Source of the DNA: a virus
Lineage: Duplodnaviria; Caudoviricetes
Virus record (IMG/VR): IMGVR_UViG_3300037246_001990
Coordinates: 1-63,032 of that record
Strand: one strand, 5' to 3'
Length of the DNA stretch: 63,032 bases
Positions 1 through 63,032 of the stretch are shown here, in pieces (the stretch's first letter is position 1; each line of letters opens with the position of its first letter). The notes beneath the pieces are model-generated. The model worked only from the letters and a program-made list of their open reading frames with translations, had not been told where the DNA came from and searched no databases. A program made the translations under genes and the position numbers.

Positions 1-3
1 AAA

Positions 4-288
4 ATGGCAGCATTTGAAAAACAAAAAGCAGCATGGAATTCAGAATCAATATTACCTGATCAAGTTGAAAATCAACGAAGAGAACTTCCTAAAGTAGATG
101 AACAAATGGCAGCAGCTCCGGCAGCAGCTTCAGCAGCTTCAGGAAGTGGAGCAATATCTGCAGGTAATATTGCTAGATCAGATAACGCAGGTGTAAGAAG
201 AACAAGGCGTCCTGTTAGATCAATATATACATCTGATAAAGTAAAAGGTCAAGGAATACCTGATAGAGCTACAAGAACACCATTATAA
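4..288 (+). CDS. Hypothetical protein, probably the 3' part of a gene truncated by the window edge
   Basis: Low-complexity Ala/Ser-rich ORF at the window start. Confidence 0.45.
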   Translation: MAAFEKQKAAWNSESILPDQVENQRRELPKVDEQMAAAPAAASAASGSGAISAGNIARSDNAGVRRTRRPVRSIYTSDKVKGQGIPDRATRTPL

Positions 289-371
289 TATAAAGTAAAG
301 ACTCCTGTTATCAATCCAGGAGTCTTTACACCGTTAACCCACCAAAAACAAATCATAAATACCCATTAATA

Positions 372-392
372 CTATATATATAAATAAATGAA
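372..392 (+). promoter_or_regulatory. Candidate phage promoter motif CTATATATATAAATAAATGAA
   Basis: Intergenic, upstream of RBS AAAGGAGG; 18/21 identical to the intergenic motif at 10473-10493. Confidence 0.45.
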
Positions 393-426
393 AGTAGTAC
401 ATCTAACTTAAAAGGAGGAATTTTTA

Positions 427-1869
427 TTGCTTAAATTTGAAAAGGCAGGTGCCAAAGACTGGAAGATTCTAGTGGACGGAAGCGAATTAATAAAACTACA
501 TCTCTTACCTTCCTCTGTAACCAATAAGTATCATATTGTTACAGATTTTATAGAAAGAGTCGCTGAATTATATGGGAAGGACTTCAGCGATTGGTTCGCA
601 AATCTCATCACCCAATGTATGGATGAGGAAAAAAGACCTGCTGCCGTACTTGCTAATACAGATGAAATAAAAAAATATGTTAATGGTTATATCGATTCTA
701 TGAATTTCGATTATAATCAATTTGTAGATCTAACTAAAGTTAAAAAGAATAGTATTCTATTTACGGCAGACGAAATTAAAGAGATTTTAAAATTATCTTG
801 TTATTTAAAAATATATTCAGTTATTTCAAATTCATCTCAATTTTCTCTTGGTAAACATCTTCATAAAGAGGTTTACAACAAACTTGCATCAGATATAATG
901 ACTACCGATATTGTATCAAAGATATTTGATGTTATTAAAACCAAAACATTTAGATACAACTTATCTGACAAATTCATGTGGGAATATATTAAAACAATAC
1001 AATGCAAAGACATTGGTATTCACATAATCGAAATATTTAATTTTATTATGAATAATATTATTATTTTATGTGAAGAAACTAAAAATCCCATTACTTATTT
1101 TGTTGGAGTTGTTGATGAATCAGTTAAATGGTTTTTAAGATCAGTTTATAAGGGGTCAATCGTATATGATGATAGTATATCAACTGAAGATATTCATGGA
1201 ATTAATGTAAATAACTTAATTACTTACAGTTTCAATGACACACTCGGAAAAATGAAGGCAATTGCTTTTGAAAAAATCTATAAAGATTTAGAAAAAGAAA
1301 ATTCAATTCAAATTGATAGAGATGATTCTGATCAATATATTATAAATTTTCACAATCGTCTATCAAGCATTGAATACATTTCTCCGTTATGTTCATCACT
1401 CGTTTTTCCATTCCTCTCAAAAATGACTGGGATAACTTATGTTCATTTTAAAACAATTTCAGCAGAGCATGCGGCAGTATTATCACACTATTTGAACACT
1501 TTACTTTCTAAAGTTTTTAAATCAGAATATAAAAATTTATTTCAATTGCTTGATTATTATCCTCTTACGAGCCCTTCAATAAATACAACATATAAAATCA
1601 AGTCAATACACCAATACATACAAGCACAAAATACAGAAAAGAATTTTTATGGTTTTAATACAAAGACATTGCCGCATCGTGTTTTATGTCATTTTGTAGG
1701 AAGAGTTTCGAGAATAAATTTCTGTAACTTAGTTACTGGCCAAAAATTATCTGGTATTCCTTTAAGTAAAGTTGAAGCTGATATGATTCATTTATATACA
1801 CAAATGTTTGCTGGAACACTTGATGATAAATTTGATGAGCTAACAGTTTTAATGAATGTAGATTTTTAA
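427..1869 (+). CDS. Hypothetical protein (480 aa)
   Basis: Long ORF, TTG start with strong RBS aaaggagg; no recognisable motif. Confidence 0.75.
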   Translation: MLKFEKAGAKDWKILVDGSELIKLHLLPSSVTNKYHIVTDFIERVAELYGKDFSDWFANLITQCMDEEKRPAAVLANTDEIKKYVNGYIDSMNFDYNQFVDLTKVKKNSILFTADEIKEILKLSCYLKIYSVISNSSQFSLGKHLHKEVYNKLASDIMTTDIVSKIFDVIKTKTFRYNLSDKFMWEYIKTIQCKDIGIHIIEIFNFIMNNIIILCEETKNPITYFVGVVDESVKWFLRSVYKGSIVYDDSISTEDIHGINVNNLITYSFNDTLGKMKAIAFEKIYKDLEKENSIQIDRDDSDQYIINFHNRLSSIEYISPLCSSLVFPFLSKMTGITYVHFKTISAEHAAVLSHYLNTLLSKVFKSEYKNLFQLLDYYPLTSPSINTTYKIKSIHQYIQAQNTEKNFYGFNTKTLPHRVLCHFVGRVSRINFCNLVTGQKLSGIPLSKVEADMIHLYTQMFAGTLDDKFDELTVLMNVDF

Positions 1870-1888
1870 GAAAAAAGAGATGAAATGT

Positions 1889-1957
1889 GCGGGGAGCCAT
1901 GGGAAGAATTTCCTGTGGTGTCTATAATATATAGACTCCCCGCTCCATCTTTTTTTT
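1889..1957 (+). ncRNA. Three-way-junction hairpin ending TCCA plus T-run (structured RNA and/or terminator)
   Basis: GCGGGGA/TCCCCGC closing stem, internal hairpins CCATGGGAA/TTCCTGTGG and GTCTAT/ATAGAC, followed by TCCA TC T8. Confidence 0.5.
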
Positions 1958-2003
1958 AGAACAAAAAACAAATTACGGTTATCCCAATGTTGGAGGAAAC
2001 AAA

Positions 2004-2462
2004 ATGTCAAAAGAAACGAATCAAGATCTAGAAATAATCGAAGAATTAATAAGAAAAGTGGATGGTTATCTCGATCCAGTAACACCAGGTGGAGATGACT
2101 TTTCATATTTATATAATAAAGATACAAGAGATCGTCTTTATGGAGATCATCCAGAGTGCTTTTTGAAAATACAGGGTGTAGGTCGTGAATTTCCAACTCT
2201 ATTTCCAATTTGTAATAGATATGGTCATAAGGATGCAAAAGTTATTGATATTTCAAGAAGAGTTATTAAAAAACTAATGTCAGATGATAATGGAAGCATG
2301 GAAGCAAATGATCTTATGTTAATTCTTAATAAATTGGATAGAGCACATTCTGTATATAATAAAGATATTCCAAAACCACCAGGTCCAGCTGGAAGAAAAG
2401 CACATGTAACAAGAATGATGAACAAAATTAAAAAACATTTAGATGTATATAAAGGAAACTAA
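2004..2462 (+). CDS. Hypothetical protein, first gene of RNAP operon 1
   Basis: ORF with GGAGG RBS; stop abuts the beta' start codon. Confidence 0.7.
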   Translation: MSKETNQDLEIIEELIRKVDGYLDPVTPGGDDFSYLYNKDTRDRLYGDHPECFLKIQGVGREFPTLFPICNRYGHKDAKVIDISRRVIKKLMSDDNGSMEANDLMLILNKLDRAHSVYNKDIPKPPGPAGRKAHVTRMMNKIKKHLDVYKGN

Positions 2463-4814
2463 ATGGCAGTAATAAAAGTACTTGATGTAAATAAGTTTGC
2501 CCAAGGTTTGAAACCTGTTACAAGTACTGAATTAAAAACAAGAACTGGAGAGTTTAATCCTGATGGTCTTTTGAGTGAAGATATTTTTGGAGTAGAAGGA
2601 TCTCTTGATAGAAGTAAAAACATGTCTTTCATGAATTTAAACACTAAAATAATTCACCCAACGCTTTATAGACATATAGTAAGACTAGAACCTAAACTTG
2701 AAATGATGTTTTCGACAGAAATTAGCATCACTCCAATACCTAGTGGTGGTGTTAGAGAAGATGAAAATGGTATTACTGGGATAACTTCATTTATCGAAAA
2801 CTTTAAAAATATAAAATTTAGGGATTTAAATTCTGCTTCAAGAAAAACAATTATAGAAAACTTTGATCAAGCTTATAAAGACGGAACATTGTTCATTGAT
2901 AAACTTCCCGTCGTCCCTCCGGATGTAAGACCAGTATTTGAATCAGAAGATGGCGAACTTCAAATTGATGAACTAAATAATGTGTATATAAGTATCTTGC
3001 GTAAATCATTCCAAGTAAAGAGTGTAGGATCAGCAGGACAATTTTTTGATCTTCTCACGTATGGATTACAATTAGCTGTAAATAATCATGACTCATATAT
3101 ACAAAGCAAAATTCAAAAAAAGAGTGGACTTATACGTGGTAATATGCTTGGAAAGAGAGTCGATTTTTCTGGTAGAGGAGTTATTACTCCAGCTCCTGAA
3201 TTAGGAGCAAATGAAGTTGGACTCCCTTTAAAAATGTCAGTAACTATGTTTCAACCTTTTATTATTCATAGCATACTATTTAAAAAATATCCATTTAAAA
3301 AACAAATGGAAGAAGAAATTCGAAAATATGATGGAGATGAATTATCAGTAGATAGTATTCAAAGAGTATTAAAAGCAATAAAAAATGGAGATGATATACC
3401 AAAAAAATTATATGAACTTATCTATGATGTAACACAACTCATTACTAAAGAACGAATAGTTATTTTAAAAAGGGACCCTGTGCTTCACGATTGGGGTCTG
3501 AGAGGAATGTATCCTAAACTAACTACTGGTACTACTATAGGTTTATCTACTCTTCATACTGGAGGGTTCAATGCGGATTTTGATGGAGATCAAATGGGTG
3601 TCTTCCATCCAATGACAAAAGAATCACAAGATGAAGTAAAAGAAAAAATGACTCGAGCAGTTGGGTCTAAAAATTCAAGAAGTGTTACAATTGAAATATC
3701 AAAAGAAATGAAAACAGGTATTTATGTATTAACAAAACCATCAACATCAAAAGAATCCCCAATAGAAGCCACTAAAGAAAATATGGAAAATGCAACTGAT
3801 CCTTACATTCCAGTTATATATAGAAAGAAAAGAACAACTATGGGAAGAGCAATTTTCAATAATGTATTCCCTTCAGATTTTCCTTTTATGGATAAGACTA
3901 TGACAGGTGGTATGGCGAATGATTTGATTCCAGAACTAATAAAAAAATATGGTGAGGATAAAACTAAAGAGATAGTTTCGACATTAAAAAAACTAGGATT
4001 TAAATTTGCAACTTTAATAGCTCCAGCGTTTGATTTAAGAGATTTAGAAATGCCTGCTTCTATTGATCAAATAAAAGAAAAATTAAAAACAGCTACTCCA
4101 GAAGAAGGATTTAAATTAATAGATCAAGGTCAAGAAATTATGAAAAAAAGACTTGAAGGAACCGGTATAAAAGACTTGGTCGATTCTGGAGCAAGCAAAG
4201 GTTGGGGACAACCATCTCAAATTTTAATAGCAAAAGGAGTTACAGCTGATCCCAAAGGTAGAGTATTAGATCCTATTGCAAGTTCATTTTCTGATGGTCT
4301 TAAACCCACTGAATATTTTAGAGCATCATCTGGAGCAAGAAAAGGAATGGTTGATAGAGCATTAAACACATCAACTACAGGTTACTTTACAAGAAAGCTT
4401 GTGTATCTTTTAAATTCAGTTGAAGCTGATCCTTTATTAAAAGATTGTAAAACACCAAGATCGATAACAATAAGATTAACGCCAGATTATATAAAAAGAC
4501 TTGAAGGAAGATATATATTAAAATTAGGGAAAGTAACTTTATTTAAATCTGAAAATTATAAATCAGGTGATGTTATTGATCTGAGAACTCCTATATATTG
4601 TAGATCTCCTAAAATATGTCATACTTGTTATGGAGATTTAATAAAAAGACATAAGAGTCCAAATATTGGTGTTCTTGCTGGATCGTCAATTGGAGAACGT
4701 GGAACACAATTAATTATGAGAACATTTCATACAGGTGGAGCAGCAACTGCAGCAAAACATGATATGTTATCAGATATAATTGTAAATGATCCTTTGGTTA
4801 ATTTGGAGAAATAA
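2463..4814 (+). CDS. rpoC: Multisubunit RNA polymerase beta'-like subunit, N-terminal/catalytic part (set 1)
   Basis: GLLSEDIFG, PVVPPDVRP, RGNMLGKRVDFSGRGVI, catalytic NADFDGDQM, GYFTRKL, C-terminal Zn ligands CRSPKICHTCYG, GERGTQLIMRTFHTGG. Confidence 0.95.
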   Translation: MAVIKVLDVNKFAQGLKPVTSTELKTRTGEFNPDGLLSEDIFGVEGSLDRSKNMSFMNLNTKIIHPTLYRHIVRLEPKLEMMFSTEISITPIPSGGVREDENGITGITSFIENFKNIKFRDLNSASRKTIIENFDQAYKDGTLFIDKLPVVPPDVRPVFESEDGELQIDELNNVYISILRKSFQVKSVGSAGQFFDLLTYGLQLAVNNHDSYIQSKIQKKSGLIRGNMLGKRVDFSGRGVITPAPELGANEVGLPLKMSVTMFQPFIIHSILFKKYPFKKQMEEEIRKYDGDELSVDSIQRVLKAIKNGDDIPKKLYELIYDVTQLITKERIVILKRDPVLHDWGLRGMYPKLTTGTTIGLSTLHTGGFNADFDGDQMGVFHPMTKESQDEVKEKMTRAVGSKNSRSVTIEISKEMKTGIYVLTKPSTSKESPIEATKENMENATDPYIPVIYRKKRTTMGRAIFNNVFPSDFPFMDKTMTGGMANDLIPELIKKYGEDKTKEIVSTLKKLGFKFATLIAPAFDLRDLEMPASIDQIKEKLKTATPEEGFKLIDQGQEIMKKRLEGTGIKDLVDSGASKGWGQPSQILIAKGVTADPKGRVLDPIASSFSDGLKPTEYFRASSGARKGMVDRALNTSTTGYFTRKLVYLLNSVEADPLLKDCKTPRSITIRLTPDYIKRLEGRYILKLGKVTLFKSENYKSGDVIDLRTPIYCRSPKICHTCYGDLIKRHKSPNIGVLAGSSIGERGTQLIMRTFHTGGAATAAKHDMLSDIIVNDPLVNLEK

Positions 4815-5504
4815 ATGGCAAAGATATCAAAATATTTACAGCAAGTTGATAGTGATTTAATGGCGATGCAACCATGCGTAATTACTATTGGTTTATCCGA
4901 TTATAGAATGAACGACAATATACAAATAAAAGAAAGTGAGAATATAATTTGGGTAAATAGTTTATTATCTAAGATTGAATATAACGATATCGTTTTTAGT
5001 TTAATTCTTGATTATCCTGTAGAACTTCAACTTAAAAAAATGGAACATATAAAGAAAGAAAAAATTATTTTAAAATATGAAAAAGGAGATATTATACTTA
5101 ATGTTCCATTTTCAACTGTTGAAATAAAACAACAAGTTTCATTTGGTGAAAGATTAATAAGTGGAAAAGAAATATATAAAAGTCCTGAACATATCTTAAA
5201 AAGATTAATGGATGTATATGGTAAAGGGATGTCTGATCTTGATTTAGTTCATTTTGAAGTTCTAACATCTCAAGTAATACGAGACAGAACTGATGCAACA
5301 ATTCCTGCAAGACTTGGAAAAAAATGGGATCCAACAATGATGAATATCAAACAAATTGTATTTAATGTTGGATTTATTCAAGGATTACAATTTGAAAATG
5401 TAAGAAAAGCAATAGATACAGGTCTTACAACTTCTAAAGATTTACCACCATCAGTTATGGAAAAGTTAATGACAGGAGAACTAATTGAAAGGAGGAAGAA
5501 TTAA
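4815..5504 (+). CDS. RNA polymerase beta'-like C-terminal fragment (set 1)
   Basis: HFEVLTSQ and GFIQGLQFEN...MEKLMTGE correspond to the beta' C-terminus and to the end of the 42506 protein (HYECVVAQ...AMAFSN...MDKILKGE). Confidence 0.75.
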   Translation: MAKISKYLQQVDSDLMAMQPCVITIGLSDYRMNDNIQIKESENIIWVNSLLSKIEYNDIVFSLILDYPVELQLKKMEHIKKEKIILKYEKGDIILNVPFSTVEIKQQVSFGERLISGKEIYKSPEHILKRLMDVYGKGMSDLDLVHFEVLTSQVIRDRTDATIPARLGKKWDPTMMNIKQIVFNVGFIQGLQFENVRKAIDTGLTTSKDLPPSVMEKLMTGELIERRKN

Positions 5505-8500
5505 TTGAAATTTGATCAAATACCACAGTACACTCGATTAGTTAAAAAGGTCTTCTTCCCGATAGATCCCAATGAACCTTTTCTATTGGTTTATATTTCC
5601 GAAAATTCATCTCTTATTGAAGATTATGCAAGACTAAATATGAGAAGAATTGATGTGCGTCATGTTGTTGTGCCAAAAACTAGAGTACCAATGACAATAC
5701 TTAATGAACCATTAAGAAAAATATATAAATCTCTTGGACTACTTTCATATTCTACAGTTATGGTATTTCCAAAAGATAAGAATTTATTTTATGATTTAAC
5801 ACCATATTTAAAGAAAGTTGATGCTTCATATAGACCAACAACGTACAGACAAAGAGCAGGTTTTTTAATTAAGGATCTTATCTTTAAATCATTTGCATCG
5901 TTTCCATCTAATTATAAAAAAGTTTTAATCTATTCTATAGATATAACTAAACCAATCAACTCATTTCCAAATAGAAAAATATTTCCTATTCTGAGAGATT
6001 TGAAAGAAGGAAATCCAAACTTTGATCATATGATGTTAGTTACTCTGGATGAAGGTTCTGCTAGATTTAGAGCTTTAATAAAAGACGGCGAATATAAATT
6101 CCAAAGAATATATAACTTACTTAAAAAGATTAAAATAATAAGTAGTGAAGAAGAAAAGCAAGAAGAAGTCGATGCAGCATCAAATGAAATATTGAAAAAA
6201 ATTTCTGATACTATAGCACCAGGAGATAAAGGAAAAGTTAGATCAGCAATACAAAATTTTTTATCAAAGGATCAAAAATCATTAGATCAAATATCAACAG
6301 GTAGAGTTTCAGGATCTGATAAAGATAGAGTCGCTGTAGCTTCAGTATTATATAGTACAAGCGGGGATCTTAGTAAAGCAAAACGACTCGCTAATGCTGT
6401 ATCAGATAAAAAATTATCAACCGCAGTTAAAGCAGTAAATAAGCAATATGCAGATAATTTATTAGAAACAACCAAAGCAGTTTCATTGACAGATTCTATT
6501 TTCTTACAACAAGCAGATATTCCAAAACAACTTGATTATATGACTCCTGAGCATTTATTTCAAAAAAGAAAAATTGACTTTGAAACAAATCTAAGAAACG
6601 ATATGATAAATGCTTTTAAGGTTCTTGAAGGTCAAGATCTTCCAATGCAGTTTCAATCATTAACAATTGAAGATAAACCTCCTAGAGCAGGTGAAATTGA
6701 AAAATCAGATATAGCAAGAATTGTTGCTATTATAATTGGAAAAGATGGAAAGAAACATAAGGTCCGCTTCAACATTCCAAAAATCGATCCAGACACTGGA
6801 ACGTTTAGAGTAAACGGAAGAAAGAAATGTCTAATTAACCAATTGGTTTTAAATCCAATAAGTTTTCCAGGTGAATATGAAGCGAAGTTTGAAAGTTCAT
6901 ATTCTGTATTTAGAGTCTATAGTAAAAAAATGCAGAGTCAACCATTCCTACAAATTTATATGGGAACATTTAGAATTCCGTTATTAGTGTTCCTTTCATT
7001 TGCTTTTGGATTTGACCACACGCTTGAGAATTATGGAATTAAATATGACATTGTTGAAAAGAGACCAGCTAAAGATGAAATTTTTACAAAAGTTCCATCT
7101 TCATATCTCGTATTTAAAAATGTAAATACTGATTTAAAACAAGAGCTTGTAAATTCATTCTTGAGAGCTAGAGTTTCAGATTTCAAAATAGATCATACAT
7201 TTGCTTCGAAAAAATACTTTACAGAACTTATACTACAAATAACTGGAAGGATTAATTCAACGTATCATATAAATTTAAATATAAAAAATATAGTTGATCC
7301 TGTTTCAAAGCAAGTATTGATAAATAAACAGTTACCAAATGATCTTGAAAATATCATTAAATATATGGCATCTAAAGCAACTGATGGTTATAAAGAAGAT
7401 AGAAATGATCTGACAGTTCAAAGAACTAGAAACTCTGAAATTCTGGTTCATTTAGCACAAAAACAAATTCTTGCTGCATATACAGAATATAAAGAACAAT
7501 ATCTTTCAGGAAATAAAGATGCAAAACTTACAATACCAGAAACAAATGTTATAAGTCAGTTTAACAGACTTGAGATTGTTCAGGATATGGAATATGCAAA
7601 TCCTCTAGAAGAAATGGCAACCATAACAAAAGTATCTCCTGTTGGTAAATCAGTTGGAGGTATTCCTGATAAGGAAGCAGTTCAATTAGATGCCGGAAAT
7701 GTTCACGATTCATATTTTGGAAATATTGATCCATTAGATACAGCAGAAGGTGCGAACATTGGTATTACACAACAACTAGCTATAGATGCTTTTATAACAT
7801 CTGCAAGAGGATTGTTTGGTCAAAAAGAAATTAAAGATACTGAATATGGCGGAATACTTTCTACTAATGCTGCAATGATTCCATTTGTAGGGAATAATGA
7901 TGGTAATAGAATTCTAATGGCAGTCAACCAAGCAAAACAAATGATTCCTTTATTAAATCCTGAACCTCCAGCTGTTCAATCAGGTTTCGAATCAGTATTG
8001 ACAAATGTACTATCAGATAGTTTTATAAAACGATCTCCATGTAAAGGAAAGATCGGAAAAATTAGTTTAGATAATATTGATGTTATATGCGAAGGTAATA
8101 AAAAACAAAAAGTTGATATTAGTCCAGTCCATTTGAAATCTGGATCTGGTAAAAATACTTTAAGCACATTTAATCCAATTGTCAAAACAGGGCAATCAGT
8201 AAAGCAAAGACAAATAATTGCAGAAGGCAGTGGGATAAGCGAGGGAACAATTTCTCTTGGTAGAAATGTATTAGTTGCTTATACACATTATAAAGGATAT
8301 AACTTTGAAGATGGTATTGTTATAAGTGATAGATTAGCAAAAAATAAAAAACTTGTATCACTTCATGGTATTGAAGAAGAAATTATAATTGATGAAAAAG
8401 ATAAAGTCCTTCAAATTATTGATATCGGAACAGATACTAAAAAGGGAGATGTTCTATTAAAGAAAACAATTGGAGATATAGATGAACTATTAGGATTTAC

Positions 8501-9596
8501 AGATGAACAAGCTGATGATGAGGATACACAAGATGGTAGATTAATAAAAAAAAGTCCAGGTGGAGTAGTTGTCGGAATTGAAGTATTCTCAAATGTAGAT
8601 CCCAATACATTTCCAATTTTAAAATCTTTGATTGCAAAAACAGCTAAAAAATATAAAAAACCAGATGATCAAAAATTTACAAAACGTGGACTTCCTATAA
8701 AAGGAGTTTTAATAAGATTTAAAATTGAACAACAACTTCAAACTGTAGTTGGTGATAAGTTATGTAACAGACATGGACATAAAGGTATTATTGCTTTAGT
8801 TGAAAAAGAAGAACTAATGCCTAGAACTCCGTGGGGCGAACCAGTCGATTTAATTTTTAATCCTCTTGGTATCATTGGAAGAATGAATATGGGTCAAATG
8901 TTTGAAGTTTATTGTGGTTTAATTTCAAAAGGATTAGCTGAAATAATTACTAAAGTTAATTCTAAATCAGAAGGTATAAAAGCTATTAATGTTACAATGA
9001 CAGCTCTTGATAGTTCAAATAATAAAGAATATTCAAAGAAACTTATAAAAAATTTAACAAATTTAAGTACTAAAAAATATAATGATATGGTTAGTCAAAT
9101 AAAAAATTCTGGATATATTCCTATTATAGTTCCACCTTTTAAATCACCATCTCATAAACATATAATGGCTGCATTGAAAACTGTTAATAAAGAACCTGCA
9201 TATCATTTATTATTACCAGAATATAATGTAAAAACAAAACATGCTGTACCTGTTGGATATATGTATATAACTAAATTAGAACATATTGGTGAAGCTAAAA
9301 TGCACTCCCGATCTACCGGACCAACTGTTGGTAAAACATTACAACCTACAGGAGGAAAGAGAAGAGAGGGCGGTCAAAGAATGGGAGAGGGCGATACATG
9401 GTCAATGCTTTCATATAATTGTCCACTGGCACTATCAGAATTCTTTGGACCATTATCAGACGATATAATATCGAAGAATGAAATAATAACTGATATTATT
9501 CAAACTGGAGATGCATCTTATAGAATGACAAAAGCATCACCAACAAAAGATTTATTAAATGCATATTTTGTTGCAATGATGTTGGAGGAAAAATAA
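5505..9596 (+). CDS. rpoB: Multisubunit RNA polymerase beta-like subunit with long N-terminal extension (set 1)
   Basis: GTFRVNG, IDPLDTAEGANIG, GYNFEDGIVIS, GDKLCNRHGHKGII, NPLGIIGRMNMGQ, KMHSRSTG, GGQRMGE. Confidence 0.95.
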   Translation: MKFDQIPQYTRLVKKVFFPIDPNEPFLLVYISENSSLIEDYARLNMRRIDVRHVVVPKTRVPMTILNEPLRKIYKSLGLLSYSTVMVFPKDKNLFYDLTPYLKKVDASYRPTTYRQRAGFLIKDLIFKSFASFPSNYKKVLIYSIDITKPINSFPNRKIFPILRDLKEGNPNFDHMMLVTLDEGSARFRALIKDGEYKFQRIYNLLKKIKIISSEEEKQEEVDAASNEILKKISDTIAPGDKGKVRSAIQNFLSKDQKSLDQISTGRVSGSDKDRVAVASVLYSTSGDLSKAKRLANAVSDKKLSTAVKAVNKQYADNLLETTKAVSLTDSIFLQQADIPKQLDYMTPEHLFQKRKIDFETNLRNDMINAFKVLEGQDLPMQFQSLTIEDKPPRAGEIEKSDIARIVAIIIGKDGKKHKVRFNIPKIDPDTGTFRVNGRKKCLINQLVLNPISFPGEYEAKFESSYSVFRVYSKKMQSQPFLQIYMGTFRIPLLVFLSFAFGFDHTLENYGIKYDIVEKRPAKDEIFTKVPSSYLVFKNVNTDLKQELVNSFLRARVSDFKIDHTFASKKYFTELILQITGRINSTYHINLNIKNIVDPVSKQVLINKQLPNDLENIIKYMASKATDGYKEDRNDLTVQRTRNSEILVHLAQKQILAAYTEYKEQYLSGNKDAKLTIPETNVISQFNRLEIVQDMEYANPLEEMATITKVSPVGKSVGGIPDKEAVQLDAGNVHDSYFGNIDPLDTAEGANIGITQQLAIDAFITSARGLFGQKEIKDTEYGGILSTNAAMIPFVGNNDGNRILMAVNQAKQMIPLLNPEPPAVQSGFESVLTNVLSDSFIKRSPCKGKIGKISLDNIDVICEGNKKQKVDISPVHLKSGSGKNTLSTFNPIVKTGQSVKQRQIIAEGSGISEGTISLGRNVLVAYTHYKGYNFEDGIVISDRLAKNKKLVSLHGIEEEIIIDEKDKVLQIIDIGTDTKKGDVLLKKTIGDIDELLGFTDEQADDEDTQDGRLIKKSPGGVVVGIEVFSNVDPNTFPILKSLIAKTAKKYKKPDDQKFTKRGLPIKGVLIRFKIEQQLQTVVGDKLCNRHGHKGIIALVEKEELMPRTPWGEPVDLIFNPLGIIGRMNMGQMFEVYCGLISKGLAEIITKVNSKSEGIKAINVTMTALDSSNNKEYSKKLIKNLTNLSTKKYNDMVSQIKNSGYIPIIVPPFKSPSHKHIMAALKTVNKEPAYHLLLPEYNVKTKHAVPVGYMYITKLEHIGEAKMHSRSTGPTVGKTLQPTGGKRREGGQRMGEGDTWSMLSYNCPLALSEFFGPLSDDIISKNEIITDIIQTGDASYRMTKASPTKDLLNAYFVAMMLEEK

Positions 9597-10204
9597 TGAG
9601 CGAAGCGGCATACGAAGCATTGATTCTAGGTATTGATGAATACTATGAATATGATGATAGCGAAGATATGGATATTCAGGAAGAAGTAGGAATATTCAAT
9701 TTTGCTCGTATAAGCATTGAAGATGATCTTGCAACAAATGATTTTAAAAATACATATTTAAATTTAATACCAGATATAAAGGATAAATCATTTGAACTTA
9801 AACGTATATTTTGTCAAAAGATGTTAGATAAGATATTTGAAATATACGATTTTCAATTTCCAACAGCTCAAGATATTGCCACTGATGCTGATATGGCAAG
9901 AGTGTTAGAATTTATACAGTTCTTAGAATATGATAATGTTTTGTTTTTATCTTTTGTATGGGAAATGTTAAAAGTTGATATTACAAAAGTTGATATAGAG
10001 GTAATGTGTAAAAGAAAAGAGAACATAATAATTAATGAGGTAGAAGAGCAAGTTGAAACTCATTATCAAAGCGAGTTAATTTCCATATTTTTAAGAACAT
10101 ATTATAAAGAGAAGTTTATAGAATGGTTTATACTTCAATCGAAACGGTCTAAAGCATTCATTAAATTAGAAATTTTAGAAAGAGAGGGAAAGCTGAATGG
10201 CTAA
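9596..10204 (+). CDS. Hypothetical acidic protein
   Basis: ORF overlapping the rpoB-like stop codon. Confidence 0.7.
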   Translation: MSEAAYEALILGIDEYYEYDDSEDMDIQEEVGIFNFARISIEDDLATNDFKNTYLNLIPDIKDKSFELKRIFCQKMLDKIFEIYDFQFPTAQDIATDADMARVLEFIQFLEYDNVLFLSFVWEMLKVDITKVDIEVMCKRKENIIINEVEEQVETHYQSELISIFLRTYYKEKFIEWFILQSKRSKAFIKLEILEREGKLNG

Positions 10205-10451
10205 AATTGTAATTAAAAAGGGGTCTATGAGTCTTGAAATTGATAGAAGTGAATTAGTTCAAGTAGAAGAGACTCCTGATGGAATGGCATTTGATTTTAA
10301 AAATGGATTTCAACTTTTATATAATGATCAATATATGGAGGTATCAAGAAAAAATGTTATCAAGAATACTTCAAATAGTTATGAAGGAAAGAAGTTAGTA
10401 TTTGATTTTGATAACAAAAGACATCCTGTAATGGTTCATGGAGATAGTTAA
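10197..10451 (+). CDS. Hypothetical protein
   Basis: ORF with GAGGG RBS, overlapping the previous gene. Confidence 0.65.
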   Translation: MAKIVIKKGSMSLEIDRSELVQVEETPDGMAFDFKNGFQLLYNDQYMEVSRKNVIKNTSNSYEGKKLVFDFDNKRHPVMVHGDS

Positions 10452-10472
10452 AATTCATTTTAAAAAAAATAT

Positions 10473-10493
10473 CTATATATATTAATTACTGAA
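10473..10493 (+). promoter_or_regulatory. Candidate phage promoter motif CTATATATATTAATTACTGAA
   Basis: 18/21 match to 372-392; sits immediately before the ncRNA array. Confidence 0.45.
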
Positions 10494-10539
10494 TAATAAA
10501 GAATTACCTTAATTTGTCTAACAACAAAGGAGGTAAATC

Positions 10540-10617
10540 ATGACCGCACACCGGAGTGGATGGTGTACCTATCCCTTCACTCCATTTTTTCGGATATATA
10601 TTTTTGAGAAGACTTAA
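10540..10617 (+). CDS. Putative 25-aa leader peptide MTAHRSGWCTYPFTPFFRIYIFEKT
   Basis: Strong SD AAGGAGGT (10527-10534) 5 nt before ATG; contains hairpin GGAGTGGA/TTCACTCC followed by A and T6. Confidence 0.4.
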   Translation: MTAHRSGWCTYPFTPFFRIYIFEKT

Positions 10618-10738
10618 TATAATTTCAGACCGCTGAATGGCTTCAGCAATGGTATTCGGAACCATAGATTGTGGGTTCAATTCCCATCTTTGCCTACCAA
10701 GCATGGCAATGCTATAAAGTTATATTTACTACTTCTCA
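10605..10738 (+). ncRNA. Scaffold RNA unit 1 with tRNA-like cargo (anticodon-like arm TCG, T-arm)
   Basis: TGAGAAG/CTTCTCA outer stem, GACT, AATATAAT/GTTATATT inner stem, TTCAGA; cargo ATGGT-ATTCGGA-ACCAT and GTGGG-TTCAATT-CCCAT. Confidence 0.7.
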
Positions 10739-10746
10739 TTTTTTAT

Positions 10747-10810
10747 GGGGTGTACCATGATTCGATTTACGCATAGACGTCTTACGTTTCGTGGATATTG
10801 CACCCCACCA
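10747..10810 (+). ncRNA. NCCA-ended acceptor-stem-like hairpin
   Basis: GGGGTGTA/TGCACCCC stem followed by ACCA then TTT. Confidence 0.6.
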
Positions 10811-10817
10811 TTTATAT

Positions 10818-10885
10818 GCGAGGGGGACTGAGTATAGTTTCAGAAACTTCGGTCTAAGAACTATATTCAAATCCCCCGAGCGCCA
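10818..10885 (+). ncRNA. Scaffold RNA unit 2 (short cargo, ends CCA)
   Basis: GGGGGA/TCCCCC, GACT, GAGTATAGTT/AACTATATTC, TTCAGA; ends CGCCA. Confidence 0.7.
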
Positions 10886-10892
10886 ATTTTAT

Positions 10893-10930
10893 GCCGGATG
10901 ATACACATGTTTATCCATGTGCCGGCTCCA
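10893..10930 (+). ncRNA. NCCA-ended mini-hairpin
   Basis: GCCGG/CCGGC plus TCCA; inner CACATG/CATGTG stem; followed by TTTT. Confidence 0.55.
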
Positions 10931-10937
10931 TTTTCAT

Positions 10938-11012
10938 GCCTGGGAGACTGTTGATGATTTCTGAATATCTAGTGAGATAAAAAAAATTATTAATAATTTC
11001 TCCCCGGCACCA
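10938..11012 (+). ncRNA. Scaffold RNA unit 3 (ends ACCA)
   Basis: GCC..GGGAGA/TCTCCC..GGC, GACT, GTTGATGATT/AATTATTAAT, TTCTGA; ends ACCA TTT. Confidence 0.7.
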
Positions 11013-11017
11013 TTTGT

Positions 11018-11074
11018 GGGGCGTGCTAGCTCTGACTATTTTGCGGACGTTATCTAGCTCTAAGCGCCCCACCA
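11018..11074 (+). ncRNA. NCCA-ended acceptor-stem-like hairpin
   Basis: GGGGCGT/GCGCCCC 7-bp stem plus ACCA; inner GCTAG/CTAGC. Confidence 0.6.
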
Positions 11075-11077
11075 TTT

Positions 11078-11199
11078 AACTGGAAGACTTTATATGGTTT
11101 CAGATTGTCGCTAATAACGACAAAGCCAGGCGTCAAAGCCGATACCGAGAATCGGACGGTATATTCCGATTGCCAAAACTATATATTTAACTTCCAGTT
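11078..11199 (+). ncRNA. Scaffold RNA unit 4 (multi-hairpin cargo)
   Basis: AACTGGAAG/CTTCCAGTT, GACT, TATATGGTT/AACTATATA, TTCAGA; cargo hairpins TTGTCG/CGACAA and AATCGGA/TCCGATT. Confidence 0.7.
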
Positions 11200-11209
11200 T
11201 ACATTTTTC

Positions 11210-11304
11210 AACATGAAAGACTTTATATAATTTCAGAAAGTCACTTGAAATGACTCGGCTATTGGAGCCTCTTCCAACATAATTATATATACTACTTTCA
11301 TGTT
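11210..11304 (+). ncRNA. Scaffold RNA unit 5
   Basis: AACATGAAAG/CTTTCATGTT, GACT, TATATAATT/AATTATATA, TTCAGA; cargo AGTCA/TGACT. Confidence 0.7.
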
Positions 11305-11339
11305 TTATTTTCTTTTACAATGCCCCTCGTCATTGTATC

Positions 11340-11477
11340 TTTACTAGAAAGACTTTAATGTGATTTCTGACGCGCATTAGCTCAGTTGGTAGAGCTATGT
11401 CCTATAGAGACATTAGTCTTGGGTTCAATTCCCAAATACGCAAACAACAAGATTACATTCTTTAACTTTCTAGTAAA
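11340..11477 (+). ncRNA. Scaffold RNA unit 6 enclosing a full tRNA cloverleaf
   Basis: TTTACTAGAAAG/CTTTCTAGTAAA, GACT, AATGTGATT/GATTACATT, TTCTGA; cargo 11371-11443. Confidence 0.75.
11371..11443 (+). tRNA. tRNA-like domain with anticodon ATA (Tyr-reading), probably not a functional tRNA
   Basis: TAGCTCAGTTGGTAGAGC D-arm, ATGTC-CTATAGA-GACAT anticodon arm, TTGGG-TTCAATT-CCCAA T-arm; acceptor stem has C1-A72 and C5-A68 mismatches, ACA instead of CCA. Confidence 0.55.
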
Positions 11478-11490
11478 ACTTTTTTATCGT

Positions 11491-11555
11491 GCAGGGACTT
11501 GTTTGTGACTTCAGATTGGTTTCGGCTCTTCTACAGTCACAACTAGTTCCCCTGC
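11491..11555 (+). ncRNA. Scaffold RNA unit 7
   Basis: GCAGGG/CCCTGC, GACT, TTGTGACT/AGTCACAA, TTCAGA; followed by C and T-run. Confidence 0.7.
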
Positions 11556-11559
11556 CTTT

Positions 11560-11665
11560 TTTTATAGTGTAAACGGACATAGGCGCCGTTGGATAACAGG
11601 AATAAATGGCACCAGACAAAACCTGTTGAATCTGTCCTTTTGGTGCGGTGTAGGGCGCTATAAAA
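11560..11665 (+). ncRNA. Structured RNA with possible H-type pseudoknot
   Basis: TTTATAGTGT/GCGCTATAAA closing stem, GGACA/TGTCC, crossing pairs GGCGCCGTT/AATGGCACC and AACAGG/CCTGTT. Confidence 0.45.
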
Positions 11666-11675
11666 TAACATCAAC

Positions 11676-11746
11676 AATGGACTGTGTGTAGTTTCAGATA
11701 TGCGACATCCAAAAGGTGAAAGACAATCACTACACACAATCCCATT
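11676..11746 (+). ncRNA. Scaffold RNA unit 8
   Basis: AATGG/CCATT, GACT, GTGTGTAGT/ACTACACAC, TTCAGA; followed by T-run. Confidence 0.7.
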
Positions 11747-11828
11747 TTTTATGAATATTTAACTTCAACCAGGAAAATTGTATATTAAGACTTTCCGTTG
11801 AAAATTTGTGAAAGGAGGTAGTTGAACA

Positions 11829-13403
11829 ATGACCATGATGAAGCTAGACTCAGGAATTCTTCAATATGTCCCAAAGGGTGCTTATTATGAAGGCGCAGAT
11901 CAACAATTTGAGATGGTAAAAGATGTTTGGGATAGGTTGCTCAATTACGACAGGGCGTTATTCGCTTTGTTATCACTTTTAAATGGAAGTCATTTTTCCA
12001 AAGGGATGATCAGTCATCTCTTACTATCTAACCCTACAGCTGGAAAAGGACTGGTGACTAAAGACGGTCCAGACAATCCATTGGTTCCGGTAGGACTTCC
12101 TGATGATTTTGAAAAGAATGTTATCCTTTACAATCTAGAGAAGGTTGCAGAGGATTCCATGCCAAGAGCTTTGAAGAATCTGTTGATTTTAGTAGGCAGC
12201 GAAGGAAGAAATGCGAAAAGAGTCAACAATTCACGAACCAGATCAATCATTCTCGATTTTATTTTCAATCGGGATAATCGTCAGTTGGATGCTCTTGCTG
12301 TCAACTACAAAAACAAATTGGCAAAACTTGTCAAACATGCATTAGGGAAGCAAGATCTCTATAATATATTAAATAATAATAATGATAAAAAGCTTTATAC
12401 AAAGCTTATAGGACGATATAATCGTAATGCTTTACCAATTGTCTGTTTTTTGTTTGGAACTTCACAGGCGCCGGCTCAGGTTCATCAAGCCCAAGCATAC
12501 TTTCCAATGGTTGAAAATTATTATGCATTGAAAGAAGCAGCATCCACTGGAAATATCCCAGGTTTCAAAAAGCATATGAAGAAGCTCCCTTGGAGAACTG
12601 TCATGGGGTTTAGAAACTCTTATAAACTCACAATCGAAAAGTCAGAAATCCTCGGCGCATCAAAAATGTCTGACAGAGATCTGATTCAAACCCAATCAGC
12701 TCAGAAACGAGCTGGAGCAAAAACTGTTCGAAAAGTCAACTACAAGAAGCAAGATCTGTATGATCTGTGGAAGTTGTATTACCACAAGCTTCTTAATAAT
12801 GATGGAGCTGAAATGGATAAGATTGTCGAAGGAATTGATTATGTAGATGCTAATACCGAAAAGATGGATTTCGGAGATGTAGCTGCAGTCCTTGATATGA
12901 GCCATTCAATGCGGGGAAGTGATGAACGTCCGCTCCATCCAATGTTAACTTCAATGTGTCTACTATCAGTAATTTCAGATGTTAAATCTATCCATATGGT
13001 AAGTGGAAAACAGGTACAGATAGAAGGCACAGAATATTCAGCTCTTGTAGCAAATGGATCTTCACCATTATGGAAAGGTCTTGTTGAAGCAGTATTAACC
13101 GGAGCAAAAACTATAATCGTCATTTCAGATGGTTATGAAAATACAGTGAAAGGAATGTTTAATCATGTATATAAGCATTTCAAAGATGCTGGAAAAGATT
13201 TTGAGATCATTCATATCAACCCAGTTTTTTCTGCCGATGCAAAATCCGGAACTACAAGAACACTGATTGAGGGCGACAATCCATTACCAGTAGCAAACTA
13301 TAAACATCTGGAGACAGAATTTATATTTCGTAAAATGCTTGAACATACGGAGATGGTCAAACAACTCCTTGTGGGCAGGTACAAAAAATTAATCGGGAGG
13401 TGA
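11829..13403 (+). CDS. Helical N-terminal region plus C-terminal vWA domain protein, Ro60/TROVE-like architecture
   Basis: 524 aa; vWA MIDAS AAVLDMSHSM and IIVISDGYEN; Lys/Arg-rich N-terminal ~340 aa; strong RBS GAAAGGAGGT; follows the RNA array. Confidence 0.6.
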   Translation: MTMMKLDSGILQYVPKGAYYEGADQQFEMVKDVWDRLLNYDRALFALLSLLNGSHFSKGMISHLLLSNPTAGKGLVTKDGPDNPLVPVGLPDDFEKNVILYNLEKVAEDSMPRALKNLLILVGSEGRNAKRVNNSRTRSIILDFIFNRDNRQLDALAVNYKNKLAKLVKHALGKQDLYNILNNNNDKKLYTKLIGRYNRNALPIVCFLFGTSQAPAQVHQAQAYFPMVENYYALKEAASTGNIPGFKKHMKKLPWRTVMGFRNSYKLTIEKSEILGASKMSDRDLIQTQSAQKRAGAKTVRKVNYKKQDLYDLWKLYYHKLLNNDGAEMDKIVEGIDYVDANTEKMDFGDVAAVLDMSHSMRGSDERPLHPMLTSMCLLSVISDVKSIHMVSGKQVQIEGTEYSALVANGSSPLWKGLVEAVLTGAKTIIVISDGYENTVKGMFNHVYKHFKDAGKDFEIIHINPVFSADAKSGTTRTLIEGDNPLPVANYKHLETEFIFRKMLEHTEMVKQLLVGRYKKLIGR

Positions 13404-14380
13404 TGTATATGTCATTACTTGACAAACTAAATTTCATTAATAAACTGGAGTTAGGAGATGTACAGTCAGATGAAGAAATGACTATCATTCCTTTGATTGG
13501 AGAGTTAAGGCATCATGTAGCACCTCCAGAATCACTACAGTTTACACGAACCACAACATATGGTTCAATGGAATTCAGAAACACAAATCAAGAAGAGCCA
13601 GCAATTATTCCTTCCCATATGATGGTAAGGGGTAAGTCGGCTCAAGATCATGCAATGAGTGGATCCGGTATCGTATTAGCAGCTTCTGATCGTTTATTTC
13701 AAAATGCATGTTGTGTTGAACAAACTCAAGGCGGTTTACTTCATGGGCAAAATGTTGAAACCGATGTATTGCCTCTTGAGCTACGAAAAGCTTTACTAGA
13801 TCCGGCCCGAAGAACAGATCGTGAATATGGAAAACTTTGGGGTAGCATCAAAACATGGTTGAGAAAGTTCAACAAATTTTCAACTGTGAACCGAGCTCAC
13901 ATCAGAGACTTCTTCGATGATAAAGATTACAAAGAGTCATTGGAAGAGTTCGCAGCGAGTTTCGAACCGGTAGATGGGCAGATTGGAGCTTTAATCATGT
14001 TCAATGGAATTCCAGTTGGTTTGGAAATTATGCCAAGTGCTGAACATTGGCAAGCATACTGGAAATGGTTGATTCGTGGATGTTATGGATCTCAACTGAT
14101 CAATATGAAAGAAAGTGGAGAGCTACCAAGATCAACAATGATTTTGCCCAAGCTGAGTAATGAAACGCCTGATAATAAGGTCGAAGAAATCATAACTGAG
14201 TTTATTAATAACATAAAACTTAGTATGGTTCCCATGCTTGAAGGCATCGAGATTACAAATCAAACTCAAGTGGACTCCATTGGTAATTTGAAAACTCAAT
14301 TATTGAGAACCGACAGTGGAGGTGGTGGTGATCTTATCACTCAGGATAATGAACCTGTATACCTCTCTTTAATTTTGTAG
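13400..14380 (+). CDS. ARPP-family (DUF6569/ARPP-1 or ARPP-2-like) protein
   Basis: LELGDVQ...TIIPL, AQDHAM, ACCVEQTQGG, FEPVDGQIGALIMFNG..VGLEI pattern; overlaps the vWA gene. Confidence 0.55.
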   Translation: MMYMSLLDKLNFINKLELGDVQSDEEMTIIPLIGELRHHVAPPESLQFTRTTTYGSMEFRNTNQEEPAIIPSHMMVRGKSAQDHAMSGSGIVLAASDRLFQNACCVEQTQGGLLHGQNVETDVLPLELRKALLDPARRTDREYGKLWGSIKTWLRKFNKFSTVNRAHIRDFFDDKDYKESLEEFAASFEPVDGQIGALIMFNGIPVGLEIMPSAEHWQAYWKWLIRGCYGSQLINMKESGELPRSTMILPKLSNETPDNKVEEIITEFINNIKLSMVPMLEGIEITNQTQVDSIGNLKTQLLRTDSGGGGDLITQDNEPVYLSLIL

Positions 14381-14394
14381 AAAGTGGGGAGTAT

Positions 14395-14541
14395 ATGAGC
14401 GTTGAGCAGAAACAACTGAAGAATTTAAGAAATAGGGCTTTCGATTATATTAAAAAATCAACACCTGAAACATTAGTAAAATTAGCATTGTTTCTAAAAA
14501 TCAAAGTCCCCAATGAACTTATTGAAAAGTATAAGAAGTAA
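14395..14541 (+). CDS. Small basic hypothetical protein (48 aa)
   Basis: ATG after GGGGAG RBS; MSVEQKQLKNLRNRAFDYIKK...; below the ORF-track size cut-off. Confidence 0.55.
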   Translation: MSVEQKQLKNLRNRAFDYIKKSTPETLVKLALFLKIKVPNELIEKYKK

Positions 14542-14591
14542 TCTAAAAGCCTGTCTTCATGGTCATCGTGACGTTGAAGACTTACACACCC

Positions 14592-14665
14592 CTACTGTCT
14601 GGCAGTATCGGTATCGCTTTTATTCTCTAAAAAGGGAAAAAGCGTCCGATTCTGTCAGACAGTAG
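14592..14665 (+). ncRNA. Long imperfect hairpin (structured RNA or regulatory element)
   Basis: CTACTGTCTGGCAG/CTGTCAGACAGTAG, ATCGG/CCGAT, CGCTTTT/AAAAGCG; followed by palindrome AAAGTCATGACTTT and T-rich tract. Confidence 0.5.
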
Positions 14666-14708
14666 AAAGTCATGACTTTAAAACTTTTTTCCTTTTTTCA
14701 GTTTTTAA

Positions 14709-15299
14709 GTGAGGAGTTACAAAATGAGGAGCACATCAACAGAACGATTCTTAGAAAAGTTGGGGGCTGAAGTTTATCCAATTACTATTGTCAAATTTCT
14801 TCTAAACAGGCGTAGAATTTTAAATTATTTTGAGATAGCTCAACAAGATAATTTTAAAATTCAGGTTAAATATGAAGTAGATCATTCAACCTGTCCTATT
14901 TGTGAACAGAAAAAACCAGAAGGAATTCTTTGCCGTCAACATACATCAATTGACAGAGTTCTTAAAGCCAACACCGTAATGTTCGATATTGATACGAACA
15001 CATATTTCTTCAAGAATGAAATTTTTAGGATGGTGGGGAATAGACTAGTCATCATATATTGTCCTCACCCCAAACTTATCACTGGAGATATTACGGATAA
15101 GAAGGCAAGAAAGATTAATCCGATTACAATTGAAGATAAAAATCTTGAAGGTCTTCCTCAATATGAAGGCATAAAAGAATTTATGTCGTTATCATTAATG
15201 GATCAGAATATGACATGCTGGTTCAATTATGAATTTACATTATCAACCATACCAGATACTAGAGATAAATCCGATTGGTGTCTTATACCAAATAGGTAA
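14709..15299 (+). CDS. Hypothetical protein with CxxC...CxxH zinc-finger-like motif
   Basis: CPICEQKKPEGILCRQH; likely start at ATG 14724. Confidence 0.65.
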   Translation: MRSYKMRSTSTERFLEKLGAEVYPITIVKFLLNRRRILNYFEIAQQDNFKIQVKYEVDHSTCPICEQKKPEGILCRQHTSIDRVLKANTVMFDIDTNTYFFKNEIFRMVGNRLVIIYCPHPKLITGDITDKKARKINPITIEDKNLEGLPQYEGIKEFMSLSLMDQNMTCWFNYEFTLSTIPDTRDKSDWCLIPNR

Positions 15300-15304
15300 T
15301 CAAA

Positions 15305-15598
15305 ATGAAATTAAAAAAAGTTATTACGGCAATGAAAGATCCAGATCCATGTGAAAAATGTTTAGTTCGACCAATATGCAGAATCTTATGTGAAAATAAG
15401 AGAAATCGAAATGGTCGAGCTAATTCATACTGGGTTGGTTTCTCGCCTCTTATTTTTGTTATAAGTATAAGTGTTTATGTATTTTCATTTGCAATTGCAA
15501 ATGTGTTTTACCACTTTGGTTTGTTAACTAAAAAACAGGTCAACGTGTTTGATCCATTTTTAGATGAAAGTCAAATGGATAGATTAAATTATTATTAA
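15305..15598 (+). CDS. Small Cys-cluster membrane protein (PCxxCLxxxxC family)
   Basis: PCEKCLVRPICRILC followed by a hydrophobic segment. Confidence 0.6.
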   Translation: MKLKKVITAMKDPDPCEKCLVRPICRILCENKRNRNGRANSYWVGFSPLIFVISISVYVFSFAIANVFYHFGLLTKKQVNVFDPFLDESQMDRLNYY

Positions 15599-15612
15599 CG
15601 GAGGAATAAACC

Positions 15613-16554
15613 ATGCCCGAATTTGAAGAGTATGCTGATTTAGAATCAACTGGACACGAAAGTCGAGAGCCTATTAAACCTGAGGATGAGTTTTATCATA
15701 GTGTTTATATTTCAGGTAAAACTCGAAAAAATCACATCGGAACCACAGAAGAAGTTGGTAAGTTTCAAGTCAGAGGTGTAGAATATAATCTCGATCAAGT
15801 TAATTTGATTATTACTCACACTAAAGATTTGCTTGTCAAGGAAAACCAAAGTGGTGGACGTCAGAATATTGAATGTACTTCATTCAAACCTGGTCTGCCT
15901 CCCTGGTATGGAACTTCAAGACTTCAGAGTGGTGATCCAAGACAGTGTCCTCAAACATCAGCAGAAAGAGCAGTGAATGATTACTGTAGTCCGTGTCGTT
16001 CCCAAATTGTTGTTGCAGGTATCTACTGCAGTCCTGATGGAAATCCCATTCTATCAGGAGAAAAGAAACCAATATTCCTATTTATTAGAGGAAAGGGAAT
16101 GAAATACTCAAATGTATCAAATTACTTGGGCGACCTTTTTAAGTTGGATTTAAATCCCATCTTTGAACCAGTTACAGATCAATCTCAATTGTTTGAGAAA
16201 AAAGTTGTAAACAATAAAAGGTTCGTTACGAATATTACCAAAGGAACCGCTCCTTCCCAATATGGCGATAAAGATGTATTCGTCCTACAAACAGGAACGG
16301 AACTACCAAAAGAAGTTGTCTTAAAAATCTTAGACGCTTCAAAGAAAACTCTTGACAAATTCAATGATAAATTTGATTGGTCTAAGAGAGTATCAACATC
16401 TGGTTATGGTGATGATAAGAAACCTGAAAACGATGAAAAGGTCTTATCACTTGATGGAGACAATACACCAGAAGAACCAACACAGGAAAGTGGCCAAACT
16501 GAAGATAAAGCAAAACAAACCTTCAGCTTTGATGATGTTAATTTTGATAATTAA
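15613..16554 (+). CDS. Probable single-stranded DNA-binding protein
   Basis: 313 aa with acidic tail ending FSFDDVNFDN, typical of phage SSBs; GGAGG RBS; replication context. Confidence 0.45.
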   Translation: MPEFEEYADLESTGHESREPIKPEDEFYHSVYISGKTRKNHIGTTEEVGKFQVRGVEYNLDQVNLIITHTKDLLVKENQSGGRQNIECTSFKPGLPPWYGTSRLQSGDPRQCPQTSAERAVNDYCSPCRSQIVVAGIYCSPDGNPILSGEKKPIFLFIRGKGMKYSNVSNYLGDLFKLDLNPIFEPVTDQSQLFEKKVVNNKRFVTNITKGTAPSQYGDKDVFVLQTGTELPKEVVLKILDASKKTLDKFNDKFDWSKRVSTSGYGDDKKPENDEKVLSLDGDNTPEEPTQESGQTEDKAKQTFSFDDVNFDN

Positions 16555-16579
16555 GTTACGTTGAAAAGGAGCTATTTAA

Positions 16580-17890
16580 ATGCCGGATGACACTCAAACG
16601 AAGGAAACCGAACTCAAATACCACGAGATATTAAACATCTCGGTTTTATCAATCAACAAGATAAAGGAGCTTATCAAACAGGATATTGTCCGTACATTCA
16701 AAACATGGGCAAGTGGTAAAGATGTAAAGAAACAATGTTGGCATATAATAGGTCCGGCCGGCGTTGGGAAAACTGAAATCTGTGGACAGATAGCAAAGGA
16801 ACTTACAACTGAAGTTCCTCTTGCATTATCGAAGACAGAAATTAAAGCTCCTCATCTTGTGCCTGGTCTTACCGACGGACAAGAGTTCGTCTTTGATATG
16901 ATGATGATCAAAGCTCCAGTTCTTTCTAGAGATGATTTTATCATCCCCTTTCCAGTCATTGATGGCGGAGAAAACAGTTTTAAAATGCTGTATTCCGACT
17001 TCGTCCCAAAAGGTGAAAACACATATGGTCTCTTTGTTATTGATGAATTCTCAAGAGGAGATCATTCATTACAACAACTGTTATGGCAGGTTCAAAATGA
17101 ATACGCCATTCATAGACACCCATTCCCAAAGGGATGGTTTGTTATATCAATCGATAACCCGGATGATTCTGAATATCAAATGGACAACCTGGAAGATGCA
17201 GCAGGACTGAGACGACAGCTTCATATATACACTGAAGTAAGTCCCGTTGATTTTCTGGATTATGCAATCGCCAATGAATATCATCCATTTATTATTGAGT
17301 TCATTCAGACTCACCCTGAAAGGATCTATGACTTCCAATGTCAAAGTCGGGGAATGGTTTATGCGAACCCTGCAAGTTGGGAGAGAATGTCAGATCATTT
17401 ATGGAAAATGGAATCGGATGGCGGAATTGACTTTAGCACAATTGAGCATGTCGGTGCAGGTCTTTTGAATGTACATATGACTCAGTTATTCATCGATTTC
17501 GCCAGGGACAAAAAGGATATCAATCCAAGAGACGTGTTTTATCGTTTCAGTTCAGTGAAGAATGATATCCTCAAACTCAAGAAAGCAGGAGATAATGGAA
17601 AGCTCGGTGAGCTTATGGTCGGGTATTGTACCTTCATGACTACAACCAGACCTGACTACAAAGCGGAACACCTCAACAACATCGAGCAGTTCCTTCTTAT
17701 GATGCCCATCGATACGGCAGCGTTGTTTATATCACAAATCGATGGTTTTGATAGAAACTCGGCAGCGTTCAAATACATGACGGATATTCATGTTGCCTTA
17801 CTGAAAAAGTCGAAGAAGTATAAGAGGGAATTTTATGATCCTATCGTTGATTGTGGCGATGGAAAACTTAATGTAACAAAGGCATCCTAA
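16580..17890 (+). CDS. MoxR-type AAA+ ATPase
   Basis: Walker A GPAGVGKT, Walker B VIDEFSRG, SIDNP, DAAGLRR, NPASWE. Confidence 0.85.
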   Translation: MPDDTQTKETELKYHEILNISVLSINKIKELIKQDIVRTFKTWASGKDVKKQCWHIIGPAGVGKTEICGQIAKELTTEVPLALSKTEIKAPHLVPGLTDGQEFVFDMMMIKAPVLSRDDFIIPFPVIDGGENSFKMLYSDFVPKGENTYGLFVIDEFSRGDHSLQQLLWQVQNEYAIHRHPFPKGWFVISIDNPDDSEYQMDNLEDAAGLRRQLHIYTEVSPVDFLDYAIANEYHPFIIEFIQTHPERIYDFQCQSRGMVYANPASWERMSDHLWKMESDGGIDFSTIEHVGAGLLNVHMTQLFIDFARDKKDINPRDVFYRFSSVKNDILKLKKAGDNGKLGELMVGYCTFMTTTRPDYKAEHLNNIEQFLLMMPIDTAALFISQIDGFDRNSAAFKYMTDIHVALLKKSKKYKREFYDPIVDCGDGKLNVTKAS

Positions 17891-17894
17891 TAAT

Positions 17895-19160
17895 ATGGAT
17901 ACCTCAGAAAGACTTAAGAATCTGATTGCTCAACATGTTCTCAAGTACAATTATTGGGGATATTTGTTTTCCAGAATACGAAGGGTATCGGATAAAAGAA
18001 CACCTTCTATTATGGGAGTAGGTCCGGAGAAGGATGGTACTATATCACTATATTACCATCCTGATCTAGTAGATAAAACTGCTGATGATCAAATCCTTAT
18101 AGTATTGGAACATGAGGGTATGCATCTTTTGAATCATCATATACCACGTGGAATGAAAGTCTACTACAATGAAACGGATATTCAACGAAGAGCAATCAAA
18201 ATGAATATTATGAACATAGCATCAGATTGTGCAGTTAATCAGCAGGCAAATATCAAAAATGATATTATCATAGATGGAAAACCTTGGAAGCCTCAGCTTC
18301 CAGAACGTCATGGAATGCCACCTGGAAAAGTTACTGAATGGTATTATCTTGAATTGCTTAAGAAAACAAAAGTAACAGAGATGCCATGTTATGCAGCAGG
18401 TGGTTTGGATAATCATGAAAAGTGGAGTAAAGCAGCAGGTGACTCTTCTGATCCAAGTGCTTTAGCAAGAAAGGTACAAAATAATGTACAGCGAATTGTT
18501 AGAGAGTCTGCAAAGACATTCAACAAAGATCGAGGAACCCTACCCTCTCATATTGCAAGTCTAATTGAAGATGCATTAAAACCGCCTAAAGCTCCATATT
18601 ATCAAATAATTAGGCGGTTGGTTAGAGGATCTAGATTAAGCAAGTTTAGAAGATCTCATACTAAAATCAATCGAAAGAGAACTTATGTATTTATGATTGG
18701 TGAGAAAGAACTTTCGATTCCAGAAATATCTCCGTTTCCAGGTCGGACTCGGGATTTTACATTTGATATTGCTGTATTGATTGATACATCTGGAAGTATG
18801 GGGAGAGATGAGCTTGCGGAAGCTTTGTCTGGTATTAAGAACATAATCGAAAATGACAAACATTGCAAAACGACAGTTTTAGAATGTGATGCTATAGTCC
18901 ATAAAGAGTATGTTGTTAAGAAGGTCAGGGATATTGATCCCAAACTAAAAGGTGGTGGAGGAACTACTATGGGTCCTGGTTTGATAAGAGCAAGAGAGTT
19001 AGGAGTCGATGTATGTCTTGGTTTTACAGATGGATACACTGAGAATATTAATGGAATACCTCGAAAACTTCTACCCAAGAAAATAATTTGGGTTGTATCA
19101 AAGGGAGGTAGTGTAGAAAGTCTGAATCGAACCGGATACGTAGTTAAGTTAGACACATGA
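17895..19160 (+). CDS. Metallopeptidase-like plus vWA domain protein (DUF2201-like), partner of the AAA+ ATPase
   Basis: HEGMHLL HExxH, NIASDCAVNQ, LIDTSGSM MIDAS, GGGGTT, FTDGY. Confidence 0.85.
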   Translation: MDTSERLKNLIAQHVLKYNYWGYLFSRIRRVSDKRTPSIMGVGPEKDGTISLYYHPDLVDKTADDQILIVLEHEGMHLLNHHIPRGMKVYYNETDIQRRAIKMNIMNIASDCAVNQQANIKNDIIIDGKPWKPQLPERHGMPPGKVTEWYYLELLKKTKVTEMPCYAAGGLDNHEKWSKAAGDSSDPSALARKVQNNVQRIVRESAKTFNKDRGTLPSHIASLIEDALKPPKAPYYQIIRRLVRGSRLSKFRRSHTKINRKRTYVFMIGEKELSIPEISPFPGRTRDFTFDIAVLIDTSGSMGRDELAEALSGIKNIIENDKHCKTTVLECDAIVHKEYVVKKVRDIDPKLKGGGGTTMGPGLIRARELGVDVCLGFTDGYTENINGIPRKLLPKKIIWVVSKGGSVESLNRTGYVVKLDT

Positions 19161-19342
19161 TTGAAAAGATATTAAAAATTCCCTGTGTTGTGTTTGTGTG
19201 GTATATGTATTTTGCATTAGTTGCACAAGCTATTAGCACAGGGAATATAAAATCATTAATTGTATCAATAGTGTGGTTGCTTGCAATATTGATGATATTC
19301 CCACCCTTTAGAAAAGGGAAGGAGGATTATGACAACATATAG
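19157..19342 (+). CDS. Small membrane protein
   Basis: Two hydrophobic segments; overlaps both neighbours. Confidence 0.55.
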   Translation: MIEKILKIPCVVFVWYMYFALVAQAISTGNIKSLIVSIVWLLAILMIFPPFRKGKEDYDNI

Positions 19343-21095
19343 TGCTAAAGATGTACGGGTTTTAAAAGAGGTTGAACACATTCGACTCGCTCCTGGTATG
19401 TATATAGGAGATACTACAAACCCAGTTCATCTTATTGAAGAAGCACTTGATAATGCTTTAGATGAGGCACTTGCAGGACACGCAAATATCATTGCTGTTT
19501 TAATTGATACAAAGAAAAATGAATTTGCAGTATTGGACAATGGTAGGGGTATCCCAATATCAAACGATACTCCTATCACTGTCTCATCAAAGTTATTCTC
19601 AGGAGCAAAATTTCAAGATAAAAAATCAGCATACGAAATTAGTTCAGGATTACACGGAGTTGGTTTGGTTGCTGTTAATGCTCTTAGCAAAGAGTATAAT
19701 GTAGAAATATTTAGAAACAATAAATATGCAAAGTATAAATTCATAGATGCAAAATTAAAGAAATCTGAAATACATAAATCTACACAAATTAGTCCGCCCT
19801 TCTCAACAAAAATTCAATTCATTCCTGATACAAAATTCTTTGAAACATTAACTCCAGATATAGATAGAATCAGAAGAAGATTATCAACAGCATCAGCAGA
19901 GATGGCAAGTCATATTCGATTTGTATTAACTCTTGATGATCAAACTGAAATATTTGCATTATCTAAAGAAGATAACTTCAAAAATATTTTAAAAGAAGAA
20001 ATAGTAATAATTTCCCTACAAACTGAAAAAGGTGCAGAAAAATTCGAAGTAATGTTTGGATATGAGGAAAAAGGAGCAATAACTCCAAAGATATTATCAT
20101 CAATAAATCTTCTTCCTGTTGATGGTGGGGGAACTCATTTAATAGCGTTCTATGATCTCCTCAAAGACTTTTTCTTAGCCAAAGCAAAAAAGTTTGGTTA
20201 TTCATTTCAACCAAATGATTGTTTAGTTGGATTGAGAGCATATATGATGTTAAGTCTTATCGAACCAAAATTCTCAGGACAAACAAAAGATAAATTAACA
20301 AATCGAAAGATATATTTCACGCCTTTTATCAATGCTCTTAAAACTCAACTGAATACATTAGAAGAGGAATTTATTAAAGAACTCCTTGAAAGATTTCAGG
20401 ATTATAGAAGAAAAATCGATGCAAAGAAATTAGTTAGAAATGGATCAACATCAAATAGAGCATCGACCAAGTTCACAAAACTGAGAGATTGTTCAAGTAG
20501 ATTAGGAGAGTTGTTTATTGTGGAAGGAGATTCAGCAGGAGGATCGATCATTCAATCAAGAGATCCTAGAATACATGCTGTGTTGCCTCTCAAGGGGAAG
20601 TCGATCCCGAACGTTACCGTGAAGAAACATGTGTTTGAGAATAAGGAATTATCTGAATTGATTAAAGCTCTAGGAACTGGAGTCGGTCCTCATTTCGATC
20701 TGTCAAAGTTACGATACTCTAAAATTATATGTGCCACAGATGCCGACTTCGACGGATATCATATAGCATGTTTAGTATCAATGGCGATGGCAGTTCTTCT
20801 TCCAGATATAGTTAAAGCAGGGAACTATTTTATTGCGAGCACTCCATTGTTTGCAATCACCGAAAAGAAATATTTTAAACCTTTATGGAATGAAGAAGAA
20901 TTAGAAAAAGCTCGAAAACATGGAAAAAACATTCAGCGCTTCAAGGGTTTGGGAGAGATGCAACCAGAACAGCTGAAGATTTCTTTATTAGATGAAGCAA
21001 CAAGACATTTAATGCCTGTTACTTATAGCGAAAATATGGATGATCTTATTAAATTATTTTCTAGCGCAACTGAGAAAAGGAGATTGGTTTCGTAA
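19329..21095 (+). CDS. Type IIA DNA topoisomerase ATPase/TOPRIM subunit (GyrB/ParE-like)
   Basis: EHIRLAPGMYIG, DNGRGIP, GLHGVG, VEGDSAGG, PLKGK, DADFDG, RFKGLGEM. Confidence 0.95.
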   Translation: MTTYSAKDVRVLKEVEHIRLAPGMYIGDTTNPVHLIEEALDNALDEALAGHANIIAVLIDTKKNEFAVLDNGRGIPISNDTPITVSSKLFSGAKFQDKKSAYEISSGLHGVGLVAVNALSKEYNVEIFRNNKYAKYKFIDAKLKKSEIHKSTQISPPFSTKIQFIPDTKFFETLTPDIDRIRRRLSTASAEMASHIRFVLTLDDQTEIFALSKEDNFKNILKEEIVIISLQTEKGAEKFEVMFGYEEKGAITPKILSSINLLPVDGGGTHLIAFYDLLKDFFLAKAKKFGYSFQPNDCLVGLRAYMMLSLIEPKFSGQTKDKLTNRKIYFTPFINALKTQLNTLEEEFIKELLERFQDYRRKIDAKKLVRNGSTSNRASTKFTKLRDCSSRLGELFIVEGDSAGGSIIQSRDPRIHAVLPLKGKSIPNVTVKKHVFENKELSELIKALGTGVGPHFDLSKLRYSKIICATDADFDGYHIACLVSMAMAVLLPDIVKAGNYFIASTPLFAITEKKYFKPLWNEEELEKARKHGKNIQRFKGLGEMQPEQLKISLLDEATRHLMPVTYSENMDDLIKLFSSATEKRRLVS

Positions 21096-21124
21096 AGAAA
21101 AATAAAATTAAGGAGGACTAACAT

Positions 21125-21292
21125 TTGGAAGAATATAAAATCACTAAAGATCAAATAGAGACAATCGTTAATGCGGGATATAGAGTATGGGATCATTTGA
21201 ATGGAAAAGAAATAGATCTTGAGCCTGTATTTTATATAGAAGAAATACAAAATACTCTAGTTGATGTTTTGCAGAAGCCATTAGATCGATAA
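21125..21292 (+). CDS. Small hypothetical protein (55 aa)
   Basis: TTG start after AGGAGG; MEEYKITKDQIETIVNAGYRVWD... Confidence 0.5.
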   Translation: MEEYKITKDQIETIVNAGYRVWDHLNGKEIDLEPVFYIEEIQNTLVDVLQKPLDR

Positions 21293-21306
21293 AAGGACTA
21301 TAAATT

Positions 21307-22263
21307 ATGGATACTAATACTTTTAAAGAATCATTAAAAAGAATTGATAAAGATAAATCAATTAGTAAAGAGTTATTAAAATACTGTAGGTTAAAGTATG
21401 GAGATATATGGACTGATGAAAAAACTGGTCATAAAGTTGGATGCTTAGATGCATCATCAAAAAGAGATATTAAAAAAATAATGTTGGATGAAAAGGCATC
21501 TTTAGGAATTCAAGACCCTCCATATAACTTTATTGCATTAGAAGAAAAAGAATTAAAAAAATTCATTTCTTGGTGTAACAAATGGATCGATAATACTTAT
21601 AATTCATTACAAACTAATGCAAGTTTATATATATGGTTAGGAGCTGATCAGAAAAATTGGTTTTCTCCACTTCCTGAATTTATGATAATGATGAAAAATT
21701 ATGGTAAATTTATCTCAAAATCTTTTATTACTATGAGAAATCAAAGAGGATATGGAACACAAAAAAATTGGATGAGTGTTAGACAGGAATGTCTTTATTA
21801 TATAAAAGGACAACCAGAATTTAAAGTTATATACACTGATATGCCAAAAGTTTTAAAAGGATATTTCAAAGCAATATCAGGGGAAAAAGTTGAAAACATT
21901 AGAAGAAGTAAATCAACAAATATAAGACCTGGAAACGTATGGTTTGATATTCAACAAGTTTTTTATAAAATGAAAGAAAACGTTCCTGGTTGCTTTTTAC
22001 AAAAACCTATAAAAGCAATAGAACGTATAATTATGGCAAGCTCTTCAACAAATGACTTAATTGTAGATTTTTTCTCACACTCTGGTACTACTTTAATTGC
22101 AGCAGAAAATTTAAACCGAAGGTGTTACACTTTAGATATAGATCCAATCTTTTGTGAAATAACTATAAGAAGATTAGAGCATTTAAGAAACACAGGTGAA
22201 GACGGTTGGCAAACAAAAAATCCATTTGAAGGGGCTAAGAAGGGTGATTTATTAACTTGTTAG
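21307..22263 (+). CDS. N6-adenine/N4-cytosine DNA methyltransferase (beta class)
   Basis: Catalytic DPPY precedes QKP and the SAM-binding motif DFFSHSGTT. Confidence 0.9.
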   Translation: MDTNTFKESLKRIDKDKSISKELLKYCRLKYGDIWTDEKTGHKVGCLDASSKRDIKKIMLDEKASLGIQDPPYNFIALEEKELKKFISWCNKWIDNTYNSLQTNASLYIWLGADQKNWFSPLPEFMIMMKNYGKFISKSFITMRNQRGYGTQKNWMSVRQECLYYIKGQPEFKVIYTDMPKVLKGYFKAISGEKVENIRRSKSTNIRPGNVWFDIQQVFYKMKENVPGCFLQKPIKAIERIIMASSSTNDLIVDFFSHSGTTLIAAENLNRRCYTLDIDPIFCEITIRRLEHLRNTGEDGWQTKNPFEGAKKGDLLTC

Positions 22264-22275
22264 CAGTGAATAAAT

Positions 22276-22977
22276 ATGAATCAACTATTGGAACACATAA
22301 ATATCTTATTATCTAAGACTAAGCTGGATATACCTAAAAACAATGAAAATGTTTTTCCATTTAATTATATTGAATTTACATTCTGTTATCTTTTAGAAAA
22401 GAATATAATAAGCTTTGACGAATATTTGGAAATAAGAAATGATTATATCTCTAGAAATGTATATTTACATTTATATAATCTAGGACCAGCTGCTTTTGGT
22501 GTTTCTTGGGCACAACCACATATCTCTGATCTTTCTGATGATATAACCAAACCATCAAAAAAATTAGATCCAGAGTTTAGTAGCAATTATGATTTATTTC
22601 ATTGTCGTAGTAAAAAAAGAATAGAAATAAAAGCAGGAAGATTGACAGCTAGAGATAACAGCAAAAATACATCTATTTCTGAAAGAGCAATGACATTTGA
22701 TGATGCTTATAATAACAAGAAAGAATTTTGGACAAACTATCAACAGATATATTTTGGAATGTCTGATATAACAATTTTAATACTAGTTTGTACGGATGTT
22801 ATAAAATATTTAGCTTTTCAAAGCATTACACTCGAAGAAAATCAATTTATGAAGGGTTTTCAACATAGAGGAAATAAAGGAGAGGGTCAATTATGGATAG
22901 ATAATGATACCTTCCCTTCATTTTACAAATTATTTATGGATAAAGATCAATTATTAAATTATATAAATTCTTTATAG
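22276..22977 (+). CDS. Probable type II restriction endonuclease (PD-(D/E)xK)
   Basis: YDLF...RIEIKAGR, NYQQI; directly downstream of the MTase. Confidence 0.6.
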   Translation: MNQLLEHINILLSKTKLDIPKNNENVFPFNYIEFTFCYLLEKNIISFDEYLEIRNDYISRNVYLHLYNLGPAAFGVSWAQPHISDLSDDITKPSKKLDPEFSSNYDLFHCRSKKRIEIKAGRLTARDNSKNTSISERAMTFDDAYNNKKEFWTNYQQIYFGMSDITILILVCTDVIKYLAFQSITLEENQFMKGFQHRGNKGEGQLWIDNDTFPSFYKLFMDKDQLLNYINSL

Positions 22978-23018
22978 TAAATACAAAATATCTATCAAGG
23001 ACACACAAAAGAAAGAAT

Positions 23019-23198
23019 ATGCGAATGAAGAAAAAAAGACAACGAAAAAATTGTCCACAATGTATTTATTTGGCTGGATTGGCAGGCGGTACATGTGCAA
23101 AGAATCCAGAAAGAGACATATATACTATTCATACATTACCAGAAGAACCAAAAGAACGTGAATGGTGTACAGACATGAAAAAGAGGAAAGTAAAATGA
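23019..23198 (+). CDS. Small Cys-containing hypothetical protein (59 aa)
   Basis: MRMKKKRQRKNCPQC...; stop overlaps next ATG (ATGA). Confidence 0.45.
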   Translation: MRMKKKRQRKNCPQCIYLAGLAGGTCAKNPERDIYTIHTLPEEPKEREWCTDMKKRKVK

Positions 23199-23392
23199 CA
23201 GACTTCGCTATAAAGGATAGATGTGATAAATGTGGTAGTGTAGATGATTTGGAAGGAATTATATATCCAAACATTCTTGCAAGTAATAATCTTAATATAG
23301 AACACGCTACATTATGTCCTGAATGTCATGAAGGTTTCGAAAGGTTTTTAGAAGAAAAAAGGAAAGAATATGAGAAAGAAAACCATAACTAA
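23195..23392 (+). CDS. Small zinc-ribbon protein
   Basis: CDKC...CPEC; start at MTDFAIK. Confidence 0.6.
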   Translation: MTDFAIKDRCDKCGSVDDLEGIIYPNILASNNLNIEHATLCPECHEGFERFLEEKRKEYEKENHN

Positions 23393-23537
23393 AGATTGTC
23401 CATCGTGTAATGATATGAAAATCAATGACGACAATGAATTTGAATGTTCTTGGGGAAATTCTAAAGAGATAAAAATTCTCAAAAATCCTAAAGGCAGAAT
23501 TAAAATCTGTAAGCTTATAAGTATAAAGGAAGACTAA
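23370..23537 (+). CDS. Small Cys-containing hypothetical protein (55 aa)
   Basis: MRKKTITKDCPSC...; fills the gap before 23539. Confidence 0.45.
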   Translation: MRKKTITKDCPSCNDMKINDDNEFECSWGNSKEIKILKNPKGRIKICKLISIKED

Positions 23538-23538
23538 G

Positions 23539-23952
23539 ATGGGAACTAGAGCGGATTTTTATATTGGTGTAAGAGATCCTAAATGGATTGGTAGTCTAAC
23601 TCATGATGGATTTTCTTGGAATATTCCATGTAAGGTTTTAATTCAAGTTAATGAAACTATGTATGAGGAAATTGTAATTAAATATCTTAAAATGAATAAA
23701 GAACATAGTATAATTCGATCTGAAGGTTATGATTGGCCATGGCCATGGGAAGACAGTCAGCTAACTGACTACTCATATTTCTTAAGTCGAGCATATGGAA
23801 AAGTATATACATATTCTGCTCATGATAAAATCATGTTCGATCCTCTTAGAATTATGCAAGGAGAAGATCTAGATTCAGCAAGAGTATATATAAGTCCAAC
23901 ATTTCCAAAAATGGGAGTAAACTATGGATCAAAAATTACCAACCCTCTATAA
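23539..23952 (+). CDS. Hypothetical phage protein
   Basis: MGTRADFY...HDG...WPWPW..DYSY. Confidence 0.65.
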   Translation: MGTRADFYIGVRDPKWIGSLTHDGFSWNIPCKVLIQVNETMYEEIVIKYLKMNKEHSIIRSEGYDWPWPWEDSQLTDYSYFLSRAYGKVYTYSAHDKIMFDPLRIMQGEDLDSARVYISPTFPKMGVNYGSKITNPL

Positions 23953-25225
23953 AGAATATGGACAGTATTCAAACTATAGAAATTTTCCATTGGATTTAGA
24001 TGGATTGAAACCTGTAGAAAGAAGAGTCTTATTCTCAGCGTATAAAATTGCGAGAAATAAACTTGCAATATGTAGAAAGGTTGATTCATATACAACTGGT
24101 AACTTTCATCCACATGGAGAATGTTATGGAACTATAGTTCAGTTAGTTAAACAAGGGTTTCTTACTGGACAAGGAAACTTCGGTTCAAATGTTGGAGTAG
24201 AATCAACAGGCGCTGCTGCACCAAGATATACTCAATGCAGATTAAACACACGAACATTAGAATTGGCATTTAAATACATTAAATATGTACAATGGGTTGA
24301 AACAGAATTAGAAGATACAGAACCACTATACCTTCCAACTATGTATCCAATTTGTTTATTAGGGAATGAACCAACTCAAGGAATTGGGTTTGGATATAAA
24401 ACATACATCCCTTGCTATACAGCAGAAGATCTACAAAAAAGGTTACTATGGTTACTCGGAATCAGAAAACGAAAACCAATTATTATTCCAATAACAGATT
24501 GTAATATAACATCAACTCCAGAAGAGTTAGATCAGTTATTAACCACAGGTAAAGCTAAGATTACTGTTGAAGGTATTATAGAAATAAATCAACGAAATAA
24601 CACAGTAACATTAAAATCTTGGCCACCAGGAAAAAGATTTGAATCTTTTCTTAATAAATTCTCAAAAGAATTATCAGATGGTCTTATAGGATTTAGAGAT
24701 GCATCTGTAACTCATACTGAAATTATATTTCAGGTATTGAGAGAAAGAAATCGAGATAAAATCTTTAATGAATTTATTGAAAAATTAAGAGATGTTATAA
24801 AAGGAAGTATCTCATTTGAAACAATTGTTGTTGAGGTTGATCGTAAAGTTATTTACAGTTCAATAGACGATTTACTTCTAAATACATTTAAAATGTTTAG
24901 AGAAGCAAACGAAAGAATGCTTGTAGAAGAAAAAGAACGAATATTAAATATTATAGAAGAGTACCTCACACTAGAACTGATAAGAAAACCATTGAGTGAT
25001 TGTTTGAAAGCTGAATATGATATTGAGGCAACTCTTGACGAGATTACGAAAACAACAGCTGTACAGAGAGAAGTAGCATATGAACTAATTAAAAAATATA
25101 GAATTATGAAGTTACTTACTCTAAATACTGATACAACTGAATTAAATAGCCAATTAAAAAGCATAGAAGATAATTTAAAAAATATTTCAGAATTTGTACT
25201 AGACCAATATGGAGGATTTAAGTAA
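23924..25225 (+). CDS. Type IIA DNA topoisomerase breakage-reunion subunit (GyrA/ParC-like, lacking C-terminal domain)
   Basis: DGLKPVERR, HPHGE, GQGNFGS, AAAPRYT catalytic Tyr, GIGFGY; only 433 aa. Confidence 0.93.
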   Translation: MDQKLPTLYKEYGQYSNYRNFPLDLDGLKPVERRVLFSAYKIARNKLAICRKVDSYTTGNFHPHGECYGTIVQLVKQGFLTGQGNFGSNVGVESTGAAAPRYTQCRLNTRTLELAFKYIKYVQWVETELEDTEPLYLPTMYPICLLGNEPTQGIGFGYKTYIPCYTAEDLQKRLLWLLGIRKRKPIIIPITDCNITSTPEELDQLLTTGKAKITVEGIIEINQRNNTVTLKSWPPGKRFESFLNKFSKELSDGLIGFRDASVTHTEIIFQVLRERNRDKIFNEFIEKLRDVIKGSISFETIVVEVDRKVIYSSIDDLLLNTFKMFREANERMLVEEKERILNIIEEYLTLELIRKPLSDCLKAEYDIEATLDEITKTTAVQREVAYELIKKYRIMKLLTLNTDTTELNSQLKSIEDNLKNISEFVLDQYGGFK

Positions 25226-25650
25226 TGTTTTATTTAAAAAGACATTTTACATTTGCAGGAGGTCATAGATTGAGTAAACATAAAGGAAGATGTTTCTCAA
25301 TTCATGGCCATAATTACGACGTATGGGTGACAGTTAAATCGCCAAAATTAAATGAAAATGATATGGTTATGGATTTTTCAGATTTGAAAAAACATGTTGA
25401 TCCCATCATAGATGAATTTGATCATTGTTTAGTAGTCAATGAATGTGATCAAGAACTTGTAGAACCTTTTAAAAAGAAAGGTATGAGAGTAATGGTGTTG
25501 GGAGATTATGATCCCACAGCAGAATCTATGGCCGTACACATCTTTGTTCTTCTTAATAATATTTTTATAAGAAACTACAATGATATATCAGTTGATCAAA
25601 TTGAAGTCTTTGAAAACGCCAAATCCTCGGCCATATATCGTGGGGACTAA
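25225..25650 (+). CDS. queD: 6-carboxy-5,6,7,8-tetrahydropterin synthase
   Basis: GHRL...CFSIHGHNY, MVMDFSDLK, FDH, PTAE. Confidence 0.9.
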   Translation: MFYLKRHFTFAGGHRLSKHKGRCFSIHGHNYDVWVTVKSPKLNENDMVMDFSDLKKHVDPIIDEFDHCLVVNECDQELVEPFKKKGMRVMVLGDYDPTAESMAVHIFVLLNNIFIRNYNDISVDQIEVFENAKSSAIYRGD

Positions 25651-27057
25651 ATGGAGACTTTCGAACTTATAAGAAGATCCGGACTTTTAATACCTAGGAA
25701 ATATCAGAATACTAATGAGTATGTTGAAGTGAAACAATCATTAGAACGTAGAACCAAAGCATACAACACTTCAGATTTTACAATAAATAAATTTTATATA
25801 GAGTCTGAAAAGTTTCTTTTAGTTCCTAGGTATTTTCCAATCAAGCAATATTTTAATTCGTATAGTATGAAGAATATGATGAATGAAGGGGAAGAGATTC
25901 ATATAAATCATACCATAAAATCAAGAAGTAAATCACAAGAAAAAGCAATGGAGTTTATGTTAAATCATGAACGAGGTATATTGAAATTAGCACCAGGAGT
26001 TGGAAAGACAGTTGTTTCAATATATATGATTGCTGAACGAAAACGAAAGGCGATTGTTTTAGTTCATAGAGATCCATTAGCAAAACAATGGAGAAATCGA
26101 TTCTTACAATTTACTGATTTAAAAGAAGATGATATTGCAAGATTAACTACCCCAACATTCAAAAATGATCTCAAGAAACCAATAATTATTTCTACAGTTC
26201 AAACATTCAGATCATTAGTCAATAGGAAACCCAAAGAGTTTTTAACTCATTTAAATGATGCGGGTATAGGTGTATTAGTCGCGGATGAGGTTCACACATC
26301 AATTGGCGCTCCAAAGTTATCTGAATGTTCAATTCATATTCCATCAAGATACACATATGGTTTGAGTGCAACTCCAGATAGATATGATGGAAATGGAGAT
26401 ATAATTGAATTTCATCTTGGTAATATATTTTCTGATGATGATGTTGAAGGGACAATGCCTGCAAAAGTTACAGTTATCCTATTGGATTATCAAATAGATA
26501 CACCCCGCAGACATAAGTATATACATTGGGGTGGCGATTTTCAGCGAGCAAGATATCTCAATCTAATAAAAAAATCAACGCCCTTCAGGGAAGCAATGAG
26601 GGGGTTGTTGGCGCGTTTAAACAATAGAAATCTCATCTGTATGGCAGAAAGAATTAAATTAATTGAGGAATTATACGATGAAACTCAATCGGATAGTAAA
26701 GCAAAATTCTGTGGTAAAGGTGACTTAGATACTTTAGATTACAAACTCACATTTGCAACACCAGGCAAATGTCGAGATGGAATTGATGCTCCTTGGAAGG
26801 ACTCTATAATAATGACTTCTCCAATATCTAATATTGAACAATTAGCTGGAAGAATTAATCGAATTAGTCCTGAAAAGAAAACTCCAATAATTCTTGATAT
26901 GGTTGATTTTGGCTGTCAACGAATCGCCAGAACATTTTGGGGAAGAAAAAAGTTTTATGAAAACAAACAATGGCCAGTACGTTATTTTCTATTTGCGAAT
27001 AACGAATTGAAACCATTGGATGACGATGAAGCAATAAAAATAATAGGCGGTGAATAA
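25651..27057 (+). CDS. Superfamily 2 helicase (UvsW/XPB-like)
   Basis: APGVGKT, DEVH, GLSATP, GIDAP, QLAGRINR. Confidence 0.9.
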   Translation: METFELIRRSGLLIPRKYQNTNEYVEVKQSLERRTKAYNTSDFTINKFYIESEKFLLVPRYFPIKQYFNSYSMKNMMNEGEEIHINHTIKSRSKSQEKAMEFMLNHERGILKLAPGVGKTVVSIYMIAERKRKAIVLVHRDPLAKQWRNRFLQFTDLKEDDIARLTTPTFKNDLKKPIIISTVQTFRSLVNRKPKEFLTHLNDAGIGVLVADEVHTSIGAPKLSECSIHIPSRYTYGLSATPDRYDGNGDIIEFHLGNIFSDDDVEGTMPAKVTVILLDYQIDTPRRHKYIHWGGDFQRARYLNLIKKSTPFREAMRGLLARLNNRNLICMAERIKLIEELYDETQSDSKAKFCGKGDLDTLDYKLTFATPGKCRDGIDAPWKDSIIMTSPISNIEQLAGRINRISPEKKTPIILDMVDFGCQRIARTFWGRKKFYENKQWPVRYFLFANNELKPLDDDEAIKIIGGE

Positions 27058-27425
27058 TGAAAGTAAAACTAGATTTTATAACCAATAGTAGCACAACTTG
27101 TTTCGTTATTATGGGAGCAAGAATTAAACCAACTGATATACCAGAACAACTGGTAAAAAGTATTGAAGAAAAAGAAAATATAACTCTTCACGATCCAACC
27201 GAATGGGATTACATTGAAACTTTTATTAAAGGAAGTGATCTCGCATGTTCATATGGAGAAGATTATGATTATCGAGAAGAAGTTATGGTTGGTATTCCTT
27301 TTACTGCAATGAAAGATGATGAAACATTAGCACAATTAAAATCAAGATCTCAGTTGCAAATTTTAGAACACACAGGAATTAAAACTAGTGTATATTACAT
27401 TGAAGAGGCATGGAGAGATGGTTAA
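27057..27425 (+). CDS. DFxTNSS-leader family protein 1
   Basis: N-terminus MKVKLDFITNSSTT. Confidence 0.75.
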   Translation: MKVKLDFITNSSTTCFVIMGARIKPTDIPEQLVKSIEEKENITLHDPTEWDYIETFIKGSDLACSYGEDYDYREEVMVGIPFTAMKDDETLAQLKSRSQLQILEHTGIKTSVYYIEEAWRDG

Positions 27426-27811
27426 TGAAAATAAAACTTGATTTCATAACTAATAGCAGTTCAACTGCATATGTAGTCATGATACCTGATAATTTTAATG
27501 TTGTCGAATCTTTAGCTAAGATTTTAAATACAAATAGTTATCAAGATGATCTATATGAATATTGTGATGATGATGAACCAAAATTTATTGAACAGATTTC
27601 TGAGAATATTTCAAATCTAATAAACGGTGAAGATCTTTGGGGTTATGATACACCTTGTTTTTCTACAACACAAGAGATATTAGAAAAAGAAGATCTTATA
27701 ATTGCTTCTGTAGATATTTCATCAGATGGAGATGGTCAGATTACACCAGCAAATACAAAAATAATTAAAAAATTACAACAAAGGTTTGAAAATAATGAAA
27801 ATAAAACTTGA
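27425..27811 (+). CDS. DFxTNSS-leader family protein 2
   Basis: N-terminus MKIKLDFITNSSST; start reassigned to ATG 27425 (TAATG overlap). Confidence 0.75.
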   Translation: MKIKLDFITNSSSTAYVVMIPDNFNVVESLAKILNTNSYQDDLYEYCDDDEPKFIEQISENISNLINGEDLWGYDTPCFSTTQEILEKEDLIIASVDISSDGDGQITPANTKIIKKLQQRFENNENKT

Positions 27812-28142
27812 TTTTATAACCAACAGCAGCTCAACTGCATTTATGATCCAAAATACATCTGATAAAACTTTGAATCTAACTGATTTTGCAAAAGAAAATA
27901 TGCAGCTTTTAGATGATTATTTAAATGAATATGATTGGAACAAAGTAAACCCAAGATATACATCTATAAGACTTTTAGAATCAGCTGCAATGAACAATAT
28001 AGAGTTTAAATCAGGAGTAGAAAAATATTGTATTTTTGGAGATGAAGATGGATCAGTGATTGGAGCAGTTTATGATTATATGTTAAGAGGAGGAGGAAAA
28101 TCCAAAAACTTTACATGGTCGTTTCGAGAATACTTAAGGTAA
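27795..28142 (+). CDS. DFxTNSS-leader family protein 3
   Basis: N-terminus MKIKLDFITNSSST; start reassigned to ATG 27795. Confidence 0.75.
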   Translation: MKIKLDFITNSSSTAFMIQNTSDKTLNLTDFAKENMQLLDDYLNEYDWNKVNPRYTSIRLLESAAMNNIEFKSGVEKYCIFGDEDGSVIGAVYDYMLRGGGKSKNFTWSFREYLR

Positions 28143-28146
28143 TAAT

Positions 28147-28338
28147 ATGACAAGAGATACACATCAACTTTTTTGGGAAGAGACAATTCAAGAAATATTA
28201 GGCAATCAAAATCCTTGTTTTATATGTTTAGTTAGAGTAACCTGCAGAAAATCTTTTTCAAACGGTTCAGCATGTCAAGAGCTTGCAGAAAAATTAACTA
28301 AAGCATTAGAGGAGTTAAAAAATGAAAATAAAACTTGA
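28147..28338 (+). CDS. Small Cys-cluster protein (PCxxCLxxxxC family)
   Basis: NPCFICLVRVTC...SAC. Confidence 0.6.
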   Translation: MTRDTHQLFWEETIQEILGNQNPCFICLVRVTCRKSFSNGSACQELAEKLTKALEELKNENKT

Positions 28339-28609
28339 TTTTATAACAAACAGTTCAAACGCAAGTTTTATGATTCCAAAATCATGTTTGACTAAAATAC
28401 AAATTGGATTAATATATAATCATATTGAAATAGGAATGCTAATAGCAAAGAATAAAAACCTTTCTATCTGGACAGATCCATGGGAAATAAGCGAAAATAA
28501 ACACATAATTGAAGGCGATACATCTATGGATAATTTTGATATGACATGGTTTCTTGAAGAGATTGGTGTTCCATCAGAGTGTATAAAAATGGCAGGATCA
28601 AATTACTGA
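28322..28609 (+). CDS. DFxTNSS-leader family protein 4
   Basis: N-terminus MKIKLDFITNSSNA. Confidence 0.75.
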   Translation: MKIKLDFITNSSNASFMIPKSCLTKIQIGLIYNHIEIGMLIAKNKNLSIWTDPWEISENKHIIEGDTSMDNFDMTWFLEEIGVPSECIKMAGSNY

Positions 28610-28627
28610 TACTAAAAAGGAGAAGTC

Positions 28628-28825
28628 ATGATAAGGAAGTTTAGTCAAAAAGCATTTACCTTGATTGAATTGATGATTGTTATTGTAATTATTGCTATTG
28701 CTATTGCAATTGGCCTTCCAAAATTCATGGAATACAATGAAAAGCACAATACAATCAAGAATGATAAACAACTCGAGGAAACGATTGATTTAAATAAAGA
28801 TCAAGATTCTGGGAGCAAACTATGA
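28628..28825 (+). CDS. Type IV prepilin-like peptide
   Basis: Basic leader then AFTLIELMIVIVIIAIAIAIGLP class III signal/N-methylation motif with Glu5; only 65 aa. Confidence 0.8.
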   Translation: MIRKFSQKAFTLIELMIVIVIIAIAIAIGLPKFMEYNEKHNTIKNDKQLEETIDLNKDQDSGSKL

Positions 28826-29844
28826 AATTTTTATTCACTGCAGACATACATTTATCAAGATACTCACAAGATAAAGTGGAGTCTGAAACTAATCTACCTG
28901 AGCGATTACATAGTATAAAACAAACTTTAATAAGCATGGCAGAATATTGCTGTAGTAATGATATAGATACATTCATTATCGGCGGAGACATCATGCATAG
29001 TAAGTCAATTATCTATTCAATCGCTCAGGAGGTTATGTTAGATTTCTTTGAAGATTATAGTCACCACAATCAGATAAACTTTACAGTTCTTGATGGCAAT
29101 CATGATTTATCAGGAAAGGGATCTGGAGCAATATCATCTTTAAGATCTCTTAACAGTATTGATAATGTAGACTGGGTTACTAAAAATCCAACGACCACTT
29201 CTAATATAATATCTATTCCTTATTCATATGATGTTGTTAATCAAGTAAAACAAAACAGCAGAAAAATCCTCATTTCACATTTCGGTCTTAATGAAGGAAT
29301 GTTAAATTCAGGCATTAGCATTCAATCAGATATTTCATTAAATGATCTGATTGGAAGATATGAATTAGTATTGCTGGGTCATTATCATAAACCTCAAGAG
29401 ATCATAACAGATCAAATCAAACTCTACTATGTAGGATCTCCAATTCAATTAGACTGGGGAGAAAAGGGAGATGAAAAAAGATTTCTAGTTATAGATACAG
29501 ATACTTTAGATGTTCAGAGTATTCCAACTCAAGGATATAAGAAGCATATTGAATTGGAAATAAACAATTCAAATAAAGCTCAAATTCTTGATGAAGCTGA
29601 ACAACAAAAACAATCAGGAAATTATGTAAAACTTATAAAAACTGAATCTGTCGAAATAGAATCAGATCAATTTTCAGTTATAGACAAAACCGATAAAGAT
29701 ATAACAAATCGGGGAATAACTTCTTCTATGTCAGAAGCAGACAAACTCAAACGATTTATGGAAATAAAAGAGATACCTTCTTCTAAAACTGAAAGATATT
29801 TAAAAGCTGGTCTTGAAATTATAGACAGTTGTGAGGGGGAATAA
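28822..29844 (+). CDS. SbcD/Mre11-like metallophosphoesterase nuclease
   Basis: ADIHL, GGDIMH, GNHD, SHFG, LGHYHK, YVGSP. Confidence 0.9.
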   Translation: MKFLFTADIHLSRYSQDKVESETNLPERLHSIKQTLISMAEYCCSNDIDTFIIGGDIMHSKSIIYSIAQEVMLDFFEDYSHHNQINFTVLDGNHDLSGKGSGAISSLRSLNSIDNVDWVTKNPTTTSNIISIPYSYDVVNQVKQNSRKILISHFGLNEGMLNSGISIQSDISLNDLIGRYELVLLGHYHKPQEIITDQIKLYYVGSPIQLDWGEKGDEKRFLVIDTDTLDVQSIPTQGYKKHIELEINNSNKAQILDEAEQQKQSGNYVKLIKTESVEIESDQFSVIDKTDKDITNRGITSSMSEADKLKRFMEIKEIPSSKTERYLKAGLEIIDSCEGE

Positions 29845-30161
29845 TGGCAGCAGGAAGTCCTGGACACACAACAAAAACCAAGAAAAAAGTTGAAGTAGGC
29901 ACGAGCAAATTAGTTTTAGTTATTGTTGAGATGTATGCATCTGAAGATTCAAAAATGAAGAATGTGGCTATATATTTAGTGGGATGTATAATTGAATCAT
30001 ATAACGATAAAGCTGAAATGGTAGAAGATATATTAGGAACCTATGTAAGTAAAACCGAACTGCTTGATAGTATGAGAGTAAATATGAAAAGAATATATCC
30101 TGAAGCTTCTAAAATTTTATCTGAAGTATTTGGTATATTTCTATTTGGAGAAAAGTTATGA
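29844..30161 (+). CDS. Hypothetical protein
   Basis: ORF coupled between sbcD- and sbcC-like genes. Confidence 0.55.
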   Translation: MAAGSPGHTTKTKKKVEVGTSKLVLVIVEMYASEDSKMKNVAIYLVGCIIESYNDKAEMVEDILGTYVSKTELLDSMRVNMKRIYPEASKILSEVFGIFLFGEKL

Positions 30162-32344
30162 GAGAAATAAATTTTGTAGAAGTTGGAATGGAAAACTTCG
30201 GTCCTTATATTGATAGAATGATTCTTATGTTCCAAAACAATGCATTAACTTTATTAACAGGACCAAATGGAATTGGAAAAACAATGGCGTTAGATGCTCT
30301 TCCTTTTACACTATTTGGTTCTACAAGTAAGGGGGCGAGGGGCGATGATGTTGTTAATAATGTAGTAGGACGCAATTGTTATACCTGGGTCCAATTCTAT
30401 GTAGATAAAGATAGCTATTTAGTAGAACGGTATCATAAATATACAAAATTGGGAAATACAGTCACGATCTCAAAAAATGGAAAAGAGCCATATAAGAAGG
30501 GACAGAAAGAAGTTCTTCCAGAGGTTGAAAAGTTATTGTGTCCGAAGAAATCATTTATGAATACTTTAATGTTTGGTCAAAAGATAAAAGACTTTTTCAC
30601 TGATTTAGTTGACTCTGATAAGAAAGAAATATTTCGAAAGATTTTGAATTTGGATCGGTATCAACTATTTTATGATAGAACAAAAGAAATTCTTTCTGAG
30701 TTAAAAGAATCTATTATAGATTTATCAAATAGAATAATAATTGCTGAAAGGTTACGTGTTGATGCAGATGAACAATTAAAAATTCTCAATAAGAAGAAAA
30801 AAGATTTTTATATAGAGCGAGATGATAATATAAAACATCTTGAACAGGCAATTAAGTCTAACAAGAGGATGTTAGATAACTGGGAAGATCAGCTTTTAAA
30901 GTTAAAAGAAAATCAACAAGATTGGAAAGATCTTGAAAATAAACTTTTAGAATTTGAAGCTGAAGAAGAAAAAATTGATGCATCAATTAAATCTGAGAAA
31001 GAAAAACTTGAGAATCAGAAACAGTTAAAGATAACACAATTAATGGCTGATGGTGGAAAAGCAATTAGTGAAATTAATGATCACGCCCACATCAGAACAC
31101 AAGAAAGAAAAGATTACTCCATGAAATTAATTGAAAATATTGGAGATCAAGTTCAAAAACTTTTAGAGGATAAAAACAAAATTGATATTGATATAAATAA
31201 GCATTTGGACTATATACATAATTCCCAAATACAAGCTGATGAGTTAAAAGTAGGACTTCAAGGTTCAACTTGTCCAACATGTTTGCAAGATATTACTAAA
31301 CAATGTGAAACTACTTTAAAAAATAAGATCAAACAATTTAATGATGGCGCGTTTGAGGAACAACAATTAATTGACACAAAACTTAAACCTACAAGAAAGA
31401 AAATTTTAGCTGAAGTTGAAACGCTTTCCGATAAGAAAATTAAAGCAAAAGAAATTATGGAACTAGATGTTAAAGATATTGAATTTATTTGCATACAAGA
31501 TAAGCAAAATGCAGATCAAAAATTAAATAGTGCATTAAATAAAGTCGATAAATTATCAGAAATAATGTTCCTTAAGATTAAAGAAAATCATCAAAATAAA
31601 CTCAAACCGATCTATACAGAACGAGACCAAATAATGAAAAAGGCAAGAGAACATAGATCCTTAGATAAAGATATTGACGAGATGCAAATGACAATAACAA
31701 CTATCGAAAGAACTAATCTTCAAAAGCTTCTTGATCTCAAAGCAAAAGAATCACTTGAATTTGATGATACTCAAATATTTTCTTACGAAAAGAAGAAACG
31801 ACTTTTAATAATTGAAGTTGAAAATTTATTTAACGAGACTGAAACTAAAAGAGATGATGTAGAAATATTTGAATTTTGGAAGTTGGCATTTTCTTCGAGC
31901 GGTATCCCTTCTATGTTGATAGATGAAGCAGTACCGTTTATGAATAAAAAGGTTTCAGAATATCTTGACAAACTAACAAATGGTCGATATATAGTTTCAT
32001 TTGATACATTGGCGGAAACTAAGAAAGGGGAGTTCAGGGATAAAATCTCAGTGAATGTTCTTGATACACATACAAGAGCATCATCACGAATACAATTATC
32101 AGGAGGTCAAACTCGTATAATTGATATAGCAACAATCTTGACACTCGGAGATCTTCAATCAAATATTCAAGATGTTAAATTTAATATTTTATTATTTGAT
32201 GAAATCTTTGATAGTTTAGATGAAGAAAATATCGGGTTTGTCTCAAAAGTCCTATCAAATATGAAAGTTGGAAAATCAATTTACTTAATTTCTCATAGGC
32301 ACGAAGATCAATTAGAAGCAGATGAAGTCCTGACATTAAACTAA
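30158..32344 (+). CDS. SbcC/Rad50-like ABC ATPase
   Basis: GPNGIGKT, coiled coil with CPTC zinc hook, LSGGQ, LLFDEIFDSLD, LISH. Confidence 0.92.
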   Translation: MREINFVEVGMENFGPYIDRMILMFQNNALTLLTGPNGIGKTMALDALPFTLFGSTSKGARGDDVVNNVVGRNCYTWVQFYVDKDSYLVERYHKYTKLGNTVTISKNGKEPYKKGQKEVLPEVEKLLCPKKSFMNTLMFGQKIKDFFTDLVDSDKKEIFRKILNLDRYQLFYDRTKEILSELKESIIDLSNRIIIAERLRVDADEQLKILNKKKKDFYIERDDNIKHLEQAIKSNKRMLDNWEDQLLKLKENQQDWKDLENKLLEFEAEEEKIDASIKSEKEKLENQKQLKITQLMADGGKAISEINDHAHIRTQERKDYSMKLIENIGDQVQKLLEDKNKIDIDINKHLDYIHNSQIQADELKVGLQGSTCPTCLQDITKQCETTLKNKIKQFNDGAFEEQQLIDTKLKPTRKKILAEVETLSDKKIKAKEIMELDVKDIEFICIQDKQNADQKLNSALNKVDKLSEIMFLKIKENHQNKLKPIYTERDQIMKKAREHRSLDKDIDEMQMTITTIERTNLQKLLDLKAKESLEFDDTQIFSYEKKKRLLIIEVENLFNETETKRDDVEIFEFWKLAFSSSGIPSMLIDEAVPFMNKKVSEYLDKLTNGRYIVSFDTLAETKKGEFRDKISVNVLDTHTRASSRIQLSGGQTRIIDIATILTLGDLQSNIQDVKFNILLFDEIFDSLDEENIGFVSKVLSNMKVGKSIYLISHRHEDQLEADEVLTLN

Positions 32345-32715
32345 TGAAAATAAAACTTGATTTTGTAACCAATAGTTCATCCTGTTGTTATGTTATATCA
32401 TCACCCAAACCAATGAAAACATCTGATTTTGTTAGTATATCAGGAGGTAGCTTTAATGAATTTCAGTCTCTTTCCACTATAGAAGAGTTAATTAAATACA
32501 CTGATTCTGAACCATGCGACTGGGTAAAGAAAGCTACAGGACCGAGAAGATTTTGGGGATGTCAACCAAGAGAATATGAGAAATATAAAGCTATAATCGA
32601 ATCAGGAAATTCTGTGATAATAGCTCATGTTGAAAGAAATTTTGAGGATGTAGAAGTATTTGATATAGCTTTATCAAAGATGAACTGTGAAGTATTAGAA
32701 AGGGAATATGATTAA
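32344..32715 (+). CDS. DFxTNSS-leader family protein 5
   Basis: N-terminus MKIKLDFVTNSSSC; DWVKKATGP similar to protein 6. Confidence 0.75.
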   Translation: MKIKLDFVTNSSSCCYVISSPKPMKTSDFVSISGGSFNEFQSLSTIEELIKYTDSEPCDWVKKATGPRRFWGCQPREYEKYKAIIESGNSVIIAHVERNFEDVEVFDIALSKMNCEVLEREYD

Positions 32716-33092
32716 TGAAAATAAAACTTGATTTTGTAACAAACAGCTCGTCTTCATGTTTTCTTATGGCAGTTCCAAAACACCTTGAAACGGATTTAGA
32801 AAATTACGTAACCGAACTCGCCAAAGATCCAGATTCAATAAACGAGGGAGTTCAACTATATAAAGTTGCATACACATTAAAAGAGCTTGACACCTTTACA
32901 AATGACGGTCCTCTTGATTGGGCGTCTAAACCAGGAGGACCCCAATTTAATAATTTATCAGAAGAGTCATATAATAGTTCAAAAGAGGCAATTGAAAGTA
33001 GTCATATAATCGTTGATGTATCTGTAGATTATAATGTATGCAAAAAATTTGTGGATTCATGGAAAGGATATATAATAAGGGAAGAGGGATGA
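32715..33092 (+). CDS. DFxTNSS-leader family protein 6
   Basis: N-terminus MKIKLDFVTNSSSS; DWASKPGGP. Confidence 0.75.
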   Translation: MKIKLDFVTNSSSSCFLMAVPKHLETDLENYVTELAKDPDSINEGVQLYKVAYTLKELDTFTNDGPLDWASKPGGPQFNNLSEESYNSSKEAIESSHIIVDVSVDYNVCKKFVDSWKGYIIREEG

Positions 33093-33748
33093 AAATAAAA
33101 ACAGACTTTGTAACAAATAGTTCAAGTACATGTTATGTATTAACAGCAATTATAACAGCTCATCTTCCGTGTCTTTCAAAAGGATTTGAAATATTAAATA
33201 AATTTTATCCTCATCAAGGTTTTCTATATAAAGATTATGCAAATATAGTGGTAAAAGTAGATCCGGAAGATGCTTATGAAGAAACTAAACCATTGCACAA
33301 TACAAATTTAACTATGATCAATTCAACTAAATACAATGAAGAAGATGATACTGAAAAAGAGATTACTTATTTTCAATTAATGATTGATCTATATAATCCT
33401 TATTGGAATGATATGGAACTTGTGGTCAAAGAATTTTTAGAAAATCTTTTCTTTAAACAATTAAAACAAAAAATACCTGCATCACAATTAATGTATTTTT
33501 CTTTTCCATCTAGCATACATGGAGATGGTTGGGATGGTGGAGATCCAGGAGGTCCAGAACACGATATAGTATATAAACATGATTTATTCAAAGCAAAAAC
33601 AAAGATGGGTATACTAACCATAATGGATTCATCAATCATTCCGGAAGTGAGATCAATAGAACAACCACTCAATTTAAATGAAATTCTGTTAGATAATATT
33701 AATCAACAGGGGTTACGTTTGGAGGAACATAATGATAAGAATAGTTAA
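33089..33748 (+). CDS. DFxTNSS-leader family protein 7
   Basis: N-terminus MKIKTDFVTNSSST at ATG 33089 (ATGA overlap); GDGWDGGDPGGP motif. Confidence 0.75.
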   Translation: MKIKTDFVTNSSSTCYVLTAIITAHLPCLSKGFEILNKFYPHQGFLYKDYANIVVKVDPEDAYEETKPLHNTNLTMINSTKYNEEDDTEKEITYFQLMIDLYNPYWNDMELVVKEFLENLFFKQLKQKIPASQLMYFSFPSSIHGDGWDGGDPGGPEHDIVYKHDLFKAKTKMGILTIMDSSIIPEVRSIEQPLNLNEILLDNINQQGLRLEEHNDKNS

Positions 33749-34763
33749 TTGGTTATTGACAAGAAAATGTAACCTTGATTGTGGTTACTGTGCAATTGTA
33801 AAAGACTATCATGGAAAACCAGATGAATACCCAGATATGAGTGATTATCATCAAAATGAACTGGGTCTTAACGATATAGTCAATTCTCTGACAAGATTTC
33901 ATAAACATAATCCTGATTGCTTTCATATATTTTATGGAGGCGAACCAATGTTAAGAAAAGACATTGCTCAGATTATACAGTATTGTCATACACACTCTAT
34001 TCATTACACAATAATCTCAAACAATACAATAGAAGTTCAACCCTTGGTCAAGAAATTAATCAAGCAAGTTGGAAAGCTTGAAGGATATACAGCTTCGATT
34101 GACCCAATCTTGGTAGAATCAAATCCTAGTTTAACAGACAGACTAAAAAAGACAAAACAGGGATTTGAATTTTTATTAGAAATGAGACAACATTGTAATG
34201 ATGTTGTTGCTGAAGTAACTGTTATGAGAGAAGATCAACATCTTATACATAAGTTAGTTAAACATCTAAGCGATTTTGGAATCAATAGCGATATAACATT
34301 TGTTGATATTGCTAAAACTGAGTATTATGATTTTTCAAATGTTAAATCTAGGTCAACTCTAATTCGAAAAACACCTGATCTAGCATATCAGTTAATGAAT
34401 ATTTTAACTAATGATGATGTAGATATTCATATGAAAAATTATTTGATTCCTGCAATATACAAAATTTTACCTTCAGAGATGGATTGTGAAATTGAAAAAT
34501 CTCTTCATAATGTAACAATTGATGCTGATGGTTCAGTGAGATTGTGCCTCAGAATCCGAGGAGTCAATGCGCCCAATCTTATTAATGTGACAGATCTTGT
34601 TTCTTGTGATGGATATATAAATCCACTTGCTCATAAACTTATAATCAAAGATAAAATGGAGTACTGCAAATTATGTAATCATACTTGTCAACTGATGAGT
34701 AAGATAATAGACGATAAAAATCTAGGTCCAGATGATTTAGTTCACCTAGATCGGAGGAAATAA
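33732..34763 (+). CDS. Radical SAM enzyme with C-terminal Cys cluster (SPASM/twitch-like)
   Basis: CNLDCGYC CxxxCxxC, YGGEP, IDADGSVRLC, CKLCNHTC. Confidence 0.88.
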   Translation: MIRIVNWLLTRKCNLDCGYCAIVKDYHGKPDEYPDMSDYHQNELGLNDIVNSLTRFHKHNPDCFHIFYGGEPMLRKDIAQIIQYCHTHSIHYTIISNNTIEVQPLVKKLIKQVGKLEGYTASIDPILVESNPSLTDRLKKTKQGFEFLLEMRQHCNDVVAEVTVMREDQHLIHKLVKHLSDFGINSDITFVDIAKTEYYDFSNVKSRSTLIRKTPDLAYQLMNILTNDDVDIHMKNYLIPAIYKILPSEMDCEIEKSLHNVTIDADGSVRLCLRIRGVNAPNLINVTDLVSCDGYINPLAHKLIIKDKMEYCKLCNHTCQLMSKIIDDKNLGPDDLVHLDRRK

Positions 34764-34764
34764 A

Positions 34765-35136
34765 ATGCCTGAAGATGTAAGCACTAATATATTAACCAGT
34801 GCCATTGAATTTTGGCACAAGATCAATACCGAAAAGGAGGTAGTAGTTAAATTCACAAAGCTGGACGGAACAATTAGAATTATGAGATGTACTTTGGATT
34901 TCACAAAAGTTCCTAAGGAAGATCGTCCAAAGAAAGTTGATATTCCAAAAATCTTAAAACTGTTACAAGATAATGGAATAATGCATGTTTATGATCTAGA
35001 CAAAAAAGGTTGGAGATCAGTTCCTTTTCAAAGAGTTGATTATCTAAGAACTAGAGGAAACGTTCAATATAAAGTCCAGCCAATGAAACGAACAGGAGTT
35101 GATGAGAATGTCTATTCTAAGAGATTTAATAAGTAA
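34765..35136 (+). CDS. WYL-like/SH3-fold phage protein
   Basis: FTKLDGTIRIMRCTL...VYDLDKKGWRS. Confidence 0.7.
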   Translation: MPEDVSTNILTSAIEFWHKINTEKEVVVKFTKLDGTIRIMRCTLDFTKVPKEDRPKKVDIPKILKLLQDNGIMHVYDLDKKGWRSVPFQRVDYLRTRGNVQYKVQPMKRTGVDENVYSKRFNK

Positions 35137-35500
35137 TATGAAAACAGATGACTTAGTTGAACAGATTAGAATACTTTGTGATCAAATTCTTGAACAAGAG
35201 TCTGAAGATATGAAGTATATAGATCAAAGACCCCAAGGAGCAAACATATTTCTTTCCCTTCAGATCCCAGGTTCAACTAAAAAAGATATTGGTTTTCTAG
35301 CACTTGAAAGAGATAATGAGGATTTATGGTTAGCATCATTTTGGTCAATTTCAGAGACACAACTTATGGAAACATTAAATACAGATGGAACAATAAGCTC
35401 GTCTCCAAGAAAGAAAAAAGTACATGAAATAAAAGATCATAGACCGGAAAAAATATTAACCGAGTATGCGAAACTTTTTAAATTTTATCACGGAGAATAA
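35099..35500 (+). CDS. Hypothetical protein
   Basis: ORF in operon; start may be at 35102 or 35108. Confidence 0.6.
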   Translation: MMRMSILRDLISNMKTDDLVEQIRILCDQILEQESEDMKYIDQRPQGANIFLSLQIPGSTKKDIGFLALERDNEDLWLASFWSISETQLMETLNTDGTISSSPRKKKVHEIKDHRPEKILTEYAKLFKFYHGE

Positions 35501-35501
35501 T

Positions 35502-38081
35502 ATGGAACAACTTGAAGAAATTCGAATTAATAGCAAATATACGTCTAGACTGATAGCAGAATATCAAAGTTCAATGGAAAAAGAAAAAGAGTCAAAACCT
35601 ACAATACGTCGAAGTATTATGAGAACGAATCAATACATCGAAAAATTCGCCAGGCAATTCAATTCAGCAGTTAATGATAATTCATTAATTCCCCCTAATT
35701 GTAGGTTTATAAAATCATATCCAAATGATAGAAGCATAGTAATTGTTGAAGAAGCACCTGCTATGAGAAGTATAAGAGTAAAAATGGATATGACTAGAGA
35801 TCGTGAAGCTCTAAGAGGAAAGAATCAATGGAAAGAATTTGGTTATGAAAATTTCTTTGAAGAAAATAAATCGCCATATACATTCATGCTGGCGATCCCA
35901 TATGTAATTCATGTTTTAGAATTTGCTGGAACTGCTTTTTCTAGTGGGTTACTGTATTTTAGACCAAAACCATTGTTAGGAATGTCTGATATTCTTTATA
36001 GACCTCCTTTACTCAATATAAGTAATGGTATGTCAGTATGTTATGGAAATTCAGTTTACGAAGGACCTAAAACAAGTATATCATCAGAGATAGATCATGT
36101 TTTAAGAGTATTTTGGTCTTCTGTTTTTAATCCAGACTATATAGATAACTATTATAGATATTCTGAAGTTGCTGGTCTTTGCGATTACTTCACTTGGCAA
36201 TATTATTCACAAACTAATCCAATGTTTATTTATACTGCTGATTGGATTGCATCGAAGAAAACAATAAACAGAGTTATTGAATATGCGGACGAAAAAAATT
36301 CACATGTGAGTCAAGAATTAGGATATAAGAATTTATCGAAACTATTCAATAAACCACAAGTAAGTTCAAAAACACTACCCATTGGAAAACTAAAAATATT
36401 GAGGAATCTAGTTTATGATGTTTGTAATGGATGGGCTCCTGAACTTGACTTGCCAGTCTACATTGGAGATCCTATAAAATATACCAAGGATCGGATTGCA
36501 TTTGTAGATTGCTTTATTGGAATTGCTGGTCGTAATGACCCTACACATGTTCGTATTAAAGCTGATGATAAACTTATAACATTTAAAATTACACAAAAGG
36601 TGAAAGAATTTTTAGCTAAAAAAATTAAAGAAGTTCGCCATGAATCGTTTATAGAACTTCCGGACAAAACCTTGCTTAAAAGTGGCGATATCATAACCAT
36701 GAAAAATAATTTTGGAGTTGATATCTATAAAAAATTACATTACATCAGAAAAGCAGTTGATGATAAGATTGAAATTAGAATAGGTTCAGAGTATTGGTTT
36801 TTTGATGCCGTAGATTGGTCAAAGATTTCAAAAATTGATGTATCAAAACCTATAGTTGATGGAATTGAAATTGTTAAAGATGTATATTATAAATACTTTA
36901 TTTCAGCTTATTATCCACCCGCACCAATATCAAATGCCTTTAGGGACGTAAAATATTATGAATTATCAACTGGAAATAGCAATAATCTCGTTGTTAAATT
37001 ACGTACAAACGACGGTGAGTCTTATGACTTTTCTTTAAATAAGCGTGTAGATAGAACCAAAAAATTATACGATATTTCTAAAATGGAAGATGTTCCAGAG
37101 GTATTTTTCATAGGCAGAAGTATAATATCTTATACCGATGAACGAAGAAATCCAATAAGCATCAAAAGAGATAAAGAATTTGGGTTGATTGCATCTTCTA
37201 GAGATATTAGAATTTCAAAAACATCATTCCATGATATATGTAAACATTTTCTTAATAAAGAAAAAACCAGTTTTCACGCTGAAAGTAATAATCTTATTAT
37301 TGACTTCTCAATTGATGATAAAGTTATCGTTTCAAATTGGGAAGACCCTCTCAGTATGCTTTCCATAAAAACAATCAAAGGGTTTATCTTAAATAATGAT
37401 GCCAGAACAATCAATTTCTTACTTGAAGATAAACATGGAAACGCTTCATCTGTTTTATATGTACATGGAGACGATTGTATTATAAATGTAGGAAAGATTC
37501 GTAAAGTTACAAATGTATTAAATGATGTTATGATAGGTACAAAAATAATTGCTAAAGAATCTGGAATATCATGCTTCCCGAAAAAAGATGTTAATATTAT
37601 AGTTGCCTTTATTATCGATACAGAAGGTGAACCATTAGTGTTATGTTCAAATGGTTGCACTCTGTGGTTTAGCGATTTAATGGAAAAGTTTCAATTAATT
37701 AAAATAAAATCACCAAAATGGAAAAAGTTGACTCATGCATCTCTAGATCCTTCAAAGATCAAACTTCAAACCGGTGATGTTGTAAATTCAGTAGGAAGAT
37801 ATTCTAGCAATCGTGGTTTCTTAGTAACCAAAAATAGTGGTAGTGGTGGTTTAAAATTTGCTAGACTTGATTACTATCATGATTATGATGAATATGTTGA
37901 AGCAGGTCCAATGTTTATAAATAAGTTAATTCTTGATTGTATTCCAAATCCAAGAATGACAACACCAAAACAAAAACTAAAAGGATTCGTTTCGGGATTT
38001 CCAACTTTTCATGGAGGTGTTTCCTTTACCGAATCAAATTATTCCCACTATAAATTTATAGATGAAACCCGGAGGTTTTAA
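35502..38081 (+). CDS. Large protein with N-terminal prokaryotic E2-like (Prok-E2 family D-like) domain
   Basis: LAIPYVI...LYRPPLLNISNGMSVCYG...FWSSVFN pattern with candidate catalytic Cys; adjacent to JAB and E1 genes. Confidence 0.6.
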   Translation: MEQLEEIRINSKYTSRLIAEYQSSMEKEKESKPTIRRSIMRTNQYIEKFARQFNSAVNDNSLIPPNCRFIKSYPNDRSIVIVEEAPAMRSIRVKMDMTRDREALRGKNQWKEFGYENFFEENKSPYTFMLAIPYVIHVLEFAGTAFSSGLLYFRPKPLLGMSDILYRPPLLNISNGMSVCYGNSVYEGPKTSISSEIDHVLRVFWSSVFNPDYIDNYYRYSEVAGLCDYFTWQYYSQTNPMFIYTADWIASKKTINRVIEYADEKNSHVSQELGYKNLSKLFNKPQVSSKTLPIGKLKILRNLVYDVCNGWAPELDLPVYIGDPIKYTKDRIAFVDCFIGIAGRNDPTHVRIKADDKLITFKITQKVKEFLAKKIKEVRHESFIELPDKTLLKSGDIITMKNNFGVDIYKKLHYIRKAVDDKIEIRIGSEYWFFDAVDWSKISKIDVSKPIVDGIEIVKDVYYKYFISAYYPPAPISNAFRDVKYYELSTGNSNNLVVKLRTNDGESYDFSLNKRVDRTKKLYDISKMEDVPEVFFIGRSIISYTDERRNPISIKRDKEFGLIASSRDIRISKTSFHDICKHFLNKEKTSFHAESNNLIIDFSIDDKVIVSNWEDPLSMLSIKTIKGFILNNDARTINFLLEDKHGNASSVLYVHGDDCIINVGKIRKVTNVLNDVMIGTKIIAKESGISCFPKKDVNIIVAFIIDTEGEPLVLCSNGCTLWFSDLMEKFQLIKIKSPKWKKLTHASLDPSKIKLQTGDVVNSVGRYSSNRGFLVTKNSGSGGLKFARLDYYHDYDEYVEAGPMFINKLILDCIPNPRMTTPKQKLKGFVSGFPTFHGGVSFTESNYSHYKFIDETRRF

Positions 38082-39761
38082 ATGTTTTCTGTATTTGTGA
38101 ATGACGGAACTAAAGAAATGCCAGACGACGATATTCTTTATATCGTTTGTAAAGAAGGAACTTATCTGAAAAAGAAACTTGGTATTATGGAAAGTATCAC
38201 CCCAGTCAAAAATATTTCGATTCTTAAAACAGTTGAAATGATGGCAACGATGCATATCAAACCCATACCAGGAACTCTATTCGCCCCAGTTATGGACTTC
38301 TTCTCCAAAGTATATGAGGAGCATAGGGGCGAGGCCATTGTTCTTCTCTTTTATAATGAAGAAAAGAGAGTCTATAAAATTGTTCCTCCCTCTCAAGAAG
38401 TAAGTGCGTCAGGGGTAGACTACATTAGAGCAATGACAATTGATGGTTATATAATGGTTGGTGATATTCACAGTCATGCAAACTTCTCCGCTTTTCATTC
38501 GGGCACAGATGATGCAGATGAAAAATCATTTGATGGTTTGCATATAACAATCGGAAATAATGGAGACGATGAAGTAAGTATCTCCGCTTCAATTGTATCA
38601 AATGGTCAAAGATTTATATGTAGCCCAGAAGATTATATCAATGGAGTTTTACGAACAGTTGATATAGATGAAGTAGTTGAAAAATCCTATGCTCAAACTT
38701 ATATATGGAATACAGACCTTAGAAAGTTAGTCCTTAAACCATCAACAAAAACCTATAAGGTTAAAAGGTTTGACAGAAGATATATATCAACTGTTTCTAA
38801 AAGATATCAAAAATGTCCAGATGAATGGTTGACACTCGTAACAAAGAAAAAATGGGCAGCATATACAACAGGAAGTTTTGGGTATGGAAGTGTTTATAAT
38901 AATTGGAATACTAGTAGATTTGATCCAGATGCATGGAAAAATCATAAAAATCAACAAGGTAAGATCCAACCCCCAGCGCTTCTTCCCGCAACAACCAAAC
39001 CAATTACATTCCCACCACATGCTCAAACAACTGGACCTATGGAAGAAATTATAGAAAAAGATTTCAATCCATGCGAAAAGTGTCCATTCGTTCAACATAA
39101 AGTTGATTGGCTTATGGAACAGATAGCTGCAGATGATGGATTAGATGAAATGAGCAAATATTTGGATAATGATGGAAATCCAATTGATTGGTATCAATGC
39201 GATAAGTGTTCACAAGTATTTTCCACGAGTGATGAATTTGCAGTATGTCCTAGCTGTAATGTGGATGATCATTTAATATTATTAGACGGACAAGATCTAG
39301 ATTTTAAAAATATGGAAGCCATCAATACAGGTATAGATATAGAAGGTATAGAGTGGTATCGATGTGAAGAATGTTCCGAAATATTCGATACAACTTCTTT
39401 GAGTCCTAAATGTCCAGTATGTAAAAAGGATGATTCTTTAGTATTGCTCCATCTTAATGGAAACTCAGCTCCGTATATACCTGAAGAAGTCAAAGAGTCC
39501 ATATCCACCTACCAATACAAGTGTAAAGAATGTGCGACACAAACAAGCATATTAAATCACGGGCAATGTCCATTTTGTGGTGGGGATGTTATGGATTCAA
39601 TTGATGTTGAAGCTTTAAAAGCAGCAGCAGCAGAAGATGAAACGATGGAAAGTATTCCACTTCCTGTACCCGGTGATAATAAAATTCCTTTGGGAAACAG
39701 GAAAAAACAAAAGCGGAAGCCTGGTCTTTTGGCCCGCATACTCATGAAGGGTAAGTCATGA
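38082..39761 (+). CDS. JAB/MPN+ metalloprotease with C-terminal zinc ribbons
   Basis: E...GDIHSHANFSAFHSGTDDADE (HxH...S..D); three CxxC-CxxC repeats. Confidence 0.85.
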   Translation: MFSVFVNDGTKEMPDDDILYIVCKEGTYLKKKLGIMESITPVKNISILKTVEMMATMHIKPIPGTLFAPVMDFFSKVYEEHRGEAIVLLFYNEEKRVYKIVPPSQEVSASGVDYIRAMTIDGYIMVGDIHSHANFSAFHSGTDDADEKSFDGLHITIGNNGDDEVSISASIVSNGQRFICSPEDYINGVLRTVDIDEVVEKSYAQTYIWNTDLRKLVLKPSTKTYKVKRFDRRYISTVSKRYQKCPDEWLTLVTKKKWAAYTTGSFGYGSVYNNWNTSRFDPDAWKNHKNQQGKIQPPALLPATTKPITFPPHAQTTGPMEEIIEKDFNPCEKCPFVQHKVDWLMEQIAADDGLDEMSKYLDNDGNPIDWYQCDKCSQVFSTSDEFAVCPSCNVDDHLILLDGQDLDFKNMEAINTGIDIEGIEWYRCEECSEIFDTTSLSPKCPVCKKDDSLVLLHLNGNSAPYIPEEVKESISTYQYKCKECATQTSILNHGQCPFCGGDVMDSIDVEALKAAAAEDETMESIPLPVPGDNKIPLGNRKKQKRKPGLLARILMKGKS

Positions 39762-40432
39762 ATATTAAAATTATAGGATTAGGCGGAGTAGGATCAATCC
39801 TAATTGAAAGACTATGTAGATTTTTAAACTATGGAGCAGAATTGTCTGCAGATATTACATTAGTTGATGGAGATTCTTATGAAGAGAAAAATTATGAACG
39901 TCAGGAGTTTTCAAGTTTTGGAAACAAAGCAGAGGTGAAAGCAACTGATTTACAAATTCAATATCCAAGACTCTCTATCGATGTATATCCTGCCTTCGTC
40001 AATGAAACGACACTATCAGATGTCATAAAAGAAGGCGATGTTGTATTTCTTTGTGTAGATAATCATAAAACCAGAATGATCGTAAACAATTACTGTAAAC
40101 AATTTAAAAATATTACCTTGATTTCTGGAGGGAATGAATTAACGGATGGAAACGTACAAACATATATTCGGAGAGAAAGTAAAGATTTAACTCCGGATCT
40201 GTGTTCATATCATCCTGAAATTGCAAATCCTGACGATAAGTTACCTGATGAAATGTCCTGTGAGGAATTATCTCATTCTGAACCCCAATTGTATTTTACA
40301 AATCTCGGGGTTGCCACGATAATGTGTTGGAGTTTCTATAATGCGATTGTCAAATCTAATTTGGAAGCTTCCGAGGTGTACTTTGATATGACAAGCATGA
40401 ATACTCGGGCACAAAATCGTTTAGTGAAGTGA
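39758..40432 (+). CDS. ThiF/E1-like ubiquitin-like activating enzyme
   Basis: IIGLGGVGS, DGDSYEEKNYERQ, NKA, CVDNHKTR, candidate catalytic Cys in MSCEE. Confidence 0.9.
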   Translation: MNIKIIGLGGVGSILIERLCRFLNYGAELSADITLVDGDSYEEKNYERQEFSSFGNKAEVKATDLQIQYPRLSIDVYPAFVNETTLSDVIKEGDVVFLCVDNHKTRMIVNNYCKQFKNITLISGGNELTDGNVQTYIRRESKDLTPDLCSYHPEIANPDDKLPDEMSCEELSHSEPQLYFTNLGVATIMCWSFYNAIVKSNLEASEVYFDMTSMNTRAQNRLVK

Positions 40433-40466
40433 ATTTCGAAATTCAATTTGAAAGGAATAGAAACAA

Positions 40467-40928
40467 ATGGCACGTTACAAGAGAGAAACATTAGAGGCAA
40501 AATCGGTAAAAGAACTTCGTCAACTGGTCGTCAAACTGGGTATCACCGGAAAGACCAAACTCCCTAAAGCCAGTATCATCGATGCGATCATGGGAACCGG
40601 CGGTGGAGGTGGAGGAGCATCTGTTACATCGGAAGCTCCCAAACCTATCCAAGGAATTGAGGGTAGCTTTCAAAGCTCAATGACCAAACCCGAAGCAGGT
40701 TTCGGGTTCAAAACCTCAACCACAGTGCAGGTTTCCTGTGGTGCTTCATCCGGCCGTTTTCCAGTCGTTGGTCGCACACTCGCCGAAGTTGGGGAATTCC
40801 TGCGGGAAGTCCTGAACGTCAGCAAACTCTCAACCGGTCTGGTTAACGGAAAAGAGCAAGATGGATCCTATGTCCTGGCAGACAAGGATGTTGTTGAATT
40901 CCTGAAACCAGCAGGAAAAAAGGGATAA
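40467..40928 (+). CDS. Ubiquitin-like (beta-grasp) protein fused to N-terminal Rho-N/HEH-like domain
   Basis: LEAKSVKELRQLVVKLGITG..KLPKASIIDAI, Gly linker, then VQVSCG...LVNGKE..YVLADKDVVEFLKPAGKKG ending in Gly. Confidence 0.7.
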   Translation: MARYKRETLEAKSVKELRQLVVKLGITGKTKLPKASIIDAIMGTGGGGGGASVTSEAPKPIQGIEGSFQSSMTKPEAGFGFKTSTTVQVSCGASSGRFPVVGRTLAEVGEFLREVLNVSKLSTGLVNGKEQDGSYVLADKDVVEFLKPAGKKG

Positions 40929-40945
40929 TCCCTTAAATTAGGAAT

Positions 40946-40972
40946 TTGGGGGATCCATTTTGGGTCCCCCAA
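40946..40972 (+). terminator. Stem-loop after the Ubl gene (terminator or processing site)
   Basis: TTGGGGGATCCA-TTT-TGGGTCCCCCAA inverted repeat; no long T-tail. Confidence 0.45.
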
Positions 40973-40996
40973 TACCAAAGAGAGGGGGAAATAATA

Positions 40997-41881
40997 TTGA
41001 CACTTAGAAAGATTGTAGTAATCGGTGTAGGATCTTTTGGTGGTTTTTTATGTAAACATCTTTCTGAGCTCGAATCTGTTAAACAACTTTATATTATAGA
41101 TGATGATATTATTGAAGGAAAAAATATAAGAAATTCAGTCTATACATTTTCACAAGTTGGAGAATATAAAGTTGATGCTTTAACCGAGATTGTTCAAGAT
41201 GATATCTCAGTATTAGGTTTTAGATCTAAATATGAAGAAGGAAAAACAAAACTCCCAAAAGCTGATTTAGTTATTGATTGTAGAGACGTAGTGTGCGACA
41301 GAGCAACAGATATAGATATAAGGTTTTATATATCTGGAAGAGTATTAATAATTGACTCTAGAAAAAATATAAAATGCCATCGTGAATATAAAGGGAAGTA
41401 TAGTATAAATTTAACCAAAAGTGAAATAAGGAAGGCAGCATTTTTCGCTGCGCAGATAATTAATAGTAATCAACTGACTGATCTGAGAAAAAATAAACCA
41501 ATACAAACAGTTGATCTTGATCTCATACCAGTATTTTTAAACAAATCAATAAAAGAAACTCTTGAAAATAAATCTGATTTGTTGTATGAAGTATTTGATC
41601 ACACTGATCGTATTCATGGATTAGAAGAACAGATTCAACCAATTATGCAAATAAACAAAACTGAAGACATCAAAGTCTTTATAGCTGAAAAGGAAGTACA
41701 AATCTTATCTAATCATTGTATCATTCCTAAAGGTTCATTACATACATCTACTGATCTAGTCGAATCTTTAACAAACTTAGTAAAACAACGAGGCGATTTT
41801 ATGAATTTTATAGTAGTCATGAAGGAGAATCCTGATGGATCTAGACACATTGAACTTCTTGAAGAAACCGGAGGAAGTTAA
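40997..41881 (+). CDS. Second ThiF/E1-like protein
   Basis: VVIGVGSFGG, DDDIIEGKN, YKVDAL, VIDCRD; start reassigned to TTG 40997 after GAGGGG; ends ETGGS. Confidence 0.75.
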   Translation: MTLRKIVVIGVGSFGGFLCKHLSELESVKQLYIIDDDIIEGKNIRNSVYTFSQVGEYKVDALTEIVQDDISVLGFRSKYEEGKTKLPKADLVIDCRDVVCDRATDIDIRFYISGRVLIIDSRKNIKCHREYKGKYSINLTKSEIRKAAFFAAQIINSNQLTDLRKNKPIQTVDLDLIPVFLNKSIKETLENKSDLLYEVFDHTDRIHGLEEQIQPIMQINKTEDIKVFIAEKEVQILSNHCIIPKGSLHTSTDLVESLTNLVKQRGDFMNFIVVMKENPDGSRHIELLEETGGS

Positions 41882-42281
41882 GGTAATTAAAAGCAATGTA
41901 TATCCGTTCAGAAAAATTCACATATATATAGGCAAAATAATACCAACAAGAGCAATACAAAATAGATGTGTTTTTGAGTTAACACACGTTCATGAAAGTA
42001 TGATTCTAGAAGGATTTGTTATAACCACATACTTGAAAGACGATCAAATAATATCAATTAATCTTTTTGGAGAACATCCAAACTGCAATGTAGATACAAA
42101 TACATATTGCTGGCCAGACCATAAAAAAGGATTGGTGTTAGACCAGGATACTTTATCAATGATGATAACAAACTTCAAAACTTATTATTTAGATGATTGT
42201 TACTTTACTCCAGGTCCTGCTTTGATTCATTATAAAAAATTAAACTCAATGAGCATACACCTCAATAAAGGAGAAGTCTGA
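41835..42281 (+). CDS. Possible UBC/E2-like protein
   Basis: HPNCNVDTNTYCWP resembles the E2 HPN...C motif; in the E1/JAB/Ubl cluster; start uncertain. Confidence 0.5.
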   Translation: MDLDTLNFLKKPEEVKVIKSNVYPFRKIHIYIGKIIPTRAIQNRCVFELTHVHESMILEGFVITTYLKDDQIISINLFGEHPNCNVDTNTYCWPDHKKGLVLDQDTLSMMITNFKTYYLDDCYFTPGPALIHYKKLNSMSIHLNKGEV

Positions 42282-42502
42282 TGCCACCACAAAAACCAGA
42301 AGGAGCATCTCTGTTAGAAGATTATATAAATCATTTGATAGATCAAAAATTACAAGAACATGGTTCTTCTATTAACAAAGAGGATGCAGAAGAAATTGTA
42401 AAGTTTTTAATGCCCGAATTTGAAAAACTGATTTCAAAAATTGTTCTCAAACATCTACGAGCAATTGCAACATACACACTAAAAGAACTAAAAGAGGAAT
42501 AA
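42281..42502 (+). CDS. Hypothetical protein
   Basis: ORF with GGAG RBS preceding beta' set 2. Confidence 0.6.
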   Translation: MPPQKPEGASLLEDYINHLIDQKLQEHGSSINKEDAEEIVKFLMPEFEKLISKIVLKHLRAIATYTLKELKEE

Positions 42503-42505
42503 ACC

Positions 42506-45181
42506 ATGCCAAAAATATTGGACTATGAAAAATTTTGTGAAGACCTAGAGGAAGTGACCTCTCTAAAAACTATTGGTAAAAGAAAATTTCATCCAGAAGG
42601 TTTATTCTCTGAACAAATCTTCGGTCCAGTAAAGAACTACACTTGTCAATGTGGCACATACTATGGAGTTTCAAGATCTGGAGGACAATGCGATATATGT
42701 GAAGTTGATATTACAAATAGCGATGTAAGAAGAACTAAATTTGCTAAAATAACTTTACCAATGAAAGTTGTCAATCCTCTGTTTTATGATTTATTAGTAG
42801 ATCTTGGAGGGAAGAGCTTCAAATCTGCCTTAGATGACTTAATGAAACAAGAGAAAAGTGTTCTTTATATGGATGAGGGTGAACATGTTGTTATAGTTAA
42901 TCCTGAGATATTATCGCCAGAAATTGAAACTTGGGAAAAAACAGATGCAATTGAGAAGTTAGTAACAGATGTTGCAACTACTATGGCAGAAGATGGTATT
43001 GCGGAATGGAAACTAATAAAGGATAATATCAATAATTTATTCCTTAGTAAGATAATTGTCCTACCACCAGACCTCAGACCAACATCAAAGAGTACAGGCA
43101 ACAGACAACTCATGGATAAAATCAATAGGTATTATGTCCAAATTTTAACTAAGAAAGAAATTATGAGAGAGACAACTATTGATATTAGATCAGATAAAAA
43201 TATGTATTACACATACTTCAAACAACTTCAAGGAGTTGTCGATGAATTATACGATCAGATATTAGCAAAGATGGCAAAGAAAGAAGGTTTAATAAGAGGA
43301 AATATTTTAGGGAAAAGAATTGATTTCTCTGGAAGAGCAGTAATATCTCCAGATCCAACTTTAAATCTTAACGAATGTGTGTTGCCATATTTAATGATTC
43401 TTGAAATGTTCAAATTGCCTATTGCAAGGAGAATAATTCAGCTTGGTAAATTCAAACTATTGAATAAAGCAATTGATTTTGTAGACAGATGCATAGCTAC
43501 TAATTCTCCAGTTTTATTTAAGGTTTGTGAGGAGATTGTCAAAGATGAGGTATGTATATTAAATCGTCAACCATCTCTTCATAGACTTGGTATGCTTGGA
43601 TTTAATATCAAAATTTCTTTAGATCAAGTTATTAAGATTCATCCTTTGGTTTGTCATCCATTTAATGCAGACTTTGATGGAGATCAAATGGCAGTTTATA
43701 TTCCTGTTACTGAGGAAGCAAAACAAGAAGTCATTGATAAAATGTTTGTAACTAAAAATTTAAATAGTCCGGCAAATGAAACCTTGACAACAATTCCAAA
43801 TCAAGATATAGTATTGGGAATATATTTCTTAACATCTGATAAATTTTCTAATGTGGATGGACATAAATTATTCAATGATTGTTTGCCCGATGATTATGTT
43901 AATATAACAGGTGTTGTTGATCAGAAAAAATTACTTGAGATCTTAAATCATATTAAAGATACATATTCATATGAACAGACTCAAAAAGTTTTAGATGATG
44001 TAAAGAGAATTGGATTTAAATATTCAACTCTTTATGGATGCACCTTATCATTAGAAGACTTCAACGATCAGCCATTCAGAGAATCTAGAGATGCTATATA
44101 TGCAAAACCAACAGTCAGAGAACAATTGGTTGGAGTTTCTAGTGATGAAATTACTAATGAGTTAAGAGAAAAATTTGCTTACTCATATATGATCGACTCT
44201 GGAGCAAGAGGAAGCTGGGATCAAGTCAAACAGTTAATTCTTACAAGAGGATTTGTAGCTAATTTCGATGGAGAAATATTACCATTACCAATCAAACACA
44301 ATCTAGTAGAAGGTCTCAGTCAAGAGGAATTTTTCTATTCAACATTTGGTTGTAGAAAGGGACTTCTTGATATTGCACTGAACACTGGAACCTCGGGATA
44401 TTTGTCAAGGAAATTAATCTTTACTTGTGCAAACCTTCAAATAGACTTGGAACTTGTAGATTGTGGAACCACTGATACACTTACAGTCAATGTTAAAGAT
44501 AAAAGAAAAGCAGCAATGCTTGTAAATAGATACTGTCTTTCGGAAGATGGCAAATCACTTTACAAAATCACAAAAGAAAATTGTAAAGATATTATTGGAA
44601 AACAAATTGAAATCAGAAGTCCAATATTATGTAAATCGCCAAAGATTTGTCAAACTTGTTATGGGGATCTTCATAAGTCTATTAACAGTAGATTCGTTGG
44701 AATTATAGCTGCACAAACCCTTGGAGAAAGAGCAACCCAATTAGTTCTAAGAACTTTCCATACATCAGGTTCAGCAATTATCAAAGGAGCTGAAGATAAT
44801 GTTCAAGATTCAATGAAGCAAAAAGACATTATTGGTGATCTGGCAACAGTTGCTTCACTTTTACATAAGTTCAAAAATAAAGATTATATAGATATAGTTG
44901 ATCAATTATTTCAAGCTTATGATGCAGATATTTATCACGTTCATTATGAATGTGTAGTTGCTCAGTTAATGTGGAAAGATTTTAAGAAATGGAGACTATT
45001 AAAAAATAGAGAAAAAGTTAAACCAAATTATTATAGTGTACAATCAGTTCCAAATCAAGAGTCATGGATTTTGGCTATGGCATTTTCAAATCCAAAGAGA
45101 TCAATCCTTCATGGCATCTTATATGAAGGAAGGTATTCTGGAGTTATGGATAAGATCTTAAAAGGCGAAAGAATAACATGA
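42506..45181 (+). CDS. rpoC: Multisubunit RNA polymerase beta'-like subunit (set 2)
   Basis: GLFSEQIFGP, Zn finger CQCG...CDIC, VLPPDLRP, GKRIDFSGRAVI, NRQPSLH, NADFDGDQM, GYLSRKL, TQLVLRTFHTSG. Confidence 0.96.
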   Translation: MPKILDYEKFCEDLEEVTSLKTIGKRKFHPEGLFSEQIFGPVKNYTCQCGTYYGVSRSGGQCDICEVDITNSDVRRTKFAKITLPMKVVNPLFYDLLVDLGGKSFKSALDDLMKQEKSVLYMDEGEHVVIVNPEILSPEIETWEKTDAIEKLVTDVATTMAEDGIAEWKLIKDNINNLFLSKIIVLPPDLRPTSKSTGNRQLMDKINRYYVQILTKKEIMRETTIDIRSDKNMYYTYFKQLQGVVDELYDQILAKMAKKEGLIRGNILGKRIDFSGRAVISPDPTLNLNECVLPYLMILEMFKLPIARRIIQLGKFKLLNKAIDFVDRCIATNSPVLFKVCEEIVKDEVCILNRQPSLHRLGMLGFNIKISLDQVIKIHPLVCHPFNADFDGDQMAVYIPVTEEAKQEVIDKMFVTKNLNSPANETLTTIPNQDIVLGIYFLTSDKFSNVDGHKLFNDCLPDDYVNITGVVDQKKLLEILNHIKDTYSYEQTQKVLDDVKRIGFKYSTLYGCTLSLEDFNDQPFRESRDAIYAKPTVREQLVGVSSDEITNELREKFAYSYMIDSGARGSWDQVKQLILTRGFVANFDGEILPLPIKHNLVEGLSQEEFFYSTFGCRKGLLDIALNTGTSGYLSRKLIFTCANLQIDLELVDCGTTDTLTVNVKDKRKAAMLVNRYCLSEDGKSLYKITKENCKDIIGKQIEIRSPILCKSPKICQTCYGDLHKSINSRFVGIIAAQTLGERATQLVLRTFHTSGSAIIKGAEDNVQDSMKQKDIIGDLATVASLLHKFKNKDYIDIVDQLFQAYDADIYHVHYECVVAQLMWKDFKKWRLLKNREKVKPNYYSVQSVPNQESWILAMAFSNPKRSILHGILYEGRYSGVMDKILKGERIT

Positions 45182-45188
45182 GAAAATA

Positions 45189-45437
45189 ATGAGAGATCCA
45201 AAAAGAATACCCGAAATACTCGATGAACTAAAGGGGATCTGGGGAGCATTTCCAGATCTCCGTTTAGGGCAACTGATAATAAATGTAATAGACTCACAAA
45301 TGTCAGGAAATTCAATTGAAGTAGACCAATCATTCTATTACATAGAAGATGAAAAATTAATACAACATTTCAGAAACTATCTTTCGGAGGTCAAATATAT
45401 TGAACCTAATAAATCCAATGTTCAAAATAAAAAATGA
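45189..45437 (+). CDS. Small phage protein (YihD/DUF1040-like)
   Basis: MRDPKRIPEILDELKGIW..PDLRLGQLI. Confidence 0.6.
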   Translation: MRDPKRIPEILDELKGIWGAFPDLRLGQLIINVIDSQMSGNSIEVDQSFYYIEDEKLIQHFRNYLSEVKYIEPNKSNVQNKK

Positions 45438-48405
45438 AGATAGAAATATTTTCACTTTTAGACAACAAGACTATGACAAGATTTTACCAGTAGTCTCCGC
45501 AATAGTTAACCCAGTCAAAGAACTGGACTTTCAAATACTTGAGCTAGACATAAAGGAGTCACGATTCACATCTGGTGAATTATCAAAAACCATTAAACAA
45601 ACCCTCGTTATAAAACTACAAAAAGGAAACTCTATAATTGATTTGAGTATCTTTATACCTAAAATTATTGATGATAACTATATCATAATTAACGGTAGAA
45701 AAAAGATTCCTCTTTTTCAATTATTTGATATCCCAATTGTAACAAGGGGTCAAAGTATTAAACTAAGAACTAATGTAGCAACCTTGATGATCTTTAAGGA
45801 TAAAGAACCTCCTTATGTTAAGGTAAGTTTCTTAGGTAAAAAACTTCATTTAGCATTGATGATGTTTGGTTTTTATGGACCAGAGGAAATCATCAAAAGA
45901 TTTGATTTGAATAATCTTAAAGTTAATGAAGGAAGCGATGTTCTATATGAAAATCTGCTTCAAGATTTATTATTCTTTCATGAAGAATCAAAAGGATATA
46001 CACAAGATGAATTTATCCATGAAATTGGAAGAATATATTCAAGATATAATGCAAAATCAAAAGGCGAAGATGTTATGTATGCTCTTGATCTTATCCCCAA
46101 AGTCGATGTAATGACTTCCCAGTTTCTTCAAACCGGTTCTATTATTGAAGAACTGATCAAGGCAATACAAACTGAATACATCGATGATACTCTTTTCACA
46201 AATAAGAGAATACGATGTTTTGAATATATGATCTATTCAAAAGTTTCAAAAATTATCTTCGACTTATGTTACTCAAATAGAACTGCAAGAGCGCCAAAGT
46301 TCAATATCAATTCAACTCAAGTATTAACTGAGTGTAATGTATCTGATATTGTTCAGTTCGATTTTTCAATTAATCCAATTGAAGAACTTACAAAGCTATC
46401 AAGGATAAGTCTTCTAGGACCAGGCGGTTTTAAAAGAGAAAATATTCCAAAACACTTGAGAGATATATGTCCTTCAATGTTTGGAAGAATTTGTCCAGTC
46501 GATACTCCAGATAGAGATAACTGTGGTGTGCTTCAAAATATAACTCCAAATGTAAAGGTCGATGAAAAACTTAAATTTATTGCAGAGATTCCTGATAATC
46601 AACCAATATCAATACCAGTATCAATGGTTCCATTCTTAGAACATGATGATCAAACAAGATTACAAATGGCATCCTCACAGATGAGACAATCAATCATGTT
46701 AAAACAATTTGATGAACCAATGATTAAATCTGGGTGTGAAGGGTTGTACACAGAATTTACTCAATTCATAAAGAAAGCAAAAAGAAACGGAGAAGTTGTT
46801 CATATCGATCAAAAATATATCATAGTTATATATGATAATAGTGAAGTTGATATATTCGATATATCGTTTCGAAAAATCTATGTTGAACACATGGACTTTA
46901 TGAATATTTATGTTAAACCGGGCGATAAATTTAAATCTGGAGATATATTAGCAGAAAGTAATTACTGTAAGAATGGAGAAATAACATTTGGTAAAAATTT
47001 ATTGACTGGTGTTATGATCTATTATGGAAACAATTACGAGGATGGTATAGTTATATCAGATAGATTAGTAAAAGAAGATGTATTTACATCTGTTCATTAT
47101 AAGGAACTATCATTTACAATACCACCCCATAAAGTTCTGTTGACTCTAGATGAAAACAAATACAAACCTCTTCCAGATGAATTTGAAACTATTCAACCTG
47201 AAGATCCGTATGCTATCATGAAAAGTTTATCATCTGATGATCTATATTCGGTGTTTGGAGAAAATTTAGTTCTCGAAGCAGAAAAGAGATATTTAATTCC
47301 TGAAGTAAAAATATATGCAAATTCATGGAATGAAGATATTCCCGAGTATACAAGATGGGTTACTAAAACAATTCAAGAGCAAGAGGAAAAAGAAAATTAC
47401 TTACAAAGAATCTTAAAAGAAAAATTACCAAAGGAAGATGCTAAAAGATTCATACGAGAAAAAGGATTAGACATATTCTCTTTTACAGGAAAGTATAAAA
47501 ATAAAAGAGAAAAGATAAATGGTATTTATGTTGAAATGACTGGCATTCATTTTAGAAGAATTCAAGTTGGAGATAAAATTGCAAACCGTCATGGAAACAA
47601 AGGTATAATTTCAAGGATTATACCTCATGAAAAAATGCCACAAATTGAAGATGGAAGACATTTAGATATATGTATAAATCCACTGGGTATCATTTCAAGA
47701 ATGAATCTTGGTCAACTATATGAACTTCGATTGTCAATGATTTTGGAAGATTTGAAAAATATTTTATTCCTTATATTATCTGAAGGAAAAGATCAAAGAG
47801 ATATTAAAAGATTCTTGTTAGAATTCATTAAAATTATTGATAAGACAGAAGATAATTGGTATTACAATCAGTTCAAAGAACAGATTCCCAAAGTCATTGA
47901 TGAAGAATTTATAAACAACTTAACCATAATTCAACCGCCGTTTGAATCATGTAAAATAGAAGACATTCAAGAGGCGATTAAATATACAGCAACTAAATTT
48001 AAACAAGAAGTTTATGATCCATTATCTAAAACAAAATTTCTAAATAAAATTGCTGTAGGGTATATTTATTTCTTCCGTATGGTTCATATTGCAGCAGAAA
48101 AGTTAGCAGCAAGAGGTATTGGTAGCTATGCAAAACGAACACTTCAACCTCTTGGTGGAAGAAAAAATAAGGGCGGTCAAAGATGCGGAGAGATGGAAAC
48201 TGCATGTATTATTGCTCACGACGCTCCTTGTAATCTATTTGAATTTCTTACTACAAAGTCAGATTGTATTGACTTGAAAAATAAATATATACGAAATTTC
48301 ATAGATGCAGATTTAGTTGATGAATCGAAGGAGTTAGATACAAGGCCAGAATCAGTTAAGCTCTTAAATGCATACCTCACAGTGTTAGGAGTTGACCACA
48401 AATGA
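45400..48405 (+). CDS. rpoB: Multisubunit RNA polymerase beta-like subunit (set 2)
   Basis: LGPGG, GRICPVDTPD, PFLEHDD.TRLQMASSQMRQ, NYEDGIVIS, GDKIANRHGNKG, SRMNLGQ, GGQRCGEME. Confidence 0.96.
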   Translation: MNLINPMFKIKNEDRNIFTFRQQDYDKILPVVSAIVNPVKELDFQILELDIKESRFTSGELSKTIKQTLVIKLQKGNSIIDLSIFIPKIIDDNYIIINGRKKIPLFQLFDIPIVTRGQSIKLRTNVATLMIFKDKEPPYVKVSFLGKKLHLALMMFGFYGPEEIIKRFDLNNLKVNEGSDVLYENLLQDLLFFHEESKGYTQDEFIHEIGRIYSRYNAKSKGEDVMYALDLIPKVDVMTSQFLQTGSIIEELIKAIQTEYIDDTLFTNKRIRCFEYMIYSKVSKIIFDLCYSNRTARAPKFNINSTQVLTECNVSDIVQFDFSINPIEELTKLSRISLLGPGGFKRENIPKHLRDICPSMFGRICPVDTPDRDNCGVLQNITPNVKVDEKLKFIAEIPDNQPISIPVSMVPFLEHDDQTRLQMASSQMRQSIMLKQFDEPMIKSGCEGLYTEFTQFIKKAKRNGEVVHIDQKYIIVIYDNSEVDIFDISFRKIYVEHMDFMNIYVKPGDKFKSGDILAESNYCKNGEITFGKNLLTGVMIYYGNNYEDGIVISDRLVKEDVFTSVHYKELSFTIPPHKVLLTLDENKYKPLPDEFETIQPEDPYAIMKSLSSDDLYSVFGENLVLEAEKRYLIPEVKIYANSWNEDIPEYTRWVTKTIQEQEEKENYLQRILKEKLPKEDAKRFIREKGLDIFSFTGKYKNKREKINGIYVEMTGIHFRRIQVGDKIANRHGNKGIISRIIPHEKMPQIEDGRHLDICINPLGIISRMNLGQLYELRLSMILEDLKNILFLILSEGKDQRDIKRFLLEFIKIIDKTEDNWYYNQFKEQIPKVIDEEFINNLTIIQPPFESCKIEDIQEAIKYTATKFKQEVYDPLSKTKFLNKIAVGYIYFFRMVHIAAEKLAARGIGSYAKRTLQPLGGRKNKGGQRCGEMETACIIAHDAPCNLFEFLTTKSDCIDLKNKYIRNFIDADLVDESKELDTRPESVKLLNAYLTVLGVDHK

Positions 48406-48680
48406 GCAATTATAATATTCGAAGTTTGTGGGATGATGAATGGATAAAACAAGCTATGGGAAAAATTGCTCAGGAGGAAAGACCAATGGAAATAGTAAAG
48501 GAATCATTTATGGGAACTTCATCTTCAACAACACATGATTATCGTATTGATTATTTATGGGGGAAGGAACCAAAAAAATATCCTAAATTAAAAGTAGAAA
48601 AAGTTATACAAGATCCTGAGCCATCCAAACAAGAACCCCAATTCTTTGATCCAAAGGACCTTGATATAGATGAGTCTTGA
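48402..48680 (+). CDS. Hypothetical protein
   Basis: Coupled ORF. Confidence 0.55.
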   Translation: MSNYNIRSLWDDEWIKQAMGKIAQEERPMEIVKESFMGTSSSTTHDYRIDYLWGKEPKKYPKLKVEKVIQDPEPSKQEPQFFDPKDLDIDES

Positions 48681-48927
48681 TCAAACGTACTGTCCTAAGT
48701 GTGGATCAGAAATAAAATTTTCATATGTAATTCGAGAACAATCATTTGTAATTGTAGATGGAGCAATCGCACGAGATGATGCTTGGAAGGGTCCTGATAA
48801 TGACAATCCTTATTTTGATTTCTATTGTTCAAATGATAAAACGCATGATCTTGGAGATAGTGAAATACTCGATAAATGGTGTGAGGATATAGAAGATGAC
48901 TTCAAAGAAAAAGACTTATCTGCCTGA
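48670..48927 (+). CDS. Small zinc-ribbon protein
   Basis: CPKC...CSNDKTH. Confidence 0.6.
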   Translation: MSLDQTYCPKCGSEIKFSYVIREQSFVIVDGAIARDDAWKGPDNDNPYFDFYCSNDKTHDLGDSEILDKWCEDIEDDFKEKDLSA

Positions 48928-49783
48928 TATACAATGTAGCGAACCAGGAATTCAAACAGCAATCAAAAGAGTAGGTGTCGAAAACGTAGAGGTTCCTTTT
49001 AAGTTAGAATCTAGAGATGGAAGTTTCCATGAAATGGTTGCTAATGTTGCCATGGGAACCAATCTAGATGAAAACAATAAAGGGATCTCTATGTCCCGAC
49101 TTATACGAACATTAAAACCATATTTAGATCTACCCTTAAAAAGTAAATTAATTGAAGAAATAATCAAAAGAATGCTCGAAACCGTTGGCGGTACAGAAGC
49201 ATTTATGAAATTTGAATTTAGGTTACCAAGGGTAAGAGAATCATTAGTATCAAAAAATAGTTTTCCCATATTTTATAAATGTAAATTTCAGGGAGAAATA
49301 AATTACCGAGAAAACTTTGATGAACTTTCAGATGGTACGAAATATTACTATTTTAGATTCTTTCAAGGAGTAACAATCCAATATGCTTCATATTGTCCCT
49401 GTTCAGCAGAGTTATGTAATGCTTTAGAGCAACCTGGATTCCCTCATAATCAAAGATCATTTGCACATATATTAGTAGAGACCGATGGAACTCAATATGT
49501 GTGGCTAGAAGATTTGATTCAAGCTGTTGAGATTGTAATCCCAACACTTCCATACCCTATTATTAAAAGGGAGGATGAACAAGAGATTGGTCGAATAGCA
49601 GCACAGAATCCAATGTTTGTTGAAGATGCAATTCGAGCAATATCTCAATCGATTGATACAATAGATGGCATAAAAGATTGGATAATAAAATGTACTCATG
49701 AAGAATCAATCCATACTTCTGAAGCAATTGCAATCAATTGGAAAGGAATTCCTTATGGTTTCGATGGTAGACGTTTTATCTAA
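48896..49783 (+). CDS. folE2: GTP cyclohydrolase IB
   Basis: LPDIQ, KGISMSR, CPCS, HNQRS, KREDEQ, NPMFVEDAIR, EESIH. Confidence 0.92.
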   Translation: MTSKKKTYLPDIQCSEPGIQTAIKRVGVENVEVPFKLESRDGSFHEMVANVAMGTNLDENNKGISMSRLIRTLKPYLDLPLKSKLIEEIIKRMLETVGGTEAFMKFEFRLPRVRESLVSKNSFPIFYKCKFQGEINYRENFDELSDGTKYYYFRFFQGVTIQYASYCPCSAELCNALEQPGFPHNQRSFAHILVETDGTQYVWLEDLIQAVEIVIPTLPYPIIKREDEQEIGRIAAQNPMFVEDAIRAISQSIDTIDGIKDWIIKCTHEESIHTSEAIAINWKGIPYGFDGRRFI

Positions 49784-50456
49784 GCAACCTTGGGGACAAA
49801 CTTATTCTCAGTGGCATACTGGATTTACATATGGATGGAAAAAACAAACTCGTACCAGGAATTATGATTTCAGAGCAGAATTTACTTTAATTCCCGATAA
49901 AAAAGGTAATTGCTGGTTAAGAGGCGATATGATTATATTCGGATCAGGTTTTTTTGATTGGCAATTTCAGCGTAAATGGCCATGGAAAAAATGGTTTATG
50001 CAAAAACCAGAATATTTGAAATCTCTTGAAGCTTCTGAACATTGTTACCATAATAAAATCATTCCTCGTTATGCTCGTTTAGAATATGGTCTAGTTCTTT
50101 CAAGATATAAGTGGAGTAAATATAAACCATCAAACTTGTACCGTGATTATGGAAGTATAATTATAATGTTAACCGGTTCAAAAGCTGGTCACATAAGAAG
50201 ATACTATTTAAAAACTCCTTATGAATTAGTATCAAGATATCCATATGATCACATAACTCCACTTTATAAAACGAGAGAAGGACTTACAGAAATCCCCGAA
50301 CTTAGAAGAATACAAGAAGCAATGAACTATGCAAAAAGTAAAGAGCAATACATAATAAATATGGTTGCATCTTTTCACGATGAAAATTATCCAATGAATA
50401 TGGAGAATGCCCATGACATTAGAACACATTTTCGCATTATACGAAAAAGAACGTGA
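49698..50456 (+). CDS. Hypothetical aromatic-rich protein
   Basis: Long ORF; real start probably near 49755. Confidence 0.55.
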   Translation: MKNQSILLKQLQSIGKEFLMVSMVDVLSKQPWGQTYSQWHTGFTYGWKKQTRTRNYDFRAEFTLIPDKKGNCWLRGDMIIFGSGFFDWQFQRKWPWKKWFMQKPEYLKSLEASEHCYHNKIIPRYARLEYGLVLSRYKWSKYKPSNLYRDYGSIIIMLTGSKAGHIRRYYLKTPYELVSRYPYDHITPLYKTREGLTEIPELRRIQEAMNYAKSKEQYIINMVASFHDENYPMNMENAHDIRTHFRIIRKRT

Positions 50457-50763
50457 GTACGAAACATGTGTATTTGGAGATTATAGTAAAGTTAAATCTT
50501 TAAATGTCGCAAGTTTTATTATATTTTTAGATATTTATTTGAAAAAGGTTAAAGCTGCTTATGCAAGCAAATGGGAAACTGAGTTACCTCCATGGCTCTT
50601 AACATGTAGAGAATTTGAGCAAGATGGAACAGCGCCAGTTAAGGCGTATGAAGAAATAATCAAAATCATGGCTCTTGCTGGAGCTACATTAGAAGCGTTC
50701 ACTCAAATTGATAACACAAAGTGGCGTGACGATCTTGAAGAAGACATAAAAAAATGGAAATAG
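50407..50763 (+). CDS. Hypothetical protein, possibly MazG-like helical fold
   Basis: EKEREYE...EEIIKIMALAG pattern; weak. Confidence 0.45.
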   Translation: MPMTLEHIFALYEKEREYETCVFGDYSKVKSLNVASFIIFLDIYLKKVKAAYASKWETELPPWLLTCREFEQDGTAPVKAYEEIIKIMALAGATLEAFTQIDNTKWRDDLEEDIKKWK

Positions 50764-50778
50764 AAGGAGTAACTCAAC

Positions 50779-51540
50779 ATGAATGAAAACTTATCTGACA
50801 TGGTCAAAACTGAAAGTAATGAACCTATCGTATTTTCTGAATCCGATTTAGATCTCCCTGAAGGCATAACTTCTGAAGTTGAAGATACTAGAGAGGCTGA
50901 AGAAGAGCCCGAAACAACTGTTGAAGCTATTGAGATTTCAACTCTAGGTACATGGTTTGAGGCCAATTCTGCAAACTTCGATAACATCAATCAAGTTAAA
51001 GTTTCAATCAGAGGCATAGACCCAGTTTCAAATCTCATAATGGCAATCAAAGATGGAACCGAAGAACAAGACGGTTCTGGTGAGGATAGACGAAACTTGA
51101 GAGTATTTGATAACGCAGATACGCAACCTGTGCTTCAACTCAACGGTGTCGATATGCAGATATACAACAATGGATTTAGAATAATCTGTGAGTATGTTGA
51201 TAATATCTTTATCAAATGCTATAGTATTCGAACCGGTCTGATTGTTGTCTTCTGTAATAACATCGATGGAGTTCTGGTTCCTTATAATATAAGTAAGGTT
51301 AAAAGATCAGACGATACAGTTGAAGTTATTAGAAAAAATGCCGCAGAAGTTGAAGTCAGCTTAGCAGCAGCACTAAATAAAGAAGAATTTCAATTAAGAT
51401 ATAAGCAATCATCGAAATCTGTTGATGATATGACAACAAATCTAGATTCAGTTAAATGGTTACTGTCAAGACAAGATGCAATCTTTGATATTAATCATCA
51501 CCTACAGATCGATAATGTAATTATTGAAACCCTAGAATAA
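50779..51540 (+). CDS. Hypothetical acidic protein
   Basis: ORF with AAGGAG RBS. Confidence 0.7.
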   Translation: MNENLSDMVKTESNEPIVFSESDLDLPEGITSEVEDTREAEEEPETTVEAIEISTLGTWFEANSANFDNINQVKVSIRGIDPVSNLIMAIKDGTEEQDGSGEDRRNLRVFDNADTQPVLQLNGVDMQIYNNGFRIICEYVDNIFIKCYSIRTGLIVVFCNNIDGVLVPYNISKVKRSDDTVEVIRKNAAEVEVSLAAALNKEEFQLRYKQSSKSVDDMTTNLDSVKWLLSRQDAIFDINHHLQIDNVIIETLE

Positions 51541-51546
51541 GGAGTT

Positions 51547-51643
51547 TGGGCGGGGATGAGATAAATCATCTCTGGTGGAGCCAGCAAAATCCCAATGCTT
51601 TGCCCCTGCTGGTGTTAAATATAAAATCCCCGCCCATCTTTTT
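51547..51643 (+). ncRNA. Intergenic structured RNA closed by an 11-bp stem and T-run
   Basis: TGGGCGGGGAT/ATCCCCGCCCA, inner CCAGCA/TGCTGG; ends CCCCGCCCATCTTTTT, similar to the 1889 element. Confidence 0.5.
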
Positions 51644-51646
51644 AAA

Positions 51647-52378
51647 ATGCAACTAAATGAAAAACTAAATCTGGTATTAAGAGATGTATATTTATATGAT
51701 ATAGAGGCATGTCATTATACGATTTTAAACAACCTAGGATATGATATGTCCAAAATAAATTACGAAGATAAGTTTGAAAGAAACAAACAGATTGGCAAGA
51801 TGATGAGAAAAAATCCTAGGTTAACATCTCTATTAAGAAATAAAACCAAATCAATAATTGATGAATATATTTTAAAGAATAACGTCACAGAAGATAATAT
51901 AGTCATACGGCAATACGATGGACTTATATTAACAAGAGGACTCCGAGAAAGAAATGTAAATGAAATTCCTCTAGACATCAGAAGACACTTTGAAATATTT
52001 ATTATGTCAATTGATAGATCAAAATATATCGCTCGGGATAGTAAAGGTGAAACAAGCATAAAAGGAATTTCATTTAGATACCCTCAAATTGATATGATAT
52101 ATGAAAGAATATGCAGAATAAATTTTAGTAATAAGTCTGCAATATTTAAAATGCTCCATAAAATTAAATCTGAATTTTTATATTCAAATGACCCCAAGTT
52201 ATTCGGTGTTCCATTAAAAAATGGAAAGTTCAATATAAATTTAAAAGCATATGGCGAAATGGAGATTTCTAAACAAACTCTAAAGATAATGGATACGGAT
52301 GATATTGATAAACAAAAATACTTCGATTTCTATATAACTCCTTTTACTAAAAGTATAGTACTTGAGTTTGTACGATGA
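51647..52378 (+). CDS. Small DNA polymerase palm-like protein (possible split polymerase subunit)
   Basis: YLYDIEACHY (motif A-like), IRQYDGLI (motif C-like), IKGI, DIDKQKYF; start reassigned to ATG 51647. Confidence 0.5.
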   Translation: MQLNEKLNLVLRDVYLYDIEACHYTILNNLGYDMSKINYEDKFERNKQIGKMMRKNPRLTSLLRNKTKSIIDEYILKNNVTEDNIVIRQYDGLILTRGLRERNVNEIPLDIRRHFEIFIMSIDRSKYIARDSKGETSIKGISFRYPQIDMIYERICRINFSNKSAIFKMLHKIKSEFLYSNDPKLFGVPLKNGKFNINLKAYGEMEISKQTLKIMDTDDIDKQKYFDFYITPFTKSIVLEFVR

Positions 52379-52707
52379 GAAAGGACCAAAAAATGGAAAA
52401 ACAAATTTGCAAAAAATGCAATCAACCAAAAGAGATGTATTATAAACTTTTTTGTCCTCGTTGTGATAAACCACAATTAGAGACAAAAAGTTTTTATAAT
52501 TTACTTAGATGTATGTATTATATTGAAGCAAATGGAAACCCAGGATATAAAGACAGATTGTGGGATCAAATATCAGACGACATTCAAGGTAATGACTCAT
52601 ATTATGAAATGTTTAAAGACTGGCATCCACCCAATAAAGATGTTGAACTTCTGTTTGATATATTTGATATTAAAAAAGAAACAATGTTATTTTATGTGAG
52701 TTGGTGA
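52375..52707 (+). CDS. Zinc-ribbon hypothetical protein
   Basis: CKKC...CPRC. Confidence 0.6.
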   Translation: MRKDQKMEKQICKKCNQPKEMYYKLFCPRCDKPQLETKSFYNLLRCMYYIEANGNPGYKDRLWDQISDDIQGNDSYYEMFKDWHPPNKDVELLFDIFDIKKETMLFYVSW

Positions 52708-52946
52708 TGCAATGTCCATGTAAAAAATGTTTAACATTAGCAATATGCAAAAGTTTAGATTTACATCATCTAATAAAAAAATGTTCTAGTATAGAAAGAT
52801 ATTTAAAAGTTAAAAAAGTAATTGAGAAATCTGTTAACCCAACCACACATATATATAGACTGCATTCAAATTTAAAACCTTTTATCCATAGAATAAGATT
52901 AAACAGACTAAAACATTTTGTGCATCATACTTATAAAATGAATTAA
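52701..52946 (+). CDS. Small Cys-cluster protein (PCxxCLxxxxC family)
   Basis: CPCKKCLTLAIC. Confidence 0.55.
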   Translation: MVMQCPCKKCLTLAICKSLDLHHLIKKCSSIERYLKVKKVIEKSVNPTTHIYRLHSNLKPFIHRIRLNRLKHFVHHTYKMN

Positions 52947-52957
52947 TCGGAGGTGAA

Positions 52958-53545
52958 ATGGGAAACACAATTTTGAACATAGCAGGAGGCAAGATTCCTC
53001 CACTAAACCTTGAAACCTACGAACCATATTTCTTGGTTAATATTGATACAATGTATTATGCGAACAAAAATGCAGAGTTCGTTGAAAGCGAATATAAACA
53101 CTGGAGACGTTTAGGTTCCCAAACTCATAATATAAAAGAAGATATAGTTGAATTTATGGAACGAACTGTATTATCATTCGATAGAATATGTATATATAGA
53201 TACCTTGAGCATGTTGCTATGGTTGATGTTCCTTATTTTATATACCTTCTTTCTACTGTTGCTAGACCAGGATCTATAATTGAAGTAATAGTTCCTAACT
53301 ATGAAATATTAGCAAGAATGATTTTAGATGAATTTCCGTTGGATGGAAATTTTGATTGGAAAAACATTCTCTTAACAACTGAATTATTAAATGAACCATC
53401 TTGTCCGCACGCTTCAATATGGACAAAAGCAAGAGCTGAATATTTGTTTACTCTTGAAAAAAGATTTGAAGTTATAGAAATTGATGAGAATTTTAAATTT
53501 GATGGTCGAGATATATATCTAAAGTTTCTTGCGAAAAGAATATGA
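52958..53545 (+). CDS. Class I SAM-dependent methyltransferase-like protein
   Basis: ILNIAGG, VNID, YLEHV, RPGSIIEVIVPN. Confidence 0.6.
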   Translation: MGNTILNIAGGKIPPLNLETYEPYFLVNIDTMYYANKNAEFVESEYKHWRRLGSQTHNIKEDIVEFMERTVLSFDRICIYRYLEHVAMVDVPYFIYLLSTVARPGSIIEVIVPNYEILARMILDEFPLDGNFDWKNILLTTELLNEPSCPHASIWTKARAEYLFTLEKRFEVIEIDENFKFDGRDIYLKFLAKRI

Positions 53546-53889
53546 TTAACAAAATAAATGCCAAAATATCTTTAGATGGAGGCGGGGGGGTGAGTTCAAA
53601 GCCAACTTTACAAAAACCAGGAATGATCGACACAATAGCACGAGCAAATATAGTCATAGGTAGCTATAATGATGGAGTCGTTAGAATATTAAAAGACAGA
53701 TATAAAGAAAGCACAAGTCCACTATCAGGAAAAGCATCTATAGATGAAGTAATAGATAGAGCATCTTTTATAATTTCTCACGCTGTATTTGGTAAAAATG
53801 ATTTAACTATATTTAAAGAGGGATTAAGTGGAGAAATTAAAAAGGCAATAGAACTTACTATCGAAAAATACCACAAAAAAAGGGGGTGA
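53542..53889 (+). CDS. Hypothetical protein
   Basis: Coupled ORF. Confidence 0.55.
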   Translation: MINKINAKISLDGGGGVSSKPTLQKPGMIDTIARANIVIGSYNDGVVRILKDRYKESTSPLSGKASIDEVIDRASFIISHAVFGKNDLTIFKEGLSGEIKKAIELTIEKYHKKRG

Positions 53890-53893
53890 TAAA

Positions 53894-54790
53894 GTGGAAA
53901 TTTTTGCAACTAGAGCACAAGATATGGGTCTAAATATAGACAAAGCATATAAAGGGATGTATTCATATAGAGACAGATTTAGTGAAGTTGTTTATCGACA
54001 ACTAATCACTGATACCTCACCAGGAAATCCTGTTGAAAAAGAAGATCCCACTGATAATTTAATACTTCCATATCTTGCAGTCTACGTCAAAGGGCTAGAA
54101 GAAGAAGAAACTTATGAATATACTGGACACGTTTCTAATCTTTATAAATTTGTCGGCAATCAAAACATAACTGAACCGATACTGCACTCCATTACCAGCA
54201 CTGGTAATCCCGTAATGAAGGAAACAGTTTTATTCTCACAGAACAAAGCACAATTTAGAGATGAAATGATTATTAGTAGTGGCGTCAAATCAGCTATTGT
54301 CGGCGACATAATGCCCGTTATGATTATCAGTAACAGCTACAATGGAACCAAAGCAGCAACAGTATCATTCGGACTTGCGACCCTTCAAAATGTATCTTAT
54401 GTTACATTTGCTTTTAATCTTGGACAAATTCGTATGGTTCACATTGAAAGCGCTGAAACGAGCATGACCTCAGCTGTATCTGAATATGTTGAAACATTTA
54501 GACAGAACATAACTTCTTTGATCTCTGAAAGTATGAGTGAACGACTGACTGAAGAACAAATGTTTGCTACTCTAGATCTTATTGAAGGTCTTGGTAAAAG
54601 ACGCCGAGAAATAATCTCAGGAGATTTACCACAATCAGTAACAGCATGGGGAATGTTTATGGCAATTGTCCGTTACAGTAGCCTTGAAGAAAACCTCAAT
54701 GTAAAGTCAATGTTAGAAAACATTGCTCAAAGCGTCCTGGTTATCCCTGCCAGGATGTACGATGTCTTAGAGAGACTTCAGTCTCAGTGA
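53894..54790 (+). CDS. DUF932-like protein
   Basis: YKFVGN, IISNSYNGTKAATVSFG, VTAWGMFMAI patterns. Confidence 0.5.
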   Translation: MEIFATRAQDMGLNIDKAYKGMYSYRDRFSEVVYRQLITDTSPGNPVEKEDPTDNLILPYLAVYVKGLEEEETYEYTGHVSNLYKFVGNQNITEPILHSITSTGNPVMKETVLFSQNKAQFRDEMIISSGVKSAIVGDIMPVMIISNSYNGTKAATVSFGLATLQNVSYVTFAFNLGQIRMVHIESAETSMTSAVSEYVETFRQNITSLISESMSERLTEEQMFATLDLIEGLGKRRREIISGDLPQSVTAWGMFMAIVRYSSLEENLNVKSMLENIAQSVLVIPARMYDVLERLQSQ

Positions 54791-54809
54791 GAACATCATC
54801 TGCGATAAA

Positions 54810-54840
54810 GGGGGTTACCATCCGTAACCCTCTTTTTTTT
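54810..54840 (+). terminator. Rho-independent terminator
   Basis: GGGGGTTAC-CATCC-GTAACCCTC followed by T8. Confidence 0.85.
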
Positions 54841-54873
54841 GGAACAAAATATAAAAAAGGGGAATAGTATTGA

Positions 54874-56121
54874 ATGACACAACGACTATTGAAATCTTGG
54901 ACTCCTAATATATCATATGAGTTTGAGTTAAGAATTAACGATCAAGATTATTCTAATGATTTGGTTTCTCTTACAATTAGGTCAGCAGTAAATACCCCAT
55001 ATCAAAATATTAGTTTAGATCTTTTTCTTGATTCTTCAGATTTATTAACAGAAGAAATATATGGTCAAACTCCAATAAAATTAGTTGTGACTTTATTAGG
55101 TGAACTTGGATGGCCTCAACAAAGAGTTGAATTTGATCTGTTATTTTTAAATATAAATACCGATTACAGCACTCAACGAACTCATGAAGCTTTTGACCAA
55201 AAAGAAAGGGTAGCCGTAAGTTTCGAAACTATATCAAGACCCTCATATCAATCAATGACAACTTTAGTTAATGGACTTTATTTTGGAAAAACTCCTGAAG
55301 ATATAGTTAATGATGTTCTTTCTAAAACAAATGCCGATGTAGAATATGATACAAATGGGAAAAGTGGACTTGTAATAGATCAATTCTTAATTCCCCCAAG
55401 TACAGTATATAGAACAGTTCATTATTTAGATAAAATTTATGGAATATTTAATGGAGTATTAGGATTTCATTGCTCATTTGATAATAGAATTAGAGTACAA
55501 AACTTAAGCAAACAAGTAATAGCATCTCAAGCTCTTACAATACATCAGTTAGCAACTAATTCAGATCAATCAAAAATACTTGAGGCAACAGATCCTTCAC
55601 AATTTTATACAAAAGTACCAATAAAAGTATTTAATAGATCCAATTCTATTTTTTCAGTTTTGGCTCCAACTAATAGATATGTAGTTAAACCTAGAAATCA
55701 ATTATTTAAAATTATTGATATAAATACTGAAGAACAAGCAAAAAGTTTCGGGTTAATTTCTAAAAATATTTCAGGAACTTCAGATATATTTTATGATAAA
55801 GAAGCAATTAAAACAAATAAAAGAATAACATATCATACAAATCAAACAGGATATGACATAGATAATACTTTTATAAATGCAAATTTAACAAGTTCACTTC
55901 AAGATATGAGTCAGTTGCAAATTGAGGTACAACACAATCTTCCGATACTAAACTTAATGGAAGTTGGACAAGGAGTTAATTTCTTAACTGAAATAACTAC
56001 TTATAGTGCTCTTAGTGGTTTCTATATATTGAAAGCAAGTGAAATTGGTTGGATAAGATCAAAAGTTTGGGAGTCATGGGCGCACATGCATCTTATAAGA
56101 ACCAACATATCTACAACTTAA
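54874..56121 (+). CDS. Probable virion structural protein (baseplate hub/tail-like)
   Basis: First gene after the terminator, next to terminase; ends GFYILKASEI...MHLIRTN like baseplate hub proteins. Confidence 0.45.
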   Translation: MTQRLLKSWTPNISYEFELRINDQDYSNDLVSLTIRSAVNTPYQNISLDLFLDSSDLLTEEIYGQTPIKLVVTLLGELGWPQQRVEFDLLFLNINTDYSTQRTHEAFDQKERVAVSFETISRPSYQSMTTLVNGLYFGKTPEDIVNDVLSKTNADVEYDTNGKSGLVIDQFLIPPSTVYRTVHYLDKIYGIFNGVLGFHCSFDNRIRVQNLSKQVIASQALTIHQLATNSDQSKILEATDPSQFYTKVPIKVFNRSNSIFSVLAPTNRYVVKPRNQLFKIIDINTEEQAKSFGLISKNISGTSDIFYDKEAIKTNKRITYHTNQTGYDIDNTFINANLTSSLQDMSQLQIEVQHNLPILNLMEVGQGVNFLTEITTYSALSGFYILKASEIGWIRSKVWESWAHMHLIRTNISTT

Positions 56122-56146
56122 AGAACAAACAAAAAAGGAGATCAGT

Positions 56147-57805
56147 ATGGCAAAGAAATTACCAGAAAATTTAAAAGACATTGCAAATAAATATATAGAG
56201 GAATATCTTCAGTGCAAAACTTCATTTGATTATTTTTGTACACATTATGTTTATCTTGAATTGCCTGGAAAAGATGTTCTATTAAACCCTTATGGCAAAC
56301 AAACTGAACTAATTGATCTTATTGAAAAACGTAAATTTGTTTTAGTTCTAAAGAGTAGACAGATTGGAATTTCAACAATTATTCAAGCATATGCTGCTTG
56401 GTTAGTAACATTCTTTGCAAATACTGTTGTTGGAATTATTTCAAAGGATGGAAAGGAAGCCACAACATTTGCTAGAACTATTCGTGGTATAATTGAAAAA
56501 CTTCCTGATTGGATGAAACCGCCAAAAGGTTTATTAGGAAGAGGTTTTGCAAAAAGAGCAGAACAATCATTTATTTTAACTAATGGCGCAAAAGTATATG
56601 CCGAACCAGTTAATCCAAATAGACCTGAGAATACGCTTCGTGGTAAGGCAGTGACTTTATTAGTAATCGATGAAGCAGCATTTGTTAGTCGTATTGATAC
56701 TGCATGGACTTCAATGGTTCCATCTTTATCAACAAATCAAATGCATGCCAGAAAAATGGGTGTTCCATTTGGTACTGTCGTATTATCAACTCCAAATAAA
56801 ACAGTTGGTATTGGTCAATGGTACTTCAAAAGATATAATAATGCAATCTCTGATAATGATATTTTTAAACCATTTGTTATTCACTGGAGGATGATTCCTG
56901 AATTAGCAGACGATCCTCATTGGTATAGTACTCAATGCGCTCTATTCGATCATGATAAGAGAAAGATTGCTCAAGAGTTAGAGTTAAAATTCTTACCAAC
57001 TGAAGGTTCATTCTTTGACGCGGCAACTGTTGAGGTAATGCAAGATTCAGTACAGAAACCAATTCAAACATCAAAAATATTCAATGGAACAATTTGGAAA
57101 TTTGCAGAAAGAGAGTTAAATACTCATTACATAATTGGAGTCGATACTGCTCCAGAGCACGGAGAAGATAAATCAGCCATTACTGTTTGGAATTATAGAA
57201 CATTAGAACAAGTTTGGGAATATCAAGGAAAATGTAAAGTATTAGATTTCGTTAAAGTAATTAAGGTTGCGGGAACAGAATACCCAGGAACTATTGTCGT
57301 TGAAACTACTGGAGGGTATGGTAACCAAGTTGTTGAGCATTTAAATATGAGTGAGTTATCTATAATGTTATACAAAGAAAAACGAGGGGCAAATACTTTA
57401 GTTCCAGGACTTTCAAATAATTCAAAAACCAGACCTTTAATGATTGACGCTCTTTATTCTTATATGACTGAGTTTCCTGAGAGTGTAAAATCTGAAAGAC
57501 TAGCATTAGAATTAACTGGGCTTGTGTCAAAAGCAAATGGAAGAGTTGAAGCAGATATAGGATGTCATGACGATTTAGCATTAGCAACAGCATGTTGTAT
57601 GTATGTTAGAAAATATGATCCTCCATTATTAATCGGTACAGAAGAGTTTAGTGTAGCTGGAGCTATGATGAAAGACATTATGGGTTATAATATAGATAGT
57701 AACGATCTTGAAATGACTGATAAAAGTATAATGAAACATGTAAAAGATAACTTAAAAGAAGAAAGTGGTTTTATTAATATAATGGATATGTATTCATTAG
57801 AGTAA
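56147..57805 (+). CDS. terL: Terminase large subunit (T4 gp17-like)
   Basis: LKSRQIGIST Walker A, VIDEAAF Walker B, LSTPN, GVDTA and HDDLALA nuclease motifs. Confidence 0.93.
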   Translation: MAKKLPENLKDIANKYIEEYLQCKTSFDYFCTHYVYLELPGKDVLLNPYGKQTELIDLIEKRKFVLVLKSRQIGISTIIQAYAAWLVTFFANTVVGIISKDGKEATTFARTIRGIIEKLPDWMKPPKGLLGRGFAKRAEQSFILTNGAKVYAEPVNPNRPENTLRGKAVTLLVIDEAAFVSRIDTAWTSMVPSLSTNQMHARKMGVPFGTVVLSTPNKTVGIGQWYFKRYNNAISDNDIFKPFVIHWRMIPELADDPHWYSTQCALFDHDKRKIAQELELKFLPTEGSFFDAATVEVMQDSVQKPIQTSKIFNGTIWKFAERELNTHYIIGVDTAPEHGEDKSAITVWNYRTLEQVWEYQGKCKVLDFVKVIKVAGTEYPGTIVVETTGGYGNQVVEHLNMSELSIMLYKEKRGANTLVPGLSNNSKTRPLMIDALYSYMTEFPESVKSERLALELTGLVSKANGRVEADIGCHDDLALATACCMYVRKYDPPLLIGTEEFSVAGAMMKDIMGYNIDSNDLEMTDKSIMKHVKDNLKEESGFINIMDMYSLE

Positions 57806-57815
57806 GGAGTTATTT

Positions 57816-58706
57816 ATGGATGAACAACAGTTAGATGAATTTTTTTCTGTTCCTGTTGGACTAAAAGAAGTTGATAATATATACGGATTTAAAGTGTATA
57901 GTTCTGATAGATTAGTTAAAGCATATCTAGAGGCGATTAATCGATCAGGAAGGGGAAATCAAGTATACCCTCCAATTGAAAAATTAGTAAAACAGAAAAA
58001 AATAATGCCTATTTATCACATAAAGGGTATTTTAAGATTCTTAGCACATAAGATGTTTGGTAGTCCAGAAGATAAAGCAATTCTTGGATTCTATCATATG
58101 GGCGTTAAAAGAGTCTATATAATGATTGATAATAATATATCAGTTTTTGGTCATGCAAAAAATGATGAGATTGCAAGCACAACGATACACGAATGTCAAC
58201 ATCTTTTTGCTGATATGAATAGATCAAAATTTATGTCAATATTTAATGAACAAATTTATAGATATTATACATCTGCATTCTCACGAATATTTCAATTAAA
58301 TACTATACCAAAAAAAGAAATCTCTAATATTATAAATTTTATAGGAAAATTTGAAGGGGAGTCTCTTAATAAAGTAACACAGAAACTCGATTCATATATA
58401 AAAGCTATACAACCATTGCAGGAATACTCAACTCTAAATCAACAAGAATTTAATAAAAGAATGAATGATATAACATTAATAATAAGAATATTTACAGAAA
58501 GGTTTGATTTATTTTTAAAAATATATAGAAAGTATACACATATTTTTGGACCTCTTGATAGAGCTTATAGAGATGCCTTTGGAAAAAGAAATTTATATAC
58601 TACTCCATATCAAGAATTGATTTCTCTTTCTGAAGTTATATGTGTTCTATCAGAAATAAAACCAGGAGACCCAAAAATAAAGCAAGGATTTAAGACGTTT
58701 TCGTAA
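57816..58706 (+). CDS. Hypothetical protein with HExxH motif
   Basis: ILGFY...TIHECQHL zincin-like signature. Confidence 0.55.
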   Translation: MDEQQLDEFFSVPVGLKEVDNIYGFKVYSSDRLVKAYLEAINRSGRGNQVYPPIEKLVKQKKIMPIYHIKGILRFLAHKMFGSPEDKAILGFYHMGVKRVYIMIDNNISVFGHAKNDEIASTTIHECQHLFADMNRSKFMSIFNEQIYRYYTSAFSRIFQLNTIPKKEISNIINFIGKFEGESLNKVTQKLDSYIKAIQPLQEYSTLNQQEFNKRMNDITLIIRIFTERFDLFLKIYRKYTHIFGPLDRAYRDAFGKRNLYTTPYQELISLSEVICVLSEIKPGDPKIKQGFKTFS

Positions 58707-58720
58707 GGAGATAGACAACC

Positions 58721-61465
58721 ATGCCAACAAAGCCAACACCTGGAAGTATCACCCAAACGGCTGACTCACAAAAAGATAGAATTAACAATATTAGTAATGT
58801 ATCCAGTGCGATTAATGCAATGCAAAAAGATGTAGACCAAAAGATTTCCGAGACTAATAAACGGGTAGAACGAAAAGACGAAGTACAAGCGGTCCAAGGT
58901 TTAATGAGTCAGAGTATTTCAAAGTTAAATCAAACTCTTGGTGCATTAACTACAGGTATTGCAAAAATTACTACTGATACTGCCAGAGCAACAGCTGGTG
59001 CTATCAATCAATATGGTAAAGCAATAAGTGAAGATATTAGTTTTAATAAGAAAAGTGTTGTTGCTATGGCACTCGCTAAAACATCTCCAATATACGGTTA
59101 CTTCGTATCTAAATTTATGGAAACTAATGTTTGGAAACAAGCATTAACTAAAATGAAAACCTCTATCATGCAGACTATGGGGGCAATTCTTAGACCATTT
59201 AAAGGATCTCCAGCATCGAGATCTCAAGCACCAACACCAACTCAAGCTCAAGGAGCATATCCAGGTGAGGCATTAGGAAAAGTTCGTGCAGATCATCTTG
59301 GAGGTGGGTCCGAAGGTTTTAGTTCTGGGGACGTATCTCAATTAATTTCTATTCAACAACAACAACTAAATTATATGCAAAGAACCTTTGGTTATGAAGA
59401 AAAATATTATAAAAGTTGGTTCTCAAGAATGTCCCCTATGAGATTGGTAAGAGCTTTTAGAAGAACCAAAGGAAATTATACAGCACAATTATCTTCTTCA
59501 AAACAACCATTAACTAATATTGCTCATAACATTGCTACTTTATATACACAGTTAATGTGGCGTTTTGATAATTTACTAGAAATACAAAAAGCAAATGCCG
59601 TAGCAAATCGTGATCTTGCTATGCATACACTCAAAATAAAATACCCACCAATTCCTGGAATCAGGATGAGACAATTAGTAAAACCTCTTATTAGAAAAGT
59701 TGTTAGTGGTGCTATAAAAGCATTTCCTTTATTAGCTATGGCTGCTGGACTTGCTGGGGGTGGTTTACCTGGAGCAGCTATCGCAGGTACTGCAGGTCTT
59801 GGTCTACTTGCAAAAAGAGCATTACAAAAAAGAGATGCGAGAAAAAGAGCAGAAGCAGAAGCAAGAGGGGAAGAATATAAAGGTGGATTTTTAACGAAAC
59901 GTAGAGGAGTCTATGCAGACGCTCCAAAAGGACCTGGTTTTATTAGAGGTATTGGACAAGGTATAAAAGGAAAATTTAGACAATTCCTTCCTACTGGTAG
60001 ACAGCTTGAAATGGGAGGTATGGAACCAGGAGCCTTCATGGGAGGAGGATTCCAAAGAGGAGAAAGACAAAGAAATGTAATCCGTACTGCCTCTGAGAAA
60101 CGATCAATGATTGCTAATGGTAGAATGATTGCTACAGGGTTTTCTCAAACACTTGGAGGAAGAAAAGGTTTAAGAAGACCTATATGGGTTGCTCCTATAC
60201 CAGATGCATTAACTAAAAAATATTACTCATGGTCTAAAACACAAGATAAAATACAAACAAGAACATTAAAGAAAATAAGAGATAGTAATGAAGACCAACA
60301 TGAATTACAAAGAAGAACTTATAAAAGAGCATCCAAGTGGAGACTGATAGATAAAATAATGGGATTTGCAAAAATGATTGGTGGTTTATTTAAAAGTTTA
60401 CTACCATCATTAGGTTTAGGTATAGCGGCTTTAGGGATAGGGGCAGCAATTGGGACTTATATAGATGATAAGTTTTTCGGTCCAGCTCGAAAAAAATGGA
60501 ATGAGATGATTTCTCAGCTAGAAGATATTATGCGTAAAGATCGTCTAACAAAAACACATGCACTAGCTCAAGAATACGTTGACACATTAGAAAAAGAACC
60601 TCTTGCAAAAATGTTGTATGGTCAACGAGGTAAAAAAGGACTCGCCTTAAGACAAAAAAGAGAGAAATCATTAGATAAACCGAACGCTCTAATGTCTTCG
60701 CTCCCTGGTGGTTCATTTATGGCTGGTCCAGCCCAATGGTTAGGAAAAACTTTTTCTGGAACTCCAGATGCTGCACAATTTTCAGCTCTTGTTTTTGATG
60801 CACAAACTGAATGGAGAAATCAACATATATCAGAATATTATCCTTTTCATCCTGATGAAGTTACTAGACTAAGAGATCAATGGATATCTCAACCTACGGG
60901 AGGATTTAGAGGAGTAAGACCTGGCGAATTTGGGAAAAAAGACAAACCAAATTTAGAAGCTATAAAGAAATATGCACATAAAAGAGAAGAATCATTCTTA
61001 AAGTACCTAAAATCTAAAGGCACAAAAATGACAGAATCTGAAAGTAAAAAGTTATTTTCCGAAGCAAAAAGACAGAAAGAAGCTCAAAGAAGAAAATCTG
61101 GTGCTGTGCCAGAAGGATCAACAGGTTTATATGGACTAAAAATTCATCCAGGTGGGGCACAAGATTCTTCAACAGGAAAAATAGATCAATCTGCTCTTTC
61201 AAAGAATCAAACAGAAGTAATAGAAAAACAAGCAGAGTTAACATCAACACCTGTAGTCAATAAACTAGATGATGTAAAAGAAACAATAAAAGGCGAATCA
61301 CAAAACTCAACTATACAATTACAAAATACAACAATTCAATCATCAAATCAAATCACTAGTAGTGTTAACGATTCAACTACAGTTTCTGGCGGTGGTGGAC
61401 GTCAAAGAGAGGGACTTCGAGCAGATGGATGGTATCAAAGAGCAATTTTTTCAGGTGGACGATAA
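58721..61465 (+). CDS. Large basic probable virion protein (tape-measure/ejection-like)
   Basis: 914 aa, coiled coils, Gly/Ala-rich hydrophobic segments; in the late-gene block. Confidence 0.5.
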   Translation: MPTKPTPGSITQTADSQKDRINNISNVSSAINAMQKDVDQKISETNKRVERKDEVQAVQGLMSQSISKLNQTLGALTTGIAKITTDTARATAGAINQYGKAISEDISFNKKSVVAMALAKTSPIYGYFVSKFMETNVWKQALTKMKTSIMQTMGAILRPFKGSPASRSQAPTPTQAQGAYPGEALGKVRADHLGGGSEGFSSGDVSQLISIQQQQLNYMQRTFGYEEKYYKSWFSRMSPMRLVRAFRRTKGNYTAQLSSSKQPLTNIAHNIATLYTQLMWRFDNLLEIQKANAVANRDLAMHTLKIKYPPIPGIRMRQLVKPLIRKVVSGAIKAFPLLAMAAGLAGGGLPGAAIAGTAGLGLLAKRALQKRDARKRAEAEARGEEYKGGFLTKRRGVYADAPKGPGFIRGIGQGIKGKFRQFLPTGRQLEMGGMEPGAFMGGGFQRGERQRNVIRTASEKRSMIANGRMIATGFSQTLGGRKGLRRPIWVAPIPDALTKKYYSWSKTQDKIQTRTLKKIRDSNEDQHELQRRTYKRASKWRLIDKIMGFAKMIGGLFKSLLPSLGLGIAALGIGAAIGTYIDDKFFGPARKKWNEMISQLEDIMRKDRLTKTHALAQEYVDTLEKEPLAKMLYGQRGKKGLALRQKREKSLDKPNALMSSLPGGSFMAGPAQWLGKTFSGTPDAAQFSALVFDAQTEWRNQHISEYYPFHPDEVTRLRDQWISQPTGGFRGVRPGEFGKKDKPNLEAIKKYAHKREESFLKYLKSKGTKMTESESKKLFSEAKRQKEAQRRKSGAVPEGSTGLYGLKIHPGGAQDSSTGKIDQSALSKNQTEVIEKQAELTSTPVVNKLDDVKETIKGESQNSTIQLQNTTIQSSNQITSSVNDSTTVSGGGGRQREGLRADGWYQRAIFSGGR

Positions 61466-61479
61466 GGGAGATTAAATAA

Positions 61480-62952
61480 ATGGCAGCTATTAACATTGAT
61501 AAAATATTTCAAGCCAATCAAGATAAAATTACAGCAACAGAAAGTAAACTAGCTTTTGGAAATGCGATAACTTCCGGTGGAGATGATAAAGCAGAAATAC
61601 TCCAATCGATTTTTGGTTTACCTCCAGATAATCTACTTCCTGAGACAAATAGAAAAATATTAGATTCTATGCCTGTATGTCATTTCATGCCTGGAACTCC
61701 AGATTTCACAAGAGGATTAGATCTTTTTACTATAAAATCTGCTTGGACCACTAATGCAACCCAAGGAGGGAGATCAGGTTTATTTTCCTATACTGGATTG
61801 TTAGAAGCCCACGGGTTTAAAACTCCTAATACACCTGGTCAGGGAATTAAAGTTGCATACTTAGCAGATGCATTTCCAACAGATACATTTACAAATGAAT
61901 ACGGAGAAAACTTCCTTCAAGGACTTACTGATGTAGGTTCAGAAAAAATGGCATCATTAGCACAAATGATGGGAACTAGAACAGGAACAGAAGCTCTTTC
62001 AAGATTATTAACTCCAATTGGAAAAGCAGCAGAGGCAGGAACGAAAAAACTTGGTGGAGCAATTGGTGGTGAAACAGGATCAAAAATTGCAGGAGCAGGA
62101 ATAAATTTCCTTAAAGATATGGCAACCTCTGGTATGGATACGGCAAGAACCTTAATAAATTCTACTGCAATGACACAAAGGGGTGCCAGTATAATAAATA
62201 GACTTGCAGCTGGTCAAAGAATCGATTTTCCAATGGTCTGGAAATCAAGTGGATTTCAACCATCATATACAATGACAGTCAGGTTATATAATCCTAATCC
62301 AAGAAGTGTAAAAGATACTAAAAAATATATAGTTGGTCCGATAGTTGCTTTAATGTTATTAGCTGTCCCAATTACTGATAATGGTTCTACATACAGTTGG
62401 CCATTTTTTCACAGAATTTTGTCACCCGGAATATATGATCTTAATCCCGGATTTATTTCAAACATTACAGTAATTAAAGGTGGAGATCAACAACAAATAT
62501 CTCAACAACAAAGAATGGGAATAGTAGATGTTAGAATTGATGTTGGTAGTTTATTTAGTACTATGGTAGCTGGAGGCACTGCAATCTCACAAAAAACAAG
62601 ACCTACAGTCAAAAAATATGCTCAAGCAATGTTAAATCCAACTCCAGCTAGACACCAAGTATATGATAGACAGGCAATTGAAAAGAAAGATGACCTTACT
62701 AGCATTAATGCATTATTTGCAAACAATACAATAAGAAATGCAAGAAAAGTTCAGGAAACACAAAGACGAGCAGATCAAGCAGAATTAAAAGAAGATACTG
62801 GAACAACTGCAGATAATAGAGTTACTCTTCAAAATAGAATTACAGCAGCTAGATTAGAACTCCAAGCATGCCAAGGACGAACAACTTGTGTTACAGCGGC
62901 AACTGAAAGACTAAATAATCTTCTAACTATAGCAAATATTCCAGCAGTATAA
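61480..62952 (+). CDS. Probable virion structural protein (tail/baseplate-like)
   Basis: FPMVWKSS...YTMTVRLYNP...ISNITVIKG pattern; late-gene block. Confidence 0.45.
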   Translation: MAAINIDKIFQANQDKITATESKLAFGNAITSGGDDKAEILQSIFGLPPDNLLPETNRKILDSMPVCHFMPGTPDFTRGLDLFTIKSAWTTNATQGGRSGLFSYTGLLEAHGFKTPNTPGQGIKVAYLADAFPTDTFTNEYGENFLQGLTDVGSEKMASLAQMMGTRTGTEALSRLLTPIGKAAEAGTKKLGGAIGGETGSKIAGAGINFLKDMATSGMDTARTLINSTAMTQRGASIINRLAAGQRIDFPMVWKSSGFQPSYTMTVRLYNPNPRSVKDTKKYIVGPIVALMLLAVPITDNGSTYSWPFFHRILSPGIYDLNPGFISNITVIKGGDQQQISQQQRMGIVDVRIDVGSLFSTMVAGGTAISQKTRPTVKKYAQAMLNPTPARHQVYDRQAIEKKDDLTSINALFANNTIRNARKVQETQRRADQAELKEDTGTTADNRVTLQNRITAARLELQACQGRTTCVTAATERLNNLLTIANIPAV

Positions 62953-63032
62953 ATTAACAGATTTGATTTCTTAATACTCCTGTTAGATAAAACGCAAGGA
63001 AGGAATTTATAATGAATTGAGTTTGAGAAGTG

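Follow-up and report, generated by a model that had tools for sequence, protein, structure and literature searches.

What purpose is served in an uncultured phage by five short hairpins that stand one behind the other, each beginning with G and ending in CCA, is the question raised by the locus described here. The window that we analyzed, by which we mean the whole 63-kb stretch of an IMG/VR virus record, is a fragment with an estimated completeness of about 20%; it is AT-rich (about 30–38% G+C), and because it encodes subunits of a multisubunit RNA polymerase, we take it to be a fragment of a jumbo phage. Conservation of Ro60 and its Y RNAs extends from bacteria to humans, the way in which Y RNAs choose their partners is poorly understood, and the study of the phage versions of this system has only recently begun. 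Our best reading of the five hairpins is that they are members of a one-direction array of small structured RNAs that belongs to a phage module resembling Ro60 and its Y RNAs.

A non-coding array of small structured RNAs

The interval from 10452 to 11828 contains no long open reading frame, and its plus strand is dense with hairpins. The non-coding array itself (plus strand, about 10470–11750) is 1.3 kb long and comprises at least 13 structured RNAs, all in one direction, with the RNA polymerase beta gene 0.9 kb upstream of it and the gene of a 524-aa protein, which we regard as a divergent relative of Ro60, directly downstream (Table 1). The AT-rich motif at the head of the array may be a phage promoter. 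Its core, TATATATATTAAT, also heads the arrays of the related loci L233, L204, L162, L147, L140, L131, and L155, a variant, TATATATAAAT, is found in L121, and a similar motif is present in L122 and L124, two relatives that have no gene for the 524-aa protein; in the window the motif has three matches at two or fewer mismatches, which is not above chance. In the first hairpin of the array, the CCA lies partly within the stem.

Comparison of the array DNA with GenBank phages gave no match. In a search of Rfam at E ≤10, the array returned, besides matches of the tRNA model in handle units F and A, only weak chance matches of snoRNA type, with no known self-cleaving ribozyme and no Y RNA family among them. 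Seven sequencing runs from five studies are listed as containing the phage, all of them DNA and none on record as RNA. Matching arrays in jumbo phages were not found in the published literature, in a search whose scope stopped short of supplementary tables and of the 2016 survey of RNA repair.

Table 1. Features of the RNA array and of the two genes that follow it, in window coordinates. R1 is the covariance model of the handle; fold z is relative to dinucleotide shuffles.
Feature	Coordinates	Strand	Evidence
AT-rich motif TCTATATATATTAAT at the head of the array, possible phage promoter	10472..10486	+	
First hairpin, GGAGUG..CACUCC, followed by AUUUUUU	10552..10586	+	fold; conserved in L155
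Handle unit A, tRNA-like insert	10607..10736	+	R1 29.4 bits, E 0.00013; Rfam tRNA 35.2 bits over 10632–10687
Hairpin 1, no handle, 8-bp basal stem GGGGUGUA/..CACCCC, tail ACCA, 64 nt	10747..10810	+	fold z −5.10
Hairpin 2 (handle unit B), tiny UUCG insert, basal stem GCGAGGGGG/CCCCCGAGC, tail GCCA, 68 nt	10818..10885	+	fold z −5.95; R1 54.1 bits (training row)
Hairpin 3, no handle, tail UCCA, 38 nt	10893..10930	+	fold z −3.15
Hairpin 4 (handle unit C), basal stem GCCUGGGAG/CUCCCCGGC, tail ACCA, 75 nt	10938..11012	+	fold z −6.79; R1 32.3 bits, E 2.6e-05 (not training row)
Hairpin 5, no handle, 7-bp stem GGGGCGU/GCGCCCC, tail ACCA, 57 nt	11018..11074	+	fold z −2.26
Handle unit D, insert of three small hairpins	11080..11198	+	R1 38.3 bits, E 9.4e-07 (not training row); fold
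Handle unit E, insert of two hairpins	11213..11303	+	R1 45 bits, E 2.2e-08 (not training row); fold
Handle unit F, encloses a complete cloverleaf tRNA	11345..11474	+	ARAGORN; Rfam tRNA 55.6 bits; R1 21.9 bits, E 0.0086
Handle unit G	11490..11554	+	R1 48.2 bits (training row); fold
Long irregular hairpin, no handle	11555..11674	+	fold, −31.6 kcal/mol
Handle unit H, last of the array	11674..11750	+	R1 46.7 bits (training row); homolog in L155
524-aa Ro60-like protein (probable), predicted helical repeat ring and C-terminal vWA domain with DxSxS metal site	11829..13403	+	AlphaFold2 model
Pfam ARPP-1 domain protein, next gene, same direction	13400..14380	+	PF20208, E 1.5e-22

The five CCA-ending hairpins

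The minimum-free-energy folds of all five hairpins pair the first G with the base that precedes the discriminator and leave the last four bases, NCCA, unpaired. When each hairpin was compared with 200 dinucleotide shuffles of itself, the fold energies lay 2.3 to 6.8 SD below those of the shuffles, and the number of shuffles that folded at least as well was 0, 0, 0, 0, and 5 of 200 for hairpins 1 to 5, respectively. The spacers are T-rich and 5–8 nt long, reading in order TTTTTTAT, TTTATAT, ATTTTAT, TTTTCAT, TTTGT, and TTTAA, and owing to these spacer sequences a T stands at position −1 of all five units. Each hairpin has the sequence features of an RNase P substrate of the minihelix type, namely U at −1 and G at +1, a stem of at least about 7 bp, and an unpaired N73 followed by CCA. 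The scaffold, or handle, motif is carried by hairpins 2 and 4, in which the basal stem P1 of the handle is lengthened to form the acceptor-like end, and it is absent from hairpins 1, 3, and 5.

These folds bear out the first-pass annotation where it reported five hairpins that start with G and end in CCA, each closed by a GC-rich terminal stem (z of −2.26 to −6.79), and they add that the 5′ G is paired and the 3′ NCCA free in every case. Its further statement that T residues follow each CCA holds at four of the five ends and fails after 10885, where an A precedes TTTT. The strict alternation of scaffold and non-scaffold units that it described is likewise a feature of the window that does not extend to the closest relative, L155, in which the order is scaffold, hairpin, hairpin, hairpin, scaffold.

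A conserved RNA handle upstream of the 524-aa protein gene

The scaffold motif of hairpins 2 and 4 recurs in the array, which holds eight handle units with these two included. Each unit runs through the basal stem P1, an internal loop whose 5′ side is an invariant ACU, the stem P2, UUUCAGA, a variable insert ranging in length from 16 to about 90 nt, P2′, a loop of 2–5 nt, and P1′, so ordered that the conserved 5′-strand motif RAGACUU is followed by UUUCAGA one helical turn on. The inserts differ from unit to unit (Table 1). That of unit A has a D arm, an anticodon arm, a T arm, and an acceptor-like stem whose closing loop has the sequence UACCA, and its homologs in L155 and L140 keep these arms despite base changes; the tRNA inside unit F (11371–11443) has the anticodon AUA, and its CCA is not encoded. 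A loose pattern of the handle occurs seven times in the window, each time in the array region, compared with 1.57 occurrences expected.

By way of the RNA polymerase beta gene, 114 related loci were fetched from viral and metagenome contigs, and many of these relatives carry arrays of the same handle motif at the same position. In an alignment of 36 short-insert units, compensatory changes are seen in all 13 base pairs of the handle, and 94.3% of alignment cells are paired, compared with 69.1% in shuffles and 35–48% when the partner strand is slid, figures that are inflated by the selecting script, which required pairing. Because the 36 aligned units had been picked for pairing, searches with a covariance model are the less biased test. 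The model built from this alignment, R1, was run against the window with filters off and on both strands, and it matches eight units, five of them outside the training set, all on the plus strand and within 10607–11747; the next best match in the 63 kb has an E value of 0.71. We then searched both strands of the 70 distinct related loci that reach at least 3.5 kb past the RNA polymerase gene (996 kb), of which 25 have an ortholog of the 524-aa protein and 45 do not. At E ≤0.001, R1 gave 77 matches, every one of them in an ortholog-bearing locus, on the strand of the ortholog gene and upstream of it, such that R1 matched all 25 Ro-positive loci and none of the 45 Ro-negative ones. The corresponding site of the Ro-negative relatives is occupied by a shorter spacer that contains an unrelated hairpin. 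The handle is a genuine RNA structure.

Several known elements were considered by eye as identities for the handle and dropped. The 36-unit consensus fits neither a kink-turn nor a C/D box, hammerhead, or hairpin ribozyme, and it does not match a bulge-helix-bulge splice site or an intron-bearing anticodon arm. A search of IMG/VR with a degenerate handle pattern returned 113 stretches, with single and mostly chance matches, and was set aside.

A probable divergent Ro60-like protein

The gene of the 524-aa protein starts 80 nt past the last handle unit, and the eight units lie 80–1220 nt upstream of it. Sequence comparison places this protein near no described family. It has no match in Pfam, PHROGs, or NCBIfam, its comparison with PDB chains gave nothing meaningful either as a single sequence or as a profile, and a search for close relatives in IMG/VR with this protein alone gave none. 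A profile search of large protein collections retrieved unannotated relatives only, and a tblastn search of GenBank phages found one uncultured 462-kb phage with an unannotated match of 23.5% identity. The Pfam TROVE family (PF05731) matches neither the window protein nor its 25 orthologs at E ≤1, nor 10 remote homologs at E ≤0.001; the latter belong to no Pfam family and provide no sequence bridge to TROVE.

The predicted structure is more telling. An AlphaFold2 model made from 25 orthologs (pLDDT 81.2, pTM 0.75) consists of a long region of helical repeats and, after it, an alpha/beta domain, and its top Foldseek matches are all Ro60, Rsr, or TROVE proteins, with a probability of 1.00, E values of 1e-4 to 1e-3, and modest TM-scores of 0.33–0.47. 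With VIA-align, the whole protein aligns over 380–420 residues, at Z of 14.9–11.2, with the Ro60 proteins of Thermus phage phiLo (14.9 and 13.8), Xenopus (12.2), human, and Deinococcus (Rsr, 11.3), and no other full-length fold is listed for it. Residues 349–498 align with vWA domains at a Z of about 11, and D356, S358, and S360 of the DxSxS motif are kept in all or nearly all of the 25 orthologs, giving the predicted model the Ro60 architecture of a HEAT-like helical ring joined to a vWA domain with a MIDAS. The ESM Atlas adds a TM of 0.74 to a cluster named TROVE domain-containing protein, which is a lead and not independent proof. On the strength of the modeled fold, we consider it highly probable that the 524-aa protein is a very divergent Ro60-like protein. 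In the gene that follows, the domain recognized is ARPP-1, described by Pfam as associated with ARG and Rhodanese-Phosphatase superfamily domains; the ARPP-1 group is said to have been placed among RNA repair systems by Burroughs and Aravind in 2016.

Hairpin families and NCCA ends in related arrays

Hairpins 1 and 5 are paralogs within one handle-less family, here called family 1, in which the stem GGGG(U/C)GU is accompanied by a second stem, CCA..UGG, and most members end in ACCA. Hairpin 5 aligns at both ends with the hairpin 1 members. Members of the hairpin 1 family are found in L155, L162, L204, L147, L212, L233, and L131. The tail is ACCA in six of the seven true members returned by a pattern search and AUCA in that of L212, and the member in L233, which the pattern search missed, also ends in AUCA; an eighth row of that search, from L175, is a false match outside any array and was left out. 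Family 3, that of hairpin 3, consists of five nearly identical members, in the window, L155, L158, L212, and L147, with UCCA in five of five and TTTAT before each, and an exact search of IMG/VR with the hairpin 3 core returned two already known contigs only. Homologs of hairpin 2 with an NCCA end are present in L155, L162, L164, L140, and L233. The loci L212 and L140 lie on the same contig.

A strict script applied to 27 related arrays found 17 distinct hairpins flush with an NCCA end, compared with 0–4 hairpins for unrelated three-base control tails of like composition; the counts for the tails CAC (9) and ACC (12) come from the same CCA ends read in a shifted register, and the reverse strand gave 7. 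In a looser test, CCA ranked third of 64 tails, with 21 hairpins versus a mean of 6.8. Among the 17 strict hairpins, T is at −1 in 14 and G is at +1 in 16, and the discriminator base N73 is most often A (10 hairpins), followed by U (6) and G (1). Bacterial RNase P prefers substrates that have U at −1 and G at +1, a stem of roughly seven pairs, and an RCCA end.

The tRNA-like end is a lineage-specific addition and not the core of the system, because a strict NCCA hairpin is present in only 9 of the 27 related arrays, AUCA variants occur, just two of the window's eight handle units have an NCCA-type end, CCA does not rank first in the looser test, and the alternation of units is lost in L155. 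Since the other six handle units do not have such an end, another nuclease must also act.

Discussion

The explanation that we find best for the locus as a whole, and think somewhat probable, is that of a Ro60/Y-RNA-like module whose units are released and protected by the tRNA end-processing machinery of the host. The parts of this explanation differ in strength. We hold the Ro60/Y-RNA context with high confidence, and maturation by RNase P appears to us only slightly favored over its absence. The eight handle units are likely the RNA partners of the downstream Ro60-like protein, to which they would bind, and they likely play the part of Y RNAs by combining a constant protein-binding stem with varied effector modules, two of which are tRNA-like.

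The array would be transcribed rightwards as a single precursor, conceivably from the AT-rich motif at 10472. Host RNase P would then cleave 5′ of each G, and the upstream unit would be left with a short UUUUAU-type trailer that 3′ exonucleases may trim to the CCA; alternatively, the CCA may be repaired by the CCA-adding enzyme. The tRNA-like CCA end would guard each small RNA from further 3′ decay, and handle units would be protected by the bound Ro60-like protein as well, with the handle tethering that protein to whatever each insert recruits. The handle-less hairpins would provide punctuation and stability, and they may have roles beyond these. The suggestion of the first-pass annotation that the hairpins mimic tRNA ends is, in this light, right in part. 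The acceptor-like members of the array have U at −1, G at +1, a GC-rich stem of 7–9 bp, one unpaired base at N73, CCA, and a U-rich spacer, which makes them structurally similar to an acceptor stem, and the U at −1 and the U-rich spacers are compatible with substrates of bacterial tRNA end processing, as had been supposed. What the earlier interpretation missed is the context that explains them, in that the scaffold is a conserved RNA handle linked to the Ro60-like gene directly downstream.

One alternative gives the handle-less NCCA hairpins an active role as acceptor-stem mimics, with processing secondary, whether as decoys or competitive substrates of synthetases, of the CCA-adding enzyme, or of toxins directed at acceptor ends, or as tails that plug the Ro ring. 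The near invariance of family 3 in its five members, which includes the loop and the bulge, exceeds what a mere processing signal needs, and family 1 retains the second stem CCA..UGG beside its acceptor-like stem, while a gene with an ARPP-1 domain lies in the neighborhood. We nevertheless judge this alternative unlikely, as family 1 includes the AUCA variants, the families are present in only part of the Ro-positive arrays, and no known identity element, for example G3:U70, is visible in the stems. A related and more extended idea, which we also regard as improbable, is that the locus encodes a multi-RNA Ro60 hub in uncultured sediment jumbo phages, in which one ring would be tethered by up to eight handle RNAs to different host targets and the handle-less NCCA minihelices would form a novel class of mimics of acceptor ends that act in trans. 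If that were true, the minihelices would be threaded into the Ro ring or titrate away host enzymes and defense toxins that target tRNA 3′ ends, and the role of the locus would be that of an organizer of counter-defense and RNA repair and not of plain RNA quality control.

The hairpins could also be intrinsic terminators or attenuators, or separate small transcription units that start at G after an initiator of the TTTTAT type, and GC-rich stems followed by U-rich runs, with TTTTAT recurring just 5′ of the first G, are what such elements would look like. This we consider quite unlikely. The four unpaired bases NCCA stand between stem and T run, with the result that no T run begins within 0–2 bases of the GC-rich stem at any of the five ends, and the one terminator-like site in a scan of 10300–11900 lies inside hairpin 5 and at none of the ends; termination moreover needs no specific CCA. 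For separate units, matches to sigma-70-like promoters are at the level of shuffles (8 versus 6.3) in a scan limited to promoters of that type. The least probable alternative, to which we give very little credence, is that the hairpins are reduced or armless tRNAs active in translation. They have acceptor-like ends, and their array does contain one cloverleaf tRNA and one tRNA-like insert, but ARAGORN in four modes, among them standard, relaxed, and mitochondrial, called none of the five a tRNA, the Rfam tRNA model matched none of them at E ≤10, and their folds have neither a D arm nor a T arm. Set against these alternatives, the reading of the hairpins as members of the RNA array of a Ro60/Y-RNA-like module remains the best.

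Phage Ro60 proteins with Y-like RNAs and the processing of a Y RNA by RNase P and CCA addition have already been published. New in this locus are the consensus of the handle, the extent to which the array is large and modular, a handle with a tRNA inside it, two NCCA minihelix families, and a family of Ro60-like proteins that is invisible to sequence profiles. The locus amounts to a natural series of eight RNAs that share one constant handle and carry different modules, and, together with the new handle and the new protein family, this series offers a direct route to the questions of which features a Ro ring recognizes and which partners the modules recruit. The CCA-ended hairpins provide a testable case of a virus that may use minimal mimicry of tRNA ends to have its non-coding RNAs excised and stabilized by host enzymes. 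With the covariance model and the protein alignment, annotators could find the module in other metagenomic phages.

Comparison with known systems

In more than 250 bacteria and 22 phages, genes for Y-like RNAs lie no more than 4 kb from Ro60 and share its strand, and each species has at least one Y-like RNA with a tRNA-like domain (PMC4201824). In M. smegmatis, RNase P cleaves the YrlA RNA both in vitro and in vivo, and this RNA receives CCA (Chen et al. 2014, PMC4201824), an end that the authors propose to be a protection against exonucleases, and the Yrn2-tRNAAsp-Yrn1 RNAs of D. radiodurans are made as a single precursor (PMC4201824). In phages, a 2025 report states that Thermus phage phiLo has a Ro60 to which two Y-like RNAs bind, both of them encoded upstream of the Ro60 gene, and that this protein forms a complex with host PNPase (PMC12135203), and a review notes that a few jumbo phages carry a ROT/TROVE protein (PMC7824862).

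[quoted passage not shown] The arrangement of these domains is different from that of YrlA, however, in that the insert of unit A retains an anticodon arm and is attached to the handle between its acceptor and D arms, whereas the order in YrlA is T-AS-D, and unit F has a whole tRNA inside the handle. The handle consensus ACU..UUUCAGA, which has no Rfam match, also sets the array apart; the YrlA/Yrl motif GNCGAAN0-1G (CGAA), whose place is near the 5′ end, is absent, and of the published Ro-binding motifs GNCGAA, CGAA, and GGUCCGA, none occurs in 10452–11828. There are eight handle units here, as opposed to two to five RNAs per locus in the Ro60 loci compared, and the protein is too divergent for Pfam TROVE.

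RNase P is guided by helices that resemble an acceptor stem and carry an RCCA tail, and tRNA-like elements are the points at which precursors are cleaved (see PMC2190699 and PMC12710915). In comparison with such tRNA punctuation, the elements of the array are minimal hairpins conserved as families and not tRNAs, and their cleavage is putative.

The tRNA clusters of phage T4 hold the species 1 and 2 RNAs, which are small stable RNAs that are not tRNAs. We know of no Ro60 partner or shared handle for them. The CCA-ending hairpins described here are like these T4 RNAs in being small non-tRNAs in a tRNA-type cluster of a phage, with acceptor-like ends and a maturation, putative in our case, by the tRNA-processing enzymes of the host.

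The array and its structured RNAs

The handle, the RNA scaffold shared by units of the array, encloses tRNA and tRNA-like inserts in the window and in six related jumbo-phage loci (L121, L140, L147, L162, L204 and L233), and in these inserts the wobble position is frequently A. The anticodon is AUA in the tRNA of the window and AAU in the L121 insert, while by eye AUC, AUG, ACU and ACG were read among the payloads of the other five relatives, together with UUA in an L204 payload, whose pairing partner would be the UAA stop codon. The window tRNA may be something other than an ordinary decoder, because its acceptor stem contains a C-A mismatch and CCA is not encoded.

A 25-codon open frame (MTAHRSGWCTYPFTPFFRIYIFEKT), preceded by the Shine-Dalgarno-like AAGGAGGT, shares sequence with the first hairpin of the array and the beginning of unit A. 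The frame is maintained in L155, the closest relative, where the changes from the window are synonymous and conservative. Its product may be a leader peptide or a very small protein.

The insert AUUGUACUGCUAAUACAUAACCC is carried by a handle variant, ACUUUUUGACUUUUCAGG, that recurs in four relatives (L233 and the L204, L162 and L140 arrays) and is missing from the window. In L122 and L124, which have no Ro60-like gene, the equivalent intergenic position is occupied by an unrelated long hairpin, preceded by the AT-rich motif in a form similar to that of the window.

The Ro60-like gene and its neighbors

A conserved element, AAAAAATTGGATAT..CCGT..GAAAGGAG, separates the final RNA unit from the start codon of the Ro60-like gene and may act as a separate promoter or leader of that gene. 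The gene is directly followed by a codirectional run, in which three proteins assigned to no family stand between the ARPP-1 domain protein and the weak AAA-type ATPase match, and the run may form a single functional block with the Ro60-like gene. In L121, a 322-aa frame is next after the Ro60-like ortholog, and its length is similar to that of the neighbor gene in the window.

Positions of features in the window and related sequences
Feature	Sequence	Position	Remark
25-codon frame	window	10540-10617
Short hairpin ACAAUGCCCCUCGUCAUUGU	window	11316-11337	handle-less; L155 copy identical
tRNA	window	11371-11443
Irregular hairpin, 120 nt	window	11555-11674	handle-less
AAAAAATTGGATAT..CCGT..GAAAGGAG	window	11750-11828
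	L121	10600-10653
	L233, L204, L147		immediately ahead of Ro-like start
Gene run	window	13400-19160
ARPP-1 domain protein (PF20208)	window		first after Ro60-like gene; same direction
AAA-type ATPase	window	16580-17890	weak match; same direction
DUF2201 metallopeptidase + vWA-like protein	window	17895-19160	same direction
tRNA or tRNA-like insert	L121	10364-10439
Variant handle	L233	2960-3010
Unrelated long hairpin	L122	10170-10275
	L124	10180-10270
Ro60-like match	LR756500.1	104033-105319

Within the deposited phage collection, the sole match to the Ro60-like protein is in an unannotated 462-kb uncultured phage (GenBank LR756500.1), with 23.5% identity over 88% coverage.

Follow-up and report, generated by a model that had tools for sequence, protein, structure and literature searches.

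On a 63,032-nt stretch of DNA from an uncultured giant tailed phage (hereafter the window), seven genes begin with the same short peptide, and a radical SAM (rSAM) gene adjoins the last of them. This raises the question of what the peptide is for, and whether the neighbouring enzyme is the one that reads it. A sequence-only reading of the DNA had proposed a shared recognition, leader or autoprocessing motif, with the enzyme modifying the family in RiPP style, or alternatively a catalytic or targeting strand.

Seven tagged genes in two arrays

Seven plus-strand ORFs (starts at 27057, 27425, 27795, 28322, 32344, 32715 and 33089) open with MK(I/V)K(L/T)DF(I/V)TNSS. In their alignment M1, K2, K4, D6, F7, T9, N10, S11 and S12 are invariant and are followed by x-x-x-[FY]-hydrophobic, and likeness is confined to the first ~18 residues, overall identity being just 25-31%. 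The arrays and the genes around them are as follows.

27057..27425, plus strand: tag protein 1, 122 aa, pI 4.6; body class common to 36 other sequences (alignment A3)
27425..27811, plus strand: tag protein 2, 128 aa counted from the MKIKLDF start, pI 4.1; its body class, with 81 sequences, is the largest
27795..28142, plus strand: tag protein 3, 115 aa, pI 5.1; its body class (alignment A2) comprises 50 sequences
28147..28338, plus strand: tag-less 63-aa Cys-rich ORF with four Cys, within the first array
28322..28609, plus strand: tag protein 4, 95 aa, pI 5.0; its body class comprises 11 sequences
28822-29844, plus strand: putative gp47/Mre11-like ORF (from a metallophosphoesterase motif), between the two arrays
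within 28822..32344, plus strand: 105-aa ORF separating the two tag arrays
30158-32344, plus strand: gp46/Rad50/SbcC-like ORF, 728 aa, between the two arrays
32344..32715, plus strand: tag protein 5, 123 aa, pI 5.0
32715..33092, plus strand: tag protein 6, 125 aa, pI 4.6
33089..33748, plus strand: tag protein 7, 219 aa, pI 4.9; 17-nt overlap with the rSAM start
33732..34763, plus strand: radical SAM enzyme (window type) with a SPASM/twitch-like Cys-rich C-terminus
34765..35136, plus strand: WYL_2 protein (Sm-like SH3 barrel); match to Pfam PF10902 (36.4 bits, cut-off 26.7)

Pattern searches with controls bear out the earlier description of a 12-residue motif on divergent, acidic bodies (95-219 aa, pI 4.1-5.1, net charge -2 to -14). 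On the forward strand of the window, a degenerate DNA pattern for DF[IV]TNSS matches these seven sites and no others; the reverse strand and a backwards control both give none, and a relaxed protein pattern run over the window returns the same seven ORFs only (reversed-order control, 0). The claim that the DNA copies vary mainly at synonymous sites is likewise correct: over codons 6-12 (DFxTNSS), the 21 pairs differ by 68 synonymous and 12 non-synonymous codon changes, and the tag serines of the seven ORFs are encoded by both AGY and TCN codons. Judged from this synonymous excess and the mixed serine codons, the tag in the window is under selection at the level of the protein, not of the DNA.

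The 728-aa ORF finds phage genes for an "SbcC-like / recombination endonuclease subunit" in tblastn, and the synteny of the genes between the arrays is kept in 11 loci. The tagged proteins of this phage are small acidic products occupying two variable slots of a replication/recombination module, one after a helicase-like gene and the other after gp46.

A modular peptide and its enzyme partner

What the seven ORFs have in common with a very large, unnamed class of proteins is the N-terminal tag and nothing else. A 32-residue tag profile matches 10,017 cluster representatives at E<=1e-3, and in 140 of the best 150 of these the match begins at residue 1. Among the homologues listed, 119 of 120 carry the tag, and in 116 it is located at residue 6 after Met1. 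From residue 23 onward the homologue bodies fall into nine BLAST clusters and nine singletons; profile-profile probabilities between body classes reach at most 10.3%, and hhalign of class A3 with a Sporomusa tag protein aligns residues 1-18 alone (97.6% probability). Tag-headed, otherwise unrelated proteins occur by the thousand in phages, bacteria and archaea, with bodies in unrelated classes that range from 95 aa to >1000 aa and include an LRR_5 protein of 1062 aa and another protein of 408 aa; cellular members reach 846 aa. Many of the "cellular" tag loci are MAG contigs and could be phage or mobile DNA.

In its general form the tag spans ~16 residues, M-K-(I/V/F)-(K/R)-x-(D, rarely S/G)-F-(V/I)-(T/S)-N-S-S-(S/T)-x-x-(F/Y)-hydrophobic, and has no invariant Cys, Trp, Lys or Tyr. 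Pfam, NCBIfam, PADLOC and the literature yielded no description of the system. AF2 models of tag proteins 1 and 3 (pLDDT 84.3 and 89.5) are confident except for residues 1-10, which are unstructured and unpacked in both (mean pLDDT 53 and <50, respectively), while a strand (residues 13-23 and 13-20) lies inside the fold. Residues 13-20 join a small alpha/beta domain, for which no known fold match was found. Based on these predictions, the first 10-12 residues of the tag would be a free, flexible peptide, and the hydrophobic stretch behind it the first beta-strand of whichever domain comes next.

The conserved partner of the tag is a separate rSAM/SPASM family, here called the GIMG type ("GIMG...CYQ"), with the signature D(I/V)GIMGxC...CYQ or ISITNxCxxxCxFCYR around the SAM cluster. 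It carries Pfam Radical_SAM plus SPASM; the NCBIfam models that come closest to it describe peptide and cofactor maturases, and all of them score far below cut-off. Compared with the window-type enzyme (BLASTP E 0.11), it has no detectable kinship beyond the rSAM core.

Genomic linkage of the tag to rSAM genes, on which the sequence-only reading had staked its proposal, is strong, and it was found in each of three independent ways of collecting loci. Starting from the motif, 27 of 29 phage loci have a CxxxCxxC ORF (rSAM/SPASM) within 10 kb; in 15 of those 27 it is of the GIMG type and in most cases directly precedes the tag ORFs, L024/L025 being an exception in which it lies ~2.4 kb downstream. 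Motif-first bacterial and archaeal loci contain a GIMG-type member within 2.5 kb on the same strand in 81 of 110 cases, and no other neighbour family occurs in more than 24 of the 110. Starting from the enzyme, same-strand tag ORFs are present in 56 (strict pattern) or 59 (relaxed pattern) of 80 phage loci, and 72 of 125 tag ORFs begin <1 kb downstream of the enzyme stop, with 5 of 125 upstream. In a set of five large phage records, an rSAM gene is no more than 5 kb away from 16 of 25 tag sites, against 14% expected. The partner is not nearby in 21 of the 80 enzyme-ascertained phage loci and 29 of the 110 cellular loci; no rSAM gene lies within 5 kb of 6 of 10 tag sites in record G001 and of 2 of 3 in G002. 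A distance of ~20-24 kb separates the enzyme from the two tag genes in cultured Straboviridae (GAP161, Matisse). Because the flanking genes differ from locus to locus, the tag-enzyme pair itself is the conserved unit; the neighbourhoods of tag loci contain no conserved leader protease or transporter. The window, a ~20%-complete genome fragment, encodes no GIMG-type enzyme, an unsurprising gap given that both rSAM families occur together on at least nine phage contigs.

With a probability of roughly 0.55, we propose a protein-level, RiPP-like rSAM/SPASM system in which the tag is both what the enzyme recognises and where it makes its modification. The tag most likely docks the dedicated GIMG-type family, one enzyme of which would serve many tagged proteins, much as a RiPP maturase serves precursors with a common leader. 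The substrate would be a folded protein, with the conserved peptide itself, within F-V-T-N-S-S-S, as the probable site of chemistry. We infer the binding, the modification and the identity of the enzyme acting in the window, where the matching gene is probably encoded outside the fragment, as in related contigs. The idea of a shared motif read by an rSAM enzyme is supported by the linkage, although the linked enzyme is of the GIMG type and not the window type; likewise, the linkage agrees with RiPP-style modification, but the targets are folded proteins and not short leader-core peptides. Autoprocessing and a catalytic strand gained no support.

Competing explanations of the tag

The enzyme encoded in the window matches Pfam PF04055 (35.8 bits, cut-off 29.5), with CxxxCxxC at C13/C17/C20 and no N-terminal domain ahead of the SAM cluster (C13). 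It has 737 metagenomic homologues, and its NCBIfam matches are all sub-threshold (for example PapB, 38 bits against 340). Five further cysteines (C252, C272, C312, C315, C319) are invariant across 61 homologues, making eight in all; the second array does run, by its 17-base overlap, into an rSAM gene with extra C-terminal Cys, as had been noticed. It is possible, though doubtful, that this enzyme modifies the seven tagged proteins, alone or beside one of the GIMG type. The same-strand overlap of its start by ORF 33089-33748 fits such a role, as do the SPASM-like set of C-terminal cysteines, a tag ORF starting <1.5 kb upstream in 30 of 80 related loci, and tag/window-type adjacency in records G001 and G003 and in MAG contig L209. 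However, 43 of the 80 loci have no tag ORF within 6 kb, whereas gp46 is directly upstream in 67 and WYL_2 directly downstream in 64, so that these two are the constant partners. Moreover, all tag-adjacent cases fall within one syntenic lineage, which confounds the adjacency with shared ancestry, and the enzyme is not detectably kin to the universally linked family outside the rSAM core. The window-type rSAM is a member of a conserved gp46-rSAM-WYL2 module, not of the family that tracks the tag elsewhere, and may or may not act on the tag too.

Less probably, the tag serves as a signal for targeting, interaction or turnover and undergoes no radical SAM chemistry, the rSAM gene being a co-travelling member of the same pathway. 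Variants include T4-like capsid packaging, a protease/unfoldase degron, a membrane or secretion signal and a hub-docking beta-strand. The tag always sits at the extreme N-terminus, on unrelated bodies, and the T4 capsid-targeting sequence and the ClpX N-motif are possible analogies for such a signal. Its Met-Lys-hydrophobic-Lys/Arg start resembles a signal-peptide n-region, residues 2-9 alternate hydrophobic and charged as in an amphipathic strand, and some cellular proteins have a hydrophobic segment directly after the tag, with a lipobox-like ILASC in L127. In most tagged proteins, however, any hydrophobic segment is too short for a membrane or signal role, and the polar TNSSS turn is conserved more strictly than the hydrophobic part. 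T4 internal proteins share a ~10-residue invariant N-terminal peptide and, like the tagged phage proteins, are small, otherwise unrelated, quick to evolve and encoded in arrays that vary. Their capsid-targeting signal ends in an (L/I)-x-Glu protease site, and T4-type prohead protease sites require Glu, which the tag lacks; the tag is also found in bacterial and archaeal chromosomes and tracks rSAM rather than head genes. A signal would leave unexplained why one rSAM/SPASM family is the sole consistent neighbour in phages, bacteria and archaea.

We consider it unlikely that the tagged proteins all represent a single, extremely divergent domain family with the N-terminal hairpin as its structural or ligand-binding core, for example a sponge-like or sensor protein that binds a small molecule produced by the adjacent rSAM enzyme. 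Like many phage counter-defence binders, the proteins are small and acidic and have multiplied in arrays. The two AF2 models also appear similar in element order (beta - helices - beta - helix - beta), and both place the strand that follows the tag inside the sheet. Yet a shared fold is at most putative, and residues 1-10, the most conserved, are the unpacked ones. In addition, sequence and profile similarity end at residue ~18, and bodies of 95 to >1000 aa include the LRR_5 protein and membrane-anchored forms.

The 63-aa Cys-rich product may be either an unrelated small protein or another substrate for an rSAM enzyme. That the window rSAM makes a sacti- or ranthipeptide-like product from it, with the tagged proteins as bystanders, is very improbable: the peptide is short, has four Cys, lies within the first array and occurs in two copies at the same position in L037 and L041, and SPASM enzymes often make Cys thioethers, but among all loci searched just six besides the window have it (including L008, L032, L033, L037 and L041), it is missing from most loci with the window-type enzyme, and 5.4 kb with gp47 and gp46 separate it from the rSAM gene.

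Relation to known systems

Known RiPP rSAM/SPASM maturases (streptide, sactipeptide, ranthipeptide) share with the proposed tag system a Radical_SAM core with a SPASM-type auxiliary Cys domain, and an enzyme gene adjoining genes whose products have a short invariant peptide in common. Models of PapB, SkfB, WgkB, mycofactocin and PqqE enzymes are the best NCBIfam matches here, all far below cut-off. Unlike RiPP precursors, the targets here are folded proteins of 95 to >1000 aa, the peptide is at the extreme N-terminus and free of invariant Cys, Trp and Lys, and no leader protease or transporter is kept nearby. A canonical RRE domain is also missing; such a domain is bigger than the ~45 residues that precede the GIMG-type SAM cluster. 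The well-studied SPASM chemistries are thioether and Lys-Trp formation, which are not obviously applicable to a tag without invariant Cys, Trp, Lys or Tyr. To our knowledge, the only well-known SPASM chemistry on Ser is that of anaerobic sulfatase-maturing enzymes (anSME). In folded sulfatases, these convert a Cys or Ser to formylglycine by oxidation, within a short conserved motif not far from the N-terminus. Their motif, C/S-x-P/A-x-R, is not in the tag, tagged targets are not sulfatases, and no anSME model is among the NCBIfam matches listed for the rSAM enzymes.

The commonest follower of the GIMG-type enzyme is a body class of 165-177 aa, to which cultured Straboviridae proteins such as GAP161_111 belong and which matches phrog_7397 (no functional annotation) end to end (E 1.8e-12). 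The window's seven proteins reach phrog_7397 through the tag alone, best with tag protein 6, whose first 31 residues are the only part that matches (E 0.0087).

In VMAP ternary conflict systems, FxSxx-COOH precursor proteins are encoded with an rSAM/SPASM enzyme, of which the peptide is a predicted target (Kaur et al. 2020, eLife, PMC7159879). As far as that account describes them, these precursors resemble the tagged proteins in being highly variable with a short conserved Phe/Ser-rich terminal motif and an rSAM-SPASM partner; their motif, however, is C-terminal, peptidase-released and part of vWA-MoxR/AP-ATPase systems, whereas the tag is N-terminal, abundant in phages and found at loci lacking conserved partners of that type. 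In Methanococcus voltae, the rSAM/SPASM enzyme CrpC introduces thioether crosslinks into the protein CrpA, which provides a precedent for modification of a full-size protein encoded beside the enzyme (PMC13692751). On the features given in that source, CrpA is Cys-rich with ranthionine links and CrpC has a predicted RRE, unlike a tag without conserved Cys, and CrpC is unrelated to the enzymes here beyond the superfamily. Taken at the level of sequence, the tag and its adjoining rSAM family point to an undescribed protein-modification system.

The tag and its carriers in the window

Seven ORFs of the window, grouped in two arrays, encode proteins (tag proteins 1–7) that share an N-terminus of about 16 residues, here called the tag; the part following the tag is referred to as the body. 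The tag reads MK(I/V)K(L/T)DF(I/V)TNSS, and the ORFs that start with it are the following:

27057 (to 27425), + strand, tag protein 1
27425, + strand, tag ORF
27795 (to 28142), + strand, tag protein 3
28322, + strand, tag ORF
32344, + strand, tag ORF
32715, + strand, tag ORF
33089, + strand, tag ORF

M1, K2, K4, D6, F7, T9, N10, S11 and S12 are invariant in the alignment of the seven proteins, whose whole-length identity is 25–31%, and all seven are acidic (pI 4.1–5.1). All of them fit a proposed tag definition consisting of M-K-h-[KR]-x-D-F-[VI]-T-N-S-S-[ST] from residue 1, followed by x-x-[FY]-h-h. When DF[IV]TNSS was searched as a degenerate DNA pattern over the 63 kb, it was found seven times on the forward strand, each time in one of these ORFs, and not at all on the reverse strand or in a backwards control; likewise, a relaxed protein pattern retrieved the same seven ORFs and its reversed-order control none. 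The pattern is real and far from chance. Of the differences counted in codons 6–12 over the 21 ORF pairs, 68 are synonymous and 12 non-synonymous, and both serine codon families are used within the tag. Thus, the repeat is kept by selection at the peptide level and does not reflect recent copying of DNA. The sequence-only reading had described the ORF starts, the motif, the acidic and divergent bodies, the synonymous variation and an adjoining radical SAM gene with extra C-terminal cysteines, and each of these points proved correct.

Searches of Pfam, PHROG and NCBIfam with all seven proteins gave no match above noise. The 170-position profile of phrog_7397 produced one match (E 0.0087), which was confined to residues 1–31. 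The tag region had no blastn match among GenBank phages, and the single tblastn match of tag protein 6 was at chance level. Window DNA was present in three sequencing runs, the best of which, a marine sediment metagenome, is possibly where the window comes from; all three runs are of DNA, and there was no RNA run among those listed.

Radical SAM enzymes next to tag genes

In 29 related phage loci each tag copy forms the start of an ORF, and the copies are located on the same strand, mostly in tandem. Starting from the motif, we found a CxxxCxxC ORF within 10 kb in 27 of these loci. Twelve of these ORFs correspond to the radical SAM enzyme encoded in the window (33732–34763; window type) and 15 to another radical SAM/SPASM family, the GIMG type, which is characterized by the sequence D(I/V)GIMGxCxxxCxFCYQG. 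GIMG-type enzymes (330–360 aa) adjoin the tag ORFs, mostly immediately upstream, and match the Pfam models Radical_SAM and SPASM; for the latter (PF13186) the enzyme of phage locus L014 reached 23.7 bits (cut-off 21.5), with three others (15.6–21.0) just below the cut-off. Similarity to the window enzyme was not detectable by BLASTP (E 0.11), the best score against NCBIfam maturases was 49 (cut-off 500), the GIMG-type profile had no match among PDB sequences, and the ESM Atlas returned only generic radical SAM/SPASM clusters.

The same association emerged when the GIMG-type enzyme served as the starting point. Among 80 phage loci kept out of 293 viral stretches, 56 contain same-strand tag ORFs according to the strict pattern and 59 according to the relaxed one. 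These loci hold 125 tag ORFs, of which 72 start within 1 kb past the enzyme stop, 48 further downstream and five upstream. The genes flanking the pair vary, no other family consistently accompanies it, and neither a protease nor an exporter is kept beside it. Five large phage records contain 25 tag sites, 16 of which have a radical SAM gene at a distance of up to 5 kb (14% expected), and one large record encodes both enzyme types with tag genes beside each. Finally, the exact tag pattern occurs in at least 120 stretches of species-representative cellular genomes, and, starting from the motif, 81 of 110 cellular loci proved to encode a GIMG-family enzyme on the same strand and no more than 2.5 kb away. 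The sequence-only reading had made genomic linkage of the motif family to radical SAM genes its own test, and this linkage is evident in the motif-first, enzyme-first and cellular sets. The arrays in the window exemplify a very large system of tag and radical SAM/SPASM enzyme for which we found no description.

We consider the tag and the GIMG-type enzyme to be a putative substrate–enzyme pair in which one maturase serves many tagged substrates, and assign this reading a probability of about 0.55. Arguments in its favor are the invariant, apparently unstructured terminal peptide on unrelated bodies, the presence of several tag paralogues per genome, the tight and order-preserving adjacency to one radical SAM/SPASM family in viruses and in both prokaryotic domains, and the lack of any other conserved neighbor.

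That the window's own enzyme acts on the tag is unlikely. It is a member of the radical SAM superfamily (Pfam PF04055, 35.8 bits, gathering cut-off 29.5), and the start of its gene overlaps the tag ORF at 33089 by 17 nt. Its SAM-cluster motif C13-x3-C17-x2-C20 and the C-terminal cysteines C252, C272, C312, C315 and C319 are invariant among 61 homologues. The C-terminal part may be a SPASM/twitch auxiliary-cluster domain (PF13186, TIGR04085): PF13186 gave no match at E ≤ 1, and sub-cut-off alignments to SPASM-family models of NCBIfam reach residue 315. Among the named NCBIfam radical SAM models considered (PapB, SkfB, PqqE, MftC, WgkB, NirJ, AhbD, MoaA, viperin, QueE), the best scores were those of viperin_w_prok (44.3, cut-off 180) and MoaA-archaeal (41.9, cut-off 325), followed by PapB (38.4, cut-off 340) and QueE (26.2, cut-off 260). 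A PDB sequence search with the family profile found MoaA only (3.8e-7), and the 737 metagenomic members of the family bear generic names. In 80 loci ascertained via this enzyme, gp46 is located directly upstream in 67 and a WYL_2 protein (Sm-like SH3) directly downstream in 64. Tag ORFs occur within 6 kb in 37 of them (right upstream in 30) and are missing from the other 43. The constant partners of the window enzyme are thus gp46 and WYL_2, whereas the slot 5' of its gene seems to receive tag genes only optionally. Judged from gene order, the gp46–rSAM–WYL_2 trio hints at a nucleic acid-related role of this family. A predicted complex of the window enzyme (with SAM and two 4Fe-4S clusters) and tag protein 3 scored 0.00 in a run without controls and speaks neither for nor against an interaction. 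The earlier proposal that the radical SAM enzyme modifies the tagged family in RiPP style was right in kind, as far as linkage is concerned, but it probably named the wrong enzyme for this locus. Both enzyme families occur together on at least nine phage contigs. There is no GIMG-type gene within the 63-kb window, which says little because the window represents only about a fifth of the genome (IMG/VR completeness estimate, ~20%).

The surroundings of the two arrays comprise the following features:

2463–4814, + strand, RNA polymerase-like paralogue matching a PHROG 'RNA polymerase beta subunit' family
42506–45181, + strand, second such paralogue, likewise matching a PHROG 'RNA polymerase beta subunit' family
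25225–25650, + strand, putative QueD/6-pyruvoyl-tetrahydropterin-synthase-like ORF (141 aa, motif reading) within the conserved block
28147–28338, + strand, small Cys-rich ORF (C-x2-C-x6-C...C) within tag array 1
28628–28825, + strand, 65-aa ORF between tag array 1 and the gp47-like gene
34765–35136, + strand, WYL_2 protein (Pfam match), 3' of the window-type radical SAM gene

Together with genes for a large terminase and for the large subunit of topoisomerase II, the RNA polymerase beta matches identify the window as a giant-phage fragment. The respective polymerase PHROGs are presumably phiKZ-like, and the two paralogues suggest that this giant phage encodes multisubunit RNA polymerases of its own. 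The arrays are located at two positions within a replication/recombination block with the order topoisomerase-like, QueD-like, helicase-like, array 1, gp47-like, gp46-like, array 2, rSAM, WYL_2, where WYL_2 was assigned by Pfam and gp46 by tblastn, and the topoisomerase, QueD, helicase and gp47 labels are putative and derived from motif reading. Eleven related contigs show the same block order, with 41–68% protein identity across the block genes. A 7-deazaguanine DNA-modification pathway is possible in these phages. A large phage record, G001, contains a putative 234-aa radical SAM ORF elsewhere in its sequence. By eye, the N-terminus of the 65-aa ORF product, FTLIELMIVIVIIAIAIAIGLP, resembles a type IV pilin or pseudopilin leader followed by a hydrophobic helix; tblastn detected a counterpart in phage locus L027 only (E 5e-6).

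Tagged proteins in other phages and in cells

A profile of the seven proteins matched 346 metagenomic proteins (E ≤ 0.01). Among the best 120 of these no Pfam domain was found, 119 carry the motif, and in 116 it begins exactly five residues past Met1. A 32-residue profile of the tag itself retrieved at least 10,017 representatives of 50%-identity clusters (E ≤ 0.001), and 140 of the top 150 matches start at residue 1. Larger proteins that begin with the tag are one of 1062 aa, which has an LRR_5 domain, and one of 408 aa; a search for fused or longer forms yielded just two proteins at E < 0.1, which is weak evidence. In four database proteins (P0247, P0249, P0250, P0368) the tag is matched either twice or at an internal position (residues 126–207). 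They probably represent read-through of adjacent tag genes or mis-called starts, but could be real tandem fusions.

Tagged proteins and members of the GIMG enzyme family are both found in cultured phages. The body class of 165–177 aa, which differs from those in the window, corresponds end to end to phrog_7397, and 145 GenBank records of myoviruses infecting Klebsiella, Enterobacter, Cronobacter and Citrobacter contain homologues of it. A distant GIMG-family enzyme is present in 165 GenBank records with nearly the same host spread. Cronobacter phage GAP161 (Pseudotevenvirus) and Klebsiella phage Matisse (Slopekvirus) each encode one such enzyme (profile E 1e-46) and two tag genes on the same strand, about 20–24 kb away. 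The GAP161 enzyme is encoded at 90308–91288, and the GAP161 record mentions homologues from RB16 and RB43. Thus, the pair occurs in growable phages, though unlinked there. GAP161_111 and GAP161_106 have MKIRSGFVSNSSSSSFI in common and diverge thereafter, and the SAM-cluster spacing in the product of Matisse gene 164 (L122, 4941–6086), a member of the tag-linked enzyme family, is C-x8-C-x2-C. Isolates carrying the pair are Sporomusa sp. KB1 and Arenibacter troitsensis DSM 19835.

Cellular tag matches come from Clostridia, Bacteroidia, Negativicutes, Campylobacterota, Flavobacteriia, Methanoculleus and Thermoplasmatales, and the median size of the corresponding ORFs is 138 aa (up to 846 aa). The linked enzyme occurs in two forms. 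One, with the sequence ISITNxCxxxCxFCYR, is usually encoded just 3' of a single tag gene of ~138 aa; the other, with GIMGHC and widened cysteine spacing, is usually encoded just 5' of the tag genes. In the clostridial form the SAM-cluster spacing is non-canonical (C-x8-C-x6-C instead of CxxxCxxC). The best NCBIfam score of the cellular enzyme was 49 (cut-off 650), and searches of Pfam and NCBIfam with three cellular tag proteins and cassette neighbors gave nothing specific. At 24 cellular loci (including L125, L128, L133, L138 and L145), mostly those with the ISITN form, a large protein of 465–900 aa is encoded just upstream of the tag gene. This neighbor had no match in Pfam, NCBIfam, PADLOC or the PDB, and a PDB sequence search with a 473-aa representative was likewise negative. 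In L133 its N-terminal segment resembles a trypsin-like protease (GLSGSP). In L145 the product of the gene 3' of the enzyme contains an 'integron cassette protein' domain (PF21648). Possibly, the cassettes in cells are mobile conflict systems. No PADLOC-DB 2.0 model was matched by any tag protein, and the enzymes matched only the generic radical SAM core of pVip (17–47 bits).

In five bacterial proteins, starting at 289 in L127, 3394 in L168, 2446 in L182, 2137 in L204 and 4717 in L175, a long hydrophobic segment follows straight after the tag, which thereby occupies the place of a signal or anchor n-region; the L127 segment ends in ILASC and is lipobox-like.

AlphaFold2 models based on the family alignment predict a small alpha/beta domain for the products of both 27795 (pLDDT 89.5) and 27057 (pLDDT 84.3). 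In both, the first 10–12 residues are without secondary structure and of low confidence (<50; mean 53), which suggests that the most conserved residues form a free peptide. The first domain strand comprises residues 13–20/23 in both models; with its hydrophobic end, the tag may therefore also provide strand 1 of the domain that follows. We find it quite unlikely that the tag is an unmodified signal for targeting, docking or turnover, which would leave the recurrent enzyme neighbor unexplained. No known fold can be named for either model, which does not imply that the fold is novel: the best Foldseek match in the PDB had an E of 0.85, the top Z scores in VIA-align wide were 3.7 and 3.8, BFVD gave no match for model 1 and for model 2 only weak matches to uncharacterized phage proteins (best E 3.7e-3, TM 0.47–0.50), and tag protein 3 found only unnamed viral clusters in the ESM Atlas.

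After removal of the first 22 residues, 208 distinct sequences fell into body clusters of 81, 50, 37, 11, 9, 4, 3, 2 and 2 members plus nine singletons, and profile–profile comparison of the classes gave probabilities of at most 10.3%. Similarly, hhalign of one body class with the Sporomusa sp. KB1 tag protein aligned residues 1–18 and not the rest. By these comparisons nothing but the tag unites the family. A single, hyper-divergent family of ligand-binding domains, a view with which the two small alpha/beta models could be reconciled and which the separate body classes speak against, is very unlikely. That the real substrate of the window enzyme is the small Cys-rich protein is scarcely likely at all. 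Its gene lies within array 1 and is duplicated in L037 (6004–6195, 6192–6416) and L041, and just six related loci besides the window have it.

Proposed modification and its significance

If the tag and the GIMG-type enzyme form a substrate–enzyme pair, the enzyme would bind the extended N-terminal strand of the tag and abstract a hydrogen inside F-(V/I)-T-N-S-S-S. Crosslinking, oxidation and epimerization are the candidate outcomes. The absence of an invariant Cys, Trp or Lys from the tag argues against the classic thioether and Lys–Trp chemistries. Candidate precedents are the serine oxidation by anSME, the aromatic-to-beta-carbon link of three-residue cyclophanes and the ether link of rotapeptides.

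In RiPP precursors, which are short ribosomal peptides, the enzyme recognizes a conserved leader, in most cases through an RRE, and modifies the core, which a protease subsequently liberates. In its working the tag system resembles RiPP maturation by radical SAM/SPASM enzymes, and its mode of action may be RiPP-like. The tag proteins themselves do not qualify as RiPP precursor peptides because their bodies are predicted to be folded (pLDDT 84–90) and may exceed 1000 aa, and because no gene for a protease or exporter is kept beside the pair; only the N-terminal 16 residues are conserved. A SPASM enzyme known to act on proteins is anSME, which oxidizes serine. The tag system can be likened to anSME and to CrpC/CrpA, where a SPASM enzyme likewise acts on a protein (PMC13692751); such cases are few. 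In Kaur et al. (PMC7159879), the FxSxx-COOH precursor proteins have a mirrored architecture, with the conserved peptide at the opposite end.

Other known N-terminal elements were considered and rejected. T4-type capsid-targeting sequences consist of about ten N-terminal residues and end in a prohead-protease site, (L/I)-x-Glu; neither residues 1–18 of the seven tag proteins nor the consensus of 119 homologues contain Glu. A nuclear-import signal of nucleus-forming phages was dropped since T4-like phages and cellular genomes have the tag as well, and a by-eye resemblance to N-terminal nucleotide loops of the HAD, PP-loop, TIR and flavodoxin type had no profile support. With NCBIfam maturase scores far below the cut-offs, the tag–rSAM pair is, at the sequence level, outside every named family. 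Our literature search found no account of such a pair, with any family lists in supplementary files being beyond its reach, and motif strings of the tag gave chance matches only.

The small size, acidity and rapid diversification of the tagged phage proteins and their position among early replication genes are compatible with a host-directed or counter-defense role, which would fit these proteins. Tentatively, one might go further and propose that the 16-residue tag marks thousands of unrelated phage, bacterial and archaeal proteins, that a dedicated radical SAM/SPASM enzyme covalently modifies Phe-Val-Thr-Asn-Ser-Ser-Ser, that this modification is general for folded proteins, and that giant phages thereby arm arrays of small acidic, host-directed proteins.

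Radical SAM/SPASM enzymes are known chiefly for producing small peptide natural products and a few cofactors. In the present case, one family of them is linked to a portable tag that is found on at least 10,017 clusters with unrelated bodies in viruses and both prokaryotic domains. The tag proteins have no above-threshold model in Pfam, NCBIfam or PADLOC, and the linked enzymes match generic Radical_SAM/SPASM models only. Modification of the tag, should it occur, would constitute a novel, very widespread post-translational protein modification, and its chemistry would probably be new too because a Cys-free site rich in Ser, Thr and Asn is unlike classic SPASM substrates. With the pair present in cultured phages and isolate genomes, the system is directly testable. 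If true, the proposed modification would provide a handle on the role of many small acidic 'ORFan' proteins in giant and T4-like phages.
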